In this document: one piece after another, positions 1 through 64,000 of the stretch
Layout: every line of letters begins with the position of its first letter
Position numbering within the stretch: the stretch's first letter is position 1
Virus record (IMG/VR): IMGVR_UViG_3300014947_000001
Reading direction: 5' to 3' (one strand)
DNA length: 64,000 bases
Origin: a virus
Program-made: the position numbers and the translations under genes
Notes under the pieces: model-generated
What the model was told of the DNA's origin: nothing
Databases searched by the model: none
What the model saw: the letters and a program-made list of their open reading frames with translations, nothing else

Positions 1-914
1 ATCGAAAAATCCCTTGTGTTGTAAATATCGGTGTGTTTACAGAAGGAACCGACATTCCGTTAATCGAAACTGTCATCATTGCAAGACCGACACAAAGTGA
101 TGCGTTATTCTGTCAGATGGTTGGCAGGGGATTACGTTTGTCGCCGGGAAAAGAAGCTCTGACACTTGTTGACTGTGTGGGTGTCTCGAAAAAAGCCCCA
201 GTAAATGTTGGCGACTTATTTGGTCTTAATATGAAAGTTGTTCCGAAAGAAAAACGTAATCGGCTACAGGGGATTAAGATCACAGAAATGGAAACAAAGA
301 TTGAGACGATTTTAGACGGTCCGGATAGTTGGATCAACACCGAAGTCCGTGTGAAATTGTTTCGTGATGAAAACAATGTTGACCTGCGTGAAATCAATTT
401 TGTTCCAATGGGAAATAACAGTTTAGTCCTTTCTCTTGGGGATGGAAAAGCAATTCGAATCCCTGAAACCGATGCTCTTGGTAAAACTCAGGCAATCTTG
501 GAGAAAAAGGAAGACAATAATGTTGTAAGCCATGCTATCACGATTGCTCAGAAACTTCAAAGTGTTATCGATGATGTTCGCGTCTATTTGCTGATGAACG
601 AAAAAGATAGTAAAGCATTATGGGATATGTCTATCGTTCACGCATGGGGAGACGCAAAAGCAAGTCAGAAACAGATCGATTATGTTAAAGTGTTGGCTCA
701 TGAGCGTATGCAGGATTTATGTGATGTTAATCTGAACGCAATTACCAAACGGCAAGCTTCGGCGCTCATTGATAGATTGTCTGCAATGCCAAGAAAACAG
801 TTTTTGAATTCGGAGTATGGCAGACAAAAACAAACGGCGACAAGACAAACGACGCCGAAAACGCAAAGAAGAACCGTTCCGGATGGATTTAAAGGAACAA
901 CTGGTTGGTATTAG
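1..914 (+). CDS. SF2 helicase C-terminal fragment (5' partial, continues upstream of window)
   Basis: Frame open to window start; motif-V-like VFTEGTDIP and motif VI QMVGRGLRL; ~250-aa C-terminal extension. Confidence 0.6.
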   Translation, partial: RKIPCVVNIGVFTEGTDIPLIETVIIARPTQSDALFCQMVGRGLRLSPGKEALTLVDCVGVSKKAPVNVGDLFGLNMKVVPKEKRNRLQGIKITEMETKIETILDGPDSWINTEVRVKLFRDENNVDLREINFVPMGNNSLVLSLGDGKAIRIPETDALGKTQAILEKKEDNNVVSHAITIAQKLQSVIDDVRVYLLMNEKDSKALWDMSIVHAWGDAKASQKQIDYVKVLAHERMQDLCDVNLNAITKRQASALIDRLSAMPRKQFLNSEYGRQKQTATRQTTPKTQRRTVPDGFKGTTGWY

Positions 915-976
915 GAAACAGAAAGGCTACTTATTTTGTATTGAATAGGTAGTCTTTTGTTACAATTCTTTGCAAT

Positions 977-1010
977 TTCCTGACGAGTTCTCTAAATTTT
1001 GAGCCTTATT
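977..1010 (+). promoter_or_regulatory. Family-1 motif (CTGACGAG-N13-TGAGCCTTATT), putative element-specific promoter
   Basis: ttcctgacgagttctctaaattttgagccttatt; ~30 nt upstream of the 1041 start. Confidence 0.5.
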
Positions 1011-1040
1011 GCATGTAGATGTGAAAAAGGAGAAAACGGT

Positions 1041-1322
1041 ATGAAGAAAATCGCAGTACTTGTAACAATTGTATCAACACTTTTGTTGGTTTTGGTTGGA
1101 TGTAATAAACAATCCGTAAACGCAAACCAGGAAGATCAGTTAGGACAATTTGAAGTTACCCAATATGAATCCGCTCATTATTTAGATATCAATAAGTATA
1201 TCGTGTTTGTGGATAAAGATACAAACGTTATGTATTTGTTTGTCGATGGCGGTGATAATGGTGGTGTGACTTATATGGTAAATCCGGATGGATCTCCAAA
1301 ATTATATACCGACTCGGAATAG
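1041..1322 (+). CDS. small lipoprotein
   Basis: RBS aaaggagaaaacggtATG; signal peptide with lipobox LVGC. Confidence 0.6.
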   Translation: MKKIAVLVTIVSTLLLVLVGCNKQSVNANQEDQLGQFEVTQYESAHYLDINKYIVFVDKDTNVMYLFVDGGDNGGVTYMVNPDGSPKLYTDSE

Positions 1323-1642
1323 GCAGGTTCTGTTGTTATAGGAAAGCGAAGACCGTTAATCGGATTATGTGAGGCTTCTAAATTATACGGAGCCGAAAAT
1401 GTAACGTTTAAGAAGTAGGGCTGGAATTCTCGGTTACTTGTATCCGAGATCACGAGAATTTATTTCGAGTGATTCAACGCCTGTGGAGTACAGATCACTC
1501 ATTACCATTCGTGATTTGGAGAGTTGAATGTTTACATTCAATCTCTACAGATGAAAGCCCGTTTTATTTCCATGTTTTGTATATTTACTCAGTATACATA
1601 AAATACATATTTATACAGTAGAAAGGAAGTGAATCATCCGTT

Positions 1643-2773
1643 ATGAATAAAGCGATCAAATACAGAATTTATCCGACAACTGAACAGAAGATCTTATTTG
1701 CTAAAACCTTTGGCTGTTGTCGGAAGGTCTATAACCTGATGCTTTCTGACAAGATCAGTTCCTACCAGGTATCAAAATCCTTTGGTAAGCAGACTCCTGC
1801 CATGTATAAGGACGAATTTCCTTATCTCAAGGAAGTGGACAGTCTTACGCTTGCCAATGCACAGATATACTTACAGACTGCAATGAAGAACCACTTTGAC
1901 AAGAAACGGAAGAAACGTACCGGATTTCCAAAATTCAAATCTGCAAAACGAAGCCGCAGGTCTTACACAACAAATAACCAGAACGGTACTGTTGCTCTTG
2001 TACAAAACGGGATCCGTCTTCCAAAGACTGGTATTGTAAAAGCGGTGATCCACAGATATCCGGAAGAAGATTGGATCATAAAATCTGCAACAGTCTCTCA
2101 GGACAGTGCGGGAAATTACTACGCTTCAGTACTCTTTGAGTTTGAAAAAGAGATCATTCCTGTCCCTGTCTCAGACAATGTGATCGGTCTGGACTATGCT
2201 TCAGACGGGTTATATAAAGACAACTATGGTAATACCGGTTCGGACCATAAGTTTTTCCGGGAAAGCCAGAAGAAATTAAGAAGAGAACAGAGACGTCTTT
2301 CCCGCATGACCGGGTCTAAAAAGGATGAACCAAAGTCAAACAACTATATGAAACAACAGATTAAGGTCAACAAGATCTACCGTCATGCAGCCAACCAGAG
2401 ACTCGACCATCTGCACAAATTATCTACCGGGATAGCCAACCGGTATGACATTGTCTGTGTGGAAGACCTGGACATGAAATCCATGTCAAATAAGAGTTTC
2501 GGAAACGGAAAAGCGACTATGGATAATGGTTACGGTATGTTTCTCAAAATGCTGGAGTACAAACTGAATGACAGAGGAAAGTATTTCATCAAGGTTGACA
2601 AGTGGTATCCAAGCAGCCAGATCTGCAGTCATTGCGGAAAGCGTCACCCGGAGATGAAGAACCTGCATAATCGTACCATGATCTGTGACTGTGGTTTCGA
2701 ATATGACCGTGACGTAAATGCAGCAATCAATATCAGGAATGAGGGTTTACGGATCTTAAAAGAAGCTGCGTAA
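1643..2773 (+). CDS. tnpB: TnpB (IS605 OrfB) RNA-guided endonuclease
   Basis: N-terminus MNKAIKYRIYPTTEQ; RuvC-I IGLDYASDG, RuvC-II VCVEDLD, zinc finger CSHCG...CDCG, RuvC-III DRDVNAAINI. Confidence 0.9.
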   Translation: MNKAIKYRIYPTTEQKILFAKTFGCCRKVYNLMLSDKISSYQVSKSFGKQTPAMYKDEFPYLKEVDSLTLANAQIYLQTAMKNHFDKKRKKRTGFPKFKSAKRSRRSYTTNNQNGTVALVQNGIRLPKTGIVKAVIHRYPEEDWIIKSATVSQDSAGNYYASVLFEFEKEIIPVPVSDNVIGLDYASDGLYKDNYGNTGSDHKFFRESQKKLRREQRRLSRMTGSKKDEPKSNNYMKQQIKVNKIYRHAANQRLDHLHKLSTGIANRYDIVCVEDLDMKSMSNKSFGNGKATMDNGYGMFLKMLEYKLNDRGKYFIKVDKWYPSSQICSHCGKRHPEMKNLHNRTMICDCGFEYDRDVNAAINIRNEGLRILKEAA

Positions 2774-2950
2774 ACGAGGATATTCTTATCCTTTTCCTCA
2801 TCCTTATCCTAAAATTGTAGGCTGGGAACCAGCCGAACATATACGCTTGTGGACATCATGTAAGACTTTGCAGTACATATTTCTACCGTATTGCAAAGCG
2901 GTGATGGATGAAGCAAGAAGCTCGGTTACTTGTAGCCGAGTAGTTCACAT
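2700..2950 (+). ncRNA. putative omega-RNA (reRNA) from the tnpB 3' end and right end
   Basis: By analogy with IS200/605 TnpB systems; right-end hairpin at 2925-2944; extent not determined. Confidence 0.3.
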
Positions 2951-3080
2951 GGGACGTATACCAAATGGGGAAGTACCAAAACAAAAGAGACACCGTATAG
3001 AGAAGTATTTGCAGCCGTATGTTTTGAAAGCGATATCGTCAATTCGTACGAGAACTAGAATTTAAGGAAGGTGAATTATT

Positions 3081-3284
3081 ATGTATAGATATTTTGTTTC
3101 ATTTACACATATGTCAGACAAACAAAAAGGTTGTGGCAACGTTGTTCTTGAATCCGACCACAAAATCAATGATTTTGACAACCTTGATGATGCCAACAAA
3201 TGGATTAGAGACATGCAGAAATGGATCGAAGATAACGGTAATGTTAAAAACGTTATCATCATGAACTTCCAATTATTGAATTAG
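3081..3284 (+). CDS. hypothetical small protein
   Basis: RBS aaggaaggtgaattattATG. Confidence 0.4.
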   Translation: MYRYFVSFTHMSDKQKGCGNVVLESDHKINDFDNLDDANKWIRDMQKWIEDNGNVKNVIIMNFQLLN

Positions 3285-3304
3285 GATAATTAAGGAGACG
3301 CTTT

Positions 3305-3481
3305 ATGAAAAACAAAGAGGAGCTGGAATCAGTATTAAATGATTTCGATGTGTTGTTGCAGAAAAACGTTGAAACTGAATTATATTGTGACCGTATGACG
3401 TTTGCAGAGCTTCGGGAGTGGCAGAAACAAATCGAAGAAATCAATCAGAGACTCCATAATATCGCAAACAAAATTGGGTAA
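3305..3481 (+). CDS. hypothetical small protein (58 aa, absent from ORF track)
   Basis: RBS taaggagacgctttATG; MKNKEELESVLNDF... Confidence 0.35.
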   Translation: MKNKEELESVLNDFDVLLQKNVETELYCDRMTFAELREWQKQIEEINQRLHNIANKIG

Positions 3482-3501
3482 CAAATGAAAGGGTAAACAG
3501 T

Positions 3502-4089
3502 ATGAGTAATTATCTGATTTGTTGGGAAGAAAATAATATTAAGCAATGGGATATGGTGAAAGAAGACGATCATCAGAGTTTTCTCATGAACCTGCTACTT
3601 AATGAAAAAGTAAACCAGTCTTCGATTTTTGTAATTCCGACAACCGGTATTTCTGGTATATGGTTAGATTCAAGCAGTCATAAATCTAATCGTGTTGATT
3701 TTTGGAATTTCTTTGAAGACTACGGACTCACATATACAAAACCGGTTCCGAAGAAAGAAGCAGAAGCTCCGTTGCGAGAAATTCAGGAACGACATAGTGA
3801 TAACACGAAATATGGGTTTGTCTCTCCGGAAGGAAAATACTTTCATTGTGGATACCAAGGTCATGCCGCCTTGGCAGACCGTATTTGTTTTGGAATGGTA
3901 GAAACCAACAATGCAGAACATTATTTGGAAACACATGGCTGGTGCAAGATATACAAACCGTTGTCATACAATACATACAGTGTCTACATGGACGGAAAAT
4001 CCATATTAACAGAAGCTCAGTTAAAAACGCTTTTCGAACTCGGTCTTGAGAATGCGAAAGATCTCAAAGATATGATTCAAAAAGATTGA
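3502..4089 (+). CDS. hypothetical protein
   Basis: RBS gaaagggtaaacagtATG; 195 aa. Confidence 0.5.
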   Translation: MSNYLICWEENNIKQWDMVKEDDHQSFLMNLLLNEKVNQSSIFVIPTTGISGIWLDSSSHKSNRVDFWNFFEDYGLTYTKPVPKKEAEAPLREIQERHSDNTKYGFVSPEGKYFHCGYQGHAALADRICFGMVETNNAEHYLETHGWCKIYKPLSYNTYSVYMDGKSILTEAQLKTLFELGLENAKDLKDMIQKD

Positions 4090-4092
4090 GCA

Positions 4093-4126
4093 TTCCTGAC
4101 GAGAAATTCATATTTTGAGCCTTATT
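4093..4126 (+). promoter_or_regulatory. Family-1 motif
   Basis: ttcctgacgagaaattcatattttgagccttatt; ~40 nt upstream of the 4163 start. Confidence 0.5.
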
Positions 4127-4162
4127 ATGTATAACAAGTGAAGAAGAAGAGAGGTATATGAT

Positions 4163-4456
4163 ATGTCAGTGACGCATGATATTATCGATGTTCGTAGTAT
4201 AGAGCTATTGTGCAAAATCAAACAACAAGGACTGGAGGTATGTGGTATGAACTTATTAGAACACAAAATCATTGAAATCCATAGTGTGAAAGATGTAACA
4301 AGTGCATTTGTAGAACATTGCGGTTACAAACCAGACGAACCATTATTAACAGTTAACCTTACTTTTGACTGCTACGGTCTTCGCGAAACAAAGGATGTTA
4401 CTTTTTGGCAGTCAACTTTTGAAAAAGTAAAAGAAGCAGGTTATTATATGGCGTAG
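4163..4456 (+). CDS. hypothetical protein
   Basis: RBS agagaggtatatgatATG. Confidence 0.45.
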   Translation: MSVTHDIIDVRSIELLCKIKQQGLEVCGMNLLEHKIIEIHSVKDVTSAFVEHCGYKPDEPLLTVNLTFDCYGLRETKDVTFWQSTFEKVKEAGYYMA

Positions 4457-4473
4457 CCGGAAAGGAAATTATT

Positions 4474-4818
4474 ATGAACAAAGAGACAAAAGCGATCGAA
4501 CAGCTTAGAAGAATTAGCAGGAATCTTGAAAATATAGGAGAAACCGAAGATTATACAGATATTGCAATCGAAGCTATTCAGAAAAACAAAGAATACCAGG
4601 AGCTCGAATCCCGTCTACAGAATATCTTTGGTGGCGAAGTTCCATTATCTATGATCGTAGACGAACTGGAGCTCAAATTGAAAGAACCGGACAATCCACA
4701 TCCGATCAACGCAAAGATTCTTACATATGAGGATACCGCAGAATGGGAAAGATATAAAGAAATCGGTACGGCAGACGAATGCGAAGCGGCTGTGAAGTTT
4801 ATGAAGCAAAATGCTTGA
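4474..4818 (+). CDS. hypothetical protein
   Basis: RBS ggaaaggaaattattATG. Confidence 0.5.
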   Translation: MNKETKAIEQLRRISRNLENIGETEDYTDIAIEAIQKNKEYQELESRLQNIFGGEVPLSMIVDELELKLKEPDNPHPINAKILTYEDTAEWERYKEIGTADECEAAVKFMKQNA

Positions 4819-4982
4819 TAAATATTGACGGATTTCGTTTCTTGTGTAAAATATAAGTATAAGACTAGGTCAGGAAGCATACGGTGCTCTGGCCATTTCT
4901 TTTTGTTTCGGAAACGGTATGTCATAGGAACAAGAGAATGGGATCAAAATTAATTGTAAATTTTCTGTTCCTTTCTGTGCGT

Positions 4983-5016
4983 TTCCTGACGAGGTTTCTG
5001 AAAAGTGAGCCTTATT
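4983..5016 (+). promoter_or_regulatory. Family-1 motif
   Basis: ttcctgacgaggtttctgaaaagtgagccttatt; no ORF in the next 120 nt (possible small RNA or peptide). Confidence 0.45.
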
Positions 5017-5137
5017 AAAGATGTAACAAACAGAGGAAACAGAAAAATTAAAACAATTTCAAGATTCTTAAAACCTGATTCCAATTTCAGTTGTCTAATA
5101 ATTGTAACAAGAAAAAAAGAAACATAAATGCGTGAAT

Positions 5138-5170
5138 ATCTGACGAGGTTTCCAAAAAGTGAGCCTTATT
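5138..5170 (+). promoter_or_regulatory. Family-1 motif
   Basis: atctgacgaggtttccaaaaagtgagccttatt; ~50 nt upstream of the 5220 start. Confidence 0.5.
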
Positions 5171-5219
5171 AGATATATAACGTAAACGAAAATGATTCAT
5201 TTACAGGAGGAAACGAAAA

Positions 5220-6767
5220 ATGAAAAAACGAATACTGGCTTTAGCATTGGTGTTAACCATGTGTGTTGGAGCCGCAACAACCACAACTGCAAGTGCAGCA
5301 ACGAAATCAAGTAGAATGACTGTAACTCAGTTTGCGAAAACAGAACAGCCATCTGCTTACAAAGTAAAAATCACAAAGTCAGACAGAGCAATGCTTAAGA
5401 AGTTATTCAATGCAAAAGAATATGCAGCAATGTATCCGGATGTATACAAAGCTTATGGAAACAACGAAAAGAAACTCTGGCAGCATTTTATCACATTTGG
5501 TATCTATGAGGGACGTTCTATTAATGAAAACCTTAATATTATGGCTTACAGTTCTGCATACCCGGATCTTAGAATGGCATATGGAAACGATCTGATGAAG
5601 TATTATAAACATTATGCTACATACGGATATAAGGAAGATCGAAATGTCAAAACATTGAAAGATGCCGCAAACGCAGGTATCAAAGTGATCGGCATGGATG
5701 GTAATTACATTGAGACACCAGCAGTAAGCGATCCTGGTAAAGATACAACTTCCACTGGAAATACAAACCAGACAACTCCTAATACGGGTAACACAAATAC
5801 ATCCTCTGGTTCTGCAAATACAAGCAATTCCGGAAATACAAACGGATCAGTAAACAATAATACTGGTAATACAAGCAACGCAGGCAATACAAACGGCGGC
5901 ACAAAAAATGATTCAAATAATTCTGGAAATACAACTTCGACGCCAAATGAGACGCCTGCAAAACCGGATAAACCATCAACACCGGATAAACCGTCAACAC
6001 CGGACACACCATCCGTAACAGAATGCGATCACGGTGATTTTACATACGAGAAATCTAGTGTATCTGGTAAGCATTATAAAGTATGCGGAAAATGTCACGA
6101 AAAGATCGAAGAATCCTGCGTTGACGGATATATTCAGCTCGGCGATGATAGACATGTACATGGTTGCTATTTATGTGGTGACTACGGCAACAATGAAATA
6201 AGTCAGTGTTGGTCTATGAGATATGGCGAAAAAGATGGTTTCCATACAGCATACTGTTTATGTGGACGAGCAATGAGCGCACCTGAGAAATGCGACTACG
6301 AATTACGTTGGCTGACAGGCAATATCCACGGAGAAATCTGTAAAGTATGTGGCGAGGTTTCAAACGTCAAAGAGTGTACACCTACTTATGTTTATAATAG
6401 TGAAGATACTCAGAATATCAGCCACAATGTTGTATGCGCAGACTGCGGTCATATTTTTGAAACAGAAGCTTGTACACTGAAAGTCATTCCATCTTCTGAT
6501 GGTACTCATAAAACAGTATGTACAGTATGTGGTCACGAAGAACCAGAAGAAGCTTGCGAATATGAATGCACGTTCGACGAAATCGACAATTCCACAGGTG
6601 TAAACAAGTATTATCATGTACAGAAATGCAAGATCTGCGGTGCTGAGAAAGATCGTGAAGAATGTACTTATGTTCCTGTAGACGGAGATTCCAGTAAAGA
6701 GAAATGTACTGGATGTGGAAACGTAAGAACAGTTGCACAGAATACTATCCCAGAAGACGATAAATAG
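5220..6767 (+). CDS. secreted Cys-rich repeat protein
   Basis: Signal peptide; duplicated ~45-aa N-terminal motif; G/N/T/S low-complexity region; PDKPSTPDKPSTPDTPS linker; many CxxCG pairs. Confidence 0.7.
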   Translation: MKKRILALALVLTMCVGAATTTTASAATKSSRMTVTQFAKTEQPSAYKVKITKSDRAMLKKLFNAKEYAAMYPDVYKAYGNNEKKLWQHFITFGIYEGRSINENLNIMAYSSAYPDLRMAYGNDLMKYYKHYATYGYKEDRNVKTLKDAANAGIKVIGMDGNYIETPAVSDPGKDTTSTGNTNQTTPNTGNTNTSSGSANTSNSGNTNGSVNNNTGNTSNAGNTNGGTKNDSNNSGNTTSTPNETPAKPDKPSTPDKPSTPDTPSVTECDHGDFTYEKSSVSGKHYKVCGKCHEKIEESCVDGYIQLGDDRHVHGCYLCGDYGNNEISQCWSMRYGEKDGFHTAYCLCGRAMSAPEKCDYELRWLTGNIHGEICKVCGEVSNVKECTPTYVYNSEDTQNISHNVVCADCGHIFETEACTLKVIPSSDGTHKTVCTVCGHEEPEEACEYECTFDEIDNSTGVNKYYHVQKCKICGAEKDREECTYVPVDGDSSKEKCTGCGNVRTVAQNTIPEDDK

Positions 6768-6782
6768 AATACAAAACAACGA

Positions 6783-6820
6783 AGCCTGTGAGTAAAATCA
6801 TGGGCTTTTGTTTTGTTAAC
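6783..6820 (+). terminator. rho-independent terminator
   Basis: aagcctgtga-gtaaaa-tcatgggctt hairpin followed by ttgttttg. Confidence 0.5.
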
Positions 6821-6832
6821 GAAATTATTGAA

Positions 6833-6866
6833 TTCCTGACGAGGTTTCCGAAAAATGAGCCTTATT
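6833..6866 (+). promoter_or_regulatory. Family-1 motif
   Basis: ttcctgacgaggtttccgaaaaatgagccttatt. Confidence 0.5.
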
Positions 6867-6895
6867 GTAAATAGAAAACACAACGAGGTGACATG

Positions 6896-7181
6896 TATGA
6901 GTAATAATAAGATGGATTTCTTAGAGGCCGTATTAATTGTAAAAACAAATCTTTCCATGGATGCCATTGATAAAGCTTTTGAACCCGATATTGCTACCGC
7001 ACTCAAAACAATTGTATCCGAACTGGATGACGAGATGAATAAAGCAAGACAAAGTGGATATACACGCGGATACATTGCAGCTGAGTGCGAAAAAGATAAA
7101 GTTATCGAAAAGTTGGTAAACACTTTGGAAAGTCAGAAAATGCTTGAAGATATCGAACCGGAGGATTTGGATCGTGAGTAA
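6896..7181 (+). CDS. hypothetical protein
   Basis: RBS aacgaggtgacatgtATG; start re-assigned (the ORF-track start lies inside the motif). Confidence 0.45.
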
Positions 7182-7764
7182 TTTTGATACATTTTTGACA
7201 CGACTGCGTTGGGATTCAACGTACGAGAATTTTACAGATATGACGTCATTTCGGACTGACAGTATTGTTTATGAATTCAAAACGCCATTGTCGAAAAAAG
7301 ACCAAAATGCTTTTATTGATTTTCTTGGGGATTCAAAACATTTGAAGACAATTATGCCGGATGACTTCTGTAACTTCTTTTTGAATCATCGGATCGAGTT
7401 TGAAATTAAGTTTCAGTATGATTTCAATCTGCCTTTCAAACAGAATTATCGGTATCTTAAGACGATTCGTATTCTAAGAAAGTCACTAAAAAGAATGGAA
7501 CCAAACAGATGGCATACGATTTATGCAGTTAATCAGAATTATCCAACTAAGGACTGCTATTGTTGTGTGCAGACAGAAGAGGACTATAAGAATCGGCTCA
7601 TGTCGTTAGCATTCTTTCATGAAAAAGAGCATTGTTTTGTTCCTTTGGTCCCTTCAGAAGAGGACATGATAGACGATATTAAATATTGGCGAATGTATAA
7701 CAATCCAAAACCGTTAATATATTGCAGTTCAAAGCCGTTTTCTGACGAGGTTTCCGAGAAGTGA
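7174..7764 (+). CDS. hypothetical protein
   Basis: GTG start with RBS ggaggatttggatcGTG; overlaps the upstream gene. Confidence 0.4.
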   Translation: MSNFDTFLTRLRWDSTYENFTDMTSFRTDSIVYEFKTPLSKKDQNAFIDFLGDSKHLKTIMPDDFCNFFLNHRIEFEIKFQYDFNLPFKQNYRYLKTIRILRKSLKRMEPNRWHTIYAVNQNYPTKDCYCCVQTEEDYKNRLMSLAFFHEKEHCFVPLVPSEEDMIDDIKYWRMYNNPKPLIYCSSKPFSDEVSEK

Positions 7765-7772
7765 GCCTTATT
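7738..7772 (+). promoter_or_regulatory. Family-1 motif
   Basis: ttttctgacgaggtttccgagaagtgagccttatt; ~50 nt upstream of the 7820 start. Confidence 0.5.
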
Positions 7773-7819
7773 ATAGACAAGACGTAGGAAACTATTAATA
7801 GAAAACGGAGGAACTACTA

Positions 7820-8257
7820 ATGTTTAAAACAATCCATTTTGACAAAGAAGACGATTTATTTGTTATACCAACAATCGTAATCAGTAAAATAGATACAAAA
7901 TATGTAAAAGCAACCAATATACATATTGCATGGCTTCGGTATTCTTTGGTATTCATTTGCAAGAAAGCAGCAGCAACACCTAAGAAACAAGAGAAAGATG
8001 GAGAAGCTAACAAACCAGTCGGTGGATATGACAGCGTAACCAAAAAGGAGAAGATTGCATTTGTATTGTCTTGTTTCGGTTTCATAATGTCAATCATAGC
8101 GTTATGCTTTGGTTGTGTTCAACATTGGGGCTTTTATGTGATGACCGCATTTGGAGCAATTGCTGGTTGTTGTGCTTTGTTTTTGCTTGTATTTTCATTT
8201 GCAATCGAAGGGGAAGAAACATTAAATTCCATTACAAAGAAAGAAAAGGAGAAGTAA
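7820..8257 (+). CDS. membrane protein
   Basis: RBS aaacggaggaactactaATG; two C-terminal transmembrane segments. Confidence 0.5.
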   Translation: MFKTIHFDKEDDLFVIPTIVISKIDTKYVKATNIHIAWLRYSLVFICKKAAATPKKQEKDGEANKPVGGYDSVTKKEKIAFVLSCFGFIMSIIALCFGCVQHWGFYVMTAFGAIAGCCALFLLVFSFAIEGEETLNSITKKEKEK

Positions 8258-8489
8258 AACGTTATGAACAAAAGAGTAACCCATAAAATCAGAATTGTAG
8301 TGTTGGTACATTCAGTCACAGCTTGGAGATCCGATTTGTGCTTATTCCGGCGATAGTGTATATTATGAAGTGTGCTCTGCTCTGCCGAAAACTACAAAGT
8401 TATCCATTGATGGAAAAGCGTTGTATATACATAGAGCTAATTTCCAGATCATCGATACATCATTATTGGACTAAATGAGGATTAAAAAT

Positions 8490-9113
8490 ATGAGTAATAT
8501 TATTAGTTTTGAGGACAAGAAGGAAGACAAAGAACTCATTGAGTTGTTAGAACAGTTCGAAAAACATATGCCAACCAAAGAAGAATTAGAAGCAAGAATC
8601 AACAGTATTAAAGATCTGTATGATTTTCATTATGATATTGACGATCCAGATTATTTAGATCGAACGCAGGAAGTGACAAAACGATCATTTTCTGAGCTCG
8701 TAGATGCATTTCATAACTATAATCCGGATTCCGAGTTTTCAAAGAAGCAGTATCTGAAAAGATTACGTAATTTTGATACATGCCGTGTTTTCCTTTCTGA
8801 CTATTTGGGAGCTAATTTCGAGATATCCGATGAACCGATTACAGAATTGGATGATCTGATAACAGACCAGTACTTGCACGCTATTGATGATAACAGAAAA
8901 CAGAGATCTGCAGAGGAATTCACAGCAGATATTGAATCGTATATCCCTACCGTATATCGTGCTTATGAAATTATATTCGATATGTTAAAGAGCAAAGACA
9001 GCAGATGTCGCAGTTTGGATATGTATACGCTGATGCTTTCAAATCTTGAATACTATCCGTTTCTTGATTACAAATTGGCATGCGAAAGAAACAGAGAAGA
9101 CCAGAGCAAATAG
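8490..9113 (+). CDS. hypothetical protein, tandem paralog 1
   Basis: MSNIISFEDKK...; paralog of 9265-9879 (same N- and C-termini, ...NREDQSK). Confidence 0.55.
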   Translation: MSNIISFEDKKEDKELIELLEQFEKHMPTKEELEARINSIKDLYDFHYDIDDPDYLDRTQEVTKRSFSELVDAFHNYNPDSEFSKKQYLKRLRNFDTCRVFLSDYLGANFEISDEPITELDDLITDQYLHAIDDNRKQRSAEEFTADIESYIPTVYRAYEIIFDMLKSKDSRCRSLDMYTLMLSNLEYYPFLDYKLACERNREDQSK

Positions 9114-9147
9114 GCCCTAGTCTTTTTCTTATTGTTCTGATACAAAA

Positions 9148-9179
9148 ACTGACGAGGTTTCCCAAAAGTGAGCCTTATT
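9148..9179 (+). promoter_or_regulatory. Family-1 motif
   Basis: actgacgaggtttcccaaaagtgagccttatt. Confidence 0.5.
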
Positions 9180-9264
9180 GTTAGTGTATAAATTCTGGTA
9201 AAATATTGGTATACTAGATACACAGTACAGAAAAGAATAGGAAACAAAGATATGATTTAAAAAT

Positions 9265-9879
9265 ATGAGTAACATTATTGATTTCGAGGATGAGAAGATT
9301 AACAGAGATTTAATAGACTCATTGACAAAAATTGAGCCGTATCTGCCAACACAAGAAGAAATCGAAAAAGATCTTCAAGAGATTAAGGATAAATATGATT
9401 TTCATTATACTGTAAACGATCCTTCGTATCTGACAAAAGTTCACGAAGTTTTAAATCAGACATTTTCTGAATTAGTAGAGGTTTTCAAAAGCTTTGATTC
9501 TAATTCTGAATTTTCAAGAAAACAATATCTTAAGAAACTGAAAGCATTCGATACTTCTCGAATTCTGTTGGATGAATATATTTCATCACGTTATGAAATT
9601 GCGGATGATCCAGTTCCGGAGCTCGATAAATGTCTTGAAATTGTAAACGATAATTATGTGGAACGTACAGAATCAGAATTGAAAGCTGATATCGAAAGAT
9701 ATATTCCAATGGTTGACAAAATGTATGATATCGTATTTGATATGCTTCAAAACAACGACAGTAGATGTAGCAGTCTCGATATGTATATGATCATGATGTC
9801 AGGACTTTGTTTTCATCCGTTTAATGCTTATCGGAGTGCATATACAAGAACGAAAAACAGAGAAGACCAGAGCGTATAA
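9265..9879 (+). CDS. hypothetical protein, tandem paralog 2
   Basis: MSNIIDFEDEK...NREDQSV. Confidence 0.55.
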   Translation: MSNIIDFEDEKINRDLIDSLTKIEPYLPTQEEIEKDLQEIKDKYDFHYTVNDPSYLTKVHEVLNQTFSELVEVFKSFDSNSEFSRKQYLKKLKAFDTSRILLDEYISSRYEIADDPVPELDKCLEIVNDNYVERTESELKADIERYIPMVDKMYDIVFDMLQNNDSRCSSLDMYMIMMSGLCFHPFNAYRSAYTRTKNREDQSV

Positions 9880-9900
9880 GCCCCGGTCTTTTCTTTTGTT

Positions 9901-10107
9901 TTAAGCGATCGCCTGCAACAAAGTCAGTAAATCTTCCTTTGTCACTAACATGGTATCCGAAATGCCTTGTTTAACAAGTAATTCAGATAACCTTGTACTT
10001 GCGTATCCGTTTTCGTTTGAAAAATAATTCAATTCGCTTTTTACGTTTACGCTAAGGAAGTTTTTCCATCCCTTTGGCATCTCTTTCGCTTTATTAACGT
10101 TAATCAT
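9901..10107 (-). CDS. hypothetical small protein
   Basis: 68-aa ORF convergent with neighbours; RBS gggaggaacat. Confidence 0.35.
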   Translation of the reverse strand: MINVNKAKEMPKGWKNFLSVNVKSELNYFSNENGYASTRLSELLVKQGISDTMLVTKEDLLTLLQAIA

Positions 10108-10210
10108 TTTATGTTCCTCCCTTTATTCGTACCATTTTTCGTTTCCCTAAATATGTGTTCCATCTTCTGTGTGTAACTGATTGTAATCTATACTTCTTTG
10201 TAACAAACTT

Positions 10211-10223
10211 GCACATATTTAAT
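10211..10223 (+). promoter_or_regulatory. Family-2 motif (GCACATATTTAA), putative promoter
   Basis: tttgtaac-N8-gcacatatttaat; ~35 nt upstream of the MCP start. Confidence 0.45.
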
Positions 10224-10259
10224 CCGAAAAAAAGCAACAGTAAAAAGGAGAGAAATTAA

Positions 10260-12062
10260 ATGAAATCATTGGCAAAGAAACTCAGTTTAATCTTTGTAGG
10301 CATCGTCTTAGTCACCTGTATCGTTCTTATCACGTTTGCAGGGTTAGCTTTTAATCGATTAGAGCGGACCTCAGAGGAAATTCTTTATGAGACAACATTG
10401 AATGGATATAAAACAGAGATCAAAAGTGAAGTCCAAGGAGCAGTATCCGTTGTTCGTGGGTTTTATGATTCCTACAGAAATGGAATCATAACAGAAGACA
10501 TCGCAAAGAGTGAAGCAAAAGAAGCGTTACGCAATATGCGGTACGGTGATGATAATTCCGGTTATTTTTGGATTGATGATACAAACTATAACCTCGTTAT
10601 GCATCCAATCCTTTCAGAACAGGAAGGAACGAACCGGAAAGATCTTGAGGACAAAAATGGAGTTAAGATCATTCAGGAAATCATGAAAGTTGCAGATAAT
10701 GGTGGATATAATGAGTTTTATTTCACAAAATCAGACGGCAAAACAGTAGCCCCAAAAGTAGCGTATTCTTTATCGTTTCCAGAATGGAACTGGGTGATCA
10801 CCACTGGCGTATATACAGATGACATTCAATCAATATTGTCTTCTTCCGCAGAGATAACGCGTACAAAAGCAATAAGCCGTAACAGTATCATATTTATGAT
10901 AGCGATTGGTGTTGTTCTTTATATATTAATGTTCTTCTTTTGTTTGTTTATCTGCAAAAAGCTCGTCTTGGTTATTAATCAGGTAAAGGAAAATTTAAAC
11001 AGTATCGCAGACGGTGACCTAACCGGACGGATTGACGGTAAGATCCTAAACAGAAAAGATGAACTCGGAAATATTGTAGTTCACACAAATAAAGCAGTCG
11101 AATCGTTCTGCAATAGCATTGCAACATCAAAACAGACTGCCATTACCGTGAACGAAAACAGTGCTGAAATATCCGGACTCGCAAACAGTGCTCTCGAAGC
11201 GACTGCTCAGGTTGCGGAAGCGATCAGTAATATAGCCGGAGATGCGACAACACAAGCAGGTGTCGTAAGTGATGTTGTGAAAAATATTGATACAATGAAC
11301 TGTAACGTCGAAGAAGTAAGTAATTCCGTTGACGACATCAGTCATTATGCGTGCGAATTAAATGAAGCCAGCGAAGACATGAAAGATAAAATGGATGCAA
11401 TGTCTAAAGGCAGCATGCAGATGTCAACACAGATTGAAAATATTTACAATCAGATTATGAAGACAACAGAGTCTATCAACAAAATGCAAGATGTATTAAA
11501 TGTTATCCAGGATATCGCTTCCCAGACAAACTTATTGAGTTTGAACGCAAGTATTGAAGCAGCAAGAGCCGGTGACAGCGGTCGTGGATTCTCTGTAGTA
11601 GCTTCTAATATTCGGGAATTATCAGAAAATACATCAAAAGAATTAAGTAATATTCGAGATATTATTGGAGAGCTCACTTCAAGTTTCGAAGAATGTAACG
11701 CTTCTATTGATACCGTCGTTGGTACAAATAAACAAAATGCTGAATACACAGGTCTGGTGATCAATTCATTTGATACTGTATTCGATGATATTAAGAATAC
11801 GAATGAAAATGTTTCTCATGTAACCACACTTACAAAACAGATTAGTGACATGATGAACCAGATCGCAGAGGGTATTGAAACCGTACAGCGAGGTGCTGAA
11901 AGTACAGCAGCTGCAACCGAAGAAGTTACGGCTTCCAGTGAAGAATTAAACGCTCTGATGCATAATATTACAGAAAACTGCAGGATCATGACAACCGAAG
12001 CCGAAAGTATGGTTGTGGATCTTAGTAAATTCAAGCTGGAAAAAGAAACAAAAACTGAATAA
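10260..12062 (+). CDS. methyl-accepting chemotaxis protein (Cache-like sensor, HAMP)
   Basis: Two transmembrane segments; Cache-like periplasmic domain; conserved signalling motif [32 protein letters not shown]. Confidence 0.9.
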
Positions 12063-12155
12063 CCATATACTTGATCCAGTGGATTCTCATTAATCGGAAA
12101 CGAAAAATGGGAAACTGCTGGATTTTCTTCATATTTTTGTATACTTTTTGTAAGT

Positions 12156-12189
12156 TTCCTGACGAGGTTTCCGAAAAGTGAGCCTGTTA
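12156..12189 (+). promoter_or_regulatory. Family-1 motif
   Basis: ttcctgacgaggtttccgaaaagtgagcctgtta. Confidence 0.5.
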
Positions 12190-12224
12190 ATAGATGATAA
12201 AACAAAAGAAAGGCAGGACTTACA

Positions 12225-12509
12225 ATGTTATACACAAAGTGTGAAGACTGTGCATACGAAAACGGATGTTCCTTAAAAGAGGATACCGATGATCTTCGCG
12301 GATGTGCGGGTCATAGTAAACGAAAAGAACCGATCACGGCAGAGACGTTTATGGATATTCCTTTAACACCGGAAGAAAGCAGATTTGTAAAAGAAATCGC
12401 CGCAGATCTTTTAATACGAAAAAGAGCGGTTCCGGATGAGTCGGATCTATTGAAAGAGATTCTATATCGAGCAATGCTTGTCTCTGGATCCGAAGTACCG
12501 GAACACTAA
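12225..12509 (+). CDS. hypothetical protein
   Basis: RBS aaaggcaggacttacaATG. Confidence 0.4.
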   Translation: MLYTKCEDCAYENGCSLKEDTDDLRGCAGHSKRKEPITAETFMDIPLTPEESRFVKEIAADLLIRKRAVPDESDLLKEILYRAMLVSGSEVPEH

Positions 12510-12801
12510 AAATAGGAGGACTTTATTTATGACAAATCCATGGAGTAAGATCAAAGAGTTTGTACACGAAAACGACGGAAACACAGATGCAACGTTATCA
12601 TTGTCAATGGATGAATTACAAAATGGTAGGCAGAAAGCCCACGACTTTAGTCGTATGGATGAATGATTACCTCTAAACATTAGAAACAATAATAGAAACC
12701 AATAACAGAAACCAATAACAGAAACAAAATACAGGTCCAGACATAGACCTTTCGCTTGGAGAATAGATACATGGGTATTGAAATCCCATAAGTGATAAAT
12801 C

Positions 12802-12999
12802 TTGAAAACCTCAGATATATCCTGGTCTTCGTGTCAGGTGAAGCTGAGTAAATCTAAAGAATCCCATGGTTTTAACCGTTGGAGTATGTCAAAGTGGTTA
12901 ATTCAGGAACATATGGAAAACAGATCATTGAAACAAGTGATCGAAAAGAATTCCGATGAGAAACGTTTAGATAAGATTAGATATAGGAGACCGTTATGA
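12802..12999 (+). CDS. hypothetical small protein
   Basis: ORF only. Confidence 0.25.
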   Translation: MKTSDISWSSCQVKLSKSKESHGFNRWSMSKWLIQEHMENRSLKQVIEKNSDEKRLDKIRYRRPL

Positions 13000-13187
13000 T
13001 AGATAACGAAAACATGAAGTACAGCTTTATATTACAGGATTTAGATACCAACAAACGCATTTTCCTTGATTCGGTTACAGATCTTGGAAAACCAGGGGAT
13101 GAAACATATATCAGCATCCGCAAAGATGATGTTAAAACAAGACATCATGTAACTGTATTAGAACGAAAAACCATCAATCAAACATAA
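12996..13187 (+). CDS. hypothetical small protein
   Basis: RBS aggagaccgttATG; overlapping stop/start. Confidence 0.35.
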   Translation: MIDNENMKYSFILQDLDTNKRIFLDSVTDLGKPGDETYISIRKDDVKTRHHVTVLERKTINQT

Positions 13188-13205
13188 GCAAAAAGGAGAA
13201 AAATC

Positions 13206-13430
13206 ATGAAAAATAAAGGAAACGAAATCAAAGACAAAGTTAAAAAGTACATAAAAGAAAACCCGGTAGCACTATTCAGTACCATTTGTGTACTGTTTGA
13301 AATTGTTTGCTCTTGTGTTTTTATCGAGAGAACGAGTTTTGTTTCCTTTACAATTATGATGTTAACAACTTCTATCAGTCTGGAACTTCATGAGAAAATG
13401 CTTCCAGAGAATAAAAATAATTGGTTTTAA
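13206..13430 (+). CDS. small membrane protein
   Basis: RBS aaaaggagaaaaatcATG; one transmembrane segment. Confidence 0.4.
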   Translation: MKNKGNEIKDKVKKYIKENPVALFSTICVLFEIVCSCVFIERTSFVSFTIMMLTTSISLELHEKMLPENKNNWF

Positions 13431-13442
13431 GGAGGAATACCA

Positions 13443-13973
13443 ATGGCAAGTAGAGAACAATTGTATTGTGATTATATCACAGAACTTAAAATGTATAATC
13501 CGAATCTGATGTTTATGGATAATACTCGGATTTTTAAGAACTTCAAAGAGGTAAGCGCATTTTCAGACCTCGAGTGGCTCGATATCTATGATGGAGTTGA
13601 ATGCGTAGGCTTCATTTTGCTTACAAACGGATCGCATTGTCCTATAAATTATGATTGGTTTGTAATGGAATGCTATATTGATGCAAAACATCGCAGGAAT
13701 CACCTTATGAGACATGCAATGGATCAGGTGGTTCAGACACATCAAGGCAAAATTGGTTTGTTTATTCTGTGTCAGAATCTTGTAGCCAGTGCTTTTTGGA
13801 AAAATTACACATCAAGAACAACAATCTGGCCACATTTACAGTTAACAAAGATACCTATCATGAAAACATCCGTACCCAGTTCTGTTGACTGCTATGAATT
13901 AGCGTTCGAAATTAGTGACCAAAAAAGTTGCAGCCAGAATAAGCGAGCACAAACAATTCCGGCATACGAATAA
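13443..13973 (+). CDS. hypothetical protein
   Basis: RBS aaggaggaataccaATG. Confidence 0.5.
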   Translation: MASREQLYCDYITELKMYNPNLMFMDNTRIFKNFKEVSAFSDLEWLDIYDGVECVGFILLTNGSHCPINYDWFVMECYIDAKHRRNHLMRHAMDQVVQTHQGKIGLFILCQNLVASAFWKNYTSRTTIWPHLQLTKIPIMKTSVPSSVDCYELAFEISDQKSCSQNKRAQTIPAYE

Positions 13974-14015
13974 TCGGAAACGAAAACAAATACACATACA
14001 AAAGGAGATACCATT

Positions 14016-14591
14016 ATGAATTATGTACCATATGTTATAGACAATACAAACGGACACGAATATCACTCAGACTTATTTAGTCGTCTTTTAAGTTCCAGGA
14101 TCATTATTTTGAGTGGGGAAGTAGATGATGACATGGCAAGTCTTGCAGTTGCTCAGCTTTTGTACCTGGAATCTTTGGATCCGAATAAGGATATCCAGAT
14201 TTATATTAATAGCCCAGGCGGATCCGTTACAGCGGGTATGGCAATTTACGATACCATGCAGCATGTAAAATGTGACGTATCTACAATCTGTGTCGGATTA
14301 GCAGCTTCTATGGGCGCCTTTCTTTTAGCTGGCGGAACTTCCGGAAAACGATTCAGTCTTCCAAATGCGGAAATCATGATCCACCAGCCAAGTGGGGGCG
14401 CAAAAGGACAGGCTACCGATATTCAGATCGCTGCTCAGAATATCCAGCGTACGAAAAATAAGTTAAACGAATTGTTGGCAGCAAATACAGGACGTACCTT
14501 AGAAGAAGTTACATATGATACTGACCGAGACAACTTTATGAGTGCCGAAGAAGCTTTAGAGTACGGACTTATCGATCAGATCATCCAGTAG
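14016..14591 (+). CDS. clpP: ATP-dependent Clp protease proteolytic subunit ClpP
   Basis: Full-length ClpP with Ser (AASMGA) and His (IHQPSGG) catalytic motifs; high similarity to Bacillus ClpP throughout. Confidence 0.95.
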
Positions 14592-14663
14592 CAAACTGTA
14601 CAGCTTACAAAAGAAAGGAGGGCAGATAGAGACCGGAATTAACTGGTTTTTGTCTGCCTATGG

Positions 14664-15227
14664 TTGCCTATGAAACAATTTAGAAATGCATCAGATATTA
14701 CTGTAGATAGTTGTCCTATCGTAAAAGGCGGATACATTCAGCTTCCGGTTCCAATTGTGATATCCGAAGAATGGATGCAGGCTCCGTCTATTGCGGACGG
14801 ATACGATTCAAACGGAACCAGCGTATTATATCCGCTGCGCAGTTTTCAGATTACAGAAAATGATCTTCGTCCGTTCTTTGGTCGTACTATTTATGCAATT
14901 CCAGATGATGGTGTTTATTATTCGCATTTGGAACTGATCCGGCAGGATGTGATTATGGATTACGGGTATATGACCGACGCCGAGTTCCAGGATTTTCTTA
15001 CGGAAAGCGACGAATATATTGAGCGCATTACAAATCAGTATTCTGCGATTAGTGACTTATTAATCACGCGCATTTGGAATTATCGCCTGTTTGAACGAAA
15101 TAAAACAACCGGGCGCTACTTAGACGCATACAAAACATTGTGCACGATCAGTGTTCTACAGTTATTACTGATCATTTCTGTGAACACTCCTAAATTTAAC
15201 CTGAGTATCTGTTTTGAAGAAACATAG
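14664..15227 (+). CDS. hypothetical protein
   Basis: ORF of 187 aa. Confidence 0.4.
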   Translation: MPMKQFRNASDITVDSCPIVKGGYIQLPVPIVISEEWMQAPSIADGYDSNGTSVLYPLRSFQITENDLRPFFGRTIYAIPDDGVYYSHLELIRQDVIMDYGYMTDAEFQDFLTESDEYIERITNQYSAISDLLITRIWNYRLFERNKTTGRYLDAYKTLCTISVLQLLLIISVNTPKFNLSICFEET

Positions 15228-15246
15228 ACGAAAAAGGAGAATTCCA

Positions 15247-15888
15247 ATGAGTTCAAAGACAATAAAAGAATTCTACAAAGAAAAGGTTACAAAAGAAGGC
15301 ATGATGGAAGAGGATGTAAGGAAATCTAATAGTACATTCTACACAAATAATTTTGAAGCTGTTAGCCGATGGAGAAAGAAGTACCTATCAGAATACGCTC
15401 CAATTCCGGAATTCAAAACCAATATATACATATATGGACCTGGTGGTATAGGAAAAACAGTTGCGTCTCAGGCAGCTGCAAAAAGTTTGTTTCCGGATGC
15501 AGTAAATCCATATTTTCAAACATTTGCGGAAACCAGAAATTTGAAATGGTATGATGGACAGCCTGTTATCATCTGGGATAACTGCATGAGTTCTGATCTG
15601 CTGAGAATGTTTGGGCGTCAGAAATTGTTTGATATTTTGGATACACAACCAACGGACACAAAATGCAAAACAAATTCAGGATCGGTTCGTCTTGTAAACT
15701 CAATCAACATTATCAACAGTATAGAACCGTATGATGTGTTTTTGGATGGATTATGCAAAAGCAAGGAAGACAAAGATCAGGTATGTAAATTGTTTCCGAT
15801 TATTATGGAACTTCATGAGGACGATTACGATATTCTCTACAACACAGACTTGTTTTCAAGTATATTAAGGAATCAAAGTAATAGATAA
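15247..15888 (+). CDS. P-loop NTPase (SF3-helicase-like)
   Basis: RBS aaaaggagaattccaATG; Walker A YIYGPGGIGKT, Walker B VIIWDN, downstream Asn (motif C-like). Confidence 0.5.
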   Translation: MSSKTIKEFYKEKVTKEGMMEEDVRKSNSTFYTNNFEAVSRWRKKYLSEYAPIPEFKTNIYIYGPGGIGKTVASQAAAKSLFPDAVNPYFQTFAETRNLKWYDGQPVIIWDNCMSSDLLRMFGRQKLFDILDTQPTDTKCKTNSGSVRLVNSINIINSIEPYDVFLDGLCKSKEDKDQVCKLFPIIMELHEDDYDILYNTDLFSSILRNQSNR

Positions 15889-15962
15889 GAGAGCGTCAAC
15901 TCTCTTCTTATCCTTATCCTCATCCTTATTCTCAAAAAATGTATTCCTTTGCAAATTGGTCG

Positions 15963-15974
15963 CCCATATTTAAT
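15963..15974 (+). promoter_or_regulatory. Family-2 motif
   Basis: ctttgcaaattggtcgcccatatttaat. Confidence 0.35.
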
Positions 15975-16330
15975 ACTGAGCAAACAGGTAAGCTGTTTGT
16001 AAAGTAGATTTATTCATATCTGAACTGTAATCCTAAAGGTGTTATAGCAGTTCGCCGGTTTTATTCATTTTCCGGTCCATTGTAGCACGTGAGTACATCT
16101 TATCGACAGGAACACGTGGTTATGAATCTGCATACTGGTTCATAACACATCATAATCATTGCTGACACACCGATGCGAATTGACGCGGGGACCCAATGTA
16201 GAGATGATTATTATGGCACCTCCTTTCGTATACGTCAGGATTTGTATACTAACCTTTGTTTTCTTATACGTTGCATCGTGTTTGGATACACTTCCTGGCG
16301 TTTTTTTGTTCTTGGAGACAGTATGTAAAA

Positions 16331-16340
16331 CCCATATTTA
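16331..16340 (+). promoter_or_regulatory. Family-2-like motif
   Basis: aacccatatttataaac ~40 nt upstream of the 16380 start. Confidence 0.35.
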
Positions 16341-16379
16341 TAAACAACAAATATTTTAAATCATAAAGGAGAAAACAAC

Positions 16380-17366
16380 ATGAAAAACAACATGAACGAA
16401 ATGAACGACGAAATGGAAATCACTTTAAATGAAAGCTATACGTTTCCTGTGATCTCAAAAGAATCTTTCATGAGACTGGCTGATATTGCAGCTTCCACAA
16501 TCAAAACTTTGGAACCAAAGTTTAAGGAGATCAAAACTGATTTTAACGAAGGAATCATGCTTATCGTTGCTAATACGTCGAATGTGATGACGGCAAAAGC
16601 CGACCTGAATGGATTGTATGACAAATTCTGTCGTGTTGAAGAGTTATCCGCAAATACTCAGATGTCATCGGAGAAACGATTGGAATATCAGATTAACAAA
16701 ATCTCTTCCATGATTGCTGGTTTATTGAGTAAAACATTATCTGGCTTTCAGTCTATGAAAGATTACAATACTTCTGAGCTTGATCAGTATCTCGATTATG
16801 AAAATGCAAGAGAAAGACTGATTGCAGTACCTGTCAATATGGACGACTTTGATAAAACAAAGTTCGTCTGCAAAGAGGTTGCTCCTGGTATTGGGTATAC
16901 TGCAAAAATCCTTATCTCTGATAATAAAACGGATTCTGTCACTGCACTGGTTACAAACGAAATGGCAAAAGATTATGGTGTAAGTTTAGAGGAACTTATG
17001 AGCGCCGCTCTTACAAATACCATGGTTATGTTCCCGGCAGTAAAAGAAAACGTTACAGAGAAAATGGGATTCAGAGGATATGCAATAAATGCAGGGTCTT
17101 ATGCAAATGGAGCGATCGCAACCTTTTATCCTGGCGTCTTAAAAACTGTTGCCGAACAGTTAGAAACCGAAAAGATAATCGTTTTCTTAAGCAACAAACT
17201 TGAGGCGATCTGCATTCCGGTTGCAGGAGTTGACGATTCCCTTGTTCTTGGTATCATGAGTACACTTCTTAATTCTGTGAAGAAGTACGCTCCGCATACG
17301 TTCTTTTCTAATCGGATTTACTCTTATGACAGTAGTGTAGACAGATTGAAACTAATGGTGTTTTAA
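16380..17366 (+). CDS. hypothetical protein
   Basis: RBS aaaggagaaaacaacATG; 328 aa. Confidence 0.5.
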   Translation: MKNNMNEMNDEMEITLNESYTFPVISKESFMRLADIAASTIKTLEPKFKEIKTDFNEGIMLIVANTSNVMTAKADLNGLYDKFCRVEELSANTQMSSEKRLEYQINKISSMIAGLLSKTLSGFQSMKDYNTSELDQYLDYENARERLIAVPVNMDDFDKTKFVCKEVAPGIGYTAKILISDNKTDSVTALVTNEMAKDYGVSLEELMSAALTNTMVMFPAVKENVTEKMGFRGYAINAGSYANGAIATFYPGVLKTVAEQLETEKIIVFLSNKLEAICIPVAGVDDSLVLGIMSTLLNSVKKYAPHTFFSNRIYSYDSSVDRLKLMVF

Positions 17367-17378
17367 CTAAAACAAAGC

Positions 17379-17423
17379 AAACCATCTATCGTACTCGGTA
17401 GGTGGTTTTCTTTATGTTCGTTT
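17379..17423 (+). terminator. rho-independent terminator (G.U-wobble stem, strand-specific)
   Basis: aaaccatctatcg-tact-cggtaggtggttt followed by tctttatgttcgttt. Confidence 0.6.
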
Positions 17424-17434
17424 GCAGATGTGAC

Positions 17435-17448
17435 TTACATATTTAAGG
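17435..17448 (+). promoter_or_regulatory. Family-2 motif
   Basis: tttgcagatgtgacttacatatttaagg. Confidence 0.45.
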
Positions 17449-17484
17449 TAACCGATAATCATGCAAATAAAGGAGGAAAACACA

Positions 17485-18036
17485 ATGAGAAAGATGATCA
17501 ACGCGGTGTCATTTTTGGCAATGTTGAAAGAAAAATGCTATTATGTCAGTGCTTTTGGTGAGAACGCAGAACTTGGTATCAAATACACTGATATTGAAAA
17601 ACTTGTAAACGAATTACCGGATACAAACGAAATTAATCAAGATGCTGGAACAACGAATGTTTCGTTTTCTGAAGATGGAAAGTGCTTAACAGAGTATAGT
17701 TCTGAAGAAAACTTATCCTATATTGTTCCGGATAATGTTGAATCTATTGGACCGTTTGCCTTTTCTGGTATTAGAAAACTAGAAATGATTCAGTTTTCAA
17801 ATAATGTTAGAATCATTCATTACCACGCTTTTGCGAGTTGTCCAAATTTGCGATGTGTTGCATTGCCTGATAATTTACAGGAAATTGGATTTGAAGCGTT
17901 CAATCATTGTTATAATTTAGATTCCGTAATTTATAAAGGTATCAAATATCAATCCAAATTCGTGCTCGAAAAAGTACTAAAAGATAATGGAGTCCAAGTT
18001 GGGTATGCTGTATTTGATAACACGGACCTGGACTAA
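17485..18036 (+). CDS. LRR-family protein (short member, BspA-type repeats)
   Basis: RBS aaaggaggaaaacacaATG; motifs SIGPFAFSG..L..I.F; C-terminal YKGIKY like the large LRR paralogs. Confidence 0.55.
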   Translation: MRKMINAVSFLAMLKEKCYYVSAFGENAELGIKYTDIEKLVNELPDTNEINQDAGTTNVSFSEDGKCLTEYSSEENLSYIVPDNVESIGPFAFSGIRKLEMIQFSNNVRIIHYHAFASCPNLRCVALPDNLQEIGFEAFNHCYNLDSVIYKGIKYQSKFVLEKVLKDNGVQVGYAVFDNTDLD

Positions 18037-18045
18037 AACAAAGCA

Positions 18046-18088
18046 AACCATCTATCGCCTCCGGTAGGTGGTTTCTTTATGTTCGTTT
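18046..18088 (+). terminator. rho-independent terminator (duplicate of 17379)
   Basis: aaaccatctatcgcctccggtaggtggttt followed by ctttatgttcgttt. Confidence 0.6.
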
Positions 18089-18100
18089 GCAGATGTTGGT

Positions 18101-18111
18101 TCCATATTTAG
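18101..18111 (+). promoter_or_regulatory. Family-2 motif
   Basis: tttgcagatgttggttccatatttagaataacc. Confidence 0.45.
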
Positions 18112-18147
18112 AATAACCACTAATCAAATCTTAAAGGAGGATCTACA

Positions 18148-18732
18148 ATGAAGAAAATATTAGAAATCGAATCAAGTAAGTACAGTATCGAATACGAGGA
18201 AGGTAAAGAATGGATTTATAGTGTTAAACGCTACGGAGTTGATACCGGAAGCGACCTAAAGACGAACATCGTATTCGATATGTTTCAGATGATTCTTAAT
18301 TTGCAGGCAAAGAATGAAAAGCTGAAAATGACACAGGAGAATTCATCATCCAGAGTAGCGATTACAAGCGATGGGAAAGTGTTACGTGCTTTTTCAGATG
18401 AGGAGGCTACGTCTTATTCGATTCCGGATGGAGTTACAACGATCGCTCAAAGAGCGTTTTCCGAATTGGAAAATCTTAAATCTGTTGACATCCCAGATAG
18501 CGTTCAATTTATCATGCAGAATGCGTTTGAAGACTCAGGCTTATCCAGTGTCGTTTTGCCAGCCAATATAAAAGTAATTGATGAGTACGCTTTCTTTTTC
18601 TGCCAAAAGTTATCGTCTGTAGGATACAAAGGAGAGATATATACTTCTATTTCTAAGCTCGAAAAGGCTTTAAAAGAAAATAGAGTAATAATAGGATACC
18701 ACTCATTTGCCTCAACCGCTTTAGCCTTGTAA
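18148..18732 (+). CDS. LRR-family protein (short member)
   Basis: RBS taaaggaggatctacaATG; IPDGVTTIAQRAFSELENLKSVDIPDSV; C-terminal YKGEIYT. Confidence 0.55.
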   Translation: MKKILEIESSKYSIEYEEGKEWIYSVKRYGVDTGSDLKTNIVFDMFQMILNLQAKNEKLKMTQENSSSRVAITSDGKVLRAFSDEEATSYSIPDGVTTIAQRAFSELENLKSVDIPDSVQFIMQNAFEDSGLSSVVLPANIKVIDEYAFFFCQKLSSVGYKGEIYTSISKLEKALKENRVIIGYHSFASTALAL

Positions 18733-18738
18733 AAAAAT

Positions 18739-18778
18739 CAAACCATCTATCACATCGGTAGGTGGTTTCTTTATTTTC
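18739..18778 (+). terminator. rho-independent terminator (third copy)
   Basis: aaaccatctatcacatcggtaggtggttt followed by ctttattttcg. Confidence 0.55.
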
Positions 18779-18798
18779 GCATTTCTTTGTAATCACTC

Positions 18799-18812
18799 CG
18801 CACATATTTAAT
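18799..18812 (+). promoter_or_regulatory. Family-2 motif
   Basis: tttctttgtaatcactccgcacatatttaatc. Confidence 0.45.
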
Positions 18813-18881
18813 CATAGTGTTCGAAATAAGTCTTTTTCGACGATCATTTTACAAGAACACAAAGAGAAGGAGATAAAAAAT

Positions 18882-20195
18882 ATGAGAAAACAAAAGGTAA
18901 TTACAGTTGTTTTGGCATCCGGTATGTTGATTGCATGTTTTTCTGGATGCGGATTTGAAAAGGTTACAGCAGAAGACCTCGTAAATAATGCATGCAATAT
19001 GGACGCAATCGAATCTTTGGATGCCGACATAGCTCTCGTGATGGATGTCGATGTCGATGCAACTTCATTATTTACACCGTATAACGCAGACGAAGATTCT
19101 GATTCCGGCAGCGACTCAAAATCAAATACAAAGATGAATATCACACTTGATGCTGACTGCAATGCAAAAGCTGCAAATGATCTGGCGTATATCAGTGGCA
19201 ACGTAGAAGCCGGAATCTTTGGAATGACTTACAATGTTAAGGTTGAAAATTATACGGACGCCCAAAATGGTGTTTCTTATTCCTATGACAGCGATTCCGA
19301 TGTCTGGGTGAAATCAGACCTCGAAGATGATTCAGATTCACTCGACTTAGAAACATTAAAACAATATGTATCGTCAGACATTTTTGAAGATCTTGTTCTG
19401 GTAAACGAAAAAGATAAGAAAGCAGAAACTTATGAAGTAACCGGAACGATATCTTATGACAGTATTGCTGATCTGCTTGGTGATAAGGTTGACGATATGT
19501 TTTCTGGATTCGATCCAAAAGGCATGACTCTGGATGCCGCAATGAACTTTGACCGGAAAACAAAACAGTTAGAGACTATGAAGGTTTCTGTCGATCCGGA
19601 TTCTATGAATACCGATGTACTCGATATCAATGAGTTTTCAATCACTGTTACCATCAACAGTCTTAAAGATGTTAAACTTGAGATTCCAAAAGATGTAAAA
19701 GATAATGCGATCGAAGAAGGTTCTTCTACCATTGATGACGATGACTTTTTGATCGATGATATGGAAGTCTACCCGGAATGGTCAGAGACAGAAGACGACG
19801 AATTTGGTATGGAAAGCTCTGAATCCGAAGCTGCTGAATCCGAGAATCAGACATCCCAGTCTACAGACGGTCAGACTTTAGCTCAGTTTTATTTCGAAAC
19901 CGATGATCTTTCGTTTTCAGATGTAAAGGAGATTTTGTCTGCTTATTACAATCAGATCGGCGACATGGATCCGCAGGCGATCGCTTCGTTTGCAACATTC
20001 ATGAACAACTATACATTTGATACATTCGACGCAACCCTTGACACATACGAAGATTGGGCATCAGAAGATAAGATTGCACTTGCTATTATGTATGACCTCG
20101 GGATCGTAGACGACGAACTGTTATCAGAACATAATGTTAGCCTGGACAGTGTGAAATCATATATAGGAATCTATGTAAGCCCGTACGAATCATAA
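18882..20195 (+). CDS. acidic lipoprotein
   Basis: RBS agaaggagataaaaaatATG; lipobox IACFSGCG; Asp/Glu/Ser-rich. Confidence 0.6.
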   Translation: MRKQKVITVVLASGMLIACFSGCGFEKVTAEDLVNNACNMDAIESLDADIALVMDVDVDATSLFTPYNADEDSDSGSDSKSNTKMNITLDADCNAKAANDLAYISGNVEAGIFGMTYNVKVENYTDAQNGVSYSYDSDSDVWVKSDLEDDSDSLDLETLKQYVSSDIFEDLVLVNEKDKKAETYEVTGTISYDSIADLLGDKVDDMFSGFDPKGMTLDAAMNFDRKTKQLETMKVSVDPDSMNTDVLDINEFSITVTINSLKDVKLEIPKDVKDNAIEEGSSTIDDDDFLIDDMEVYPEWSETEDDEFGMESSESEAAESENQTSQSTDGQTLAQFYFETDDLSFSDVKEILSAYYNQIGDMDPQAIASFATFMNNYTFDTFDATLDTYEDWASEDKIALAIMYDLGIVDDELLSEHNVSLDSVKSYIGIYVSPYES

Positions 20196-20238
20196 TTATA
20201 GACATCATGTTATTTTTCGTATTACTTTGTAATCGTTC

Positions 20239-20252
20239 CGCACATATTTAAC
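20239..20252 (+). promoter_or_regulatory. Family-2 motif
   Basis: ttactttgtaatcgttccgcacatatttaac (near-duplicate of 18781-18812). Confidence 0.4.
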
Positions 20253-20664
20253 AAGTAATACCATACGAATCATAATTATCTTGATAAGGAGAGACTAGGT
20301 TCAAATCCATAAAATTTGTTTGATGGATCATGCATCTGTAAAGATGCGGAATCTCGAAGCTTCGTTATTTAAACCTAACTCTCCAAATCGCGAATGATAA
20401 TGAACGATCAGTACTCCACCGGAGATGAATCGCGAATGAAAATGAGTGATCAGTACTCCGTAGGAGTTGATTCAAGCACACCACGAACCTAAAGCTTCGT
20501 GTGAACTTGATTTGTTCTGTACTTGATCGATATCACGTTTTAAACAGAATATATATATCACGAGAACTTGTTTCGAATGATTTATCCTCAGTAAGACGTC
20601 AACTCAATCGTACAGTTTCAAATACATACAACAATTAACAACACAAAGAAAGGATGTTAAAACC

Positions 20665-21141
20665 ATGAAAAGAAAATTTGTATCATTTCTCACAGGAGCA
20701 TTATTGCTCGCAACCGTACCAATGCAGACATTAGCAGCCGACGCTTCCGTCACAACCGTTGATGTAACACAGGCGGGAACTCAGACAGCAACCGTAACTT
20801 ATACTCAGGACAGTGCATTCACAGTTACGATTCCAAAATCAATTACACTGTCTAGTGCGAAAACAGCAACTTATGATGTCAAAGTAAAAGGCGATATCAA
20901 GAAATCAGAAAAGATCACAGTTACTCCGGATGCAACCGTATCTATGACAGATGCCAATGGTAAAGACGCCGTAGATGTTACAATCACACAGGCAGAGAAA
21001 GAGTTTGCAGCCGATAATGTAAATGCAACAGAAGGAAGCTCTACAACAGGTTCTGTTGACGGATCTAATCTTACAGCCGGTAGCTGGTCTGGAACATTAA
21101 ACTTTGCGATCGATAAAGTTGCCGCAACACAATTGCCGTAA
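20665..21141 (+). CDS. secreted protein carrying only the N-terminal domain of the LRR family
   Basis: Signal peptide; [18 protein letters not shown]...LTAGSWSGTLNFAID homologous to the N-terminal domains of 23296, 24829 and 35363. Confidence 0.6.
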   Translation: MKRKFVSFLTGALLLATVPMQTLAADASVTTVDVTQAGTQTATVTYTQDSAFTVTIPKSITLSSAKTATYDVKVKGDIKKSEKITVTPDATVSMTDANGKDAVDVTITQAEKEFAADNVNATEGSSTTGSVDGSNLTAGSWSGTLNFAIDKVAATQLP

Positions 21142-21162
21142 CCCAATAAGTTTGGTTGTCTA

Positions 21163-21198
21163 TGGACTCATCCACGTGATGGGTCCTTTTTCTTTGTG
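21163..21198 (+). terminator. rho-independent terminator
   Basis: ggactcatc-cacgt-gatgggtcc followed by tttttcttt. Confidence 0.55.
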
Positions 21199-21200
21199 TT

Positions 21201-21233
21201 TTCTGACGAGAAACCAATTTCCTGAGCCTTATT
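21201..21233 (+). promoter_or_regulatory. Family-1 motif
   Basis: ttctgacgagaaaccaatttcctgagccttatt. Confidence 0.5.
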
Positions 21234-21265
21234 GTTAATAGCATTTAAACAAGGAGGAACACATT

Positions 21266-21625
21266 ATGACACAGGAAGAACGTAATACAATTGCAGAAAA
21301 CATTTACACTCAAGAACTAAAGGAATTCATACAGTATATTATTTTATCAATTTTGCTATTCGTGGTCTATTCTGTACTGGCTATAATGAGCGCCTTTATT
21401 GCTATCCATAACCCAGACATATTTAAACCGTGGTTTTTTGCGATACCTGTAACCTGTGGTCCGGTTTATGTTCTTATAAAGCCAATCAATGATTGCAAGA
21501 TCGAAATACAGTACATAAAACTACTTCGCCAGACCATCAACACCAACGATTACGAAATCAAAGAAGTAACCGGAGAATATCAGCTCTTTGAAAAGGAAAC
21601 CGGTATTCAGATTACAATTCCGTGA
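21266..21625 (+). CDS. small membrane protein, tandem paralog 1
   Basis: RBS aacaaggaggaacacattATG; two transmembrane segments; its stop TGA lies inside the next Family-1 motif. Confidence 0.5.
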   Translation: MTQEERNTIAENIYTQELKEFIQYIILSILLFVVYSVLAIMSAFIAIHNPDIFKPWFFAIPVTCGPVYVLIKPINDCKIEIQYIKLLRQTINTNDYEIKEVTGEYQLFEKETGIQITIP

Positions 21626-21651
21626 CGAGTTTCCTGAGTTGTGAGCTTGTT
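21618..21651 (+). promoter_or_regulatory. Family-1 motif (variant: GTGACGAG...TGAGCTTGTT)
   Basis: tccgtgacgagtttcctgagttgtgagcttgtt. Confidence 0.4.
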
Positions 21652-21683
21652 CAATAGTAAACAAAGAGAAAGGAGTTCTTTGA

Positions 21684-22079
21684 ATGAACGAAAAAGACAA
21701 AGAAGTAATTGCAGAGAAAATATACAAGAAATCAGAGGAAAACAGAAAACGACACTTCGCGTTTTGGGTACTATTTTTAGCTGTCTTTTTAGCGTTGGCA
21801 GGTTATGGCGTTTACCTTGAGTATCGTGATCGCACAATTTGGGCTGCTGCTGTATTTGTTATCCTATATGTCTATGTTTTTGGAAATTATATTGTAAACC
21901 TCATCAACTACTACAAAACAGGGAAAGCAGCGACTGATAAACTCAGAGAAATTCTTGACAGTAAGAGTTATGATATTGTGAAGTTTTCGGAAATTGTAGA
22001 CTTCGATAACTTAAATATCAAACTCAACAATGTAACCGCACTTTTGGATACCGTTAATGGTACATATTATTTTGGTTAA
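21684..22079 (+). CDS. small membrane protein, tandem paralog 2
   Basis: RBS gaaaggagttctttgaATG; two transmembrane segments. Confidence 0.5.
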   Translation: MNEKDKEVIAEKIYKKSEENRKRHFAFWVLFLAVFLALAGYGVYLEYRDRTIWAAAVFVILYVYVFGNYIVNLINYYKTGKAATDKLREILDSKSYDIVKFSEIVDFDNLNIKLNNVTALLDTVNGTYYFG

Positions 22080-22100
22080 CAAGGAGGTCAACTGCTAATC

Positions 22101-23201
22101 ATGATGCCGATGCCACCACTTTTAATGAATTCGTTAACAACATCGAGCCGTGTTATGACATCGAATGGTCATCGTCGCCGTTCTCGTTCGTACGAAAATG
22201 ATAGTTCGTACGAAGATGATGATTCATACGAAGATGATGATTCATACGAAGATGATGATCCGGATGAAACACCCATGGATCTAAAAATATTAAACAGACT
22301 TGCTGTGTTTACCGGTAGGATTGCTTCGTTTTTTAATCGTATTTCTTTGTTTTTTACTCGCACATATTTAAACCGTCAGAAAAAACATGACGGAAAGGAA
22401 ACGAATAAAATGAGTAAAGAAATTGAAAACGAAAACAAACAGAACACAGAGCAGCAGGAACCGGAAATTAAGGCTCCAACAATCGAAAACGCAGATGTAG
22501 AAAACACAAGCACGGAGCCAGAGACTTCGGTTCCAAAACAGCCGGAGAGCCAAGATCAGTCAGAAGTAGACGCCGACTACAAGTATACCGAAGAAGATTT
22601 AAGGAAAGCAGGCTGTTCCGATATTCAGGATGCAACCGAAAATGTAGTTATCTCAGATCCGGCTTCAGAGTTTTCTGGAAACAAATCAGAAGACAAAGAA
22701 GAGAAGCCAGAGAAAAAGAAAACCATACGAAAGGTTGCTGCAGCAGTGATCGCAATCATCATTATCATCCTGTTATTACTTCTTAGATCATGTGGCGGCT
22801 GTGGTCCGGCAAACACACCGACGGCACCAAACAGACCAGACATTGAAATTGAAGGCGATAACAAGTGGGACGGAACCATTCAGGACCAGACTGAGACAGC
22901 GATCACAGAGTCTATTGAAATTCCTGAATACTCAAATCTAGGTGTATCAAAAGATAATCCGACGATTCGTCTTGGTAATCCGGAAGCGAACACTGTATAT
23001 CTGCAGTATCAGATCATAAAAGATGATGAAGTTATCTTTGAGACCAAAGCAATAAAACCTGGTAACATGGTAGAAGCGAATATGTATGAGTTGCTGGATG
23101 AAGGAAAAAACGAAGTCACTATTAGCATCAATACATATGATGTTGAAACGGAAACCGCTTGTAATGGAGCAACCCAGGCAGTAACGATTACTGTATATTA
23201 A
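22101..23201 (+). CDS. membrane protein with acidic SYEDDD repeats
   Basis: RBS acaaggaggtcaactgctaatcATG; (SYEDDD)x3; transmembrane segment ~aa 210; a Family-2 motif lies inside at 22359 (alternative start MSKEIENE at 22412). Confidence 0.45.
   Translation: MMPMPPLLMNSLTTSSRVMTSNGHRRRSRSYENDSSYEDDDSYEDDDSYEDDDPDETPMDLKILNRLAVFTGRIASFFNRISLFFTRTYLNRQKKHDGKETNKMSKEIENENKQNTEQQEPEIKAPTIENADVENTSTEPETSVPKQPESQDQSEVDADYKYTEEDLRKAGCSDIQDATENVVISDPASEFSGNKSEDKEEKPEKKKTIRKVAAAVIAIIIIILLLLLRSCGGCGPANTPTAPNRPDIEIEGDNKWDGTIQDQTETAITESIEIPEYSNLGVSKDNPTIRLGNPEANTVYLQYQIIKDDEVIFETKAIKPGNMVEANMYELLDEGKNEVTISINTYDVETETACNGATQAVTITVY
22359..22373 (+). promoter_or_regulatory. Family-2 motif internal to an ORF
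   Basis: tttctttgttttttactcgcacatatttaaacc followed by RBS-like ggaaaggaaacg and ATG at 22412. Confidence 0.35.
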
Positions 23202-23212
23202 AAATAGAGTGC

Positions 23213-23250
23213 TAATTAGGGCTCATCCAATGCGGTGAGCTCTTTTTGTA
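23213..23250 (+). terminator. rho-independent terminator
   Basis: gggctcatccaatgcggtgagctc followed by tttttg. Confidence 0.45.
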
Positions 23251-23295
23251 TTATGTGGTATGAATTCGGAAGTGGAGATATAGGAGGTTGTTTAT

Positions 23296-24711
23296 ATGAA
23301 ATGGAAAACATTAATAGGTTTATTTCTTTTTGCGATAACATTGATAGTGATATCTTTTGATGATACCACTATTTTTGCTGACGATACAGTAAACCAACCT
23401 CTGTTTACCATTACAATTCCAAAACAGCTTACGATTGATGCTGACAAATGCGTAGAATACCAGGTTTGCGTACACAGGAATAGAACCAATGCTGGTACAG
23501 TAACCGTTATCCCGGATACGGAAGTAGTGTTATCAGACAGTAAAGGAAAAGCTGACGTTACCGGACAAGTGGCTCAAGATCAGACGCAATTTGAGTTTGC
23601 AGCAGACGGAGCCGATGAACAGGTAACAAATGGAACTGTCACCGCAAATGACTTAACGGCAGGAGACTGGACTGGCGCTTTCAATTTTAAAATCGATATG
23701 CAGGAAACGAAAATTGGTGACGATATAACATTAACCAGTGACAATCTTGCAGTTTATAACATATCAACATCCGGCGACGTCGTAATTCCTGAGTATGTAA
23801 CAGATACCGGCGGAGTCAAACATAAGGTTACTTCTATTAATGAATATACTTTTGGCGGCTGTTCTGAAGTAACATCCATAACGATTCCGAAAAGTGTGAC
23901 ATCCATAGGTAATTGTGTAGTTTCTGATTGCGATAAATTGGTTTCAATTATTGTGGATTCTGAAAATCCTGTATACGATAGCAGAAACAATAGCAACGCA
24001 ATCATTGAAACTGAGACAAACCGATTAATACAGGGATGTAACACTACGGTTATTCCAGAAACCGTTACAACAATTGGGCAGTATTCATTTAGTTATTGTA
24101 ATTTACTCGCTACCATTTCAATCCCAGATAGTGTGAAATCTATTGAGAAAAGGGCTTTTGATTCTTGCGAGAATTTAACCTCAATCACAATACCAGACGG
24201 TGTGACAAGTATTGACAGTGATGCATTTGCATGGTGTTCCAATTTAACATCAATTTGTATTCCGAATAGCGTTACCCATTTAGGTGGCTATTTGTTTTAT
24301 AATTGCACGTCACTGACATCAGTAACGCTTCCAGAAAATATAGAATCGATTCCTGGTGGAACATTTGATGGATGTCAAAGTTTAGCATCCATTACAATTC
24401 CGAATAGTGTAACATCGATTGGAAGTGATGCGTTTTACGGTTGTAAACAATTGACATCTATAGATATCCCAAATTCGGTTACAATATTAGGTTCCTTCTC
24501 TATTGCAAATTGTACCGGATTAACATCTACTTCTATTCCGGATAATATTACTTCTATTGGAGAACGAGCATTTGGAAGCTGCACGAATCTTTCATCAGTT
24601 ACTTATAAAGGAAATACGTATACAAACAAAACTAATATTGAAACGGTACTTGCGGAAAATAATGTTGCTCTCGAAAACGTAATATTCGACAATACAGCAT
24701 TATCTGAATAA
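23296..24711 (+). CDS. BspA-type leucine-rich-repeat surface protein
   Basis: Signal peptide; family N-terminal domain; ~12 LRRs of the form L(T/A)SI.IP.SVTSIG..AF..C; ends YKGNTYT. Confidence 0.75.
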   Translation: MKWKTLIGLFLFAITLIVISFDDTTIFADDTVNQPLFTITIPKQLTIDADKCVEYQVCVHRNRTNAGTVTVIPDTEVVLSDSKGKADVTGQVAQDQTQFEFAADGADEQVTNGTVTANDLTAGDWTGAFNFKIDMQETKIGDDITLTSDNLAVYNISTSGDVVIPEYVTDTGGVKHKVTSINEYTFGGCSEVTSITIPKSVTSIGNCVVSDCDKLVSIIVDSENPVYDSRNNSNAIIETETNRLIQGCNTTVIPETVTTIGQYSFSYCNLLATISIPDSVKSIEKRAFDSCENLTSITIPDGVTSIDSDAFAWCSNLTSICIPNSVTHLGGYLFYNCTSLTSVTLPENIESIPGGTFDGCQSLASITIPNSVTSIGSDAFYGCKQLTSIDIPNSVTILGSFSIANCTGLTSTSIPDNITSIGERAFGSCTNLSSVTYKGNTYTNKTNIETVLAENNVALENVIFDNTALSE

Positions 24712-24764
24712 TGTTTTCATCAATAAAGTGGATTCTTCTTTTCGTTTCCTCTGTCCATGTTCAG

Positions 24765-24777
24765 ACCATATTTATCT
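24765..24777 (+). promoter_or_regulatory. Family-2-like motif
   Basis: gaccatatttatc ~50 nt upstream of the 24829 start. Confidence 0.35.
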
Positions 24778-24828
24778 TGTTACTCGTGAACAATTTATAC
24801 TGAACACAAAGAAAGGAAACGAAATATT

Positions 24829-26406
24829 ATGAAACGAAAAGCAGTGAGTTGTCTGCTTGTTCTGGCTGCGATCATGACGATGACGCCTACGATTCCAACA
24901 ATGGCAGCCGAAAACCCGGACAACACAACACAGGAAGCAACAACGACAGGAACTCAAGGAGCTACTATTACATATCAACAGGATTCCGCTTTTACCGTCA
25001 CCATTCCGAAGACGATCACATTAGGACAGAATAAGAGTGCAACCTATGGCGTCAAAGTAAAAGGTGACATTTCTGGGAATGAAACGGTTACCGTTACTCC
25101 TGATGCCACCATGCAGTTGACGGATTCGAATGGAAAGGCTGCGGTTACTGGAACAATTACTCAGGATGTTACAGAGTTTGCAGCCACAGAAGTGAATCTT
25201 CCAGATGGCAATAGTACAACTGGTAACATTGAAGCAAACGAACTTACGTCGGGAGACTGGTCAGGAAATTTTGAGTTTGCGATCGGTGTCAATAAAGAGT
25301 TAATCGCTGGACTTTATGACGCAGATGGAAAGATGGTTTGTACTTGGGAAGAGAGTGGAATCGATATCGAACAAGATTACACAGACTCATCTGGGAACAA
25401 TCCTTACACAACAACAACATCATCTGCTTATTATGTAATTACGAATAATTTTCCAACAGCTACATCTGTTGTTATCCCAGACGGTATCACCCACATTGGA
25501 AGTGAAAATTTTGATGGTTGTAAAAATATATCATCTATTGCGATTCCAGACAGCGTAACAAGTATTGGTAAATATGCATTCCAAGAAACAGGTATTACCA
25601 ATGTTGATATACCTGATAGTGTAACATCTTTTGGTGATGGTGTGTTTTGTAATTGCTCTAATCTTACAAATATTTCAATTCCAGAAGGTGTAACAAGTAT
25701 TGGATTTGGTGTATTTAAAGATTGCACTGGATTAACCTTAATTACAATACCAGACAGTGTAACAAGTATTGGAATTAGCACATTTAATAATTGTAACTCC
25801 TTAACATCCATTACGATACCAGATAGTGTAACAAGTATTGGAAATGCAGCTTTTTTTGGATGTGAAAAACTTGCAAATATCACAATCCCAGACAGTGTAA
25901 CAAGCATTGGACATCAAGCATTTAATGGTTGCAAAGGCTTAACATCCATTACAATACCAGATGTTGTAACAAGTATCGGGAGAGGCACATTTTGGGGATG
26001 TTCTAGCTTAAACTCAATCACAATACCAGACAGTGTGACAAGTATTAATAGTAATGCATTTAATGGTTGCAAAGGCTTAACATCCATTACAATACCAAAC
26101 GGTGTAACGAATATTGAAGGTGCCGCATTTAAAGGATGTTCAGCATTACCATCAATCACAATACCAGATGGCGTAACAAGCATTGGATATAGTGCATTTG
26201 AGGGTTGTAAAGGTTTAATATCTATTACAATACCAAACGGTGTAACGAATATTGGATATTATGCATTTAATAGTTGTTCAAACCTTGCATCTGTAACCTA
26301 TAAAGGACAGACCTACACAAGCATATCAGCACTAACAACAGCACTGAAAAATGATAAAGTAAAAATGGAATGGGATGTATTTAAAGGCACAGCCTTAACC
26401 AATTAA
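24829..26406 (+). CDS. BspA-type leucine-rich-repeat surface protein
   Basis: Signal peptide; N-terminal domain [17 protein letters not shown]; ~14 LRR units [11 protein letters not shown]; ends YKGQTYTS. Confidence 0.8.
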
Positions 26407-26427
26407 TCCCATACCCCTTATTCCAAG

Positions 26428-26460
26428 AAAAGTCACACATCAAAGTGTGGCTTTTCTTTA
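26428..26460 (+). terminator. rho-independent terminator
   Basis: aaaagtcacac-atcaa-agtgtggctttt followed by ctttat. Confidence 0.6.
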
Positions 26461-26502
26461 TGACCTACAATCATTCGTCAACAAACAGAAACTTTTCTCA
26501 TT

Positions 26503-26536
26503 TTCCTGACGAGTTTTCCAAAAAGTGAGCCTTGTA
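26503..26536 (+). promoter_or_regulatory. Family-1 motif
   Basis: ttcctgacgagttttccaaaaagtgagccttgta. Confidence 0.45.
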
Positions 26537-26600
26537 ATATTCGTAAACAACAATAGCCGTCATTCATCAGAGAAAACTCGTTTTAGTTTGCAAGCATGCG

Positions 26601-26613
26601 TACCATATTTAAT
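26601..26613 (+). promoter_or_regulatory. Family-2 motif
   Basis: gcgtaccatatttaatacg. Confidence 0.35.
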
Positions 26614-26635
26614 ACGTAAGCAAAATGATGAATGG

Positions 26636-27095
26636 AGACATCATGCGCAATACGAACTGAATACTTCTATTCTTGAGTATGTCAAGCCAGAAATTCGGAA
26701 CACATATGTGTTTCCTATCAGTTCACAATGCGCAAAGAGAATTACGAACAGGATACTTCTATTACATAATTGAAGGTTTGAGTAATGAAAGCTAGTAACT
26801 TTCATTTACTCATGTATGTGATAATACCCTTTATGGGTATCTTACCTGTTCACAAAACTATGGCTGCTGTTCGTTACGGCAGCTTTTCTCTTTTTGTTTA
26901 CAAGAAAACGTATTACTTTGTAAATCGCCCGCACATATTTAACTATGTAGAGGGGATTAAAATAATCGCACAAAGAAACTGGATACTTCTATTGGGTAAA
27001 TCCATACAACTGCTAATTGTATTTTCTTACATTGCAGAATTGCAGTGTAATACCAGTTCATATCAGCGAATAGAGATTACGAAATGGAATACTTC
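26636..27095 (+). repeat. four dispersed ~34-bp direct repeats (GCGCAA.AGA.TTACGAA..GGATACTTCTAT)
   Basis: Copies ending at ~26668, ~26760, ~26990 and ~27095 within an 860-bp non-coding region upstream of 27318. Confidence 0.6.
26931..26943 (+). promoter_or_regulatory. Family-2 motif
   Basis: tactttgtaaatcgcccgcacatatttaac. Confidence 0.4.
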
Positions 27096-27317
27096 TATAA
27101 AAACAATTGATGCTGGTCTTTTGACCTGCCATCAGAATTCTCGTGAAATGAGAACAGAATGTGAAGACCTAACATGGTTTTCGTGTTCTGATTGTGTAAT
27201 GTTCGAAAGAGCATGGTATCCATTCATATTCGGCTGCTGGTTTTTCTAGCAGCCTTTCTCTTTGTTAACTAATAATCATTCATACATATATCAAGCATAT
27301 CATGGAGGAAACTAATT

Positions 27318-29906
27318 ATGTTAAACGAAAAAGACCTTGTAACCAAATATCGTGAGACCATCTATCAGGAAACAGGCACGTGGATAATGCCTTCTGTTGA
27401 GATTAATGAAAATCCATCAGATCGCGCTATGCAGCTTGTTTTGTCTACAAACCGCAACCTTGAAACTTATGGACGTACCATGTCTCTTTCTCTTCTTGAT
27501 ACCATGGTTTCGCTTCCTGAGTCTGAGATCGTAAAAGAATGTCAGAAGCTTATGAAATCTGTGCGCGAATCCAGTCAGGCGGAAGCGTTCCAGAATGCTA
27601 CCGTATTTTATCCTGATTTCCCTGAACAGGTAATGGAAATGAGTGAAGTAGAGCAGTACATCAATCAGCTGGCAGAATATTTCAACCCGGATTTACGTCC
27701 AGAATTTGAAGCATCAGAACGTAATCCATTACTTGAAGACTTTAATCGTAACTTAAAACTGATCGAAACGGATAATTACTACCTGATCCATGAGACTATG
27801 CATGACCGTATGTTTTCGGCAGCTTCGTTATCAAAACCTAAAATGGAGACGTTGCTTAACTATATGCATGACACAAACGAATGGTTTTCATGGGTTTATG
27901 AGCAGGCTATTCCTAATCGAGAAAATAAGGCAGCCATTGCTTTCGACATCACAAAAAACAGTAACCTTACATCTCGTGCAAAAGATGATATGCTGCATAA
28001 ATTGGTTACCGAAGCAACTGATGTTCTTCGTCTGGCTGCAGAATTATCAAACGGAAAGACTCATACGGTAAAAAGCAAAGCGAAAGTATTTGTTTGGAAT
28101 CCGAAAAAGGGAGAAACTCGTGATAATGGACATCTGGAATGGCGTACAAAACGTAATCAGGAAACAATTGAGAATAAACCAGGTCTTGCCGGTAAGGTTT
28201 ACTTTAAATTATCACGTTCGGAAGCAAGAATGATGAATAGCCTTTTGGATAAGACGCACGATCTGTTTACTGCAGTCTGGCTTCGTCCTGATTTGTTTAA
28301 GACTTTTTCAAAATCCGTACCAAGAGATACCGTTTATTCTCGTTTACAGAAAGCGTACGATAATCTGTATTCCGGACAGAAGGTAAACGAGATTGGAGTG
28401 CCAATCGTATCACCTTATGCTGTCGTACAGAAAGCTTTAGACGCCGTTCGTTCTGGTGCCGATGATGCGCTTGCTTTGACCGAAAAGGCGGCACACGATT
28501 TTCCTGGCGTCTTCAATCGTAACTTCATTCAGTTTGCGGTTGCTGGAATCAAACATGATCAGTTACAGGCTATTTGTGATATTTATGCCGCAAACGCATA
28601 TGAAACACCGATCCGTGAGCAGTTAAAGCTGTATAACCTGGTTGACTTGTATGAAAAAGGACTTCCATATCGTGCCATTCACGTCGCAAAACTTGGTCGT
28701 TTCGTAAAAGAGGAAAGTACTTATCATTTTGCAGAAGACCAGGCGCAGATGATCAAAAAAGGAATCATTGATTCTGTTTCAAAACAGCTTCAGACTCATG
28801 ACAATTTAGGTCGCGTTTATATAGATCCGAATGTTGTGGACATGCTGCTTCCAGAAAACGGAGAGAGAAGCTCCTCAAAAGGTAGTTCCTTAACTTCTGG
28901 ATCCATTATGAAAGGCGACAAAAATTGCAATATCATCCGTCAGTTTATTGGCTGGCAGAATCAAAATCAGGAGCGTATTGATATTGACACCTCTGCTGCT
29001 TTCTATGATAAAGATTTAAACCTTATTACAGAATGCGCTTATTATGATCAGAAAGCATATGTGCAGAAAGATGATAAATCCAGAGATCTTGTCGCTATTC
29101 ATGGTGGTGATATCACAAGTGCACCTGTATTCTCAGCCGAATATATGGATATCGATAAGCAGAAATGTAGGGAAGCGGGTATCAAGTATATGGTATTGTC
29201 AGTGAATAGTTACAGCAATGTTCCATACAATAAACTTGATGTCGTAAAATTCGGATTCATGCAGAGACAAGGTTCTTTAGATCCAAATGTATGGCATGAC
29301 AAATGGAATGAGTTTAATGGTCAGATTTTTGAACCATCTACCGTAGAAGCACTCATTGACCTTAACTCCGAATCAACAGCAACGGTTCCTCTTATCTATG
29401 ATGTCGAAAAGGACGAATTTATCTGGGTAGACAAACCATTGGAACACGAAAAAGGACTCCAGAATATTGCAAACGTAGCATATATGAACGCAACGGAAGC
29501 TTTGATTCACCGGTATACAAACAACTATACACCATCACTTGGTGACTTGGTTGCAGCTTATGTATGCGCTGGTAAAGCAACAGAAGTTTTTGAACCTACA
29601 GAAGCTGATATGATCTTTACCATGAAACCGGAACTGTATACAGAGAACAAAGAGCTGCCGTTACAACCGGATGCTAAGGTCGTTTCCACAAATGACTTCG
29701 ATTACATCGCATCCGAACTTATGGCAGCAGGTAAAAAGGAACCGGATATCGAACATATCGCTGGAGACATGAGCATTTCCGGACCGAGAGATGAACATAT
29801 AGCTGGTGACATGAATGTTTCTGAGTTCCGTCAGGACGCTAATGATACCGGTTTCTATTCGGAAGAGAATGTAGAACCGGATGATATTGGCGATATCGTA
29901 GACTAA
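27318..29906 (+). CDS. large protein with a C-terminal TerD-like domain
   Basis: RBS catggaggaaactaattATG; 862 aa; residues ~530-680 (IGWQNQ..IDIDTSAAF..AIHGGDIT..YMVLSVNSYS..FGFMQ) align to the TerD fold but lack GDGDDE. Confidence 0.55.
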   Translation: MLNEKDLVTKYRETIYQETGTWIMPSVEINENPSDRAMQLVLSTNRNLETYGRTMSLSLLDTMVSLPESEIVKECQKLMKSVRESSQAEAFQNATVFYPDFPEQVMEMSEVEQYINQLAEYFNPDLRPEFEASERNPLLEDFNRNLKLIETDNYYLIHETMHDRMFSAASLSKPKMETLLNYMHDTNEWFSWVYEQAIPNRENKAAIAFDITKNSNLTSRAKDDMLHKLVTEATDVLRLAAELSNGKTHTVKSKAKVFVWNPKKGETRDNGHLEWRTKRNQETIENKPGLAGKVYFKLSRSEARMMNSLLDKTHDLFTAVWLRPDLFKTFSKSVPRDTVYSRLQKAYDNLYSGQKVNEIGVPIVSPYAVVQKALDAVRSGADDALALTEKAAHDFPGVFNRNFIQFAVAGIKHDQLQAICDIYAANAYETPIREQLKLYNLVDLYEKGLPYRAIHVAKLGRFVKEESTYHFAEDQAQMIKKGIIDSVSKQLQTHDNLGRVYIDPNVVDMLLPENGERSSSKGSSLTSGSIMKGDKNCNIIRQFIGWQNQNQERIDIDTSAAFYDKDLNLITECAYYDQKAYVQKDDKSRDLVAIHGGDITSAPVFSAEYMDIDKQKCREAGIKYMVLSVNSYSNVPYNKLDVVKFGFMQRQGSLDPNVWHDKWNEFNGQIFEPSTVEALIDLNSESTATVPLIYDVEKDEFIWVDKPLEHEKGLQNIANVAYMNATEALIHRYTNNYTPSLGDLVAAYVCAGKATEVFEPTEADMIFTMKPELYTENKELPLQPDAKVVSTNDFDYIASELMAAGKKEPDIEHIAGDMSISGPRDEHIAGDMNVSEFRQDANDTGFYSEENVEPDDIGDIVD

Positions 29907-29924
29907 AATTATGGAAGACGAAGA

Positions 29925-30004
29925 TTGCGGTTCCGAGATGATCGGTTCCGCTTTCTTTGTGTTCAAAAAGAAAAGCCAAAATATACGGAACCGGATGAAC
30001 GGAA
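29925..30004 (+). repeat. compound palindromic element built from GGTTCCG/CGGAACC heptamers (copy A)
   Basis: gcggttccg-N7-cggttccgc ...34 nt AT-rich... cggaaccg-N6-cggaaccc; second copy at 60490-60571. Confidence 0.55.
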
Positions 30005-30034
30005 CCCAAAGTCGTTAATAACACGTTCTTAAAG

Positions 30035-30047
30035 CCCATATTTAACT
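30035..30047 (+). promoter_or_regulatory. Family-2 motif
   Basis: aaagcccatatttaactg ~45 nt upstream of the 30093 start. Confidence 0.4.
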
Positions 30048-30092
30048 GTATGAGTAAAAAACCAGAGATTTTCAAGAAGGAGGAAAAGAATC

Positions 30093-31883
30093 ATGGCAGA
30101 CAAAAAGAAACCTGTAAACGAAAGTCAACTTGAGAACGAAATTGATTGGTCTGCATATACTGCTGCCCAAACAAGAGAAATCCGTGAAGGTTTGGATGAT
30201 GGACTTGATGTATCTATTTATGCAGATCCACAGTACAACGCAGAACAGATGAATGAGATCAAACTTGGATTACGGACTGGCATTGATGTGACACAATATG
30301 CGGATCCGACATGCAATGCAGATAAGATGTATTTCATCCGAGAAGGATTAGAAAACAATCTTGATGTGTCAAAATATATGGATCCGAAATTTACGGAAGG
30401 TCAGCTTCGTATCATCATGACAGGTCTGAAAGAAGGATTAGACGTATCTGCTTATGCGAAACCAGAATACGATATTGTTCAGATGTATTATATCTTGAAT
30501 GGTTTGGAAAATGGATTTGATGTATCGAAATACGCAGATCCAAAGTATACTTCTGATCAGATGGCGATCATCCATATGGTGATGAAAGAAGGCTATGACG
30601 CATCAGCACTTTGTAATCCAGAGTTTAGTACCACACAGATGCATTATATCAGAAGCGGTTTGATTTCCGGAATTGATGTTACAAAATACGCAGATCCGGC
30701 ATTTTCAACAGAACAGATGTCAAGTATCATTTACGGTCTCGAGAAGGGTATTGATGTTACACCGTATGCAGATCCTAAATTTACATCACAACAGATGGAT
30801 TCTATTATGTTTGGTCTTGAACAGGGTGTTGATGTCTCTGTTTACGCAAACCAGCAGTTTACACAAAAGCAGATGGATGTGATATGTTTCAGTTTGATGG
30901 ATGGTATGTCTGTTTCTGATGTTGCCAAATTTGCGGATCCGGCTTTTTCTGTCGAACAGATGAATGAAATCAAGGATGGGGTGCGAGATAATCTGGACGT
31001 CTCTATTTATGCGGATCCGGAACTTACACCACAACAGATGCATAACATTTACCTTGGGCTGAGTGCAGGAATCAATGTTACAAATTACGTTAATATGATT
31101 AAAGGGATCGAATCAGATCCGGAAAAAGAGGTAAAATCGCTTTTGAGTCAGATGGATATGTATCAGAAACATCAGTTGATGCTTGGATTCGAAAGCAATG
31201 TGGATGTACTAAAGTATATGGATCCGAGATATGACTGGAAACAAATGAGACAGATCCGGTATGGTCTGGAAAAAGGATTAAACGTTTCCATTTATGCGGA
31301 TCCGAAATATGACAAGTACCAGATGGATGCGATTCGGCGTGGCATGGAATCCGGAATTGATGTTTCAAAATATGCGGATCCTGTTTTTAATGCCTTCCAG
31401 ATGTTTGAGCTTAAAAAAGCTATGGAATCCGGAATTGATGTATCGTTCTATGCGAAACCTGAGTTTGATTCTTATCAGATGCGACAGATTTCAGAAGGAT
31501 TGCGACACGGTTTGGATTTTGCATCCGTTTACACATATGCAGATCCAGTATTTAACGGATTTCAAATGAATGAGATCCGAATTGGAATGGAATCCGGACT
31601 TGATGTTTCTGTATATATGGATCCGGAATACACTAATGAACAGATGAAACAGATTCGGTATGGTATGGATCATAATATCGATGTATCCAGATATGCGGAT
31701 CCGAGTATTAGCGCTTCAGATATGGAGGAAATCAGACAGCATCTCGAATATGGAGCCCCGATTACCGGAGATATCAATATAGGCGCACTTAATATGTCAG
31801 ACACAATGACATTGGATGACCAAAACGCATTGGATAACCCTGAGTTCGATGACTTAGATGATCCTGGAGACATCGGAGATTAA
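30093..31883 (+). CDS. tandem-repeat protein (~19 x 31-aa repeats)
   Basis: RBS agaaggaggaaaagaatcATG; repeat consensus GLD.GLDVS.YADP.F...QM..I; acidic C-terminus. Confidence 0.7.
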   Translation: MADKKKPVNESQLENEIDWSAYTAAQTREIREGLDDGLDVSIYADPQYNAEQMNEIKLGLRTGIDVTQYADPTCNADKMYFIREGLENNLDVSKYMDPKFTEGQLRIIMTGLKEGLDVSAYAKPEYDIVQMYYILNGLENGFDVSKYADPKYTSDQMAIIHMVMKEGYDASALCNPEFSTTQMHYIRSGLISGIDVTKYADPAFSTEQMSSIIYGLEKGIDVTPYADPKFTSQQMDSIMFGLEQGVDVSVYANQQFTQKQMDVICFSLMDGMSVSDVAKFADPAFSVEQMNEIKDGVRDNLDVSIYADPELTPQQMHNIYLGLSAGINVTNYVNMIKGIESDPEKEVKSLLSQMDMYQKHQLMLGFESNVDVLKYMDPRYDWKQMRQIRYGLEKGLNVSIYADPKYDKYQMDAIRRGMESGIDVSKYADPVFNAFQMFELKKAMESGIDVSFYAKPEFDSYQMRQISEGLRHGLDFASVYTYADPVFNGFQMNEIRIGMESGLDVSVYMDPEYTNEQMKQIRYGMDHNIDVSRYADPSISASDMEEIRQHLEYGAPITGDINIGALNMSDTMTLDDQNALDNPEFDDLDDPGDIGD

Positions 31884-31885
31884 TT

Positions 31886-31948
31886 ATCATACAGTACCAC
31901 AACAAAAACACCCTCAGACTCAAAAATGAGTTCCATGGGTGTTTTTCT
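31886..31948. terminator. bidirectional terminator between convergent genes
   Basis: aaaacaccc...gggtgtttttcttttg. Confidence 0.45.
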
Positions 31949-31953
31949 TTTGC

Positions 31954-32574
31954 TTAGTTTTCGGTTGTTTCAGGTCTAAGTCCGGAAACAATGTTTTGGA
32001 TATACTCGTAGGTCTGCGGACAGTAAGTCTGTAAATTTTCTGGCTGCTGCACATAGATCTGGAACGCTTCAGCAAAATATTCGACAGCTGTGTCCGTGTT
32101 ACTATGATGTGTTTTCCAGAATGAGCTTACATTATTATGTTCTACAGCGAATATATCGTTAAACGTCTGCGAATTTGAGGTAAACCCGCAAGAATAATCA
32201 ATAGCATGTCCGACTTCATGTACGATTGATGGTTCTGCTTTCTTTCGATTGTCAATATAGATAACCTTGTCGTTATAGACGGTTAAAGCGAGAATCGATC
32301 CTGTATATCCATATCGTTTACCAAAACTCTGAGCTGAGCAGATGAATGTCCAGCCTTGGTCCTCCAGATATTGTCTTACATTCTCTGGGATTCCTAAATA
32401 GTACGCATTTACATTGTTGACTCTGGTCTTCGAAACTTTTCCTTCTGCCTGGACAACATTACTCTGTGTACAAACATCTGCTGCAAATCCTGATACCGGT
32501 GTTTGGATAACCATAGCAATTGCCAGTACAAGTCCTACCATACATTTCTTGAAACTGAAACCTCTCTGATTCAT
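31954..32574 (-). CDS. secreted zinc metalloprotease-like protein
   Basis: Signal peptide; HExxH zincin motif IVHEVGHAID. Confidence 0.55.
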   Translation of the reverse strand: MNQRGFSFKKCMVGLVLAIAMVIQTPVSGFAADVCTQSNVVQAEGKVSKTRVNNVNAYYLGIPENVRQYLEDQGWTFICSAQSFGKRYGYTGSILALTVYNDKVIYIDNRKKAEPSIVHEVGHAIDYSCGFTSNSQTFNDIFAVEHNNVSSFWKTHHSNTDTAVEYFAEAFQIYVQQPENLQTYCPQTYEYIQNIVSGLRPETTEN

Positions 32575-32618
32575 TTCTTTTGTTTCCTCCTTTAGTGTGC
32601 TTGTTTTTTTTGTTCAAT

Positions 32619-32633
32619 ACTTTAAATATGGGT
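32619..32633 (-). promoter_or_regulatory. Family-2 motif (minus strand)
   Basis: Plus-strand ctttaaatatggg = cccatatttaaag on the minus strand, ~45 nt upstream of the 32574 start. Confidence 0.4.
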
Positions 32634-32816
32634 TTCAGCGCACACGAATGCCGGAAACGAATCATTCGTCAACATATACAAAAATGCATGAATATACGAA
32701 AACAGGCTTGTGCAAAACAGCGAACAGTAATAAAATGTTGAATTGTTGGAGAAAACCTAAAACCGATTCCTGTTTTCTACTGTCTTTTAAGTAGACGGAT
32801 AGAAAGGAGGGATTGC

Positions 32817-32972
32817 ATGGATGAACACAGAGAGGAAATCATTCATGAGGAACCATGCCGGGAGATGTTATGGTTTCAGGAGCTGGCACAACAAGACCAG
32901 AACGGATATACAGTAAACAAAACGAAAGTGAGAAAGATATTAGAGTACATATTACGGAGGATGAAAAATGAA
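32817..32972 (+). CDS. small protein (51 aa) translationally coupled to the sigma factor
   Basis: RBS gaaaggagggattgcATG; its stop overlaps the sigma start (ATGAATAG); absent from ORF track. Confidence 0.35.
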
Positions 32973-34929
32973 TAGCTACACCGAAGCAGTACAAAAAGCA
33001 ATGAAAGGAGACCAGGAAGCGTATACGTACCTGTATGAGAAAACGTATACGAAATGTTTTTACCTGGCGAGGAAGTTTTTAAACAGCGAGCACACAGCAC
33101 AGGATATCGTTCAGGATGCCTATGTGAAGGCTTTTAAGTCTCTGGATACCTTAGAAGACCCGGAGAAGTTTCAGTCATGGATCGGAACGATTGTGTCGAA
33201 CCTTGCCAAAAACGAACTGAAACGAAGAAAGGTAACCTTGTTCTCTGAAACAGAAAACGAAGACGGACAGGATATCAGTGATACCTTTGTGGATGACCGT
33301 GTGTCTGTTCAGCCGGAAGTCGTTATGGATCAGAATGAGACAACGAGACTGATGAAAGAGATCATTGATACTTTGACAGATGAACAGCGCATCTGTGTCA
33401 CAATGTTCTATATGGAACAGATGTCTGTAAAAGAAATGGCGTCCGTGCTTGAAGTATCAGAGAACACCGTTAAGAGCCGCCTGAATTATGGCAGACAAAA
33501 GATCAAAGACAAAGTATTAGACCTCGAAAAGAAAGGTACCAAGCTTTATGGTCTTGCTCCGATTCCATTCTTCCTGTTGCTGCTTAAAGAGGACGTCAAA
33601 GCGGCACAGGCAACACAGATTCCGTCAATGTCGGCTGCAGTGTCTTCAGCAACCAAAGCAGTTGCAACCGCAGCAGGAACCGGAAGTACCGTTGCCGGAA
33701 CAACCGCAGCCACAGTAGCAGCAGGCGCCGGAAAGGGAATCGCAACAAAGGTGATCGCAGGCATTGTCGCCGGAACGCTTGTTATCGGAGGTGGAGCAGC
33801 AGCGATTGTGCATATGCAGGGGCAGAGCGGAAATCATTATAAACTTGCAAAATCAATTTCAGATTTACCTGACTGGGCGTATGATAGTACAAATGGATTA
33901 AAATATATAAGCATTCAAGATTATAAATATCCAATTAGTTTAATTTTAGATTATGATAAGGATATGGTGGAGCGTGGCGAGGTTAAGTATTATTCCAATC
34001 CAGGTCATACAGGATATGAAGGAATGAAATGTGATCCAAAAGTTTGGTATTTTGGAGAATATAATGGACGTATCTATTATGTGGATAGAGCTAATACAGA
34101 GAATCTACGTTATCATTTATACCGTGTGCCAAAAGCTTCTGATTATGATTTATATTTAGAAGATTCAGATACTTATATGGCTTCTATATTTAATGATCTT
34201 AATGCAAGAAGTTCAGATAGTTTTTTATTTACATATGATGAAGATGAACATAATCAATATGTTGCGATTGAGGATATGATCAATTCTGACGGCTATAGTT
34301 TTGATGAATGGTACTGCATTACAGAAGATGACCTTATTCCGGATGCTGTAGATGCATACAATGATTGGGTTGCAAATGGGGAGGCAGAGATGAATGCCAT
34401 ATATGCATCCCATATCACTGTAACAGAATCAGTCCCGGAAACAGAAACAGAAACCGAAGAAGTAGTGGAAGAAGTAACTGAGGAACCGACAGAAACGGCT
34501 CCGGAAGAAACAGAAGTACAGGAAGCAGAAGGGGAGACCGTTGATCAGAGCGGAAATATTCCGGTTCCGAACTATACGCCAACTGGCAATTTCTGGAATA
34601 CACCTGGTTCTTACTCAAGCAATGATGGACAGACATTATCATTAAGCATGTTTACGGAAGACGGTGGAGTAGAAGGATGGTGCGGAAACATAAATGGCGG
34701 ATCAGTAGGTTCTCTGGAAGTCTTCAATTATGGTGATAAGATCTATTATCTGAAGAAAGCAGACAGTTCCTATTCGAATTTCACAGACAGCGGATATGCA
34801 TTTACTTTGGAACCGTCCGGAGAAACACTTGACATTTATGGGGAAACCTATGATATAATACTTTTGAAGTTGTACTATAATGGTGTACTTCAAGGAGAGT
34901 ACTATGAAACAGACCTCTATCAATCATAA
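32968..34929 (+). CDS. ECF-type sigma-70 family protein fused to a transmembrane segment and large C-terminal extracytoplasmic domain
   Basis: Region 2 (DIVQDAYVKAF..FQSWIGTIVSNL); region 4 (EQRICVTMFYMEQMSVKEMASVLEVSENTVKSRL); Ala/Gly/Thr-rich transmembrane segment ~aa 215-265; ~380-aa C-terminal domain. Confidence 0.75.
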   Translation: MNSYTEAVQKAMKGDQEAYTYLYEKTYTKCFYLARKFLNSEHTAQDIVQDAYVKAFKSLDTLEDPEKFQSWIGTIVSNLAKNELKRRKVTLFSETENEDGQDISDTFVDDRVSVQPEVVMDQNETTRLMKEIIDTLTDEQRICVTMFYMEQMSVKEMASVLEVSENTVKSRLNYGRQKIKDKVLDLEKKGTKLYGLAPIPFFLLLLKEDVKAAQATQIPSMSAAVSSATKAVATAAGTGSTVAGTTAATVAAGAGKGIATKVIAGIVAGTLVIGGGAAAIVHMQGQSGNHYKLAKSISDLPDWAYDSTNGLKYISIQDYKYPISLILDYDKDMVERGEVKYYSNPGHTGYEGMKCDPKVWYFGEYNGRIYYVDRANTENLRYHLYRVPKASDYDLYLEDSDTYMASIFNDLNARSSDSFLFTYDEDEHNQYVAIEDMINSDGYSFDEWYCITEDDLIPDAVDAYNDWVANGEAEMNAIYASHITVTESVPETETETEEVVEEVTEEPTETAPEETEVQEAEGETVDQSGNIPVPNYTPTGNFWNTPGSYSSNDGQTLSLSMFTEDGGVEGWCGNINGGSVGSLEVFNYGDKIYYLKKADSSYSNFTDSGYAFTLEPSGETLDIYGETYDIILLKLYYNGVLQGEYYETDLYQS

Positions 34930-35294
34930 GAAATGCTGAGGAGTATACAGACTCTACGGAAGCGAATCCGGCTTCCAAATTAATTGTTGACAGGTTCAAA
35001 AATGCCAAATTCGTTGGCAGGATTGTTTCCTTGTATATGGAGATAATGAGAGAAATCTCTAATCAAGCACACTCCGGATCTTTAGATCCGCGAGTGCTTG
35101 ATTGACAACGAAGGGTTCTCTCGAAGCAAAGACCATTGAACTACTAACGTTCAATCGTATAAAGCTTCGGGGTTAGAACCCAGAGTTACGATATCTCCAA
35201 GTGTGTTTATTTGTTACGAAAGAGAGCTTACCTATATGGTAGGCTCTTTTTCGTTTCCCATACTTTGTTTCCATATATATCGTTTCCTTTGTAT

Positions 35295-35313
35295 CTTTGT
35301 AACCTATATTTAG
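35295..35313 (+). promoter_or_regulatory. Family-2-like motif
   Basis: ctttgtaacctatatttag. Confidence 0.35.
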
Positions 35314-35362
35314 TATATGTAACCTAACAACACACATCCAAGAAAGGGATAGGGAAAGAGTT

Positions 35363-36331
35363 ATGAAACAAAAAACAGTTCGTTTCCTGTCATTTTTGTC
35401 TGCTTTATGTATGGTAACCACACAATCGGTACCTGCGTTAGCTGCAGACAGTACTCAGGAAACAAATATAGCTGGTAAACAATCAGCCATCGTAAACTAT
35501 GAGCAGGCATCCGCCTTTTCGGTTACAATTCCAAAAGCAATTGTGTTAAATAGTAACAAGAATGCTACCTACAACGTGAAAGTCAAAGGTGATATTGCCG
35601 GAAATGAAAGCGTACCCGTTATTCCGGATGCAACAGTAACCTTAAACGACGTAAATGGCAAAACACCAGTAACAGGAACTATTGATCAGGTAAAGACAGA
35701 GTTTTTGTGCAATGAGATTGCAGCAGATGATGGATGTTCGACCGATGGTAAGATCACTGCTGATTCGTTAACATCCGGTGATTGGTCTGGCGTATTCAAA
35801 TTCGAAATTGATGTAGACAAAAAGATAGATGCTGGACTTTATGACACAAATGGAGTAATGCTATGTTCTTAGGAAGATAGTGGAATTAATCCAGAAAAGA
35901 ATTATGTACCATATGGCGGATCTCCTGATTATTTTATCGATGCTATAAATTCAGCATATTATGTAATTAACAAAAAATACCCTTCTGTTATCAATATTGT
36001 AATTCCAAATAACGTATATCAGATTGGTAATCATGCTTTTGCCAATGATAATAATGGTCATTCTGTTTATACTGTCGAGAATGTTTTTATTCCTAATAGT
36101 GTAACGAAGATAGGAAATATGTCTTTTTCTTATTGTGAAACTCTTAAATATGTTTCAATCTCCAACAATATAACTAGTATAGGTTCTAAAGCCTTTTACA
36201 CCTGTACGTCGTTAATTTCCGTCAAATACAGAGGAACTGTTTACGATACAAAATCAGTGCTAGAAGCAGTATTGGTCGCTAACGGAGTAAATGTCAGTGC
36301 AGATGCATTCGAGAAAACAGCTTTAAAATAA
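35363..36331 (+). pseudogene. BspA-LRR family member interrupted by an in-frame TAG (TGG->TAG)
   Basis: 35363-35872 and 35873-36331 share one frame; MLCS*EDSGIN here versus [11 protein letters not shown] in the 24829 paralog, placing the stop at the conserved Trp codon. Confidence 0.6.
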
Positions 36332-36448
36332 TATCAAACTTGGAATTCGATTTATTTCTGGCTCCTTTTCTTATTGCCCTTTCATTTTTCTTCCTTTATA
36401 ATAGAAGTCAGTATGAATTAACACAAATCTGACATTAAGCACACACAA

Positions 36449-37282
36449 ATGGAGAAAACCAATATGGAGAACAATAACCGGTTACAAATGGATGGAATAC
36501 AGAACGAAAAGAATACGAAATGGTCGAAAATAAAACAAATAATGTTAAAAGAGTTGATGAATTTTGCCGTTGTAATCGTAATTTTAGCAGTTGTTTTAGT
36601 CATCGTGAATATTGCGTTTCCAAATCTCAAGAATAGAGCATACGTCTGGTATTATAATCTGAATCATCCATATATTGAAAACGACGCTTATCTTCCAAAT
36701 GCATTCTATCGTCAGGGTCAAAATGATTATTACGCACTCGGAACCTGTGGACTGACCTCCATTGCGAATGCGATCAATATCATAACGGACTCTACATTAT
36801 ACACGGAAAATGACGTTGTAAAAATTGCTATGGATAACGATCTATGTGTAAAAGACACGTTTCCGGAAACCATGGGAGCAACTCAGACAAGCGACCTCGT
36901 TCAGATTGTTGATATTTTAGATCCAGAAGGTTTTATCCAGGTAACGGTATACAATAGCCAGAATATGCTTTCTGTAGACGAGCTGGCAGATCTCATTTCG
37001 GATCCCAAAACAGCTGCAATCGTCAGTGTGGATTCCGTTGCAATGACAGCCGATGATTTAGCAACTAGAACCTATAAAAACAATAATTCGGCTGCTGATC
37101 ATAGAATCACAGTATATGATTGCATTTATGACGGATCCGGAAATGTAACGGATTTCAAGATTGTTGATTCTGGATTTGGTCTTGATCAGGTTTCTAAAGA
37201 ACGTTTCCAGATTATGTATGAAGGCGATGAAATCCATTCTATTGACGAGGAATCAATCATTCTGTTAACGTATACAAAATAA
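36449..37282 (+). CDS. membrane-anchored papain-fold (C39/BtrH-like) cysteine peptidase candidate
   Basis: N-terminal transmembrane segment; Q...C spacing in RQGQNDYYALGTCGLTS; downstream His in AADHRITVYD. Confidence 0.4.
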   Translation: MEKTNMENNNRLQMDGIQNEKNTKWSKIKQIMLKELMNFAVVIVILAVVLVIVNIAFPNLKNRAYVWYYNLNHPYIENDAYLPNAFYRQGQNDYYALGTCGLTSIANAINIITDSTLYTENDVVKIAMDNDLCVKDTFPETMGATQTSDLVQIVDILDPEGFIQVTVYNSQNMLSVDELADLISDPKTAAIVSVDSVAMTADDLATRTYKNNNSAADHRITVYDCIYDGSGNVTDFKIVDSGFGLDQVSKERFQIMYEGDEIHSIDEESIILLTYTK

Positions 37283-37306
37283 GAAATCTGATTTGAACAA
37301 ATCTCA

Positions 37307-37345
37307 TAACCACTTGCCTGTTGCGGTAGGTGGTTCTTTTTTTTG
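37307..37345 (+). terminator. rho-independent terminator (G.U-wobble stem)
   Basis: aaccacttgcc-tgtt-gcggtaggtggtt followed by cttttttttg. Confidence 0.55.
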
Positions 37346-37358
37346 TTTCGTCTTTCTC

Positions 37359-37374
37359 GAACCATATTTAATAC
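37359..37374 (+). promoter_or_regulatory. Family-2 motif
   Basis: tctcgaaccatatttaatac. Confidence 0.4.
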
Positions 37375-37605
37375 AAAATAATTTATATACAATTCAAGGA
37401 GGAAACGAATTATGGCAAAAAACAGAGAAATTCAATGTGTGCATTATGTGTGCGAATGAAACTGTGATCTTGGAAAAGACGGTACATTTCGTCATCAGTG
37501 TCAGACCTGCAAAACATACAAGAAGAAACCAGGTGGAAAACCGGCACGTACTGATAACAGACGTCAGAAGATGGAACGCATTCAGAGAAAGGAAAGGTAT
37601 TAGTA

Positions 37606-38003
37606 TGAATAAGCTAGTAAAAGTAATCAGTCCCAGAAAAGAACGAGAAGTTCCGAAGTACTTTAGAGAATTCTGGATACATAATCAGAAAACAAACAAA
37701 CGAAGTGATAAAGCAGATATTCTTGGTTATAGTTTCCCGTGTTTTGAAGACGGAACTGTCGACACAAACGACAGCTCCTACGAAAGCTGGAAACAAAATT
37801 ATGAATATTGTATTTCACATCCAGAGGAGTTTGACGATGCTGGTGTTATTATTCAAAGTATCACTGTCGTCGAACCAGCAACTTACCTGTGTAGCTGCGG
37901 TAACGACGTTGACATGGTTCCTTTTAAGGATGGATTGTGTTGGTGTTATCGTTGTAAACAAAGGTACACACTTACAGGTATCCCAGTTCCGGCAGACACA
38001 TAA
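37606..38003 (+). CDS. hypothetical protein with C-terminal zinc ribbon
   Basis: RBS aggaaaggtattagtATG; CSCG...CWCYRC; start chosen over the ORF-track start. Confidence 0.4.
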
Positions 38004-38286
38004 TTAAAACGAATTGAGCTTGCTTTATTGCAGGCTCTTTTTACGAAATTTCATTTGTACTACTTCCGTTTTCGCCTACAGTACGTCGTTAAATTAATAT
38101 TTAACGACGTACTGATGATATAGAAACTACACTATTCCTTTCGCTTGAACTTCCATTTCTCTTCCAAATTTATCATCCGCAAATATGAATACAAAACTAT
38201 AAACAAGAACATAGGCTTTGCAAAACTCAAAAAATCTTGGCATAAGAAAAAGAGATCACAACAATGTGACCTCAATTTCTTTTTCC

Positions 38287-39141
38287 TTACATTAGAAAAC
38301 AATTTGTTCCATGACCGGCTTTCAGATCAGATGAACCAACCTTTACAGCATTTGCCATTAAGTTTACGTCATTTGCATGTCCGTCACGAATCGCCGCTTC
38401 AATCAGATCTGAAGCTCCGTGCGCAATTACCAGGACACGAAGTGCATGCAGCTGATCACGCATCATTTCGAGATCGACGTCTCTGTCAACATCATGCTGT
38501 CTTAAGTGTTCGTTGTACTTATCTTCGATCTCAAACAGTTTTGTCATCCGATCGATGTCGTCCAGTGCCTCTTTGTACTTGCTGCGGCATAACCGGTTGA
38601 TTTCTGCAGACCGTTTTAATTCCCGCATCTTCTCGTTCTTTTTTCGAAGCTTGGTCCTCAGACGGTCAACTTCTTCTGCAAGGTCACCGATCTGTCTGTT
38701 GAGCTGACGTCTTTCTTTCTCTTCCAGATGTTCCTGACCCATGATGTAACCACCATGTTTACGAACGGATGGTAATACCTCATGCGTTACCCAATGCTGG
38801 AAATCGGACGCAGATTTTGCTTCGGAATGCATTAACAGATCATAAAAACCGCACTCATTGATGATCCATTTATCGGAATAATCGTTTGGGTTTTGCCATA
38901 AAATGGCTTTGTCCGCTGTGGACAAAGCCTTATATTTCAAGGCTTTGCGGTCTTCTTTTCGAACAAATCTCGTGATTGCATGTCCTTTGGCACTTGAATT
39001 ATCATACCCAAGTTTGTCTGCAACTTCTCGCCCAATAAACCAAATTGTTCCTTCTTCATCCTGTAATAAATGAAGAGATCCGAATACATCATTTAAAAAT
39101 TCAGATGCATCAAATTTACTACTGCTACTGCTGTTATCCAT
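38287..39141 (-). CDS. BRO-N domain antirepressor-like protein
   Basis: RBS aaaggagcttacatATG; BRO-N motifs WFIGREVADKLGY..AI; coiled-coil C-terminus. Confidence 0.7.
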   Translation of the reverse strand: MDNSSSSSKFDASEFLNDVFGSLHLLQDEEGTIWFIGREVADKLGYDNSSAKGHAITRFVRKEDRKALKYKALSTADKAILWQNPNDYSDKWIINECGFYDLLMHSEAKSASDFQHWVTHEVLPSVRKHGGYIMGQEHLEEKERRQLNRQIGDLAEEVDRLRTKLRKKNEKMRELKRSAEINRLCRSKYKEALDDIDRMTKLFEIEDKYNEHLRQHDVDRDVDLEMMRDQLHALRVLVIAHGASDLIEAAIRDGHANDVNLMANAVKVGSSDLKAGHGTNCFLM

Positions 39142-39182
39142 ATGTAAGCTCCTTTCATACATATATGATTAGTGGTTTCGTA

Positions 39183-39194
39183 CTAAATATGTGC
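39183..39194 (-). promoter_or_regulatory. Family-2 motif (minus strand)
   Basis: Plus-strand ctaaatatgtgc = gcacatatttag on the minus strand, upstream of the BRO gene. Confidence 0.4.
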
Positions 39195-39261
39195 TCTTTG
39201 TTATCGAGACAAATGAACATTTTTCAATACTATTCGTTGCGGATTTCTTTGTTTCATCCTC

Positions 39262-39276
39262 GTCCATATTTAATCT
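39262..39276 (+). promoter_or_regulatory. Family-2 motif
   Basis: cgtccatatttaatc ~35 nt upstream of the 39312 start. Confidence 0.4.
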
Positions 39277-39311
39277 GAGGTACTATGGGTATTTCAGAAA
39301 GGATATTAAAA

Positions 39312-40841
39312 ATGAAACCAGTAACTGATTACGAAAAGATAAAAGACTTACTATTTAATAGTGATAAAAACTTATTTATTACAGGACCCGGAGGAACCGG
39401 AAAGACTTATCTTATAAATTCATATCTTGCAACAGCAACCAATGCTATCGTATGCGGAACGACCGGTATGGCAGCGGCAAACATTGGTGGGGATACGATG
39501 CATCGGATCTTTGCAATTCCAGTACCAGCATGCGGAGCCGACTTAAAGAAGATTGATCAATCCCGTATCAAGCCATTGATCAAAGCGGATGTTGTGATCA
39601 TTGATGAGATCTCAATGTGCAGAAACGATACCTTTTCTTTCATGTATAAAGTACTCAAAAAAGCTGAGCGTCTAAAAGGCAAGCGAATCCGTCTTATTGT
39701 CGTCGGAGATTTTTCACAATTACCTCCAGTCGTCACAACTTCGGACGCCAAATTATTGAAAAAGTTCGGATTCGATACATCCGGATTCGCATTTACAACC
39801 AAAGAATGGGGAACCTGTAAATTTACAGTATGTGAGTTGACGGAAGTCCGTAGACAAAGTGACGTCGAATTTATTAAGGAATTACACAGAGCCAGACTTG
39901 CAGATAAAAAGTGTATTCCCTATTTCAATGGGTTTCTGACCGATATACCGCCTGATGATGTGATTCGATTATGCGGAACCAATGCTGAAGTGGAAAAGAT
40001 CAACCGGATGTATTTAGACAGTCTGCCAGGACTGCCGGTCCCCTATCAGTGTACAAAAGAAGGGAGAATAACCGGTAATTACATCGACGAGATCATTTTG
40101 CTCAAAGAAGGCGCCCGGGTAGTGTTCCTTGCAAATGATATCAAATGTCAGTACAGGAACGGACAAATGGGCACGGTACTCTCTTGCTATCCTGACCATG
40201 TTCTTGTACAAGTGGATGGGAAAGAAATTAATGTATACCAACATGAATTTATCCATTATGAATACAAAGTGAAAAGCAATACTCTGCTTCGTGATGAAGT
40301 CGGCGTCGTAAAACAGATCCCTCTTCGTCTGGCTGCTGCAATTACAATCCATAAATCTCAGGGAAAAACATTCGACGCTATGGTACTTTCGCCTAAGATA
40401 TTCGCTGCCGGTCAGTTATATGTAGCACTCTCTCGGGTTACCGGACCAGATGGACTTTATCTGACAGAGCCGGTTGTTGAAGATTATCTGATGTCTGACA
40501 AAACGGTTCTTAAGTTCTACAAAAATGGATATACCTGGACATACACAAAGAAAAAGACAGCAGATAGTAGGAATAAAGCGAGTTCTAAGTCTACTACTGC
40601 TACTAAGAAAACAACAGCAAAAACAGCTGGTTCCAAAACTTCGAAAACGGTAACTTCGAAAACGAAAACTGCCGGAACCAAAACTTCAAAAACTACTGTG
40701 AAAAAGACGAAAACGGTAACAACGAAACAGAATGGAGTAAAAACAGCCGGAACCAAAACTTCCGGTTCCAATAAAATGCAGACAACAAAGAAAACCAACG
40801 CAAAAGGAACCAAAAAGACGGGTTCTAAAACAACCACATAG
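39312..40841 (+). CDS. PIF1/RecD-like SF1 helicase with Lys/Thr-rich C-terminal tail
   Basis: Walker A ITGPGGTGKT, motif II VVIIDEISM, QLPPV; ~90-aa K/T/S/A low-complexity tail. Confidence 0.8.
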   Translation: MKPVTDYEKIKDLLFNSDKNLFITGPGGTGKTYLINSYLATATNAIVCGTTGMAAANIGGDTMHRIFAIPVPACGADLKKIDQSRIKPLIKADVVIIDEISMCRNDTFSFMYKVLKKAERLKGKRIRLIVVGDFSQLPPVVTTSDAKLLKKFGFDTSGFAFTTKEWGTCKFTVCELTEVRRQSDVEFIKELHRARLADKKCIPYFNGFLTDIPPDDVIRLCGTNAEVEKINRMYLDSLPGLPVPYQCTKEGRITGNYIDEIILLKEGARVVFLANDIKCQYRNGQMGTVLSCYPDHVLVQVDGKEINVYQHEFIHYEYKVKSNTLLRDEVGVVKQIPLRLAAAITIHKSQGKTFDAMVLSPKIFAAGQLYVALSRVTGPDGLYLTEPVVEDYLMSDKTVLKFYKNGYTWTYTKKKTADSRNKASSKSTTATKKTTAKTAGSKTSKTVTSKTKTAGTKTSKTTVKKTKTVTTKQNGVKTAGTKTSGSNKMQTTKKTNAKGTKKTGSKTTT

Positions 40842-40864
40842 GCACAAAATAAGGAGACTATTAT

Positions 40865-41917
40865 TTAGTCTCCTTTGTTTTCTTCTGATTTGTTGGTATC
40901 TTCGTATTTGATGCCTCGGATCAGCTGTTTTCGTTCTTCTGACATCGTTGTGTAAAAATCTTTCGTCGTCTGAATGTTTTTGTGACCTAATGCGGTGGCA
41001 GTCAAATACAAATCTCCTGTTTGATTATAAAGTTTTGTTCCGAAAGTACGTCTTAAGGTATGAGGAGTTACATGCTCTCCAATGGTATCTCCATACGCTT
41101 TGATCATTCGTTCTACGGACCGTACTGATAACCGATCGCCAGTTGCATGTCTTGATGATAAAAATAATGCCCGGTTTGCGTCATCGTAAGGTTGTCTTTC
41201 AAAATCAATATAACGATCGATAGCTTTTCGAACCACATCATTTATAAGTACGTCCTCCTCTTTTCCTCCCTTTCTTGTTACGTGGATTGTCATTGTATTC
41301 CGATTAATGTCATCAATATTTAGATTACATAATTCAGAAACACGGATTCCAGTATACGCAAGTGTTGTTATGATTGCAATATTTCTATACTTTGTATTTT
41401 CAAGATAAAACAAAGATTCTGGTTTTCCAACACAAGCCTTCACATTATTCAACAATTCTACTGTTTCGTCACTTGTTAGTGGTCGTTTCTTTTCCAATTC
41501 CGCTTTTGGTCTATCTATTAATTTTGCAACATTCATAGAAAGTCCTTTGAATGTAACCAGATATTGGAAAAAAGCTCGCATACAGCTTAGCTTTTGTGCT
41601 CTTGCTTTTGCTTCATTATGTACTGTTTCATACTCAGTCATATGCAAACGTAAATAACTCATATATTTTTGCATATCAAGAGCATTGATTTGATTTAACA
41701 TATCTATTGTGATATCGCTATATTCAGAAATCAAAGAATTTCGGTCAATCAAAAATTGAAAGAAATTACGAATATTATATGCATATGAAATCATCGTATT
41801 GTAAGATCTGCCCAATGTTCCGTCACAATAATCAAAATAGTCTTTTACGTAGTCTGGAAGATCTACTTTTAACCTATTCAATTGTTGCAGTTTTTTGTAT
41901 TTTACATCTTCTTTCAT
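40865..41917 (-). CDS. int: tyrosine site-specific recombinase / integrase
   Basis: Catalytic motifs R..(ELCNL), HTLRRTF, LGHKNIQTTKDFY; start re-assigned to MKEDVKYKK. Confidence 0.9.
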   Translation of the reverse strand: MKEDVKYKKLQQLNRLKVDLPDYVKDYFDYCDGTLGRSYNTMISYAYNIRNFFQFLIDRNSLISEYSDITIDMLNQINALDMQKYMSYLRLHMTEYETVHNEAKARAQKLSCMRAFFQYLVTFKGLSMNVAKLIDRPKAELEKKRPLTSDETVELLNNVKACVGKPESLFYLENTKYRNIAIITTLAYTGIRVSELCNLNIDDINRNTMTIHVTRKGGKEEDVLINDVVRKAIDRYIDFERQPYDDANRALFLSSRHATGDRLSVRSVERMIKAYGDTIGEHVTPHTLRRTFGTKLYNQTGDLYLTATALGHKNIQTTKDFYTTMSEERKQLIRGIKYEDTNKSEENKGD

Positions 41918-41956
41918 AATGAATATTATAGAACGAATACGAAAAAATGGCAACAA

Positions 41957-41989
41957 ATCTGACGAGTTTTCCATACTTTGAGCCTTATC
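41957..41989 (+). promoter_or_regulatory. Family-1 motif
   Basis: atctgacgagttttccatactttgagccttatc; overlaps the integrase 5' region on the opposite strand. Confidence 0.45.
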
Positions 41990-42031
41990 ATATGTAAACA
42001 AATAATTCGAAAACAAAAGGAGATTTTTACA

Positions 42032-42313
42032 ATGAGAACAATCAAGGAAGATACGGTTAAAGAAGCAATCGATTTCTATGGTGCGAACATTCAGGCAACA
42101 ATCTGTATGGAAGAATGCGCAGAGCTTATCCAATGCATCAGCAAAGAGATTCGAGGCAAATCAAACATTGATCATCTTGCTGAGAAAATGGCAGATGTAT
42201 GTATCTGTATTGAGGCTTTAAAACAGATTTATGGTATTTCAGATGAGCAGATGCAGTTCTGGATTGATTTCAAACAGAAACGTATCGAGGATCGTATGTT
42301 GAAAGGAGAATAA
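42032..42313 (+). CDS. MazG-like nucleotide pyrophosphohydrolase
   Basis: RBS aaaggagatttttacaATG; EECAELIQ...EKMADV, typical of all-alpha NTP-PPases. Confidence 0.5.
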   Translation: MRTIKEDTVKEAIDFYGANIQATICMEECAELIQCISKEIRGKSNIDHLAEKMADVCICIEALKQIYGISDEQMQFWIDFKQKRIEDRMLKGE

Positions 42314-42316
42314 CTT

Positions 42317-42739
42317 ATGATCATTCGAATGACAGTGCACGATAACGATTTCCAAGATATCATGAGCTGTTTTGTTCATAATTTGTATAATGGATTGACT
42401 TCGATTTCAACAGATTTATACACAAAATATACGCTCGAAGGCCCGGATAGCGAGGCATTTGATGAATATATACAGTGCTCTATTCGTGTAAACAAAATTC
42501 GAGAATTGCTTAATCCGAATACAACACTTGTACTGTCTGATGACGAAAAGCAACTTATTCTTCAGAGAGTTAAAAGCATATTCGATGATTATGTTACACA
42601 TCACGAACCGAATAAAAATGCAGCCGATTATCTTCGGAACCAATTTGAGGCTTCCATCATTGGATGTGTAACAGACAGAGACGAAAACGGAGAAGCCTGG
42701 TATTGGTTCCAAACATCCGGCTGCGTCATGAACCAATAA
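42317..42739 (+). CDS. hypothetical protein
   Basis: RBS gaaaggagaataacttATG. Confidence 0.45.
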   Translation: MIIRMTVHDNDFQDIMSCFVHNLYNGLTSISTDLYTKYTLEGPDSEAFDEYIQCSIRVNKIRELLNPNTTLVLSDDEKQLILQRVKSIFDDYVTHHEPNKNAADYLRNQFEASIIGCVTDRDENGEAWYWFQTSGCVMNQ

Positions 42740-42757
42740 CAGGAGGAGGCTATATTT

Positions 42758-42937
42758 ATGTTTCTGAGATTCATGATTTTCATGGGTATATTCATTATCT
42801 CCGCAGTTTGTAGCTTTATTATGACAGAACTGCGTGAGCAGCACCCTGAAAACAAACGATATAAAATATACTGCATATTGAGTTTTATCGTCGTTGCAAT
42901 TGCAATAATTGTAGGGTTATACATATTAAGACACTGA
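42758..42937 (+). CDS. small membrane protein (59 aa)
   Basis: RBS acaggaggaggctatatttATG; two transmembrane segments. Confidence 0.4.
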   Translation: MFLRFMIFMGIFIISAVCSFIMTELREQHPENKRYKIYCILSFIVVAIAIIVGLYILRH

Positions 42938-43003
42938 TCAGCGAAAAAGAGAAGTCTACTCTTATGCTTCTCTTTTTTTTTGTTATTCCTTTGTTCAGAA
43001 CTC

Positions 43004-43017
43004 ACACATATTTAACT
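43004..43017 (+). promoter_or_regulatory. Family-2 motif
   Basis: ctcacacatatttaactg ~50 nt upstream of the 43066 start. Confidence 0.4.
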
Positions 43018-43065
43018 GTAGCAGGGAAAATTCCTGTAAACATTGATTAGTGGAGGAAACAAATA

Positions 43066-43923
43066 ATGGCAAAGGAAAACTATATTTCGCTTAAGGGTCA
43101 GTTACGAGGCGATGTTCGTTTTGTGACGGATCCGGACACTGGTGAAATTACATCCGCAATGTTCCCATTATACGTATTAAGACGTAATATTTGGGATCGC
43201 GCAGGTAATCTCTCACCGAAATTCGACAGACCGATCATTTTGACATCAGACAAAGAGATCATCAGAGCTGTCAAAGAACTTAAGAAGTACGATATCGTCG
43301 AAGTAAAAGGATCGTTCCGTACTAAAATGTCATCTCGACATAAGGTTTGCGAGGCTTGTGGAGAAACTACCACTGTAAACGCCCCTATCCAGCTTATCAA
43401 TCCGTCTTTCGTTGGCGCTGTCGTAACAAACATTCAGAATAACACAGAAGGACTCAATTATCTGTTAAATGTAGCAGAGATTTCAAATATCGCTAAAGTG
43501 ATCGGACGTGTGTGTTGTCCTACAGATTCGATCACAATGGCAGAAACCGAAAATGGCGTTCCATATTGCAGATATCAGCTTGCTGTAAACCGAAAGCTTT
43601 ATGTTGCTGATTCTGATGGAGAAGAAGATCATGCAGATTACCCTGTTGTAATCAGTTATGGCGATATCGCTTATGATGACCATGATGTTTTGCAACAGAA
43701 TGCTCTTGTTTACCTGGATGGATATATTCATGTGATCCAGCAGGAAAGGACCACAATCTGTCCACATTGTGGAGCAACGATTCCTTATAAAACGGCTTCT
43801 ATGACGCTGAGTCCATATTCTATGGAGTACTTACGAGATTTCAAAGATGATGTTCTCGAGTCTACACATATGGTCGACGAACCAAGAGAAGACGAACCGC
43901 TTCATGATTCGGATAAAGAATAA
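43066..43923 (+). CDS. SSB-like protein with two OB-folds and zinc ribbons
   Basis: RBS tagtggaggaaacaaataATG; N-terminus ISLKGQLRGDVRF resembles SSB beta1; internal duplication; CEACG and CPHCG. Confidence 0.4.
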   Translation: MAKENYISLKGQLRGDVRFVTDPDTGEITSAMFPLYVLRRNIWDRAGNLSPKFDRPIILTSDKEIIRAVKELKKYDIVEVKGSFRTKMSSRHKVCEACGETTTVNAPIQLINPSFVGAVVTNIQNNTEGLNYLLNVAEISNIAKVIGRVCCPTDSITMAETENGVPYCRYQLAVNRKLYVADSDGEEDHADYPVVISYGDIAYDDHDVLQQNALVYLDGYIHVIQQERTTICPHCGATIPYKTASMTLSPYSMEYLRDFKDDVLESTHMVDEPREDEPLHDSDKE

Positions 43924-43927
43924 CTAA

Positions 43928-44161
43928 TTGGAGGAAAGTATTATGACTGATTACGACAGAAAATGGGTTAAATGGTTACTCCTTGGTATGGTTCTTGGTT
44001 ATGTGGTTGGAAAAGTGATTACGGTATTGCTTGGAATCGTTATTACAGACGAAGCGATTTACGAATTTGTTAAATTGATTCCAGCTGGAATGTCCGTGCT
44101 TGGTTTATTCCTCGTACTCTTCCGTTACAACAAAGAAAAAGAAGACCAGCTTGGCGAATAA
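43928..44161 (+). CDS. small membrane protein
   Basis: RBS attggaggaaagtattATG. Confidence 0.4.
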   Translation: MEESIMTDYDRKWVKWLLLGMVLGYVVGKVITVLLGIVITDEAIYEFVKLIPAGMSVLGLFLVLFRYNKEKEDQLGE

Positions 44162-44366
44162 CATATAATTCAGCAAAAAAAATGGCACCGTTTGAGAGTT
44201 TACTATCTCTTTCGGTGCTATTTCGTTGTTTTCAATCGTTTTGTAAACGTTCATTCCGGTGCCGCTGCCTTACGAATGCCAGTACACCAGAAATCATTTT
44301 CTATTATCGCCAGTGCGTCGCTTTTCTTTTGATTTACGACGTACTAATGGCGGATCTACCTACATC

Positions 44367-45125
44367 CTAATTTCCGAAAACATCATGATTTCGACGTTCT
44401 ATAGCCAAATCATCCATAACTTTCTGATTTTCACTTATCTTCTGCAGTCTTTCTCCCATTTTTACAGCCACTCTTTCTGTTTCCGGCATTTCGTAAACCA
44501 TATAATCAGTCCAATATTCCCAGCACGACCATGTTTTAATCTCTGGTTTGTACTCAACCAAACTGTTTACGATTTTACTGAGCAACTTATGATCTGTCTC
44601 ACGTTCGAACAGGCGCAAACATTCCAGTATTCTTGAAATGCGCAATAAGTTATGGTTTCCGTTTTGTAACCACTCTTCTATGCGCGCTTTATGGAATACC
44701 CATGATGTACGCCGACCTTTCGTAACCACAACGATCGTGTCATCTCCTTTTTCCTCCAGCTCGATATTACTCATAAGCTGCACCCCATAAAACAGGAGCA
44801 TTCTCATGAACATCCGGTGAAGGTTTTCTTTCACCAAACCAATATCTGCGAGTTTCTTAGCCTGCTCCCTGGATATTACGGGTGCCAAAGCGTTATATTT
44901 AGACTGCGTTTCTGTTGGAAATACCCATTGAATATACGAATGGTCGTTCTCTAACTGTAAATCATTATATCGGATGATCTGGTTGTAAGTTCGTCCATGT
45001 CTATCAGTTCCGGTCCCGATCAAAAATGACTCCAGGTTTGCAGTCTCATTTTTGTTTTCTATATTTGGTTTTGTCTTTGGTTTCCTGAAGAATGAAAACA
45101 TATGAATTCTCCTCTCTTTTCTCAA
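44367..45125 (-). CDS. hypothetical protein
   Basis: 252-aa ORF; alternative start MFSFFRK possible. Confidence 0.45.
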   Translation of the reverse strand: MRKERRIHMFSFFRKPKTKPNIENKNETANLESFLIGTGTDRHGRTYNQIIRYNDLQLENDHSYIQWVFPTETQSKYNALAPVISREQAKKLADIGLVKENLHRMFMRMLLFYGVQLMSNIELEEKGDDTIVVVTKGRRTSWVFHKARIEEWLQNGNHNLLRISRILECLRLFERETDHKLLSKIVNSLVEYKPEIKTWSCWEYWTDYMVYEMPETERVAVKMGERLQKISENQKVMDDLAIERRNHDVFGN

Positions 45126-45140
45126 ACATTTTTATATTTC

Positions 45141-45152
45141 TTAAATATGGAT
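45141..45152 (-). promoter_or_regulatory. Family-2 motif (minus strand)
   Basis: Plus-strand cttaaatatgga = tccatatttaag on the minus strand, upstream of the 45125 start. Confidence 0.35.
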
Positions 45153-45206
45153 GACGAGAGATCAAAGAAAAACAGCCCTGTTTCCAGAGCTGTCGTGTTT
45201 CCTATT

Positions 45207-45608
45207 TTATTCATTTGTTTCGGAAGCTTCATCTATCGTTTCCGGCTCTACTGCTTCTCCCATCAACTCAGAATAATGCATGAAAAGCATTACGATCGGA
45301 CAACAAACAAAATAGATCATACCAATAGCAAATCCCATAAGTACGAAGAATATTGTTATCAGTAGTCCTACAAGGCTAAATCCCGGGAATGTCAGATGAC
45401 TTGTAAAAATACGAAAAGCCCTACTTAACGCATACAACAGGGCAGTCCAACCATTGATCAATAGGTATGACACTACAGCCATCGGAATTCCGATCAGATA
45501 CCCACCTTCTTCAGCATAATAACCCGTCATAAAAACCGTTACGATCGGTGTTGTAATTGACATAATTGCTGCTGCTATCATTCTTTTACTCCATGTTACA
45601 TTTTCCAT
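45207..45608 (-). CDS. multi-transmembrane protein, tandem paralog
   Basis: RBS gaaaaggagatttaggattATG; four transmembrane segments. Confidence 0.5.
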   Translation of the reverse strand: MENVTWSKRMIAAAIMSITTPIVTVFMTGYYAEEGGYLIGIPMAVVSYLLINGWTALLYALSRAFRIFTSHLTFPGFSLVGLLITIFFVLMGFAIGMIYFVCCPIVMLFMHYSELMGEAVEPETIDEASETNE

Positions 45609-45708
45609 AATCCTAAATCTCCTTTTCTTTTTGTTATATGTTATTTTTAGGTTACACTTATTAGACAAGCAAAATCGTCAACAGGTTTTAAAGATTACAA
45701 AATATTTC

Positions 45709-46074
45709 TCATTCTTCTACAACCCAATTGCTAAGATCATAAAGAAGCATCAGGATAAATGCGATTACAAACCCAATATTCAAGACGATTGCTGCTGTAT
45801 TTCCGGTACATAAACTCATAAGGAATACCATTATGACAAATGCAATAAAAGTACCCCAAAGAGAGAATGTTGAAATAAATACCAATACAAGAGCTGTAAC
45901 TACCACATAGATGGAAGCGGTGCTGCCTACGAATTCCACAATGTCGAATAACATTGTCCTGTCTTCGCTAAGCCGGTCAATAAAAGTTGGAATAGCCTCG
46001 AATACTACAAACAAAGCCATCAGGGCTACCTTAACCAGTGTGAATACTACATACAATACATTTACAGATTTCAT
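45709..46074 (-). CDS. multi-transmembrane protein, tandem paralog
   Basis: RBS cgaaaaggagaaaacgaaaATG; conserved upstream element CTTATTAGACA.AGCAAA...AACAGGTTTTA shared with 45207. Confidence 0.5.
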   Translation of the reverse strand: MKSVNVLYVVFTLVKVALMALFVVFEAIPTFIDRLSEDRTMLFDIVEFVGSTASIYVVVTALVLVFISTFSLWGTFIAFVIMVFLMSLCTGNTAAIVLNIGFVIAFILMLLYDLSNWVVEE

Positions 46075-46524
46075 TTTCGTTTTCTCCTTTTCGTGTTTGA
46101 AATTTTTGTTCCGTATACTTATTAGACAGAGCAAATCACAAACAGGTTTTACGAAAACGAAAAATATTTATAAAAAGTTTCTGAGATAGTAAATCGCATG
46201 CAAAAATATAGAGCTCGACACGTGAATACGAGCATTTGTTTAGCATCATTGGAGCCCAAATATACGCATGCAGACATACCGAAAATGACGTTATTTTTAA
46301 AAAAGCGTCAAATGAGTTTGAAAACACAGACACCGCAAACCCAGTAAATTCAAGAGTTCTGGACTTTTCAAAACATGGTGTCAAAAGCCCCTATGGGTAC
46401 CCGAAGAAAGATTTGACACCATCCTGGGTTTCAAAGCCTGTTATCCTTTCAAGTTCTCTCAAACACTGAAAACTGAGCATAAGAAAAACAGCCCTGAATT
46501 TCAGAGCTGTCGTTTTCTCATTTG

Positions 46525-46722
46525 TTATTCTTTTGTTTTTTGAAGCCCTTTCCACGTAGCATGAGTTTTGCACCATTCTTTGTCTCCATTTGCACATGGG
46601 CTACTCTGATCGGCTTCGTATGTACAGAACTCGCACACCAGCTGGTCTCCATACATTAATTTCTGAATGATGGTCTTCGCTTGCTGCAGTTCTTTCCTAT
46701 ATCTTCTCTTTTGTCGTTTCAT
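46525..46722 (-). CDS. small Cys-containing protein
   Basis: 65 aa; CEFC...C..C. Confidence 0.3.
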   Translation of the reverse strand: MKRQKRRYRKELQQAKTIIQKLMYGDQLVCEFCTYEADQSSPCANGDKEWCKTHATWKGLQKTKE

Positions 46723-46759
46723 TCGTATTTTGACCTTTTCTATATTTTCTTTCGTTCTG

Positions 46760-48241
46760 TTAATCGATAACCGGTGAGAATATACTCAGTTGGTCGATCA
46801 TATCTTCCGGGTTATCCTCTGATTTATTGAAATAGAAATCTAAATCCTGGATCTCGATATCAGTGAGTGCAAAGAATTCTATATAATACATTTGTTTTGT
46901 TGCTTGATATCTGTAATTTTTGATGAAAATTCCTTTCTCTTTGTATTCCTCAAGCGCTTCTGCAATTGCTGCATTGTTATCCTTTTTATTAGCATCTCCA
47001 AAGTTTACCCAGCGCAGGAAGCTCTCGTACTTAATATTCATCGGATATACTTGTACTTCCATACCTTTTTCTACGGCTGTCTCGTAAGCTGATACTCTTT
47101 GTTTCATGAATGGATAATACAAGATGCGAGCCGTATTATCTTCCAGATTGTTTAACGGTTCTGCTGGCATCTTTCTGATCTTATTTTCCTTGATCTCATC
47201 CATCAGATACTGAGACATTACAATGTAAATGATATTCTGTTTCTCATCTCGTTCACATTCTGCAATCAATCGTCGACCACCGGTCACATTATCGAATGAG
47301 TATGATTCAAACCCTAATGCCCACATCTTATAGCATCGATTCCAGATATCTTCATACTGGTTCGCACTTGGATTCGATTTTACATTGCCACTGATTGCAT
47401 GGTATATATCAATAATTCGAATCGGCAACGGACGAACAGTGCTTGAACTTTGTTCCCACTGCAGTATCAGATAAGATAGTATCTGTAAATCTTTGGAATC
47501 GAATAGTTGGATACTCTCTTTCTTTTTAAACATATCTGGAGGAAACGTCATGACAGTTCTGTGTTTTCCGTCTTCGCTGCGGTATACTTCAAGTTTTCCG
47601 TTCTGCAGATCTTCCTTTTTGACCATCTGTTTTTTGTTTACGAATAATGAATTCGCGCTAATGTCGTCAACTCCTACGTAAACAACTGAAGACAGGTCAA
47701 ATCCGTAATCCTCCTCCGCTATATTCAATATGTTGATGGTGAGATCCATAATAAAGTCTTTTTCCTGTGCTTTTGGTGTTTTCTTTCCTTGACCAGGGAA
47801 ATCGATCATTTTGGTATCGTTATCTAATGCCCATTCTTTTATGATACGCAACTGTTCTTGTTCCATTGATGGAAAATCCGGATACACTTTATTATTCAGA
47901 ACGAGCTGTCCTGTCAGATTGTATACGGTTAATGCGTCACGATAAAAATAGGAATCCGATTCATTTTTCCATTCATTTGTCTCTACCATGTCGGAACAAT
48001 TCTTATAGTATCGATTTTTCTTTCTGATAAGTGCTTTTTTCTTTACACCAGCTATCTTTCTTAGTTCTATTCTATCTGTTGTTCCGAGTTCCTCAATTAA
48101 CACACTTTCCACGAAGGATTCTATCGGTTTATTAAATATTTTGTAACGATCTTTTCTGTTTTCGTGATATTCAATAATGGCTGGATCTACTTTGCTCGTT
48201 ATTTTGTTAATGAAACTTTTTGAATACTTGATCGAACCCAT
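46760..48241 (-). CDS. putative replication protein (adjacent to iterons)
   Basis: 493 aa; transcribed divergently from the iteron array; no recognisable motif. Confidence 0.4.
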   Translation of the reverse strand: MGSIKYSKSFINKITSKVDPAIIEYHENRKDRYKIFNKPIESFVESVLIEELGTTDRIELRKIAGVKKKALIRKKNRYYKNCSDMVETNEWKNESDSYFYRDALTVYNLTGQLVLNNKVYPDFPSMEQEQLRIIKEWALDNDTKMIDFPGQGKKTPKAQEKDFIMDLTINILNIAEEDYGFDLSSVVYVGVDDISANSLFVNKKQMVKKEDLQNGKLEVYRSEDGKHRTVMTFPPDMFKKKESIQLFDSKDLQILSYLILQWEQSSSTVRPLPIRIIDIYHAISGNVKSNPSANQYEDIWNRCYKMWALGFESYSFDNVTGGRRLIAECERDEKQNIIYIVMSQYLMDEIKENKIRKMPAEPLNNLEDNTARILYYPFMKQRVSAYETAVEKGMEVQVYPMNIKYESFLRWVNFGDANKKDNNAAIAEALEEYKEKGIFIKNYRYQATKQMYYIEFFALTDIEIQDLDFYFNKSEDNPEDMIDQLSIFSPVID

Positions 48242-48324
48242 TCTGTTATCCTCCGTTCTTATAGCATCATTATAATTGTTTTTGGTCCGTTGTGCAATTG
48301 ATAGAATTTGGCACTGCTTCTTTC

Positions 48325-49075
48325 GTTATTGCTTCATTTGGTACCGTATTTTTCGATAAGCGTTCATTTGGTACCTGTTTCTTTCGATAAACACTCATTT
48401 GGTGCCGTATTTTTCGATAAATCTAATTTGGTGCCGTATTTTTCGATAAACACTCATTTGGTACCGTATTTTTCGATAAATCTAATTTGGTACCATATTT
48501 TTCGATATTTCTCATTTGGTACCGCATTTTTCGATAAACGTTCATTTGGTACCGCATTTTTCGATAAGTTCTCATTTGGTACCTGTTTCCTTCGATATTT
48601 TTCAATCGGTGCCATATTTTTCGATAAACGTTCATTTGGTACCGCATTTTTCGATACAGCTTCATTTGGTGCCATATTTTTCGATATTTCTCAAAAGGTA
48701 CCATATTTTTCGATAAGCATTCATTTGGTACCATATTTTTCGATAAAATCTCATTTGGTACCTGTTTCTTTCGATATTTTTCAAACGGTACCATATTTTT
48801 CGATAAGCATTCATTTGGTGCTATATTTTTCGATAAAACTATTTTGGTACCTGTTTTCTTCGATATTCACTCATTCGGTACCGTTTCTTTCGATATTGAT
48901 TCATTTGGTACCTATTTCTTTCGATTCTGTGCATTCTTTTCGATAAACGACTTTTCTTTCGATAAAACAAATTTTGACCCCTGTTTTTTCGATATTCACT
49001 CATTCGGTACCGTTTCTTTCGATATTTTCTCATTCGGTACCTACTGGTTCGATTTATTCGTTTTTGTTTCGATTT
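48325..49075. repeat. iteron array (~22 x ~31-bp direct repeats), candidate origin of replication
   Basis: Unit TCATTTGGTACCGTATTTTTCGATAAACG; core TTTGGTACC(G/A)TATTTTTCGATA; lies between divergent rep-like genes. Confidence 0.8.
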
Positions 49076-49155
49076 CTGCTGTTTTGGGAACCCTTTACTT
49101 TTGTCGATTAAACTGTTATGTTTGTGGAAAATGTTAGAAGAAAGGAGTTGACGCG

Positions 49156-50286
49156 ATGTCTGCAAATATCTATTTTGAACACGAATATCCAGATACGACA
49201 ATAATAAACACAGCCGCAGTCGTAACAGCAATTCGATGTCAAAAGAATCATTACCTTACAGATGTTATCACAACAGACATCGTGGACCCTGATTCTAGTA
49301 ACTGTTACGCGTGCCCTTATTACAAAAAAGGTGTTAATTGTGCGAAATCCTGTGATCAGAAACAATTTGTCAAAAAACAGGTTCGTACCTATATTAATGA
49401 GCACAATCGTTTCGGGTACAAAAAAGAGCTTCCTACACTTGCAATCAAACTTTTTCTGTACCTGCACTTTTTGCGCTCAGATAAATTCGGGTACCTTCGT
49501 ATTGAATTAGAAGAAGCTGCAACTATTTTATCCTGTTCCAGGCGTTCTGTCATTCGTAATTTACATACGTTGTCGGAACGTGGTTATATTTCATATACAA
49601 AAGGTCTATATACAGGAACATACCAAGTGTTTCTATTGTCGTCAACCGAAAACAAGAAAACTGCATCCCAGGGTGGACGTGGTTATTTTGTGCTGTCTTA
49701 CGATATGTTTAAGATCCTTCTTGGATGTCAGACGATCAATGAACTAAGGCTTCAGTTAAGAGGCGTTATTTCAACTCTTGAAGGTGCAACGAAAAATCAG
49801 ATCCTTCATGAGACTTCTTATGCTGACATTAAACGCATGCTTCCAGCGTATGCAACAAAGAAACTTATCAGAAATACGATTACATCAGATCATTTCTGTC
49901 AGATGTTCGGTGTAAAGTTATCAAAAGAACGTTCCTTCTTTTATATTACAATGAAAGAAGAATACAATCCAATTCGTATCAAATCGGCTAAAGTAGATGA
50001 TGCCAAAGCAACAATTGAATCTGCCTTAAGTCGTATCAATGCAGACATCACAAAAGTCAACAAAAAACAAAAGACAAAGATTTCTCTACTATCTTTAACA
50101 AATGAGGATATTCGAGACGTTGCTAATATTTCGCTACAACTGCCAGTATCCTGCATTGTACAAGCATTGTCGCGTTTCCATGAGACATATATCAAAAAAG
50201 GGGAACGGATCAGAAGTATCGGGGCTATGGTACGAACACTTGCTTGGGATATTTATGGATACCAAAAACTCGTTCCCGGAACTTAA
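49156..50286 (+). CDS. replication initiator / replisome organizer with winged-helix domain
   Basis: RBS gaaaggagttgacgcgATG; wHTH LAIKLFLYLHFL...ELEEAATILSCSRRSVIRNLHTLSERGYI. Confidence 0.55.
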   Translation: MSANIYFEHEYPDTTIINTAAVVTAIRCQKNHYLTDVITTDIVDPDSSNCYACPYYKKGVNCAKSCDQKQFVKKQVRTYINEHNRFGYKKELPTLAIKLFLYLHFLRSDKFGYLRIELEEAATILSCSRRSVIRNLHTLSERGYISYTKGLYTGTYQVFLLSSTENKKTASQGGRGYFVLSYDMFKILLGCQTINELRLQLRGVISTLEGATKNQILHETSYADIKRMLPAYATKKLIRNTITSDHFCQMFGVKLSKERSFFYITMKEEYNPIRIKSAKVDDAKATIESALSRINADITKVNKKQKTKISLLSLTNEDIRDVANISLQLPVSCIVQALSRFHETYIKKGERIRSIGAMVRTLAWDIYGYQKLVPGT

Positions 50287-50829
50287 TGATTCTAAAACTA
50301 CATATTTGTTACTGCCTGGATGTCAATGCCGGGCTTTTTGTTTTGTCCGTATACTTTATTTTGTCTATAAAATAGTGGTTATTTTGTACGGATACATCGT
50401 TTTGTCCTCGTAATGGTGGGTTAATATCTTGATTGGGGACTTTTATTTTTATCCACATTGGACAGAAATCAAGATTTTGCGACATCATTGTGTTTCTTGT
50501 GACTGTAATCGGTTTTATTTGTACAGTTTATAAATTTGGTACGTGGATTCTTGTTTTCTGGACAGACGTTTCCGTTTTGGTGACCGAACTATCAGGTTTT
50601 ACGACACTTTGGTTTCTTACAAATGGTCACGAAATGCAGGAAACATCAGGGTTTACAGACTTTGCTGTTATCTATTATGAAATATGCTATACTGATATAT
50701 ATGATGTACTGATAACTGTTATTATGTATATGATATCAACACATATATATATTCATAAGAAACAAAGATTTGTTACAGTGAAGCCTTTTGTGACATAAAA
50801 CAGATGTTGGAAAATATGGAGAAATAATT

Positions 50830-51015
50830 ATGCTTGACTTTGTCTTTGGTCCCAGAAATGGAGAAAAAGAAATCGAACTGTCTAATGAGGAACGAGAGTT
50901 TCTTGCAAACTACCGGAAATTGAATTTGAAACAGAAACGATTTGTAAAGAAACTGCTTCATAATACCAGAAACAAAACCGATTTCGAAAAGGAACAGATT
51001 TTGACGAAGTTTTAG
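50830..51015 (+). CDS. hypothetical small protein
   Basis: RBS ggagaaataattATG. Confidence 0.35.
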   Translation: MLDFVFGPRNGEKEIELSNEEREFLANYRKLNLKQKRFVKKLLHNTRNKTDFEKEQILTKF

Positions 51016-51194
51016 CAAAACTAAAGGACGAAACGGTAAGAAAATAAGCTCTAATTTTGTGGATGCCTCTGTGAAAGCGTATATGCCTCATAGAGCCATT
51101 TTGTAGTTTAGATGAAGAATGTTTCGAGTAAGAGACATTTTGCTCTTGTATGGCAATTCTGTTGCGCCACTTTTCGATTTCCTTCAAAAGAAAC

Positions 51195-51240
51195 GGAGAG
51201 AAACGAAAAGAAAACAGACCTTCAGAAATCGAAGATCTGT
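51195..51240 (-). terminator. rho-independent terminator (minus strand)
   Basis: Minus-strand acagatcttcgatttctgaaggtctgt followed by tttcttttcg. Confidence 0.5.
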
Positions 51241-51270
51241 CTCTTTGACTGTTTTCTGATTGTATTCTGT

Positions 51271-52044
51271 TTATGGCAGGTAGTCAATGGTTATATACTG
51301 AAGATTTCCATCAAGGAATTCGAACTTGTAACCATACTGACCATAATACTTAGTTGAATCCTTCTTGTATTCTACTGTGTCAGTTGTGTGGCTTTCACCT
51401 TCGTATGTTCTGTTGTCTGTTGGATCGCTTTCGTTTGCGAGCAATTCGTCTAAAGTCATATCAACAGGAAAAGCAAACGACATTACGTTCTGTGTTTCTC
51501 CAATATGCATTGGTAAGTATACTTCGCTGATGTAACACTCGGATGCTGTTTTGCCTGCATCTGAATCGTTGAATACATATACCTGTCCACTCCAATAGTC
51601 CCCTAATGTGATGCGGAATCCACTGGACTTGCTGTTTTTATTCAAATTATTCGATGCATTTGCAATATCATCCTCATTAAACGGAACTCCGTCATCGATC
51701 AGTTCCTGTAATGTAGTCTGACCTAATGTATATGTTTTTCCGTTGATCGCAAACTGCATGTTATCAAAATCGACATAGCTGCCACCGATTGTTGCGGTTT
51801 CTGCTGATTTTGTATCAGCAGTTTCTGTTGATTCATCGACCGCTTCTGTTTCTGTTTCGATCACTATCTCGGTTGCCTCTACCTCATCCGGCTGTTCTGT
51901 TTCAACTTCTGTTTCTGTTTCAGCGGATGCTTCTGTTGCAACCGTGGTCTTTGTGTCTTTTGTTGAAGCTGATGTACCGCATCCGGTAGCTAACATACCG
52001 AGACACATACTGGCTAACAACAATGTTACTGCTTTCTTTTTCAT
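51271..52044 (-). CDS. lipoprotein
   Basis: MKKKAVTLLLASMCLGMLATGC lipobox; Thr/Glu-rich linker. Confidence 0.65.
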   Translation of the reverse strand: MKKKAVTLLLASMCLGMLATGCGTSASTKDTKTTVATEASAETETEVETEQPDEVEATEIVIETETEAVDESTETADTKSAETATIGGSYVDFDNMQFAINGKTYTLGQTTLQELIDDGVPFNEDDIANASNNLNKNSKSSGFRITLGDYWSGQVYVFNDSDAGKTASECYISEVYLPMHIGETQNVMSFAFPVDMTLDELLANESDPTDNRTYEGESHTTDTVEYKKDSTKYYGQYGYKFEFLDGNLQYITIDYLP

Positions 52045-52556
52045 CTTAATACCTTTAACAAGCCATGTGCGGAGACCCGCGCCTTCAGTCGTGGGAGGAG
52101 CACTCATGGCTATGTCGTTCCCTTTCTTTGTTCTGTCAAATTGTTACTCAAACACACTCCGAAGCTTAGCATTATAGAACATTAGCAGTTCTATAATCTT
52201 GGCTTACTAACTGATCTGCACGCCAGTAGGTGGCAGGTTTCAGTACAGGAGGACATCACGAGAGTTTATCTCGAGTGAACTGTACTCCGAAGGAGTGGTA
52301 TCACTTAAGGTTTGAAATACCAGGACATCTGGATCTTCTCTGAAGTTTCCCAGTGTTTTTTTTTATGGTATTCAAAGCTGTCTGATGTGGTCTTGAAATA
52401 CAGACTCAATCCCTCAATAAATTGAGCGATGTAGTCTCTCCGTTGCAGAAACGTTCAAGACATCCCTACATGGTAGGTTTCACAGGACTCTTCGTCCTGC
52501 AGTCTTACGGTCTCAGTTGGAACCGCAAAGAGTTATTTCTAAACTCTTTAATACCA

Positions 52557-52590
52557 ATAAGGCTCACATTTTGGAAACCTCGTCAGGAAA
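52557..52590 (-). promoter_or_regulatory. Family-1 motif (minus strand)
   Basis: Reverse complement ttcctgacgaggtttccaaaatgtgagccttatt; no ORF for ~450 nt downstream. Confidence 0.45.
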
Positions 52591-52756
52591 TTACAAAATA
52601 TTTCTAATTATTTTGTACATGAACGGAGTTTCCTCTGCACACCATAAGGTGGCAGCTTCCACTCCTTACTCCTTTGTGATGGGTAGTTGACAATGTGATA
52701 GTTCCTTTCTTTATAATTGCGGATTATTCGGAACGTTACTTATTGTTCCTTATTTA

Positions 52757-52768
52757 CTAAATATGTAC
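52757..52768 (-). promoter_or_regulatory. Family-2 motif (minus strand)
   Basis: Plus-strand ctaaatatgtac = gtacatatttag on the minus strand. Confidence 0.3.
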
Positions 52769-52773
52769 AAGTT

Positions 52774-53265
52774 TCAAGCAAAGAAAAACAGACCCTCATA
52801 AGAAGATCTGTTTTCTGTTTTACGGCTTAGTTTGTTCCTGTGCTGCCGAATCCCTCGATTTTCACCAACTAACTGTTCCTTTTCATGGAATATAATTCGT
52901 GGCTGATTCTCAATAATGCGGAACTGACAGATACGGTCATTTACATGGATTTCGGTATCGCGTGTTGCGTATACTGGCATCATCCATTCATCATCGTTTC
53001 CACAATAAGAGTTATCGATGATTCCGATACTATTTGTCTGGATAAGTCCCCATTTCTTGAATGTTGAGCTACGCGGTGCAACATATGCTTCGAAACCGTA
53101 AGGGATTTTCATGGCAATTCCAAGTGGGATCAATGCAAAGTCGCCTTTCTTCAGTTTCATTTCTTTGGCGGCTCTAAGGTCGATCCAATCTGACTTGTCA
53201 TCAATATAAGTCAATTTTTCAATATCCGGATTCAAATACCGGACGTCAATGTCTGCATGTGTCAT
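52774..53265 (-). CDS. dut: dUTP diphosphatase (motif V out of frame)
   Basis: Motifs I DWIDLRA, II PRSS, III GIIDNSYCGND and IV RICQFRI in frame; motif V GFGSTG is encoded in another frame after a C3/G3 tract (~52840). Confidence 0.75.
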   Translation of the reverse strand: MTHADIDVRYLNPDIEKLTYIDDKSDWIDLRAAKEMKLKKGDFALIPLGIAMKIPYGFEAYVAPRSSTFKKWGLIQTNSIGIIDNSYCGNDDEWMMPVYATRDTEIHVNDRICQFRIIENQPRIIFHEKEQLVGENRGIRQHRNKLSRKTENRSSYEGLFFFA

Positions 53266-53383
53266 TGCTTTTGTTCTCCTTTAGTTTGTTTTTGTTGTTT
53301 CGTTTACTACATTGCCGATCTTCACAGTCTTCGCAAAACTGGTAAGTAACATTGTGATCAACGATTGGACAGTAACGACTCAT
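53246..53383 (-). CDS. tiny Cys-rich protein (46 aa)
   Basis: RBS gaaaaggagagtaaaccttATG; C..V...C..C..C. Confidence 0.3.
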   Translation of the reverse strand: MSRYCPIVDHNVTYQFCEDCEDRQCSKRNNKNKLKENKSNDTCRH

Positions 53384-53423
53384 AAGGTTTACTCTCCTTT
53401 TCTTGTATGTTATTTTGTTACAT

Positions 53424-53438
53424 CTTAAATATGTAATG
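53424..53438 (-). promoter_or_regulatory. Family-2 motif (minus strand)
   Basis: Plus-strand cttaaatatgtaatg. Confidence 0.35.
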
Positions 53439-53546
53439 AATGGGCTTAACCTAGAAGCCATGATGCTTGAACTACTAACGTTTAAGTGTATTACAGCTTC
53501 GTTTCCAAAAACAAAGACAGGTTATTACTCCTGCCTCTGTTTCATT

Positions 53547-54227
53547 TTAAAATCGACCTAATCTGACCGATACATCACAAATACTATCTTCGAGCTTTTC
53601 TTTAATTCGCTTTGCGCATTCCTCTTTGTCTGTATCAGATATTTTTGTTGGATCAGGATATTCTTTGTTTAATTCCCTGCAAACGTACTCTGCTTTTTGT
53701 CCGAGTTTGTATCCTTTTTCTTTGTATCGTTTGTAATCAGGAGCAATATCAATTGAATTTGAATCAAATACGGTCCAGGTATTATAACCTTTGATTAACA
53801 AAGCAACACAGAAAACAAATACAAGAATGATCGTCACGTTGATGTTAATGAACAACATCGGCGATAAAAACAGGGTGATTATTGGAATTAAGATCCAGGA
53901 AGTAATGATTCTGAATTTTTCCTGTTTATTCAAATATTGTAATAAATCCTCTGTCATTCTTGTACAACAATGTTCGAATCGATTTTTGTCTTGATCACAA
54001 TAAATGAAAATATTATACTGCTTGAAATCGTTAGGGACTGAAACAAATCTTTTAGCTACCAGTTTCGGCAAGAAATATTCGATTGCGATCGCTGCTACAA
54101 TAATCATAACGGGACCGACACATAATCCGAGTAACTTTAAGATCAATCTAAGGGTCTCGAAATACCCCATGCCGTCTGCGTGTTGCAACTGGTTAATAAT
54201 TTTTACAAGTTCGTCTGTTTGAAACAT
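53547..54227 (-). CDS. MFxTEEL-family membrane protein, paralog 1 of 4
   Basis: N-terminus MFQTDELVKIINQLQHA; three to four transmembrane segments. Confidence 0.6.
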   Translation of the reverse strand: MFQTDELVKIINQLQHADGMGYFETLRLILKLLGLCVGPVMIIVAAIAIEYFLPKLVAKRFVSVPNDFKQYNIFIYCDQDKNRFEHCCTRMTEDLLQYLNKQEKFRIITSWILIPIITLFLSPMLFININVTIILVFVFCVALLIKGYNTWTVFDSNSIDIAPDYKRYKEKGYKLGQKAEYVCRELNKEYPDPTKISDTDKEECAKRIKEKLEDSICDVSVRLGRF

Positions 54228-54267
54228 AATACTTTTCTCCTTTTCTTTTGATGGTTTATTTGTTACG

Positions 54268-54280
54268 TCTTAAATATGTG
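54268..54280 (-). promoter_or_regulatory. Family-2 motif (minus strand)
   Basis: Plus-strand cttaaatatgtgc = gcacatatttaag on the minus strand, ~40 nt upstream of the 54227 start. Confidence 0.4.
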
Positions 54281-54458
54281 CCCGATATTAATGGAGAAAC
54301 CGGTGTTCTATATGATAAGTTGGGCACAAAAATACCGGATGCTAACACACTCATACGGAAACAAAATATCAGGGAACAAAAAGTATTGCTAAACTGATTA
54401 ATCGATTTACTTTCTTTTTGTTCCCATAAATATTCGTTTCCGATAATTCTATCGTTTA

Positions 54459-55157
54459 TCAGTGATCACATAGATGAATCACACAGATGACAGCTTTGCA
54501 ATACCGATCATTTACGGCTGCATTTATAATTTGTTCTATCTCATATTTATCCATATGCTTCAATTTCTTTGTATCTATAGTTTTAAATGCTTCCTGGATT
54601 TTCTCACAAAACTGATTTCTGATTTCTGTTTTGTTTACAGAGTTTTCCTTTGCTATATCGCTCCAATCATAGCAACCAAAACTGTCGTTACAGAAAAACA
54701 ATGTAAGTACAAGTCCTACGATTATACAAAATGTAAATATACCAAAAAGAACTTTTGTATGGTCATTAAAAAGAAATGGACTTAATAACAATAATACAAT
54801 TACAGAGAAGCCACAGGTTATTTTATAACGCAAGAATCCCCGTTTACAAAGTAGTTTTTCATAATCACGACTTTCTTCCCAATCAGACGGCTTCAAAAAA
54901 TCTTTGTCTTTCTTTCGTTTAAGAACGAAGTGATAATCGTATAACTTCATTGTGTCTGACACTGGCGTTAATTTGTATGAAATCCATTTTGGTCCCAATA
55001 CTAAAATCACTATTAAACTGATAACAAACAGTGTGGGACCTGCACATAGTCCAATTAATTTAAAAATCAGCAGTAGTGTATCGAAATACCCGAGTCCGCT
55101 TCCTTGTGCATGCTGCAATTGATCAATTATTTGTTGTAATTCTTCTGTATGAAACAT
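54459..55157 (-). CDS. MFxTEEL-family membrane protein, paralog 2
   Basis: MFHTEELQQIIDQLQHA; transmembrane segments. Confidence 0.6.
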   Translation of the reverse strand: MFHTEELQQIIDQLQHAQGSGLGYFDTLLLIFKLIGLCAGPTLFVISLIVILVLGPKWISYKLTPVSDTMKLYDYHFVLKRKKDKDFLKPSDWEESRDYEKLLCKRGFLRYKITCGFSVIVLLLLSPFLFNDHTKVLFGIFTFCIIVGLVLTLFFCNDSFGCYDWSDIAKENSVNKTEIRNQFCEKIQEAFKTIDTKKLKHMDKYEIEQIINAAVNDRYCKAVICVIHLCDH

Positions 55158-55196
55158 ATATAATCTCCTTTCGTTTCCTCTGACTTAACTATTCAT

Positions 55197-55230
55197 AATA
55201 AGGCTCAAAATACCGAAAACTCGTCAGGAA
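55197..55230 (-). promoter_or_regulatory. Family-1 motif (minus strand)
   Basis: Plus-strand aataaggctcaaaataccgaaaactcgtcaggaa. Confidence 0.5.
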
Positions 55231-55320
55231 ACAAAATATCAGGGAACAAAAAGTTGGTAAATTAATTAATTAATTGGTTTACTTTCTTTTTGTTCCCATG
55301 AATATCCGTTTCCGAAACAG

Positions 55321-56016
55321 TCACTCTCTGCTAATAAGGATCTTATAATAAGGATCGTTTACCCTTATGCCTAAAATTCGAGCGATTTCCTTTTTACTCA
55401 TATCTTTCAACTGATTTGCATCAATCTCTTCAAAAGCTTTTATCACTTTTTCAGCAAACTGATCTTTTGTCTCTGATAATTTATCTTCCTTTGCGATATC
55501 TTCCCAGCCCTTGAGTTCTGATTCATAATCATAAACTACATATACATATAGAAGAACACTACCCATAACGATCATAAATGCATAAGCAGGAAACCTCATT
55601 ATTTCACTAAAAAAGAAAGGACTTATCAGTAGTGATACAATTACTGAAAAAACGCATGTTATCTTATAACGCAGGAAACCTCGTTTACAAAGTAACTTTA
55701 GGTAATCGCTGGTATATTTAATTGTGTTGAACTGTAGAGGTGAATCTCTCTGCAAACGATATTTCCCATTTTTACACTTAAGAATAAAATAGCAATTATA
55801 CCGTTTCATGTTATCCGGAGTTGGTGTTAATTTGTATGAAATCCATTTTGGAATCCATATTAAAATTAATATCAAACAAATAACAAACAGGATTGGTTTT
55901 GCACATAATGCAATCAGTTTCAGGATTAAAAGCAGTGTGTCAAAATAACCGATTCCGTCTACTTGTGCATGTTGTAACTGATCAATGATTTTTTGCAATT
56001 CTTCGGTGTGAAACAT
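55321..56016 (-). CDS. MFxTEEL-family membrane protein, paralog 3
   Basis: MFHTEELQKIIDQLQHA. Confidence 0.6.
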   Translation of the reverse strand: MFHTEELQKIIDQLQHAQVDGIGYFDTLLLILKLIALCAKPILFVICLILILIWIPKWISYKLTPTPDNMKRYNCYFILKCKNGKYRLQRDSPLQFNTIKYTSDYLKLLCKRGFLRYKITCVFSVIVSLLISPFFFSEIMRFPAYAFMIVMGSVLLYVYVVYDYESELKGWEDIAKEDKLSETKDQFAEKVIKAFEEIDANQLKDMSKKEIARILGIRVNDPYYKILISRE

Positions 56017-56055
56017 AGATAATCTCCTTTCATTTCCTCTGATTTAACTATTCAT

Positions 56056-56089
56056 AATAAGGCTCAAAATACTGAAAACTCGTCAGGAA
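56056..56089 (-). promoter_or_regulatory. Family-1 motif (minus strand)
   Basis: Plus-strand aataaggctcaaaatactgaaaactcgtcaggaa. Confidence 0.5.
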
Positions 56090-56190
56090 ACAATAAATTA
56101 GGGAGCAAAAAGTCGGTAAACTAATTAATTGGTTTACTCAACTCTTGCTCCCTAAACATCTGTTTCCGAAATAATCAGTAACTGAATTCG

Positions 56191-56919
56191 TTAGATTTCA
56201 GGAAACGGAAAACGAATAGAACAACAGTCAGATACTATATGCTCATCCATATATTTTTCAAACTCAATTGGTGTCATTTCTACTTTATCCTTTTTCAGTG
56301 AGAATACCTCTTTGTACAGTTGTTCTTTGATATTGGATTCAATCTCATTGATACTTGATAGTTTTTGAATATTTCCATATATTGCCCAATGGTTTTCGTG
56401 GCAGAGTGATCGAAAATTAATATCATCAATTTCAGTTGTTAGGTAATAACCATCTTTAGTCTTATTTCCTACAATCCAATATAAAAAGATACAGACAACT
56501 GTAATGTAGGTTAACATAGTACCGAAGCTTACGAATAAAAATGGACTTAACAAAAAACACGCAATTAAGGATAAAACGGTTGTTATCTGATATCTTAGAT
56601 GTCCGCGTTTTTCAAGGATTGCTTTATATTTCTTCGTAAACCTTATTCCTTCAAAATGAAGATCATTTAGATTTTTATATCCCCAGCTGCACAAAAAATA
56701 ATATGGCTTCATGTCTTTTTCTAGCGGTATCAGAATTTGCGGTAAATATTTTGGAACAAAATACAATACTGCAAAGACTGCAAACACAAATAAAATCGGT
56801 CCCGCACACAGTCCGATTAATTTCGTAATCAACAGCAAGGTATCAAAATAACCAAGACTGGCTCCATGAGAACTCTGTAATTGATCAATGACTTGTTTTA
56901 ATTCTTCTGTATGAAACAT
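56191..56919 (-). CDS. MFxTEEL-family membrane protein, paralog 4
   Basis: MFHTEELKQVIDQLQSS. Confidence 0.6.
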   Translation of the reverse strand: MFHTEELKQVIDQLQSSHGASLGYFDTLLLITKLIGLCAGPILFVFAVFAVLYFVPKYLPQILIPLEKDMKPYYFLCSWGYKNLNDLHFEGIRFTKKYKAILEKRGHLRYQITTVLSLIACFLLSPFLFVSFGTMLTYITVVCIFLYWIVGNKTKDGYYLTTEIDDINFRSLCHENHWAIYGNIQKLSSINEIESNIKEQLYKEVFSLKKDKVEMTPIEFEKYMDEHIVSDCCSIRFPFPEI

Positions 56920-56951
56920 ATATGTATTCTCCCTTCGTTTTTACTTGTTAA

Positions 56952-56985
56952 CAATAAGGCTCAATATATCGAAAACTCGTCAGAA
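56952..56985 (-). promoter_or_regulatory. Family-1 motif (minus strand)
   Basis: Plus-strand caataaggctcaatatatcgaaaactcgtcagaaaa. Confidence 0.5.
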
Positions 56986-57092
56986 AAATACAAGAAAAAG
57001 GAATGGAAATGTATTCCGTTTCAGATGTTTTTCTTGTCTTCATCATAATCATAATCCTCTCCCTTATATCCTTTTCCTGCTTTTCGATCTTC

Positions 57093-57776
57093 TTATTTTT
57101 CTACTGTCAGAACTAACTGAACCGTACCAATCTCATCTGAATCACTAACATGTACCGTAAGATTATAGGTTTTTGTGTTCGAATCATTACAGAGATCATA
57201 TGCTGGCCACGATGTTTGGAATCCAACATCATAGATTGATTCTACAATACATTCGTCTCCTTCTGTTACTGTAAAGCTTAATGACCTTGTAATATCTCGG
57301 TATTCGTATTCTTTTGCCAGATCGCTAAAATCAATATACTTATGGTCTTTGTTTACAGTTGCAATCCACTTTTTGGGCAACCCATTCTCTTGCATTCCCT
57401 CAAAGCTGCTATATTCGGATACTACATTGGAATGCGATTCGATGGTTGCTGTTTGTTCTGCTTGCGTAATATCCGTATCTGAATTATCGTGATATAATAA
57501 TGAAAAACTAGTAACGAGTATAGCACAAACAACAACAACAACGACTAGTGCATAAGCTTCAACAATTATGAATGTGTTCGGCTTGTATTTCTTACTTTTC
57601 TTAGAATTGTCTGCTACTTTTGTTGACTTTGTCCCGTTTTTCTGTTTCATAAGCTGTTTCATGTAATCATAATGATATGCGCTGTCTTCCGAATCTTTAG
57701 AATCCGACGTCTTTTTCGACTCTGTTTTTGGTTTGTCTTCTGCCTGTTTCGGTTCCTTAAATTTGTATAATACCAT
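57093..57776 (-). CDS. single-pass membrane protein downstream of the SPFH gene
   Basis: RBS taaggagatccATATG; Lys/Ser/Asp-rich N-terminus, transmembrane segment, beta-rich C-terminal domain. Confidence 0.5.
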   Translation of the reverse strand: MVLYKFKEPKQAEDKPKTESKKTSDSKDSEDSAYHYDYMKQLMKQKNGTKSTKVADNSKKSKKYKPNTFIIVEAYALVVVVVVCAILVTSFSLLYHDNSDTDITQAEQTATIESHSNVVSEYSSFEGMQENGLPKKWIATVNKDHKYIDFSDLAKEYEYRDITRSLSFTVTEGDECIVESIYDVGFQTSWPAYDLCNDSNTKTYNLTVHVSDSDEIGTVQLVLTVEK

Positions 57777-57839
57777 ATGGATCTCCTTATAGAAAACAAA
57801 GGCTGCTACACAACGCAACAGCCTCTGTATTGATTTTGT

Positions 57840-58796
57840 TTACTGGCTTAACTGGAACAATGTATTGATCTTGTCGCTTAGCATTGTCTCTGGCAGTTTT
57901 CCATCCCAGCCTTTGACATAGTAATACTGAACGAGTTCTGGATGCGCATTTAACTGATCTCCGACTGCTGACATGATTGCAGCATCTTTCTTTCCCTGAT
58001 ACTCAGCAGAATCAGCCTGGATCTGAGCGACCTCTGCGTCTGCTTTTGCGGCTACGATTGCAGAGTCAGCTTCTGCCTGTGCTGCCGTTACTTTACGTTT
58101 TGCTTCTGCTTCTGCTTCCAGGTTTAATCTTTCCTGCTCTGTCTTTGCTGTTAATTTGTTCTGGACTGCTGTTACTTTCGCTTCTGCTGCGCTTGTGAAT
58201 TCGTCACTGAAATCGATATTTTCGATTGCGGTTGCAGTTAATCTAATGTTATAACTTGCAAGATCATCAATCAAATCGGTTTGAATTAAAGCAGCAACCT
58301 TATTACGGTCTTCAATCAATTCATTTGCAGTGTATTTTGCAAATCCGGCTTTCACTGCTTCCTGTACACGTGGAACAATAACTGTGTCATAGTAGTTAGA
58401 ACCGATTGTACGATAAATATCCTGTGCATTCTGCTGGCTAATCTGATAGTTGACGGTGTATGTAAGTGTTACTTCCTGAATATCTTTTGAGAAGCAGGTC
58501 ATATCTACTTGTGCTTTTTGTACACGGTTATCCATTTTTACAACCTTTTGCCAAGGCTCTACAAAAGCTATACCTGCATCTAATGTCTGCGATTCGACTC
58601 GTCCGAATGTAGTTAAAATTCCGGTATATCCAGTCGGTACGGTTCGGACACATCCGAAACCACAGAGTATAAGTCCGAATACAGCAAGAAACTGTCTCTT
58701 TCTAAAATGCATCTCTACTGCATCGTCTGTAAACTCAATACCCAAAACGAAGAATAATACTATAGTTGCAATAATGCCTAGAACGAATAAAAACAT
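57840..58796 (-). CDS. SPFH/band-7 (stomatin/prohibitin/HflKC-like) membrane protein
   Basis: N-terminal transmembrane segment; SPFH core; Ala/Glu-rich coiled-coil (EAEAEAKRKVTAAQAEADSAIVAAKADAEVAQ). Confidence 0.85.
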   Translation of the reverse strand: MFLFVLGIIATIVLFFVLGIEFTDDAVEMHFRKRQFLAVFGLILCGFGCVRTVPTGYTGILTTFGRVESQTLDAGIAFVEPWQKVVKMDNRVQKAQVDMTCFSKDIQEVTLTYTVNYQISQQNAQDIYRTIGSNYYDTVIVPRVQEAVKAGFAKYTANELIEDRNKVAALIQTDLIDDLASYNIRLTATAIENIDFSDEFTSAAEAKVTAVQNKLTAKTEQERLNLEAEAEAKRKVTAAQAEADSAIVAAKADAEVAQIQADSAEYQGKKDAAIMSAVGDQLNAHPELVQYYYVKGWDGKLPETMLSDKINTLFQLSQ

Positions 58797-58842
58797 ATTA
58801 AATCCTCCTTTGTTTTTTTGTTATGTTTTCGTTTCTAAACCT

Positions 58843-58876
58843 GATAAGGCTCACTTTTTGAAAACCTCGTCAGGAA
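58843..58876 (-). promoter_or_regulatory. Family-1 motif (minus strand)
   Basis: Plus-strand gataaggctcactttttgaaaacctcgtcaggaa. Confidence 0.5.
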
Positions 58877-58915
58877 ATTGCAAAAAAAATCAAATTTGTT
58901 TCGTAATACGGTTCG

Positions 58916-58927
58916 AGCACATATTTA
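58916..58927 (+). promoter_or_regulatory. Family-2 motif
   Basis: cgagcacatatttagaataacc, ~40 nt upstream of the 58966 start; divergent from the 58843 Family-1 motif. Confidence 0.4.
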
Positions 58928-58965
58928 GAATAACCACTAATCGCATATTAAAGGAGGAATTGAAT

Positions 58966-59454
58966 ATGAGAGAAATACTTAAAACAGGAACATTGCAGGA
59001 AGTAATCGATACATTAGAGTCCGAAATTGAGGAATACGATATGAATTCTATCAAAGCGGACTTAACTAGTAACGATACATTTCTGCTTTGTGATCCAGTA
59101 GTCTTTATTCCTGATGTGAATCTTTTTGCCGTTTGCATGGAATACTGTCTTGGAGATGCCGACGGAATGGCTGACTGGTGTGGAACCTTTATATTCCGCA
59201 TCAAAAACGTATCCGGGAACCCTACTATTACAGATTATGGTTACGAATCCGACGATATCATGACAACATTGTATAATTACACACATGTTGACACAGATAA
59301 GTTGGCGTCCATGTCTGCAGGTCTTTTTACCGGAGACCTTGATCAGATCGCAGCTCTTTTGGAAAACGCAATCCTGGGAATCGAACTTCCAGATCCAGAT
59401 GCCGTCTCCGAAGTAACGACTGCTTTTGAAACGGCGCCCGCAATAGCATTCTAA
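58966..59454 (+). CDS. hypothetical protein
   Basis: RBS aaaggaggaattgaatATG. Confidence 0.5.
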   Translation: MREILKTGTLQEVIDTLESEIEEYDMNSIKADLTSNDTFLLCDPVVFIPDVNLFAVCMEYCLGDADGMADWCGTFIFRIKNVSGNPTITDYGYESDDIMTTLYNYTHVDTDKLASMSAGLFTGDLDQIAALLENAILGIELPDPDAVSEVTTAFETAPAIAF

Positions 59455-59462
59455 ACACAAAA

Positions 59463-59500
59463 GAAACCACTTACCAATTACGGTAGGTGGCTTCTTGTTT
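59463..59500 (+). terminator. rho-independent terminator (G.U-wobble stem)
   Basis: aaaccacttacc-aatta-cggtaggtggctt followed by cttgtttt. Confidence 0.5.
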
Positions 59501-59509
59501 TATGATTTT

Positions 59510-60043
59510 TCAAGATGTCTTATCGAATTGATAGCAATCGTATTCTATAATACATCCGATCTCATTGGTTTTGCATAGAATTGAAAGTCCACGTTCATAA
59601 CGTGCATCGCATCCATCTCTGTGTACGCAATGCCTGCAGTTAATAAGACATGCTTCCAGAAATTCGTCCGGAAATGTTTCGAGATCCTTCCATTCAGACT
59701 TCGACGCATATTGTTTTACTAATTTGTAACCTTTTGCGAGTTCACAATGTACGATATCCTGGTTCATCTTCGGAGTAACACAATACAGATTTCCTTCTCC
59801 GTCATCCCAGATTGACATCTTTTTGAAATGATACTTGAAGAACCGATGAATTTTGTTTACAAGGAAGCAAATGATACTTAGAACCCAACCAACCGGACCG
59901 ACAGCAAGAAGTCCTGTAACTGTGTCATTATCAAAAGCGATGTACAAAATAGTGGATACCAATGAACACAGTAGCCAAATAATAAGAACAAGTTTTATAG
60001 ATACCATAATATAATCTCCTTTTCTCTTATGACTTATTATCAT
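59510..60043 (-). CDS. membrane protein with Cys-rich C-terminal domain
   Basis: N-terminal transmembrane segments; CRHCVHRDGC...C. Confidence 0.45.
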   Translation of the reverse strand: MIISHKRKGDYIMVSIKLVLIIWLLCSLVSTILYIAFDNDTVTGLLAVGPVGWVLSIICFLVNKIHRFFKYHFKKMSIWDDGEGNLYCVTPKMNQDIVHCELAKGYKLVKQYASKSEWKDLETFPDEFLEACLINCRHCVHRDGCDARYERGLSILCKTNEIGCIIEYDCYQFDKTS

Positions 60044-60067
60044 AAATATGGAATTCCTAGTATTGCA

Positions 60068-60463
60068 TTAATTATCAGAAACATTCACATGCAATTTACT
60101 TTCATCCAGATACAAAAATCCCCATTCGTATCGTATTGTTTCAATATGTGTTGGTTTCTCGTTATCGACGACAGTTGGTAACCCACGTGTTGAAAACGAT
60201 TCTCCGGACTCATAATCAATATGTGTTATCTCGGATGTTATCGGTTTTCGAAAGGTTGTAAACAAAACAGCGATAACTGATAGAGAAATCAAAGATCCGA
60301 TACTCCAAAGACCGACCAAAACGGTTAACATTTTTGTTAGTTTTTGTTTTAATGACAAATCATCATGTTTACTATTCATTTTTCGAACTAAATAACTGAT
60401 TCTCGGAATAAACAAAATGAATATTACAGCTAAAACGAGAACCATAAATGCGATTACGTTCAT
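60068..60463 (-). CDS. single-pass membrane protein, tandem paralog
   Basis: ...THIETIRYEWGFLYLDESKLHVNVSDN; paralog of 60570-61004. Confidence 0.5.
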   Translation of the reverse strand: MNVIAFMVLVLAVIFILFIPRISYLVRKMNSKHDDLSLKQKLTKMLTVLVGLWSIGSLISLSVIAVLFTTFRKPITSEITHIDYESGESFSTRGLPTVVDNEKPTHIETIRYEWGFLYLDESKLHVNVSDN

Positions 60464-60489
60464 GGATTTCCTCCGTATTCCTATTATTT

Positions 60490-60571
60490 CGGAACCGCTC
60501 TTTCGGAACCTATTGACTTAGAAACTATTATGTTTCCTAAAACAATCGGTTCTAAAATATTCGGTTCCGCT
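60490..60571. repeat. compound palindromic GGTTCCG/CGGAACC element (copy B)
   Basis: tcggaaccg-N6-cggaacc ...36 nt... cggttct-N7-tcggttccgc; same architecture as 29925-30004. Confidence 0.55.
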
Positions 60572-61004
60572 ACTGTTGGTCCAACATTTCATCAGAAAGA
60601 TTTACGTGCAGTAATGTTTCCTTTTCATACAAAAAGCCCCACTTGTACGTAATCGTCTCAAAATGTGTTGAATTTTCTTCGTCTACGATTGCTGTCACGT
60701 TTTTCGGGATCTCTTCTCCGGACTCATATGATACCGGAATTGTCTCTACTGATACGGGCTGCCGGAATCTAGGGTATAATCCCATAAGAAAAATACTTGG
60801 ACATAATGCCAAGACTACATATACAGCAATTAAGGTTTCTGTTTTAAGTCCGGGAGCTACATTGAGCCCTGGTTCTACCGTGTCTCCATTAGAATCCATT
60901 GCTTCGATTGCTGCTATATCATCAACTGTCGATTTATGGATAATCGGAATGAAGATTACGGACACAGTTATTATCATGATCAACACAAATAACATAATAT
61001 GCAT
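60570..61004 (-). CDS. single-pass membrane protein, tandem paralog
   Basis: ...THFETITYKWGFLYEKETLLHVNLSDE. Confidence 0.5.
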   Translation of the reverse strand: MHIMLFVLIMIITVSVIFIPIIHKSTVDDIAAIEAMDSNGDTVEPGLNVAPGLKTETLIAVYVVLALCPSIFLMGLYPRFRQPVSVETIPVSYESGEEIPKNVTAIVDEENSTHFETITYKWGFLYEKETLLHVNLSDEMLDQQ

Positions 61005-61048
61005 GATTTTAATATCCTTTCTTTAATGACTGTTAGTTGTTATCTATT

Positions 61049-61082
61049 ACAAGGCTCATGAACTCGTAAACTCGTCAGGAAA
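61049..61082 (-). promoter_or_regulatory. Family-1 motif (minus strand)
   Basis: Plus-strand acaaggctcatgaactcgtaaactcgtcaggaa. Confidence 0.45.
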
Positions 61083-61297
61083 TCCAAAGATTCAAAACAA
61101 AAGTACAAAACATCAGAACTCACTTCCCCAGAGTTCAAATCTACGTTTTAAAGTACAAAACGAAGATTATACTCTTGGAATACAGAGTTCAAATCTTCTA
61201 CCTAAAGGCAGAAGATAACCCTTACCCGAGTAAACGAGTAAGGGTTGTAAACTTCACAGTATAAAACTTTATTACAGAGACTGGTTTTCGAGTTCTA

Positions 61298-61562
61298 GGT
61301 ATACGCTACCTGGAAATAGCCAGGGTCTATAACTCCTAATTCACGCCATGAGCTGCTGCTTGTGGTATACGCTACCTGGAAATAACCAGGGTCTATAACA
61401 TACATCTTTATTCGAAAACATGAGAAATAGGTATACGCAACACGGAAACAACCAGGGTCTATAACTAATGTTTTCAATATCCTGGGATATGCACAACCCG
61501 GGAATAACCAGGATCTATAACATTCTTTATAACGGAAGTGGTGTGCGCTATTTGGAAATAAC
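61298..61562 (+). CRISPR. orphan CRISPR-like mini-array (two intact 36-bp repeats, two 30-nt spacers, then three degenerate repeats)
   Basis: R1 ggtatacgctacctggaaatagccagggtctataac (61298-61333); R2 at 61364-61399 (1 mismatch); spacers 61334-61363 and 61400-61429; R3-R5 progressively degenerate with ~18-nt spacers; internal hairpin CCTGG-aaatag-CCAGG. Confidence 0.5.
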
Positions 61563-61584
61563 CTTTCTTTCTTTTGTTGTTATC

Positions 61585-61596
61585 TTAAATATGGGT
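61585..61596 (-). promoter_or_regulatory. Family-2 motif (minus strand) facing the array
   Basis: Plus-strand cttaaatatggg = cccatatttaag on the minus strand. Confidence 0.35.
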
Positions 61597-61715
61597 GAGT
61601 AATTTACAAAGGAATACAATTTGATGATAAGGAGAAGGATGAGGCTAAGGGAAGTTTGCATCATCACAAAACAAATAAAAGATCCCACGCAAAAACAAGC
61701 AGGATCTCTATATTC

Positions 61716-62930
61716 TTAAACTAATTCTGATTCTGTGACCGAATGGATTACGATCTTCTTTTTCTTACATCCACCGATCAACCATGCAGTGTACTGTTTA
61801 ATTACCTGGTCTCGGATGCTACTATCTAACATTCTACATCCGTAAACTCCATTCGCAAACTCATGTAATTGTGTTCGCATATCTGCATCCAGTTCGATCG
61901 GTAACTGATAGGCTAATCTCAGCGTTTCCAGTGTTTTGTCAATAATCTTGTCGACTGCCTCTTCAGATAACTTATGATAGTTGACAATCAAAGGGAAACG
62001 ACCAATCATTTCGTAACTTGCCCCCATTTTAATCATATCTTCTCTTGTGATCTCATCGAACATATCATTATCCTGGGTTCTGGCTCCGAATCCTAAATTA
62101 TTCTTTGCCGCATTCTTTTTCTGCTCTCTGGATTCATTAAACGAACCTAAACCAATAAACATCGTATTGGATGTATCAATATAATATCCAGTTGGCTGAC
62201 CATTCAAAATAAACGGAACTTCACGACCTTCAATAATAGTTAATAACTGATTTTGGACCGCAGCAGATGTGTTTGCTCCTTCTGCAAATGAAGGAATCAG
62301 TTTCTTGTCGAATTCATCCATAAATACGATTCCATAACCATTTGTGCCATTCTCCATGAGCTCATCTACTAGTATCGAACTTCCGGCACCAACAATGCCT
62401 TCTTCCGTAATCACAGATACATCTACTTGTGAGATTGTAAGCTCTGGAATCTCTGTTTTAAAATAATTGCGGAGTGACCGGTATGTTTCTGTTTTTCCGC
62501 AGCCAGATGGAGCAGCCATAAGCATATTGTTATTCACTGGGTTCCCAAGAGCAACGTTTGTGAGATAGTTATATACGTTTGCAAGTATTAAATCGAGATT
62601 GTCCTGTCCTATAACATCTTTGTGAATTGTGTTTCGAAACTCTGTAAACGGAACACGACCAAGCCATTCCTTAATGCTGAGTTTTAAATCCTCAATCTGT
62701 TCTGCTGTGTAATCATCTTCATCCATCATCATATTTGGATCTATATCGCCAGACATTAGCTGAATTAAAAACTGCTGTGGCTGTTCGGAAACCATTTCTT
62801 TCGGATCCTGTTCTTTTGTTTTTTCGGTTGGTTTCTTTTCTTTCGGATCCTTTTTTGTCGGTTTCTTGGCTTCGTTTGTTTCTACTTCTGTTAATTTCTT
62901 ATTTGTGAGTGATTCGTTTTTCGGTTCCAT
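61716..62930 (-). CDS. ClpX-like AAA+ unfoldase lacking the zinc-binding N-domain
   Basis: Walker A APSGCGKT, Walker B GIVFMDEFDKK, IGF-like loop NLGFGA, ClpX C-domain EDMIKMGASYEMIGRFPLIVNYHKLSEEAVDKII; Lys/Glu-rich N-terminus. Confidence 0.8.
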   Translation of the reverse strand: MEPKNESLTNKKLTEVETNEAKKPTKKDPKEKKPTEKTKEQDPKEMVSEQPQQFLIQLMSGDIDPNMMMDEDDYTAEQIEDLKLSIKEWLGRVPFTEFRNTIHKDVIGQDNLDLILANVYNYLTNVALGNPVNNNMLMAAPSGCGKTETYRSLRNYFKTEIPELTISQVDVSVITEEGIVGAGSSILVDELMENGTNGYGIVFMDEFDKKLIPSFAEGANTSAAVQNQLLTIIEGREVPFILNGQPTGYYIDTSNTMFIGLGSFNESREQKKNAAKNNLGFGARTQDNDMFDEITREDMIKMGASYEMIGRFPLIVNYHKLSEEAVDKIIDKTLETLRLAYQLPIELDADMRTQLHEFANGVYGCRMLDSSIRDQVIKQYTAWLIGGCKKKKIVIHSVTESELV

Positions 62931-62957
62931 AAAAATACCTCTCTTTCACTTAGCTAT

Positions 62958-62968
62958 CCTAAATATGG
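62958..62968 (-). promoter_or_regulatory. Family-2 motif (minus strand)
   Basis: Plus-strand cctaaatatgg, upstream of the clpX-like gene. Confidence 0.4.
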
Positions 62969-63006
62969 TTATCTTGTCTGCAGACAAATGACACGCATTC
63001 TCTCAA

Positions 63007-63020
63007 CCCATATTTAGAAC
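63007..63020 (+). promoter_or_regulatory. Family-2 motif
   Basis: cccatatttagaac, divergent from 62958. Confidence 0.4.
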
Positions 63021-63058
63021 AGAAACAATAAACACACAGAGAGGAGATTAGAAACGAT

Positions 63059-63496
63059 ATGGAACAGAAAGGGACATTTTCAATTACTGTTGAAGCTGGA
63101 TATCAGTTGAAATTCCGTCAGACTGTAGACGAATTATTAAGACCTATCAACACGAATCCTGATTACAGTAACGTTAGAAATTACATCACAAATATGGACC
63201 GCGATACTGGAATCATGTCTGTTAAAACGACTTTAACAACACAGGAAAACGTTGATGTAGACGAATCCGAATGTTATCAGAAACCACATTTGTATGATGA
63301 AAACGATGGACAGTGGTATCCAGGTGTCTATAACGATGAACCGAAGTTTGAATACGACGCGAATGGGATCATGACAGATCTAAAATCTGTGATCAAAAAG
63401 ATGGATCCTATTGGGCAGGTATTCATTAAATTTGGTTCCGTTCGAACAGACGACTATGAAAAAGATTTGGATGACAAATTCGTAGGTTGCCTGTAG
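63059..63496 (+). CDS. hypothetical protein
   Basis: RBS agagaggagattagaaacgatATG. Confidence 0.5.
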   Translation: MEQKGTFSITVEAGYQLKFRQTVDELLRPINTNPDYSNVRNYITNMDRDTGIMSVKTTLTTQENVDVDESECYQKPHLYDENDGQWYPGVYNDEPKFEYDANGIMTDLKSVIKKMDPIGQVFIKFGSVRTDDYEKDLDDKFVGCL

Positions 63497-63511
63497 TAGA
63501 AAACAAAAAGA

Positions 63512-63550
63512 AGAGTCGGCGATAAACCGACTCTTTCTCTTGTTTTTCGT
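63512..63550 (+). terminator. rho-independent terminator
   Basis: agagtcgg-cgataaa-ccgactct followed by ttctcttgttttt. Confidence 0.6.
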
Positions 63551-64000
63551 CATAATACTTCCGTATAGCCCAAAGTTTTCAAATATTCGGAAACCGCAGA
63601 CAGAGATTCCTTTATTTTGCTGATTTGATCTGGAATACACGATTTTGTTGCGACTTCCAGATTCTTCCTTTGTTCTGTAAATTTATTGTTGATCTCTATT
63701 TCGCGTTTTATTCAATTCAGATCTTGCATCAGATCTTTTTTATGAAACACCACTTGAACACTCCCCAGAGCTAAAACTCAGGGGATCCTATTGTCTGATT
63801 TAATTGAGACAACGTACTCGTCTGTACATACGGTCTCTGCTTAGCCGGTATTTCCTTTCGGAAGATACTTACCACACAGAGACTAAGTCACAGATGAGAT
63901 GAATCTGCAGATCACGATACCATGTCTAAAGCATTGATCTTTAACAGGGTATTGTAAGTGCATTGTGTTCTCTTCTGACATTCCGGAACTTTTGCCGTAA

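What the first reader, a model, noticed from the sequence alone, without database searches (positions are those of the whole stretch)
32817..34929. Membrane-tethered ECF-like sigma factor with a coupled upstream mini-ORF, candidate master regulator of the element
- The 653-aa protein has sigma-70 regions 2 and 4, followed by an Ala/Gly/Thr-rich transmembrane segment and a ~380-aa extracytoplasmic domain.
- That domain contains an acidic, E/T-rich PETETETEE linker.
- The architecture resembles a sigma/anti-sigma fusion whose activity would require proteolytic release.
- A 51-aa ORF (32817-32972) overlaps its start (ATGAATAG), suggesting translational coupling.
- The element also encodes ClpP and a ClpX-like unfoldase, which is a plausible release route by regulated proteolysis.
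- Two element-specific promoter families are available as targets.
Basis: partly seen in the sequence, partly recalled or inferred. Interest (0 to 1): 0.6.

Follow-up and report, generated by a model that had tools for sequence, protein, structure and literature searches.

The report
Membrane-tethered sigma factor with microprotein partner
A gut-bacterial mobile element carries a transcription (sigma) factor anchored in the membrane with an outward-facing sensor, co-expressed with a tiny conserved partner protein. It most likely switches on only itself and three envelope-protein genes, so it is a local signal-sensing module and not the element's master regulator.

Summary
ORF 32968-34929 encodes a 653-aa protein with an ECF-type sigma domain, an Ala/Gly/Thr-rich linker, one TM helix and a ~370-aa acidic ectodomain. 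A 52-aa ORF (32817-32975, not 51 aa) overlaps its start by ATGAATAG.

New findings:
- **Family.** The protein belongs to a large, apparently undescribed family of membrane-tethered ECF sigmas in gut Clostridia (329 loci in species-representative genomes).
- **Mini-ORF.** It is a conserved, unannotated microprotein that leads these sigma operons.
- **Promoter.** The family shares an ECF-type promoter, TAAAACC-N17-GTCT.
  - It has four exact copies in the window against 0.11 expected.
  - They lie before the sigma operon, two small polytopic membrane proteins and one secreted Cys-rich protein.
- **Other promoter families.** The two abundant element-specific families (17 and 16 copies) look nothing like this motif, so "master regulator" is not supported.
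- **Anti-sigma domain.** None was found, so this is a tethered sigma, not a demonstrated sigma/anti-sigma fusion.
- **Sensor.** A 460-bp cassette just outside the membrane is hypervariable between otherwise near-identical elements.

Release by intramembrane proteolysis, possibly with Clp, is plausible but inferred only. I rate it a new variant of a known kind, of moderate interest.

The parts
32758..32785 (+). ECF-type promoter of the mini-ORF/sigma operon: TAAAACC (-35), 17-nt spacer, GTCT (-10); predicted transcription start ~32791-32793
   Evidence: The same bipartite motif lies upstream of the operon in 41 of 80 family loci. The exact pattern has 4 hits in the window against 0.11 expected.
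32817..32975 (+). Mini-ORF, 52 aa, first cistron. Member of a conserved two-helix microprotein family (pattern F-x-x-L ... E-K-A-x-x-I-L-x-x-I-L). RBS AAAGGAGGG at 32803-32811.
   Evidence: Homologous mini-ORFs sit directly upstream of diverged sigma homologues. The HMM finds about 35 significant hits among 7227 small ORFs. All are on the sigma strand, and nearly all abut the sigma start or lead the sigma operon. There are 80 hits at E<=0.01 in 5.8 billion proteins, none with Pfam or a name.
32968..34929 (+). Membrane-tethered ECF-type sigma factor, 653 aa. Its start overlaps the mini-ORF stop (ATGAATAG). RBS GGAGGA at 32956-32961.
33031..33231 (+). Sigma region 2 (aa 22-88)
   Evidence: Pfam PF04542; AlphaFold2 pLDDT 82-90; Foldseek and phmmer best hits are SigW, sigmaE and AlgU.
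33352..33504 (+). Sigma region 4 (aa 129-179)
   Evidence: Pfam PF08281/PF04545
33523..33585 (+). Family hallmark motif directly after region 4: LEKKGTKLYGLAPIPFFLLLL (aa 186-206). A basic patch is followed by a 14-residue Pro-containing hydrophobic stretch.
   Evidence: Invariant or near-invariant in alignments. A generalised form is present across the whole family.
33586..33741 (+). Low-complexity Ala/Gly/Thr/Ser/Val linker (aa 207-258), predicted disordered
   Evidence: Composition; pLDDT <50. The median family spacer from region 4 to the TM helix is ~88 aa, of which ~52% are small residues.
33742..33816 (+). Single transmembrane helix (aa 259-283) with the family motif K-x-x-A-G-x-x-A...G-G-G
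   Evidence: Hydropathy 2.14; AlphaFold2 helix; GG in 46 of 72 family TM segments.
33805..34266 (+). Hypervariable cassette covering the membrane-proximal half of ectodomain A (aa ~280-433)
   Evidence: DNA identity to a sister element (L095) is 40-67% here and 92-100% in the flanks. Protein identity is 25-44% here against 97-99% in the sigma domain.
33835..34422 (+). Ectodomain A (aa 290-485), mixed beta/alpha fold, confidently modelled, with no significant structural or sequence relative
   Evidence: pLDDT 76-94; Foldseek PDB best E=0.19; only 6 hits in 1.84 billion representatives.
34429..34593 (+). Acidic Glu/Thr-rich disordered linker (aa 488-542)
34600..34917 (+). Ectodomain B (aa 545-650), small antiparallel beta-barrel
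5069..5096 (+). Second copy of the sigma-family promoter (TAAAACCTGATTCCAATTTCAGTTGTCT)
   Evidence: conserved in a sister contig (L008).
5220..6767 (+). Predicted target gene: 515-aa secreted protein with a signal peptide, an Asn/Thr/Ser/Gly-rich linker and a C-terminal region with many CxxC pairs
   Evidence: no Pfam, PHROG or NCBIfam match.
46124..46151 (-). Third copy of the promoter (TAAAACCTGTTTGTGATTTGCTCTGTCT)
45709..46074 (-). Predicted target gene: 121-aa polytopic membrane protein (ATG at 46074)
   Evidence: no family match.
45663..45690 (-). Fourth copy of the promoter (TAAAACCTGTTGACGATTTTGCTTGTCT)
45207..45608 (-). Predicted target gene: 133-aa polytopic membrane protein (ATG at 45608)
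   Evidence: no family match.

Best explanation
**What it is.** The locus is an autoregulated two-gene operon carried on a large mobile element, probably a phage, of a Lachnospiraceae-like gut bacterium.
- The first cistron is a 52-aa microprotein.
- The second, translationally coupled, is an ECF-type sigma factor of the SigW/RpoE kind.
- The sigma's C-terminus continues into a conserved basic-plus-hydrophobic motif, a flexible Ala/Gly/Thr linker, one TM helix (N-in, C-out) and a two-domain ectodomain.

Both proteins belong to families that are widespread and chromosomal in gut Clostridia. The element has captured one copy.

**Shown by computation.**
- The architecture of the protein.
- The conservation of the microprotein as leader of these operons.
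- A family-wide ECF-type promoter, TAAAACC-N17-(C/T)GTCT, in front of the operon here and at three other places in the window. Those three sites precede two small polytopic membrane proteins and one secreted Cys-rich protein.

**Inferred.**
- The sigma recognises that promoter. It would therefore activate itself and this small envelope regulon, not the 33 promoters of the two element-specific families.
- At rest the sigma is kept from RNA polymerase by its membrane tether, perhaps aided by the juxta-region-4 hydrophobic motif and/or the microprotein acting as a small anti-sigma.
- A signal sensed by the hypervariable ectodomain triggers ectodomain shedding and site-2 intramembrane cleavage in the Gly-rich TM helix. 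That would expose an Ala-rich C-terminus that a Clp unfoldase could trim, freeing the sigma domain.
For: **Architecture**
- ECF domains.
- TM helix and charge asymmetry.

**Family**
- 1088 homologues scored.
- 329 loci in species-representative genomes of Lachnospiraceae, Oscillospiraceae, Ruminococcus and others.
- 72 of 79 surveyed genes have a TM segment after a ~90-aa spacer, about half of it small residues, with variable ectodomains including LRR_5, SH3_3 and Big_2.

**Microprotein**
- Syntenic in loci whose sigma is 44-55% identical, including one with a different ectodomain.
- HMM hits are confined to the sigma strand and operon start.
- 80 database hits, all unnamed.

**Promoter**
- The bipartite motif is found in 34 of 80 upstream regions, against a maximum of 12 for any motif in shuffled controls.
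- Spacing is fixed, and 41 of 80 loci match with slight relaxation.
- There are 86 hits in 600 kb of family loci. 36 lie within 450 nt upstream of the sigma, and most others sit just downstream of the sigma or ahead of upstream operon genes.
- The window has 4 exact hits against 0.11 expected, and 0 of 100 shuffles reach 4.

**Regulon type**
- In other loci the motif precedes small 3-4-TM proteins, lipoproteins or secreted proteins, and further microproteins. These are the same classes as the three targets here.

**Closest relatives**
- The closest solved relatives, SigW and sigmaE, use AAC/-10 CGT- or GTC-type promoters (established knowledge).

**Release by proteolysis**
- Precedent exists in IutY and is proposed for ECF52 (PMC8999054).
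- The TM helix has conserved Gly pairs or triplets.
- The tail is Ala-rich.
- The element encodes a genuine ClpP and a ClpX-like AAA+ protein.
Against: - Nothing here is experimental. The sigma-promoter assignment rests on position, enrichment and the usual autoregulation of ECF sigmas.
- About half of the family loci lacked a recognisable motif or microprotein in my crude scans.
- No site-1 or site-2 protease is linked to the locus.
- The conserved small-xxx-small/GG pattern in the TM helix could equally serve dimerisation.
- A ClpXP degron at the C-terminus could destroy the sigma instead of activating it.
- AlphaFold2 gives no confident model for aa 189-289, so neither autoinhibition nor membrane association of the hallmark motif is shown.
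- The three target proteins have no detectable sequence similarity to targets in other loci.
- No dedicated TM or topology predictor could be run.
Confidence: 0.6

Rival explanations
1. The sigma is the element's master regulator. Once released by the element's own ClpXP, it drives the two abundant element-specific promoter families.
For: - It is the only Pfam-detectable sigma factor in the window.
- The two promoter families do not resemble a sigma-70 consensus, so they need some dedicated factor.
- ClpP and a ClpX-like gene are present.
Against: - The sigma's own operon and its relatives' operons carry a different, classical ECF promoter.
- Neither Family 1 nor Family 2 has the AAC / GTC elements.
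- The sigma operon itself has neither family motif upstream, while its neighbours on both sides do.
- The sigma domain is 50-60% identical to chromosomal relatives that have no such element.
Confidence: 0.07
2. The sigma works while still tethered, like ToxR or CadC one-component membrane regulators. The long flexible linker lets the holoenzyme reach DNA at the membrane. The ectodomain and/or the microprotein (as a NepR/CnrY-like small anti-sigma) gate activity without proteolysis.
For: - A long disordered spacer rich in small residues (median ~88 aa) is conserved in the family, although a simple cleavage substrate would not need it.
- All predicted targets are membrane or secreted proteins, which are inserted co-translationally at the membrane.
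- The conserved two-helix microprotein has the size of known minimal anti-sigmas (NepR and CnrY complexes appear among the sigma's structural neighbours).
- The small-xxx-small TM motif could mediate dimerisation.
Against: - I found no precedent for a sigma factor active while membrane-anchored in the searchable literature. The characterised fused example, IutY, is released by proteolysis.
- The microprotein shows no sequence similarity to any solved anti-sigma.
Confidence: 0.22
3. The gene is a passenger, or a decoy with no transcriptional role in the element. For example, it might be a captured host gene whose ectodomain acts as a surface protein, or a tethered sigma that titrates a host protease or anti-sigma.
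For: - The ectodomain cassette is hypervariable like a surface or receptor protein.
- The neighbourhood is rich in LRR_5 surface proteins.
Against: - The sigma domain is 97-99% conserved among element variants whose ectodomain cassette is only 25-44% identical. This implies strong purifying selection on the sigma part.
- Four intact cognate promoters are kept in the element.
Confidence: 0.06

Closest known systems
IutY of Pseudomonas putida (ECF243 sigma/anti-sigma hybrid) and the predicted Actinobacterial fusions ECF48/52/53 (e.g. SCO4117)
   Same: A single polypeptide with an N-terminal ECF sigma domain, TM helix or helices and an extracytoplasmic sensor. Activation is by regulated proteolysis: shown for IutY with Prc and RseP, proposed for ECF52 (PMC8999054).
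   Different: - Those proteins contain a recognisable anti-sigma domain (FecR-like or zinc-finger) between sigma and membrane. Here none is detected; instead there is a short conserved basic/hydrophobic motif and a low-complexity linker.
- The phylum differs (Bacillota).
- The ectodomains are unrelated.
- There is a conserved upstream microprotein.
- This copy sits on a mobile element.
Bacillus subtilis SigW-RsiW and E. coli RpoE-RseA
   Same: - They are the closest solved sigma domains (SigW 1.2e-21; sigmaE 3e-17).
- The promoter logic is the same type (AAC-containing -35, CGT/GTC -10).
- The operon is autoregulated.
- The regulon consists of envelope proteins.
- In those systems site-2 cleavage exposes an Ala-rich end that ClpXP degrades (established knowledge).
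   Different: In those systems the membrane-spanning partner is a separate anti-sigma encoded downstream. Here the sigma itself is membrane-spanning, and the extra gene is a soluble microprotein encoded upstream.
NepR / CnrY-type minimal anti-sigma factors
   Same: They are very small two-helix proteins or domains that clamp an ECF sigma. The microprotein has comparable size and predicted helix-loop-helix character.
   Different: There is no sequence similarity, the microprotein lies upstream and not downstream, and binding is untested.
ToxR / CadC membrane-bound one-component transcription regulators
   Same: Cytoplasmic DNA-recognition module, disordered linker, single TM helix and an external sensor in one chain.
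   Different: Those are winged-helix activators that bind DNA on their own. This is a sigma factor that must join core RNA polymerase.

Membership tests
ECF (group 4) sigma factors | Sigma regions 2 and 4 present | tested here: met
   Pfam PF04542, PF08281, PF04545 and PF07638 above cut-offs. TIGR02937 scores 97 bits against cut-off 42.9.
ECF (group 4) sigma factors | No region 1.1 or region 3; short linker between regions 2 and 4 | tested here: met
   No Sigma70_r3 or r1 hits. A ~35-aa acidic disordered linker spans aa 88-126.
ECF (group 4) sigma factors | Cognate promoter with AAC-type -35 and CGT/GTC-type -10, usually upstream of its own operon (autoregulation) | tested here: met
   TAAAACC-N17-GTCT at 32758-32785. 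The motif is shared by 41 of 80 family loci and enriched around them. Recognition by the sigma is inferred, not shown.
ECF (group 4) sigma factors | Assignment to a defined ECF group (ECF Hub group HMMs) | not testable with these tools
   Group HMMs are not available, and the supplementary tables of PMC7826278 are not held. All NCBIfam equivalog models (SigW, RpoE, SigM and others) score far below their cut-offs.
Sigma/anti-sigma fusion proteins (IutY/ECF243, ECF52-type) | Anti-sigma domain (class I ASD / zf-HC2 / FecR-like) between the sigma domain and the membrane | tested here: not met
   No Pfam or NCBIfam hit beyond aa ~190. In the AlphaFold2 model aa 189-289 have pLDDT <50 and do not pack on sigma2 or sigma4.
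Sigma/anti-sigma fusion proteins (IutY/ECF243, ECF52-type) | TM helix followed by an extracytoplasmic sensor domain | tested here: met
Sigma/anti-sigma fusion proteins (IutY/ECF243, ECF52-type) | Activation by site-1/site-2 proteolysis | not testable with these tools
   Only indirect hints: a Gly-rich TM helix, an Ala-rich linker, and ClpP on the element.
SigW-RsiW / RpoE-RseA type modules | Separate membrane anti-sigma gene immediately downstream of the sigma gene | tested here: not met
   The downstream gene (35363-35872) has its own Family 2 promoter and no anti-sigma domain.
ClpXP protease (as proposed release route) | Genuine ClpP proteolytic subunit | tested here: met
   NF001368 scores 311.7 bits against cut-off 249, full length. 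The head-maturation model scores only 99.8 against 120.
ClpXP protease (as proposed release route) | Genuine ClpX unfoldase | tested here: inconclusive
   The AAA_2 domain is present, but ClpX equivalog models score 81 and 73.5 bits against cut-offs of 359 and 371.
Translationally coupled operon | Stop/start overlap with an RBS for the downstream cistron inside the upstream one | tested here: met
   ATGAATAG overlap, with GGAGGA 6 nt before the ATG. In my start assignments, mini-ORF stops lie 3 nt past the sigma start (the spacing of an ATGA overlap) in at least 8 other loci, and short overlaps or gaps occur in others.

The most novel reading that the evidence does not exclude
Gut Clostridia, and a prevalent mobile element that infects them, would use a previously undescribed one-polypeptide signalling device.
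- The device is an ECF sigma pinned to the membrane by a conserved monotopic motif plus a TM helix.
- It is controlled jointly by a dedicated ~50-aa microprotein (a new class of anti-sigma or co-factor) and by a rapidly diversifying extracellular sensor.
- On the element, it lets the phage or plasmid read an external cue with allele-specific (pherotype-like) specificity. It then remodels the host envelope, for example for superinfection exclusion or lysis timing, through two small membrane proteins and a secreted Cys-rich protein.
Probability: 0.2. Interest if true: 0.75.

Novelty: new variant of a known kind. Interest (0 to 1): 0.5.

Why it matters
- **Scarce precedent.** ECF sigma factors fused to their own membrane sensor are known mostly from predictions, with a single characterised case (IutY).
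- **Size of the family.** This family is large: hundreds of loci in dominant human- and animal-gut Clostridia. It lacks the expected anti-sigma domain and always brings a tiny unannotated partner protein.
- **Directly testable.** The analysis yields a concrete promoter consensus and a small predicted regulon, so the system can be tested.
- **Practical uses.** It could supply orthogonal sensor-to-transcription parts for gut Firmicutes. It also points to a microprotein class that gene callers often miss.
- **Meaning for the element.** A mobile element carrying such a module, with a hypervariable sensor cassette, suggests that it listens to the outside of its host.
- **Annotation.** The sigma should not be labelled the element's master regulator. 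The factor that reads the 33 element-specific promoters is still unknown.

Tried and rejected
- **Head-maturation protease.** I first read the ClpP-like gene as a phage head-maturation protease from PHROGs. I rejected this after NCBIfam placed it above the cut-off of a genuine ClpP model and below that of the head-maturation model.
- **Frameshift fusion.** I considered that the mini-ORF is the sigma N-terminus joined by a frameshift. I rejected this because relatives have the two ORFs separated by up to ~40 nt or by an intervening lipoprotein gene.
- **Diversity-generating retroelement.** I considered this for the hypervariable cassette. It is unlikely, because 460 bp at 40-67% identity is far beyond DGR-type A-specific variation.
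- **Nucleotide matches.** Megablast of 24 kb against the phage and plasmid collections gave no match.
- **Circular 115-kb genome.** I tested whether the IMG/VR contig that starts inside the sigma gene is a circular genome broken at the cassette. No N-terminal sigma sequence was found in IMG/VR, so this is unresolved.
- **Ectodomain relatives.** The 1.84-billion-protein search gave only its own lineage. Foldseek against the PDB gave nothing significant, and afdb50 was unavailable.
- **ECF group assignment.** The supplements of the classification paper are not held.
- **Target homology.** phmmer of the three predicted targets against targets in other loci gave no hits.
- **Microprotein relatives.** The microprotein profile against PDB and Pfam gave nothing significant.
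- **Rfam.** The window has no matches.
- **Literature.** Searches for membrane-tethered or membrane-bound sigma factors in Firmicutes/Lachnospiraceae found nothing relevant.
- **Motif/microprotein association.** A Fisher test linking the hallmark motif to microprotein presence is confounded by phylogeny and by my regular expression, so I do not use it.
Full report
**1. Checking the observation**

The ORF at 32968-34929 (+) encodes 653 aa.
- Pfam finds Sigma70_r2 (aa 22-88), Sigma70_r4_2 (aa 129-179) and the whole-length Sigma70_ECF model (aa 2-182).
- NCBIfam's general ECF model TIGR02937 scores 97 bits against a cut-off of 42.9. All specific equivalog models (SigW, RpoE, SigM and others) stay far below their cut-offs.
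- A 19-residue hydropathy scan gives one segment above 1.6, at aa ~259-283 (maximum 2.14). Lysines lie on its N side, and the C-terminal 368 aa are strongly acidic (72 D/E, 19 K/R).
- This fits an N-in/C-out topology in a Gram-positive envelope. No dedicated topology predictor was available.
- AlphaFold2 places a helix at 259-283 and leaves aa 189-289 otherwise unstructured.
- The Glu/Thr-rich stretch is real and modelled as disordered (aa 488-542).

The mini-ORF is 52 aa (32817-32975 with its stop), one codon longer than reported.
- It overlaps the sigma start by ATGAATAG.
- Each ORF has a good Shine-Dalgarno sequence.

The element's ClpP is genuine, and the "ClpX-like" protein is only a distant AAA+ relative. 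The two repeated promoter-like families exist.

**2. The sigma belongs to a large family**

The protein search returned 1088 significant hits among the candidates scored.
- About 100 share the whole architecture and come from human-gut metagenome contigs of 5-330 kb.
- The rest share only the first ~280 residues and carry other C-terminal domains, including LRR_5, SH3_3 and Big_2.
- A scan of one genome per species found 329 loci. The best 80 came mainly from Lachnospiraceae (Pseudobutyrivibrio, Agathobacter, Roseburia, Blautia), Oscillospiraceae, Ruminococcus, Faecalibacterium and Acutalibacteraceae.

In 72 of 79 surveyed genes a hydrophobic segment follows the sigma domain. The spacer between them has a median of ~88 aa, about half of them A/G/T/S/V. 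After the TM helix comes a median of ~330 further residues.

Two sequence hallmarks stand out.
- Directly after region 4 there is a basic patch plus a Pro-containing hydrophobic stretch. Here it reads LEKKGTKLYGLAPIPFFLLLL, and the general form is ..KKG.xLY(G/S)xAPxPxLLxLL(R/K). It is invariant among close relatives and recognisable throughout the family.
- The TM helix follows a pattern K-x-x-A-G-x-x-A...G-G, with GG in 46 of 72 members.

No anti-sigma domain is detectable.

The closest solved sigma domains are B. subtilis SigW, E. coli sigmaE and P. aeruginosa AlgU.

**3. The mini-ORF is a conserved microprotein**

Loci whose sigma is only 44-55% identical to this one carry a 40-50-aa ORF in the same place. 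One of them, from Pseudobutyrivibrio, has a different ectodomain. The ORFs share the pattern F-x-x-L ... (S/P)-x-E-K-A-x-x-I-L-x-x-I-L.

I built an HMM from 18 such peptides and searched it against all 7227 ORFs of 25-120 aa, in six frames, from the fetched loci.
- It gave about 35 significant hits.
- All were on the sigma strand.
- Nearly all ended within ~50 nt of the sigma start.
- The exceptions mostly lead operons of the form microprotein, then lipoprotein or secreted protein, then sigma.

A profile search of 5.8 billion proteins found 80 members of 38-89 aa. None has a Pfam domain, and the few that are named are almost all called "hypothetical protein". The profile matches nothing significant in the PDB or Pfam.

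The arrangement is not a frameshifted N-terminus, because the spacing varies from short overlaps to gaps of ~40 nt. In my start assignments the mini-ORF stop lies 3 nt past the sigma start in at least 8 loci, the spacing of an ATGA overlap.

**4. What the sigma probably reads**

A bipartite word count on the 260 nt upstream of each operon singled out TAAAAC(C) ... GTCT. It occurred in 34 of 80 sequences, against a maximum of 12 for any pair in shuffled controls.
- The spacing is fixed at 17 nt between AACC and GTCT.
- A slightly relaxed pattern matches 41 of 80 loci, 160-250 nt before the sigma ATG. That is just ahead of the microprotein gene.
- In the window the site is 32758-32785, 32 nt before the mini-ORF.
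- Across the family loci the motif occurs 86 times in 600 kb. It is concentrated before the operon, just after the sigma gene, or before upstream operon genes.

This is a classical ECF promoter shape (AAC-containing -35, GTC/CGTC -10) and fits the SigW/sigmaE-like sigma domain.

In the 64-kb window the exact pattern occurs four times against 0.11 expected, and 0 of 100 shuffles reach four. The four sites are:
- its own operon;
- 5069-5096, before a 515-aa secreted protein with a signal peptide and many CxxC pairs;
- 46151-46124, before a 121-aa polytopic membrane protein;
- 45690-45663, before a 133-aa polytopic membrane protein. Both minus-strand genes have their own RBS and terminator.

All four share the extended -10 context TGTCT-(a/t)(a/t)-TAA(G/T)T. 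In other family loci the motif precedes the same kinds of genes: small 3-4-TM proteins, lipoproteins or secreted proteins, and further microproteins.

**5. Why it is not the master regulator**

- Family 1 (ttCCTGACGAG-N13-TGAGCCTTATT) has 17 copies. All are co-oriented with genes, and most lie ~40-55 nt upstream of start codons.
- Family 2 (cTTTG(T/C)AA-N~10-(C/T)(A/C)TATTTA(A/G)) has 16 copies.
- Together they cover both arms of the window.
- Neither contains the AAC/GTC elements.
- The sigma operon has neither motif. Its flanking genes use Family 2 or a near variant: the divergent metalloprotease gene and the gene at 35363.
- No other Pfam-detectable sigma is present, so the factor reading these 33 promoters remains unknown.

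**6. The sensor**

With a 17-sequence alignment, AlphaFold2 models two ectodomains confidently.
- Domain A (aa 290-485) has no significant structural neighbour (Foldseek best E = 0.19).
- By sequence the ectodomain is essentially confined to this element lineage, with 6 hits in 1.84 billion representatives.

Between element variants the sigma domain, hallmark motif, TM helix and domain B are 90-100% identical, while aa ~284-440 are only 25-44% identical. At the DNA level identity falls abruptly from ~95% to 40-67% between 33805 and 34266, then recovers. This is an allelic cassette in the membrane-proximal part of the sensor.

**7. Mechanism**

Shown by computation:
- the architecture;
- the operon structure;
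- the conserved partner protein;
- the promoter and candidate regulon.

Inferred:
- The sigma recognises TAAAACC-N17-GTCT and autoregulates.
- It is inactive while tethered.
- It is released by ectodomain shedding followed by site-2 cleavage within the Gly-rich helix.
- The Ala-rich remnant is trimmed by a Clp unfoldase. This follows the analogy with RsiW and RseA (established knowledge) and with IutY (PMC8999054).

I give the proteolytic route roughly 55% and activity while tethered roughly 20-25%. The role of the microprotein (small anti-sigma, stabiliser or co-factor) is open.

**8. Comparison with what is known**

Functionally the closest systems are the sigma/anti-sigma hybrids (IutY, and ECF52-type predictions). 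Membership fails on their defining anti-sigma domain. The sigma domain itself is a bona fide ECF sigma of the SigW/RpoE neighbourhood.

I found no description of this Clostridial family, its microprotein or its promoter in the searchable literature. I could not check the ECF Hub group tables, so the family may already carry a group number there.

**9. Verdict**

- The finding is a new variant of a known kind.
- It is of moderate interest because it defines a large, testable and apparently unstudied signalling family in gut Firmicutes, with a mobile-element-borne copy that has a hypervariable sensor.

Noticed in passing
window 981-61077: Family 1 at 981, 4097, 4987, 5141, 6837, 7743, 9150, 12160, 21204, 26507, 41960 (+) and 52585, 55226, 56085, 56982, 58872, 61077 (-): There are 17 copies of a strongly conserved promoter-like element, ttCCTGACGAG-N13-TGAGCCTTATT. 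Most lie ~40-55 nt upstream of start codons, mostly of small genes for membrane or unknown proteins. It resembles neither sigma-70 nor the ECF motif. The factor that reads it is unknown.
   Followed up: partly
window 10197-62988: Family 2, e.g. 10197, 15948, 17421, 18086, 18786, 20226, 22346, 26587, 26917, 35288, 39248, 42990 (+); 52782, 61610, 62988 (-): There are 16 copies of a second promoter-like element, cTTTG(T/C)AA-N~10-(C/T)(A/C)TATTTA(A/G). They sit in front of larger genes: the chemoreceptor, LRR proteins, the PIF1 helicase, the SSB-like gene and the ClpX-like gene. A one-mismatch variant precedes the metalloprotease gene next to the sigma.
   Followed up: partly
window 61298-61571 (transcribed on the minus strand from the Family 2 promoter at 61610-61585): Four to five copies of a 36-nt repeat (GGTATACGCTACCTGGAAATAGCCAGGGTCTATAAC, with an internal 5-bp hairpin) are separated by unique 30-, 30- and 20-nt spacers, and the copies degenerate toward one end. 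This looks like a mini-CRISPR-like array or a set of iterons. No cas gene was seen nearby, and Rfam has no match.
   Followed up: partly
window 10260-12062 (+): The element encodes a full-length methyl-accepting chemotaxis protein (dCache_2/sCache + MCPsignal). This is unusual cargo for a phage-like element and implies a motile host.
   Followed up: no
window 14016-14591 (+) and 61716-62930 (-): The element carries a cellular-type ClpP (above the NCBIfam ClpP subfamily cut-off, below the head-maturation-protease cut-off) and, 47 kb away, a divergent ClpX-like AAA+ ATPase. Their role is unknown.
   Followed up: partly
window 31954-32574 (-): A secreted Zn-metalloprotease-like protein (signal peptide, HEVGH motif, Pfam ATLF 2.4e-12) is divergently transcribed from the sigma operon. 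It is syntenic in all close element variants. In more distant sigma loci an XRE-type HTH gene occupies this position. It is a speculative candidate site-1 protease.
   Followed up: no
window 53547-56919 (-): Four tandem paralogous genes encode ~225-242-aa membrane proteins sharing the N-terminus MF(H/Q)T(E/D)EL..II(D/N)QLQ. Three of them have their own Family 1 promoter. A fifth, unrelated gene at 57093-57818 follows.
   Followed up: no
window 30093-31883 (+): A 596-aa protein is built almost entirely of ~26-aa (78-nt) repeats of the form DVS.YADP.....QM..I..G...G. It has no family assignment beyond repeat-driven weak hits.
   Followed up: no
window 23296-26406 (+), and L095 12249-16122: LRR_5 (BspA-like) surface proteins with 69-nt repeats. 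Their number and length differ between otherwise syntenic element variants, so this is a variable surface-protein region flanking the sigma.
   Followed up: no
window 1643-2773 (+); window 40865-42133 (-); window 49156-50286 (+): A TnpB/IS605-family gene, a tyrosine integrase in the middle of the window (with element promoters on both sides) and a DnaD-like replication initiator. IMG/VR lists a 115-kb contig that starts inside the sigma's hypervariable cassette. The size and nature of the element (large phage, phage-plasmid or other) were not resolved.
   Followed up: partly
L078 2554-3845, L063 2333-3854, L077 22-1253, L076 1737-3820: In some chromosomal family loci the microprotein gene is followed by a lipoprotein or secreted-protein gene and only then by the sigma gene. 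This gives a three-gene operon variant.
   Followed up: partly
window 34594-34926 compared with P0112 aa 539-576: There is weak similarity (single-comparison E = 7e-4 over 38 aa) between the start of ectodomain B and the C-terminal module of a Pseudobutyrivibrio family member that has a different middle domain. This may be a shared terminal beta-barrel module, but the result is inconclusive.
   Followed up: partly

Follow-up and report, generated by a model that had tools for sequence, protein, structure and literature searches.

Several described systems resemble the locus analysed here in one respect or another. Phage 'moron' cassettes carry their own promoter and terminator, vary in presence between conserved genes, and are unrelated insertions with host-type promoters. 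Superinfection-exclusion proteins such as Imm and Sp of phage T4, the lactococcal Sie2009 and the Ltp-type lipoproteins are phage-encoded, dispensable, small membrane proteins. Class I holins of the lambda S105 type comprise 70-150 aa and have three transmembrane (TM) segments in N-out/C-in orientation, a charged C-terminal tail and an N-terminal tail nearly without positive charge. In bacteria, an SPFH gene is usually transcribed together with that of a small membrane partner, as in HflK/C with FtsH and in SPFH-NfeD operons. Multigene families of large DNA viruses (jumbo-phage arrays, ASFV MGF, poxvirus terminal families) consist of tandem, old paralogs whose copy number varies among strains. 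The present array shares these last features, but as an analogy only, with a different virus realm and no homology.

The window, a stretch of 64,000 nt from IMG/VR record IMGVR_UViG_3300014947_000001, contains four tandem, leftward membrane-protein genes (p1 to p4) preceded by a single-pass membrane-protein gene (m227) and an SPFH gene. All six open reading frames were found on the minus strand. The array varies in copy number and is part of an accessory 'envelope' block. The element that carries it resembles a phage, is uncultivated and very large (contigs of up to 386 kb) and comes from the human gut, where more than 100 samples contain it; its host probably belongs to the Clostridia/Lachnospiraceae. 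Its phage identity is deduced from its inclusion in IMG/VR, from genes of phage-like character and from tRNA clusters; the window contains neither a capsid nor a terminase gene. A dUTPase gene flanks the array on the side opposite SPFH and m227, and a tyrosine recombinase gene is located at 40865-42133. The features of the locus are as follows.

51271-52107: lipoprotein, neighbouring envelope gene
53508-53543, minus strand: hairpin 3' of p1 (z -4.2), with a T-run behind it
53547-54227, minus strand: p1, 226 aa, the most divergent copy; L021 orthologue 85% identical
54260-54278, minus strand: Family-2 element CACATATTTAAGACGTAACAA, located 43 nt ahead of the ATG of p1; also precedes the p1 orthologue of L021
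54346-54363, minus strand: decayed Family-1 remnant TTTCCGTATGAGTGTG in the p2-p1 spacer (spacer alignment)
54372-54425, minus strand: hairpin after p2 (z -4.0)
54459-55157, minus strand: p2, 232 aa; AlphaFold2 model with pLDDT 82.7
55198-55227, minus strand: Family-1 motif of p2 (motif scan)
55242-55297, minus strand: hairpin after p3 (z -3.4)
55321-56016, minus strand: p3, 231 aa
56057-56086, minus strand: Family-1 motif of p3 (motif scan)
56098-56155, minus strand: hairpin after p4 (dG -33.8, z -5.5), whose stem differs by compensatory changes from those of the p3 and p2 hairpins
56191-56919, minus strand: p4, 242 aa, three-pass membrane protein
56954-56983, minus strand: Family-1 motif of p4 (motif scan)
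57093-57776, minus strand: m227, membrane protein with a single pass, 227 aa if translated from ATG 57776; no promoter motif of its own
57796-57828, minus strand: terminator-like hairpin between SPFH and the next gene (dG -21.6, z -5.1)
57840-58796, minus strand: SPFH/Band-7 (prohibitin-family) scaffold, 318 aa (PF01145, E 7e-29; phrog_200, E 4e-53)
58844-58873, minus strand: Family-1 motif CTGACGAG-N12-TGAGCCTTAT of the SPFH gene (motif scan)
59510-60007: 2-TM protein, neighbouring envelope gene
60068-60463 and 60570-61004: paralogous single-TM proteins, neighbouring envelope genes

The four paralogs are all intact and each has a ribosome binding site (RBS). In their alignment, p2 to p4 share 27-33% identity with p1, and the majority of the 36 invariant columns fall within the first ~55 residues, the best conserved part in every comparison made. 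The shared N-terminal pattern reads MF.T.EL..I.QLQ...GYF.TL.LI.KL..LC..P. From the N- to the C-terminus, regional identity declines from 0.64 (residues 1-23) and 0.57 (TM1) to 0.28, 0.26 and finally 0.15 at the C-terminus. A reading of the sequence alone had proposed four consecutive genes of ~230 aa with a strongly conserved N-terminus and diverged TM and C-terminal parts, belonging to a family it did not recognise. The alignment agrees with the first two points, identity outside the N-terminal ~55 residues being 15-28%, and the third was borne out by searches of Pfam, PHROGs, PADLOC, NCBIfam and PDB sequences and folds, none of which yielded a match.

The predicted architecture begins with an acidic N-terminal helix and a long TM1; a basic loop of ~55 aa, which includes a beta-hairpin, connects these to TM2 and TM3, paired as a hairpin through an invariant SPF turn, and the protein ends in a charged helical C-terminal domain of ~70 aa in which about 36% of the residues are charged. 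The mean number of Lys/Arg residues over 25 members is 0.8 in the N-terminal tail, 11.0 in loop 1, 0.2 in the turn and 11.6 in the C-terminal part. This charge distribution, together with hydropathy, predicts three TM segments in N-out/C-in topology. The N-terminal helix, the GYF residues and the SPF turn would then face outwards, and the variable beta-hairpin and C-terminal domain would be cytoplasmic.

Neither the four paralogs, scanned along with the other two proteins of the block, nor 25 family members scanned singly had a family match in Pfam or PHROGs, holin families included. The protein p2, searched against NCBIfam together with m227 and SPFH, had no family match either, and the family profile matched no PDB sequence. 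Assignments to SUR7, SAM_3, SocA_Panacea and PDC-M48A were sub-threshold, scattered and confined to one or two members each, and were rejected as noise. The family comprises 31 clusters at 90% identity; in a set of 1.84 billion proteins, about 40 representatives were counted at 50% identity. The metagenome scan used the A3 alignment, the A5 alignment of distant members being too divergent for it. Members occur in IMG/VR viral contigs. None was found in 185,579 bacterial and archaeal species genomes (GTDB) or, by tblastn with p2, in cultured phages and plasmids, and a 12-kb megablast against cultured phages gave no match. The family thus occurs in a phage-like mobile context only. Homology to a housekeeping transporter or conservation in non-mobile chromosomes would have contradicted the sequence-only reading; no transporter homology emerged from Pfam, NCBIfam or PDB, and the species genomes contained no member. 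The family is real, previously undescribed and lineage-restricted, yet of a familiar kind, that of dispensable phage envelope genes.

The Family-1 motif CTGACGAG-N12-TGAGCCTTAT occurs at 17 sites in the window (0 expected), on strands that match the genes; SPFH, p4, p3 and p2 each have it 35-45 nt ahead of the start codon. The Family-2 motif CATATTTA occurs at 34 sites against 4.95 expected. As had been noticed from the sequence, every paralog has a promoter motif of its own, of Family-1 in p2 to p4, as in SPFH, and of Family-2 in p1. A stable hairpin is located 3' of each paralog (z -3.4 to -5.5). Every paralog is thus predicted to form a self-contained cassette of phage-specific promoter, RBS, reading frame and hairpin terminator. 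The upstream spacers of p3 and p2 are near-identical (96% in one 60-nt alignment window), a similarity that may stem from conversion or from selection acting on promoter and UTR. Both motif classes are common to dozens of other genes of the phage, and a scan for sigma-70 promoters revealed no enrichment. The phage also carries an ECF-type sigma gene (32968-34929).

With a predicted promoter and terminator per unit, presence/absence polymorphism across 17 loci and a position between the conserved genes SPFH/m227 and dUTPase, the array resembles a moron region. It differs in consisting of tandem paralogs instead of unrelated insertions, and in its promoters, which belong to the two motif classes of the phage and are not host-type. 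Since these motifs are shared with many phage genes, the cassettes appear to be part of the phage's own programme and not host-promoter morons.

The SPFH protein scored 101.5 bits with PF01145 (cut-off 23.6), in agreement with the sequence-only reading of this upstream gene as an SPFH gene. It is 43% identical to prohibitin-family proteins of Faecalibacterium phages. Scores far under the cut-offs of the HflK and HflC equivalog models indicate a generic SPFH protein that is neither HflK nor HflC. The 57093 reading frame was listed as 57093-57818 with a TTG start. Since this TTG falls within the hairpin at 57796-57828 and homologues measure 227-242 aa, ATG 57776 with its RBS AAGGAG is the most likely true start. 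The predicted m227 protein has a Lys-rich N-terminal tail, one TM segment and a C-terminal Ig-like beta-sandwich domain. A role as NfeD partner was rejected, as m227 has no NfeD match in Pfam and lacks the NfeD OB-fold. It is lineage-restricted, and the copy in L021, a divergent relative, is only 37% identical although the flanking genes are 89-90% identical.

Seventeen related loci from gut metagenomes share the gene order SPFH - m227 - array - dUTPase, with one, two, three and four copies in 2, 5, 5 and 5 complete intervals, respectively. Presence or absence of copies differs even among phages whose flanks are 87-90% identical. Insertions, chimeras, a C-terminal gene remnant and frameshifted variants (P0022, P0026, P0028) also occur; in the chimera P0005, residues 1-46 of p4 are fused to the body of p2. 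The interval has been remodelled by recombination in the conserved 5' ends, by insertion and by pseudogenisation. In L021, which has two copies, the single Family-1 promoter motif ahead of SPFH would serve SPFH, m227 and one or both of these copies; m227 and the first copy are separated by 18 nt, and the second retains its own Family-2 element. This single-promoter arrangement points to an ancestral operon. The distant subtype L082 has its family members as a tandem pair.

Paralog pairs showed a dS of 1.4-2.7 or saturation over the first 60 codons, which excludes gene conversion as the cause of the coding N-terminal conservation. The orthologue dN/dS of the paralogs was 0.3-0.65, compared with 0.05-0.12 for AAA, SPFH and dUTPase; with values below 1, positive selection was rejected at the whole-gene level. 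The C-terminal domain is the fastest-changing part of p2. Eight non-synonymous changes against one synonymous change in the C-terminus of p4 are suggestive, but these counts are far too small. Saturated dS combined with purifying selection indicates that the paralogs are old and not freshly diversifying. The proposal of rapid diversification therefore fails for the paralogs themselves and holds for their copy number (1-4) and for the C-terminal domain.

As to function, we tentatively favour, at rather less than even confidence, an explanation that includes a dispensable role in modifying the envelope, relevant to competition and akin to superinfection exclusion or membrane protection. The paralogs would be made within the phage's own transcription programme under two promoter classes, p2 to p4 together with SPFH and p1 apart, and would insert into the host membrane. 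Their conserved N-terminal/TM module would give all of them one task, namely assembly, in which the SPFH scaffold and m227 may take part; the variable cytoplasmic module would confer differing specificities, and phage strains would keep different repertoires. Like the known exclusion proteins, those of the array are phage-encoded, dispensable membrane proteins, and their block holds other envelope proteins including a lipoprotein. They share no sequence or fold similarity with the known proteins, are larger and, by prediction, three-pass with a cytoplasmic variable part. If the N-out/C-in topology is correct, this last property is unlike the expectation for a surface blocker of incoming phage. 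Against a specific role, models of PADLOC defence and PHROG superinfection exclusion were unmatched by the paralogs, and no homology to any function was found. The sole superinfection-exclusion PHROG match (E 0.055) fell in the signal-peptide region of the neighbouring lipoprotein. Superinfection exclusion, Abi and immunity are thus roles that we only infer.

Less probable, although worth weighing, is that the paralogs act with the phage SPFH scaffold, as its clients or its regulators, to keep the host membrane stable or compartmentalised over a prolonged infection; they might, for instance, guard against abortive-infection effectors that disrupt membranes or against premature lysis. Their task would then be counter-defence or homeostasis instead of phage exclusion. 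The synteny in 17 loci, the operon form of L021, the promoter class common to SPFH and p2 to p4, and the bacterial precedents of co-transcription all agree with this, and a variable cytoplasmic domain, as modelled, would suit the binding of intracellular targets. As in SPFH operons, the SPFH gene is followed by membrane-protein genes, under a single promoter motif in L021; the Ig-like fold of m227 and a three-pass family without bacterial counterpart have no parallel there. In the window, moreover, a hairpin stands between SPFH and the genes that follow it. Distant family members have no SPFH gene within 10 kb, and phage SPFH genes elsewhere lack such a partner, with no comparable one in the SPFH neighbourhood of Faecalibacterium phage Toutatis; the partnership is therefore not obligatory. 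A literature search on phage SPFH function and on the present phage group returned nothing relevant. A bolder and still more doubtful idea is that array, SPFH and m227 form a modular membrane machine, in which invariant outer-face and TM modules would dock in an SPFH microdomain built by the phage and interchangeable cytoplasmic domains would recruit or neutralise factors of the host or of rival phages.

It is unlikely that the paralogs are holin- or antiholin-like proteins of lysis timing, although the three TM segments and N-out/C-in topology predicted for them, together with a highly charged C-terminal tail and an N-terminal tail nearly free of positive charge, would recall class I holins. 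At 226-242 aa they are twice the size of these holins and contain a structured 55-aa cytoplasmic loop. The adjacent genes scanned encode dUTPase, lipoprotein, SPFH and membrane proteins and no endolysin, and 1-4 divergent, individually dispensable copies are unlike lysis cassettes.

Tandem divergent paralogs with constant N-terminus and variable C-terminus also recall polymorphic systems, and could represent a toxin-immunity or abortive-infection array of membrane immunity proteins or pore-forming effectors. We consider this very unlikely. The PADLOC-DB v2 comparison gave no credible match: p1 matched PDC-M48A (E 8e-4, the best) and a 2TM effector model (E 0.045), both within TM regions, and p2 to p4 matched nothing. 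No toxin was identified among the neighbours scanned, nor does the block show an obvious sensor or nuclease that could partner the paralogs, and the promoters are the general motifs of the phage. Finally, decaying duplicates, junk from unequal recombination between repeated promoter/terminator cassettes, would fit the copy-number variation, chimeras, remnant and frameshifted variants, but this reading is barely credible and already largely refuted by the selection analysis, given intact copies with RBS in the window, dN/dS below 1, an N-terminus kept despite saturated dS, a p1 lineage conserved in L021 (85%) nearly as well as SPFH (89%) and dUTPase (90%), and a confident AlphaFold2 model.

If the paralogs mediate exclusion or membrane protection, as we tentatively favour, this would explain the presence of SPFH genes in phages and add a membrane-based competition module. 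Should the modular-machine idea prove true, megaphages would possess a new class of exclusion or counter-defence system, scaffolded by SPFH, drawing on a repertoire of paralogs and relying on a fold without known relative. The family itself combines a confidently predicted structure without known relatives with a constrained N-terminal module and a remainder that is free to vary. The two promoter motifs and the ECF-type sigma gene are a starting point for understanding how this group of phages programmes its transcription, and the locus offers a well-delimited, tractable case among the unannotated genes of large gut phages.

On the minus strand of the window, between 53.5 and 58.8 kb, six ORFs lie in succession:

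57840-58796 (-), SPFH/Band_7 protein (Pfam E 7e-29; phrog_200)
57093-57776 (-), m227, single-pass membrane protein with an Ig-like beta-sandwich domain, 227 aa from the ATG at 57776 (listed start 57818)
56191-56919 (-), p4, 242 aa
55321-56016 (-), p3, 231 aa
54459-55157 (-), p2, 232 aa
53547-54227 (-), p1, 226 aa

The sequence-only reading had described four consecutive genes of about 230 aa with a conserved N-terminus and a diverged remainder, placed directly downstream of a membrane protein and an SPFH protein. The ORFs and their alignment agreed with this description, except that the start of m227 was moved. A terminator-like hairpin (57796-57828; dG -21.6, z -5.1) overlaps the listed TTG start, the ATG at 57776 has a good RBS and homologues measure 227-242 aa; m227 was therefore taken as 227 aa. 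Identity to p1 is 27-33% among the other paralogs, and p2 and p3 are 53% identical to each other. Their alignment contains 36 invariant columns, mostly within the first ~55 residues, and regional identity declines from 0.64 in the N-tail and 0.57 in TM1 to 0.28 in the loop, 0.26 in TM2-3 and 0.15 at the C-terminus.

That each paralog carries its own promoter motif was likewise corroborated. The bipartite Family-1 motif, CTGACGAG-N12-TGAGCCTTAT, occurs at 17 sites in the window against 0 expected, in every case on the coding strand and 35-45 nt 5' of a start codon. Within the block it precedes SPFH, p4, p3 and p2, and it is kept in distant relatives, including 5' of cas9. The p1 gene lacks it: the p2-p1 spacer retains the shared hairpin and a decayed Family-1 remnant (TTTCCGTATGAG...), followed by an extra segment bearing the Family-2 element CATATTTA, which indicates that p1 changed promoter class. 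This element is also found 5' of the p1 orthologue in a divergent relative. Family-2 has 34 sites in the window against 4.95 expected, usually with a TTTCTTTGT-like box ~13 nt upstream. Since it precedes the genes of the Dda-like helicase, SSB, the AAA+/ClpX-like protein and the chemoreceptor, it probably marks a temporal class different from Family-1. Examples of both classes are:

980-1009, 5140-5169, 21203-21232, 41959-41988, 61049-61078, Family-1 sites
10214, 16333, 39265, 43007, 62960, Family-2 sites

Host-type sigma-70 promoters were not enriched in the window (27 found, 34 expected). One of these motif classes may be read by a 653-aa protein (32968-34929, +) with an N-terminal ECF-type sigma factor (Sigma70_r2 + r4_2, TIGR02937) and a long C-terminal extension of ~470 residues without known function. 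A long stable hairpin follows every paralog at its 3' side (z -3.4 to -5.5), and the stems of the copies differ by compensatory substitutions.

A profile of the four copies retrieved only 31 clusters (90% identity), metagenomic throughout, from 5.8 billion proteins, and searching 1.84 billion representatives (50% identity) exhaustively with an HMM gave 40 matches. The 185,579 genomes representing bacterial and archaeal species contained no member, so that paralogs conserved in non-mobile chromosomal contexts, which would have spoken against the sequence-only reading, did not appear. Twenty-five diverse members had no consistent match in Pfam or PHROG, and no match to the family was obtained in NCBIfam, among PDB sequences or in a fold search. 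The family is new to Pfam, PHROGs, PADLOC and PDB; the sequence-only reading had not recognised it either. Only Y24 (GYF motif) and P127 (SPF motif) are invariant across the whole family. The AlphaFold2 model of p2 was confident (pLDDT 82.7) and comprised a helix (2-17), a 40-residue helix forming TM1 and its extension (24-63), a beta-hairpin (73-95), TM2 and TM3 (97-124 and 132-157) linked by the SPF turn, and a small helical C-terminal domain with a terminal strand (220-227). Averaged over the 25 members, K+R residues are concentrated in loop 1 (11.0) and the C-terminal domain (11.6) and nearly absent from the N-tail (0.8) and the TM2-TM3 turn (0.2), which by the positive-inside rule predicts an N-out/C-in topology. 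The conserved N-helix, GYF and SPF turn would thus lie on the outer face, and the variable beta-hairpin and C-terminal domain in the cytoplasm.

The order SPFH - m227 - array - dUTPase was preserved in 17/17 metagenome loci with a complete SPFH-to-dUTPase interval, with one array copy in 2 loci, two in 5, three in 5 and four in 5. The single-copy form (L007/L008) encodes a chimera, P0005, that joins residues 1-46 of p4 to the body of p2, a deletion via recombination inside the conserved 5' region. The L009 array begins with p4 and ends with p2; between them an inserted 444-aa gene (L009:8139-9473; Pfam PF27142) has taken the place of two-thirds of p3 from the 5' side, and a C-terminal remnant of p3 follows it. 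The 3' end of the inserted gene matches the outermost right end of the window (63753-64000) at 96% identity, indicating that a gene from ~8 kb away was copied into the array. L091 carries an insertion 3' of the first copy, and P0022, P0026 and P0028 are frameshifted variants. A distant subtype likewise forms a tandem pair in L082 (49% identity). Distant single members, next to Cas9 in L001-L006 and also in L013-15, L098 and L103, had no SPFH gene within 10 kb.

Paralog dS in the conserved first 60 codons was 1.4-2.7 or not computable (saturated or very high). The N-terminal conservation thus stems from selection on the protein rather than from recent gene conversion, and the duplications are old. 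In the related locus L021, which also has a fifth family subtype, the p1 orthologue is 85% identical, and SPFH and dUTPase 89-90%. Orthologue dN/dS was 0.3-0.65, compared with 0.05-0.12 for AAA, SPFH and dUTPase. Within p2 it is the C-terminal domain that evolves fastest (72-75% identity versus 98% in the first 110 residues; dN/dS ~0.5), and a constant N-terminal stretch of ~55 residues with a variable rest was seen within every subgroup. Of the proposal that the paralogs diversify rapidly, fast evolution held; the duplications are nevertheless old, the genes constrained, and the dN/dS analysis of paralogs and orthologues gave no proven case of positive selection.

Neither cultured phages nor plasmids yielded a close relative of the window. 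Its gene products include a Dda-like helicase, SSB, dUTPase, a ClpX-like AAA+ protein, a tyrosine recombinase (40865-42133, -), a TnpB/IS605 OrfB-type protein (1643-2773, +), an ECF sigma, a methyl-accepting chemotaxis protein and BspA-type LRR proteins. Human-gut contigs as long as 379-386 kb and viral contigs in IMG/VR encode identical or near-identical proteins, and tRNA clusters and a CRISPR-Cas9 locus are present in relatives. The closest relatives of the TnpB gene (64-70% identity) are in Lachnospiraceae genomes and those of SPFH in Faecalibacterium phages. We conclude that the window belongs to a very large, uncultivated phage-like element of the gut with a probable Clostridia host; as the 64-kb window contains no capsid or terminase gene, the label 'phage' is indirectly based. 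The TnpB relatives and the tyrosine recombinase give a hint of the host range and of an integrated or plasmid-like state as a possibility. The chemotaxis protein (10260-12062, +) is full-length (sCache_2 + MCPsignal, Pfam E 1e-40, 9e-33) and an unusual auxiliary gene. The two BspA-type LRR proteins are encoded side by side (23296-24711 and 24829-26406, +; LRR_5 E 1e-66, 1e-100) and may act at a surface, in adhesion or as decoration of the virion. The type II CRISPR-Cas locus of the relatives (L001:5085-9181; also L002-L006) has, in L001, an array at 5085-5389 (five 36-nt repeats, 66-nt period) directly upstream of cas9, whose 1166-aa product matches Pfam HNH_4, RuvC_III and Cas9_RuvC. A Family-1 motif stands immediately 5' of this cas9 (position 5603), and P0029, a distant member of the membrane-protein family, is encoded ~800 nt downstream. 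An otherwise gene-poor stretch (L001:13040-13250) holds a cluster of tRNA-like direct repeats at 78-nt spacing, consistent with a large phage genome.

The surroundings of the array are rich in membrane proteins. Two paralogous proteins of 131 and 144 aa with one TM each (60068-60463 and 60570-61004, -) have the C-terminal motif E.I.Y.WGFLY...LHVN.SD in common, and only the upstream member has a Family-1-like motif (61049-61078). A 165-aa Cys-rich protein with 2 TMs (59510-60007) and a lipoprotein with the lipobox LATGC (51271-52107) add to these, so that the block at 51-61 kb as a whole forms an island of envelope proteins. m227 is only 37% identical to its counterpart at L021:7300-7983, between flanking SPFH and dUTPase genes at 89-90%, and its TM region is the most variable in close relatives; allelic replacement or strong diversification may account for this. 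L021 has a single Family-1 motif, placed ahead of SPFH; 65 nt separate SPFH from the m227 homologue and 18 nt the latter from the first family member, and the second has kept only a Family-2 element. This layout suggests that SPFH and m227 ancestrally shared an operon with at least the first gene of the family. In the window lineage, later copies would have gained their own promoter-terminator cassettes.

The paralogs constitute a lineage-restricted new membrane-protein family, whose genes form autonomous cassettes in an array of variable copy number within an envelope-gene block. Our tentative reading, preferred though short of an even chance, is that the phage's own transcription programme would produce them in two temporal classes. 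Inserted in the membrane of the host, each would combine a conserved module common to all with a variable one in the cytoplasm. Their role would be a dispensable envelope function related to competition, e.g. superinfection exclusion or protection of the membrane, with the SPFH scaffold as a possible partner. The predicted cytoplasmic variable domain would speak mildly against classical surface exclusion and for an intracellular target. SPFH genes are common in phages (130 records) and elsewhere stand without such membrane partners. It is rather unlikely that the paralogs are SPFH clients in membrane protection or counter-defence, and somewhat less likely still that they form an SPFH-scaffolded, repertoire-based membrane system. 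Holin-like lysis timing by these predicted three-pass proteins appears improbable. Toxin-immunity or Abi, which the sequence-only reading had entertained, is more doubtful again; PADLOC returned no credible match to the family. Decaying duplicates are very improbable. The paralogs are accessory genes, constrained yet fast-evolving. The array is of a known sort, as phages carry dispensable cassettes for membrane proteins and large viruses have arrays of paralogs. The family stands out by a confident model without structural relatives and by an unusually clean split between conserved and variable parts.

Follow-up and report, generated by a model that had tools for sequence, protein, structure and literature searches.

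A promoter-array-tracrRNA cassette on a large human-gut element that probably serves a type II-C-like Cas9 encoded on the same element

Introduction

A short array of 36-nt repeats stands in the window, the whole 64-kb stretch of DNA analysed here, and raises the question of whose effector it would serve. It could be an orphan that borrows the Cas machinery of its host, as an initial annotation had proposed, or one part of a system that the element itself encodes. We conclude, with a probability of roughly 0.85, that it belongs to a CRISPR-tracrRNA cassette of type II-C-like character whose effector is a Cas9 encoded by the element itself. The cassette in the window is one of several dispersed cassettes on a large element.

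Results

A repeat array in the window

Five copies of a 36-nt unit lie between positions 61298 and 61575, starting at 61298, 61364, 61430, 61486 and 61540. They are 100, 97, 86, 78 and 61% identical to the first copy (61298) and are separated by spacers of 30, 30, 20 and 18 nt. In the intact part the repeats recur with a period of 66 nt, the regular spacing of a CRISPR array, and the two near-identical 36-bp repeats and 30-nt spacers originally described for this locus were recovered unchanged. Three progressively degenerate copies with spacers of about 18 nt had also been described; the progressive loss of identity is real and the spacers measure 20 and 18 nt, but the last copy (61540) is truncated and not merely degenerate, being repeat-like over its first 24 nt only (61540-61563). 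At three or fewer mismatches the repeat consensus had 2 matches in 64 kb versus 0 in 100 shuffles, and it is unique to the array, with no further site across the 64 kb. Tandem Repeats Finder missed the array because its spacers are unique.

Copies 1 and 2 contain the CCTGG/CCAGG palindrome that had been singled out as a hairpin, but the family described below does not conserve it (the same position reads CCCGG/CCAGG in most arrays and CCAAG in some), and it is not the functional element. ORFs of 51-60 aa within the array were dismissed as artefacts of the repeats. The window contained no tRNA and no Rfam match; at both gathering and E-value thresholds Rfam returned nothing relevant, and no match for the tracrRNA described below. 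As first reported, the 64-kb window holds no cas gene except tnpB (1643-2773). Large ORFs in the window were considered as hidden effectors and rejected, the 862-aa ORF having no matches other than a RING_SCO0854-like family and one uncharacterised PHROG. A 917-aa ORF that adjoins some arrays had no NCBIfam match.

Arrays of the same repeat adjoin a type II-C-like Cas9

By way of a ClpX-like neighbour protein the locus was traced to many contigs from human-gut metagenomes, in six of which the array was identical bar two SNPs. More distant relatives were collected by pattern scans of IMG/VR and metagenome contigs and by protein look-ups, giving a repeat family of 69 arrays of like layout on human-gut contigs, with 2-12 repeats each and 72 different spacers of 29-31 nt. 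A scan of GTDB species representatives with ACCTGGN{4,8}CCAGGGTCTAWAAC yielded 7 single matches, of which two, in Bacillota MAGs, lay inside a coding region and the remainder fell in unrelated phyla; this pattern is too narrow because most arrays read ACCCGG. Megablast of window positions 56-64 kb against INPHARED gave no match.

Large ORFs flank many of the arrays, always on the strand opposite to that on which the array was first read. The search for a cognate cas locus by way of the repeat, suggested at the outset, proved productive: the matching repeat adjoins cas9, the signature gene of type II systems, in nine loci. A Cas9 ORF of 1166 aa (start MENGFTYRLGLDIGIASVG) adjoins the arrays in L025, L030, L040 and L050, a 1211-aa version stands beside the array of L056, and partial copies were found in L037, L045, L046 and L052. 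The 1166-aa ORF matched TIGR01865 over its full length (E = 2.5e-223; 744 bits), with RuvC and HNH motifs visible in its sequence. Its nearest solved structures were Cas9 chains, several of them 1082-1095 aa long, which we take to be GeoCas9 and NmeCas9, type II-C enzymes. Because Cas9 lies beside the arrays of these nine loci on the opposite strand, GTTATAGACCCTGGTTATTTCCAGGTAGCGTATACC on the minus strand of the window is the functional repeat, and the orientation first assigned is antisense.

We compared these loci with a chromosomal relative whose Cas9 is 51% identical and whose genes run in the order cas9-cas1-cas2-array. Its 36-nt repeat, GTTGTAATTCCCTGTTATCACTTGGTATGGTATAAT, is 58% identical to that of the element (15/36 positions differ), its tracrRNA lies upstream of cas9, and a degenerate repeat (the 5' part of the first repeat) stands at the transcription-upstream end of its array, with variable spacers at the other end. 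Chromosomal II-C systems with repeats related at this level (58% identity) are present in gut bacteria.

Canonical type II-C loci comprise cas9, cas1 and cas2 only, and neither cas1 nor cas2 was found within 10 kb of the element's cas9 or in 918 kb of fetched element sequence; csn2 and cas4 were likewise absent from the fetched sequence, which represents part of a genome of about 409 kb. Both the Cas9 and the repeat are II-C-like, in a locus without an adaptation module. A repeat-embedded promoter was not recognised either: the element's repeat ends in GCGTATACC and that of the relative in TGGTATAAT. Judged by its bases, the GCGTATACC end should not work as a -10 box, and an external element promoter would take its place.

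The cassette, its predicted tracrRNA and its candidate promoter

On the minus strand of the window the cassette runs from roughly 61617 down to 61187, in the order promoter, truncated first repeat, spacer-repeat units and then tracrRNA (anti-repeat and two covarying hairpins). Its features, with a further hairpin beyond the tracrRNA, are as follows.

61585..61617, minus strand: candidate promoter, GTATTCCTTTGTAAATTACTCACCCATATTTAA, proposed from position and conservation
61540..61563, minus strand: truncated, promoter-proximal first repeat, 3' 24 nt of the repeat only, GGTTATTTCCAAATAGCGCACACC
61522..61539, minus strand: 18-nt spacer remnant, ACTTCCGTTATAAAGAAT, identical in all window-type contigs
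61486..61521, minus strand: degenerate repeat, GTTATAGATCCTGGTTATTCCCGGGTTGTGCATATC
61466..61485, minus strand: 20-nt spacer remnant, CCAGGATATTGAAAACATTA, with one SNP among contigs
61430..61465, minus strand: repeat, GTTATAGACCCTGGTTGTTTCCGTGTTGCGTATACC, with the anti-repeat-pairing 5' 16 nt intact
61400..61429, minus strand: spacer S2, the older, TATTTCTCATGTTTTCGAATAAAGATGTAT
61364..61399, minus strand: intact repeat, GTTATAGACCCTGGTTATTTCCAGGTAGCGTATACC
61334..61363, minus strand: spacer S1, ACAAGCAGCAGCTCATGGCGTGAATTAGGA, youngest in the window copy and nearest the tracrRNA
61298..61333, minus strand: last repeat, GTTATAGACCCTGGCTATTTCCAGGTAGCGTATACC, at the end that gains new spacers, with a 9-nt linker to the tracrRNA
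61187..61288, minus strand: putative tracrRNA gene, with predicted ends and expression
61271-61286, minus strand: anti-repeat, AACCAGTCTCTGTAAT, part of the tracrRNA
61217-61246, minus strand: tracrRNA hairpin 1
61193-61216, minus strand: tracrRNA terminal hairpin, followed by the tail TTTGAAC
61129..61167, minus strand: second, duplicated terminator-type hairpin with TTTGAAC, within a 39-nt insertion/deletion polymorphism

Throughout the family, the last repeat is followed by a linker of 9-12 nt and then by a conserved segment of about 100 nt, which consists of the anti-repeat, in some cases an inserted hairpin, then a 12-bp hairpin and a terminal hairpin, and last the tail TTTGAAC. The anti-repeat occurs at a single site in the window, and across 57 loci each array has it once alongside. 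In the consensus fold, the 5' 16 nt of the repeat and the anti-repeat form 8 bp and 6 bp around a 2x2 internal loop. When the structure was tested on 15 distinct variants, 97.4% of cells were paired in the named structure, as against 32-48% with the partners slid. The inner stem of the terminal hairpin is wholly different between cassettes while its pairing is kept, with four pairs changed on both sides in 5-6 sequences, and hairpin 1 (the 12-bp hairpin) shows one compensatory change from C-G to U-A. For the unit in the window itself the folding energy is -49.5 kcal/mol (z = -5.08). The 39-nt insertion with the second hairpin is present in the window and in L011 and missing from L008-L010 and L012; that hairpin is similar to alternative terminal hairpins found in other cassettes. 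By every feature open to assessment in silico, including the anti-repeat and hairpins of a type II system, the predicted product of the segment of about 100 nt is a tracrRNA.

The initial annotation had noted a so-called Family-2 motif facing the array from its degenerate side, and this motif is real (TTATCTTAAATATGGG, at 61580-61595). In the general form (T)TTCTTTGTAA-N~12-CATATTTAA it recurs in about 30 copies on both strands of the window, most of them preceding a Shine-Dalgarno sequence and ATG by 25-60 nt, and its core has 17 matches in the window versus 3.7 expected. Nearly every array of the family is headed by the same motif. Its position and conservation suggest that it is the element's consensus promoter. 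A scan of the region for sigma-70 promoters and for terminators was uninformative and made no call on the candidate promoter, whose spacing does not fit the sigma-70 consensus. The array and the tracrRNA appear to form one transcription unit, because the linker between them is short and only one promoter is recognisable.

Spacers of the family match foreign elements next to a shared flank

Searches with S1 and S2, which had been put forward as candidate matches to competing elements, turned up no protospacer, whether in the window, among the fetched loci, in INPHARED or in PLSDB, and in IMG/VR the first 22 nt of each matched only the arrays themselves. The idea that such arrays target competitors nevertheless holds for the family, five of whose 72 spacers match foreign elements at 28-31 nt. 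Three unrelated human-faecal phage contigs were matched at 31/31, 30/30 and 28/30 nt, and a gene in the replication module of a Lachnospira eligens plasmid and repA of the Campylobacter plasmid pTet were each matched at 30/30.

In the orientation of Cas9, the 3' flanks of these five protospacers read catctttc, cgtataac, tctgctac, tttacaac and aggacaac. They share the pattern N4-Y-W-A-C, with C at +8 in 5/5 and A at +7 in 4/5, which is our candidate PAM from these five sites. No spacer matched the element itself in 0.9 Mb of fetched sequence. Separately, we observed that two spacers from different arrays overlap one target with an offset of three bases, and none of the guides seen is directed at a cas9 promoter.

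The degenerate end is the old end

Comparison of the arrays revealed that promoter-proximal spacers are common to relatives and that tracrRNA-proximal ones are variable. The same truncated first repeat follows directly on the promoter in other cassettes (L017 and L095), and S2 is common to the more distant relatives L016, L017 and L095; the 18-nt spacer remnant was not matched elsewhere. L027 and L044 each carry one different extra spacer between S1 and S2, L039 has one or more extra spacers beside S1, and L103 holds the window's array with two more spacers beyond S1 and one internal. One of the window's two spacers is gone in L055, and the spacer series also varies among L040, L046, L050 and L052. 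This polarised variation of spacers between related genomes is characteristic of CRISPR, and the array in the window is indeed that of a CRISPR system carried by a mobile element, as had been supposed.

From the contrast between shared promoter-proximal and variable tracrRNA-proximal spacers it follows that the degenerate end is the old one and that additions are made next to the tracrRNA. Decayed repeats and shortened spacers therefore mark the old, promoter-proximal end, where transcription would start. This repeat decay had earlier been read as the trailer end of the array; it does mark the oldest, non-acquiring end, but that end lies beside the promoter and is transcription-proximal. A promoter-proximal old end is the reverse of most CRISPR types and is known for type II-C (Neisseria, Campylobacter).

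The same decay could be taken to mean that the window copy is a non-functional remnant of a once-active array. Three of its five repeat copies are degenerate or truncated (the copy at 61486..61521 differs from the family consensus at 5 positions and from the window's first copy at 8/36), two of its spacers have shortened to 20 and 18 nt, its 30-nt spacers S1 and S2 have no target that we could find, and the array is invariant across many contigs. Against this, the promoter, the anti-repeat-pairing segments of the three tracr-proximal repeats and the whole tracrRNA are intact, the close relatives L103, L027, L044 and L039 show spacer gains, both next to the tracrRNA and inside the array, and a degenerate promoter-proximal repeat is normal for type II-C. 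We therefore regard a dead remnant as improbable.

For a cassette that acquires spacers, the source of the integrase would be one of two: Cas1 and Cas2 are either encoded elsewhere in the approximately 409 kb, or a host integrase is used. A more speculative and rather doubtful extension is that the multiple free-standing promoter-array-tracrRNA units spread over about 400 kb, each with an acquiring repeat fused through the linker, combine a natural single-guide RNA with borrowed host Cas1-Cas2. The linker concerned would be that of 9-12 nt, and the newest spacer would be used without pairing in trans.

The array is an orphan only within the window

The array had been called an orphan, and it is one only within 64 kb. 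Many near-identical variants of the Cas9 found beside related arrays are present on contigs from the gut, the longest of them 409,491 bp. It is carried by two assemblies made independently, of 409,469 and 409,491 bp, which have different start points; the differing Cas9 coordinates in the two assemblies suggest a complete genome of about 409 kb that is circular or terminally redundant. Several contigs carry cas9 with its own cassette and more cassettes elsewhere.

The window is collinear at 95-98% identity with contigs of 216-407 kb. Its exact SPFH protein, encoded 2.5 kb from the array and indexed in 761 blocks of the assembly collection, is present on contigs of 400,144, 406,635, 288,759, 239,434 and 216,108 bp. 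On the 216,108-bp JGI contig, this exact protein and a Cas9 (P0018) lie about 110 kb apart. Positions 55.8-60.8 kb of the window are 95.4% identical to the 216-kb contig, 98.4% to the 239-kb contig and 96% to the 400,144- and 406,635-bp contigs, and on the last two a tracrRNA end lies at the same site, upstream of a homologue of the 144-aa gene. The element's cognate effector is thus encoded on contigs of the same element. No contig with both the window-type cassette (ClpX-like neighbour) and cas9 was recovered, look-ups with P0060, P0067 and P0069 included, and a scan of IMG/VR with Cas9 gave no relative, the 115-kb window-type contig included. The link between the window and cas9 is drawn from the 95-98% collinearity and one shared exact protein, and it is the weakest in the argument; we infer from it that the window's strain still carries cas9.

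The element is probably a huge phage of about 400-409 kb from human-gut Bacillota. PHROG matches included a head maturation protease, Ant, a dUTPase and a sigma factor, and relatives are listed as viral in IMG/VR. No capsid or terminase was identified, the head-maturation-protease PHROG match being the only hit to a virion gene, and the element could instead be a megaplasmid.

Because related loci and same-element contigs hold cas9, and as the cassette brings its own tracrRNA, host Cas machinery is not needed for interference, contrary to the use of host Cas proteins originally envisaged. The cassette could still be imagined to serve a host Cas9, either arming the host enzyme or acting as a decoy or re-director in the manner of viral single-guide RNAs. 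Its last repeat, linker and anti-repeat do fold like a single-guide RNA, phage-encoded sgRNA-like Cas9 inhibitors have been reported in the literature, gut chromosomes hold II-C systems with 58%-identical repeats, and the lack of Cas1 and Cas2 in all fetched element sequence makes some host dependence likely. However, the same repeat, promoter and tracrRNA scaffold recur in the cassette directly beside the element's own cas9, and all 41 loci with the repeat are element-like, none being a chromosomal cas9-cas1-cas2 locus. The nearest chromosomal repeat differs at 15/36 positions, and the spacers are full length (30 nt), diverse and PAM-flanked, and have foreign phages and plasmids as their targets instead of a cas9 promoter. 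We consider service to a host Cas9 more improbable still than a dead remnant, and the decoy version, known from preprints on viral sgRNAs, fits poorly with an element that has its own Cas9 and normal, diverse guides against foreign DNA.

The array is read on the minus strand

The cas9 gene, the flanking genes and the candidate promoter are all opposite to the orientation first given to the array, the G.U pairs of the tracrRNA hairpins (85/718 cells) fit the minus strand only and would mismatch on the opposite strand, and the five protospacers share a 3' flank in the Cas9 orientation only.

Read on the plus strand as a type VI-D (Cas13d) array, the 36-nt repeat and 30-nt spacers would fit, the repeat end GGGTCTATAAC is like the EsCas13d end GGGGTCTAAAAC over 11 nt, 21/36 positions match the EsCas13d repeat (sequence from PMC8869480) and a stem with a bulge can be drawn, but this reading is refuted: tblastn with CasRx (sequence checked against PDB 9m31) detected Cas13d in the three control loci alone (L021, L023 and L035) and in none of the 41 loci with the window's repeat, the effector adjacent to this repeat is Cas9, and promoter, tracrRNA, G.U pairs and PAM all point to the opposite strand. 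The reverse complement of any type II repeat starting GTTWTAGAC gives such a likeness, and the same pattern also caught L036, whose GTTTTAG... repeat we read as type II-A-style. The three control loci are by-catch with true Cas13d repeats. Caution is called for, since a type II repeat can pass for a Cas13 repeat when its strand is mistaken.

Discussion

A model for the cassette

We propose that transcription would begin at an element-type promoter about 12 nt ahead of the truncated first repeat, cross two decayed units and two intact spacer-repeat units, and pass through the 9-nt linker into the tracrRNA, ending at one or two hairpins. The anti-repeat would pair in trans with the first 16 nt of each repeat, and at the last repeat could also pair in cis, resembling a single-guide RNA. 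Processing by host RNase III together with the element's Cas9 would yield guides, which may direct cutting of DNA that carries a protospacer followed on its 3' side by N4-Y-W-A-C, the presumed targets being competing phages and plasmids of the same host. New spacers would join at the tracrRNA-adjacent repeat, and it is because they enter beside the tracrRNA that the promoter-proximal end would be the oldest and the decayed one.

What had looked like an orphan becomes a complete system, with its strand, type and polarity corrected. It describes a widespread human-gut element with its own Cas9, tracrRNA, candidate PAM and several guide cassettes, which could be of use in host assignment (one spacer matches a Lachnospira eligens plasmid), in studying conflict among mobile elements of the gut, and as a ready-made set of Cas9, tracrRNA and repeat.

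Comparison with known systems

The type VI-D Cas13d systems share the 36-nt repeat and 30-nt spacers with the element and differ from it in strand and effector. RNA anti-CRISPRs are repeat or sgRNA mimics that inhibit an effector of the host; acr or aca genes often adjoin them, and their guide is missing or targets the cas promoter. Orphan mini-arrays, RNA anti-CRISPRs (solitary repeat units) and viral sgRNAs are alike in being short arrays on mobile elements or in having an sgRNA-like junction of repeat and anti-repeat; the element differs in having its own effector, full-length, diverse and PAM-flanked spacers, and no guide to a cas9 promoter.

The closest likeness is to type II-C systems such as those of Neisseria meningitidis, Campylobacter jejuni, Clostridium cellulolyticum (CcCas9) and GeoCas9. 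Common features are a Cas9 of about 1100 aa, a 36-nt repeat with 30-nt spacers (as for CcCas9), anti-repeat pairing interrupted by a bulge, the lack of both csn2 and cas4, a long candidate PAM on the 3' side whose informative bases fall at +5 to +8, and a degenerate repeat at the transcription-upstream end with acquisition at the other. The element differs in that no cas1-cas2 stands beside cas9, that a tracrRNA follows each array on the same strand and does not lie upstream of cas9, and that there are several cassettes per genome. Its repeat ends TATACC, without the extended -10 box (TGGTATAAT) of the chromosomal relative. Such a box has been reported at the repeat end for the Nme and Cc repeats, where each repeat transcribes crRNAs, and in the element an external promoter appears, from sequence comparison, to replace the repeat-embedded one.

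Genes for tracrRNA beside arrays are already known (PMC3737331). Most huge phages with Cas9-based type II systems are described by Al-Shayeb et al. (2020; PMC7162821) as being without Cas1, Cas2 and Cas4, with compact arrays (median six repeats) and spacers against other phages. The element is alike in being very large and listed as viral, in carrying Cas9 without Cas1, Cas2 or Cas4 in the fetched sequence, and in having spacers against phages; its arrays have 2-12 repeats as compared with that median of six. The layout of array plus tracrRNA as a cassette was not found in the passages compared. Several promoter-array-tracrRNA cassettes per genome, the lost repeat promoter and the sgRNA-like fusion likewise did not appear in the portions of the literature compared. 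In its overall make-up, the element fits an already known class, that of CRISPR-Cas9 systems without adaptation genes on huge phages or other mobile elements.

Spacers and their targets

The arrays of two fetched loci, L049 and L052, hold two spacers, GCATTTATGACAAAAGCGAATTTAGCCCGG and AAGGCATTTATGACAAAAGCGAATCTGGCA, that overlap one protospacer, are offset by 3 nt and show a few differences; variants of a single target seem to have been sampled in separate acquisition events. Spacer matches from the L024 array fell on two plasmid targets. One is a Lachnospira eligens ATCC 27750 plasmid (NC_012782.1, 56606-56635; L113), where the match lies inside a ZapE/DnaC-like gene adjoining a DnaB-like helicase and hints at the host genus. 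The other is repA of Campylobacter pTet plasmids (NC_006135.1, 4954-4983; L114), an odd, cross-phylum match.

Cassette organization

In the ~400-kb genomes, the cas9-adjacent cassette is tiny: some copies have just a single repeat, others one or two spacers. Satellite cassettes hold most of the spacers. A solitary repeat with no spacer partner, GTTATAGACC[C/A]TGGTCATTTCCGGGTAGCGTATACT, was also seen 700-900 nt from an array.

Tiny cas9-adjacent cassettes and solitary repeats
L068/L070 9608-9709: cas9-adjacent cassette
L072 9611: cas9-adjacent cassette
L094 9578-9745: cas9-adjacent cassette
L041 2232 (-): solitary repeat
L049 9856 (-): solitary repeat
L095 2600: solitary repeat

Downstream of the tracrRNA, a 39-nt insertion/deletion polymorphism (window 61129-61167) duplicates a terminator-type hairpin; the duplication is present in the window and in L011, and absent from L008-L010 and L012. 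Because the same array has different neighbors in L020 and L031, arrays seem to mark points of recombination. Several relatives carry a 917-aa ORF between two cassettes (L016/L017 3188-7063; also L031, L049, L051 and L061), for which we found no family match.

As positive controls, we used by-catch loci from the metagenome scan (L021, L023, L035, L038 and L059). True Cas13d loci are present at L021, L023 and L035, with L023 carrying the EsCas13d repeat; L038 and L059 have related-repeat arrays, and the short segment retrieved for them contains no Cas13d.

Mobile modules and other cargo

The following genes lie in the window:
1643-2773: IS605-family TnpB
10260-12062, 23296-26406: Cache-domain methyl-accepting chemotaxis protein (MCP), plus two BspA-type leucine-rich-repeat proteins
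38287-42133: Bro-N / PIF1 helicase / tyrosine integrase module
53547-56919 (-): four tandem membrane-protein paralogues, 226-242 aa

The Bro-N/PIF1/integrase module is also found in L084 and L086. Identical proteins of this module recur on many contigs, and two contigs from different samples that carry it are each exactly 15,513 bp long, which together suggest that the large element harbors a smaller one, either integrative or circular. IS605-family TnpB was likewise found in L009 (19612-21149, beside a Y1 TnpA), L012, L074 and L102, and it seems to move within the element, since its position varies between contigs that are otherwise collinear (~94% nucleotide identity).

All four membrane-protein paralogues begin MFxTxEL..IIxQLQ, and their copy number varies among related contigs. 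We also observed that the MCP and BspA-type proteins are carried by a seemingly phage-like element.

A recurrent promoter-like motif

The motif (T)TTCTTTGTAA-N~12-CATATTTAA is strongly conserved at ~30 sites in the window, and most copies are followed 25-60 nt downstream by a Shine-Dalgarno sequence and ATG.

Example sites of the promoter-like motif
10214, 17438, 18803, 26934, 43007 (+)
62967, 54278, 45149 (-)

The copy at 10214 (+) lies upstream of the MCP, one of the three cargo proteins named above. The element encodes a sigma-factor fusion protein (32968-34929) that might read the motif, whose two halves are separated by a gap shorter than the standard spacing of sigma-70 promoters.
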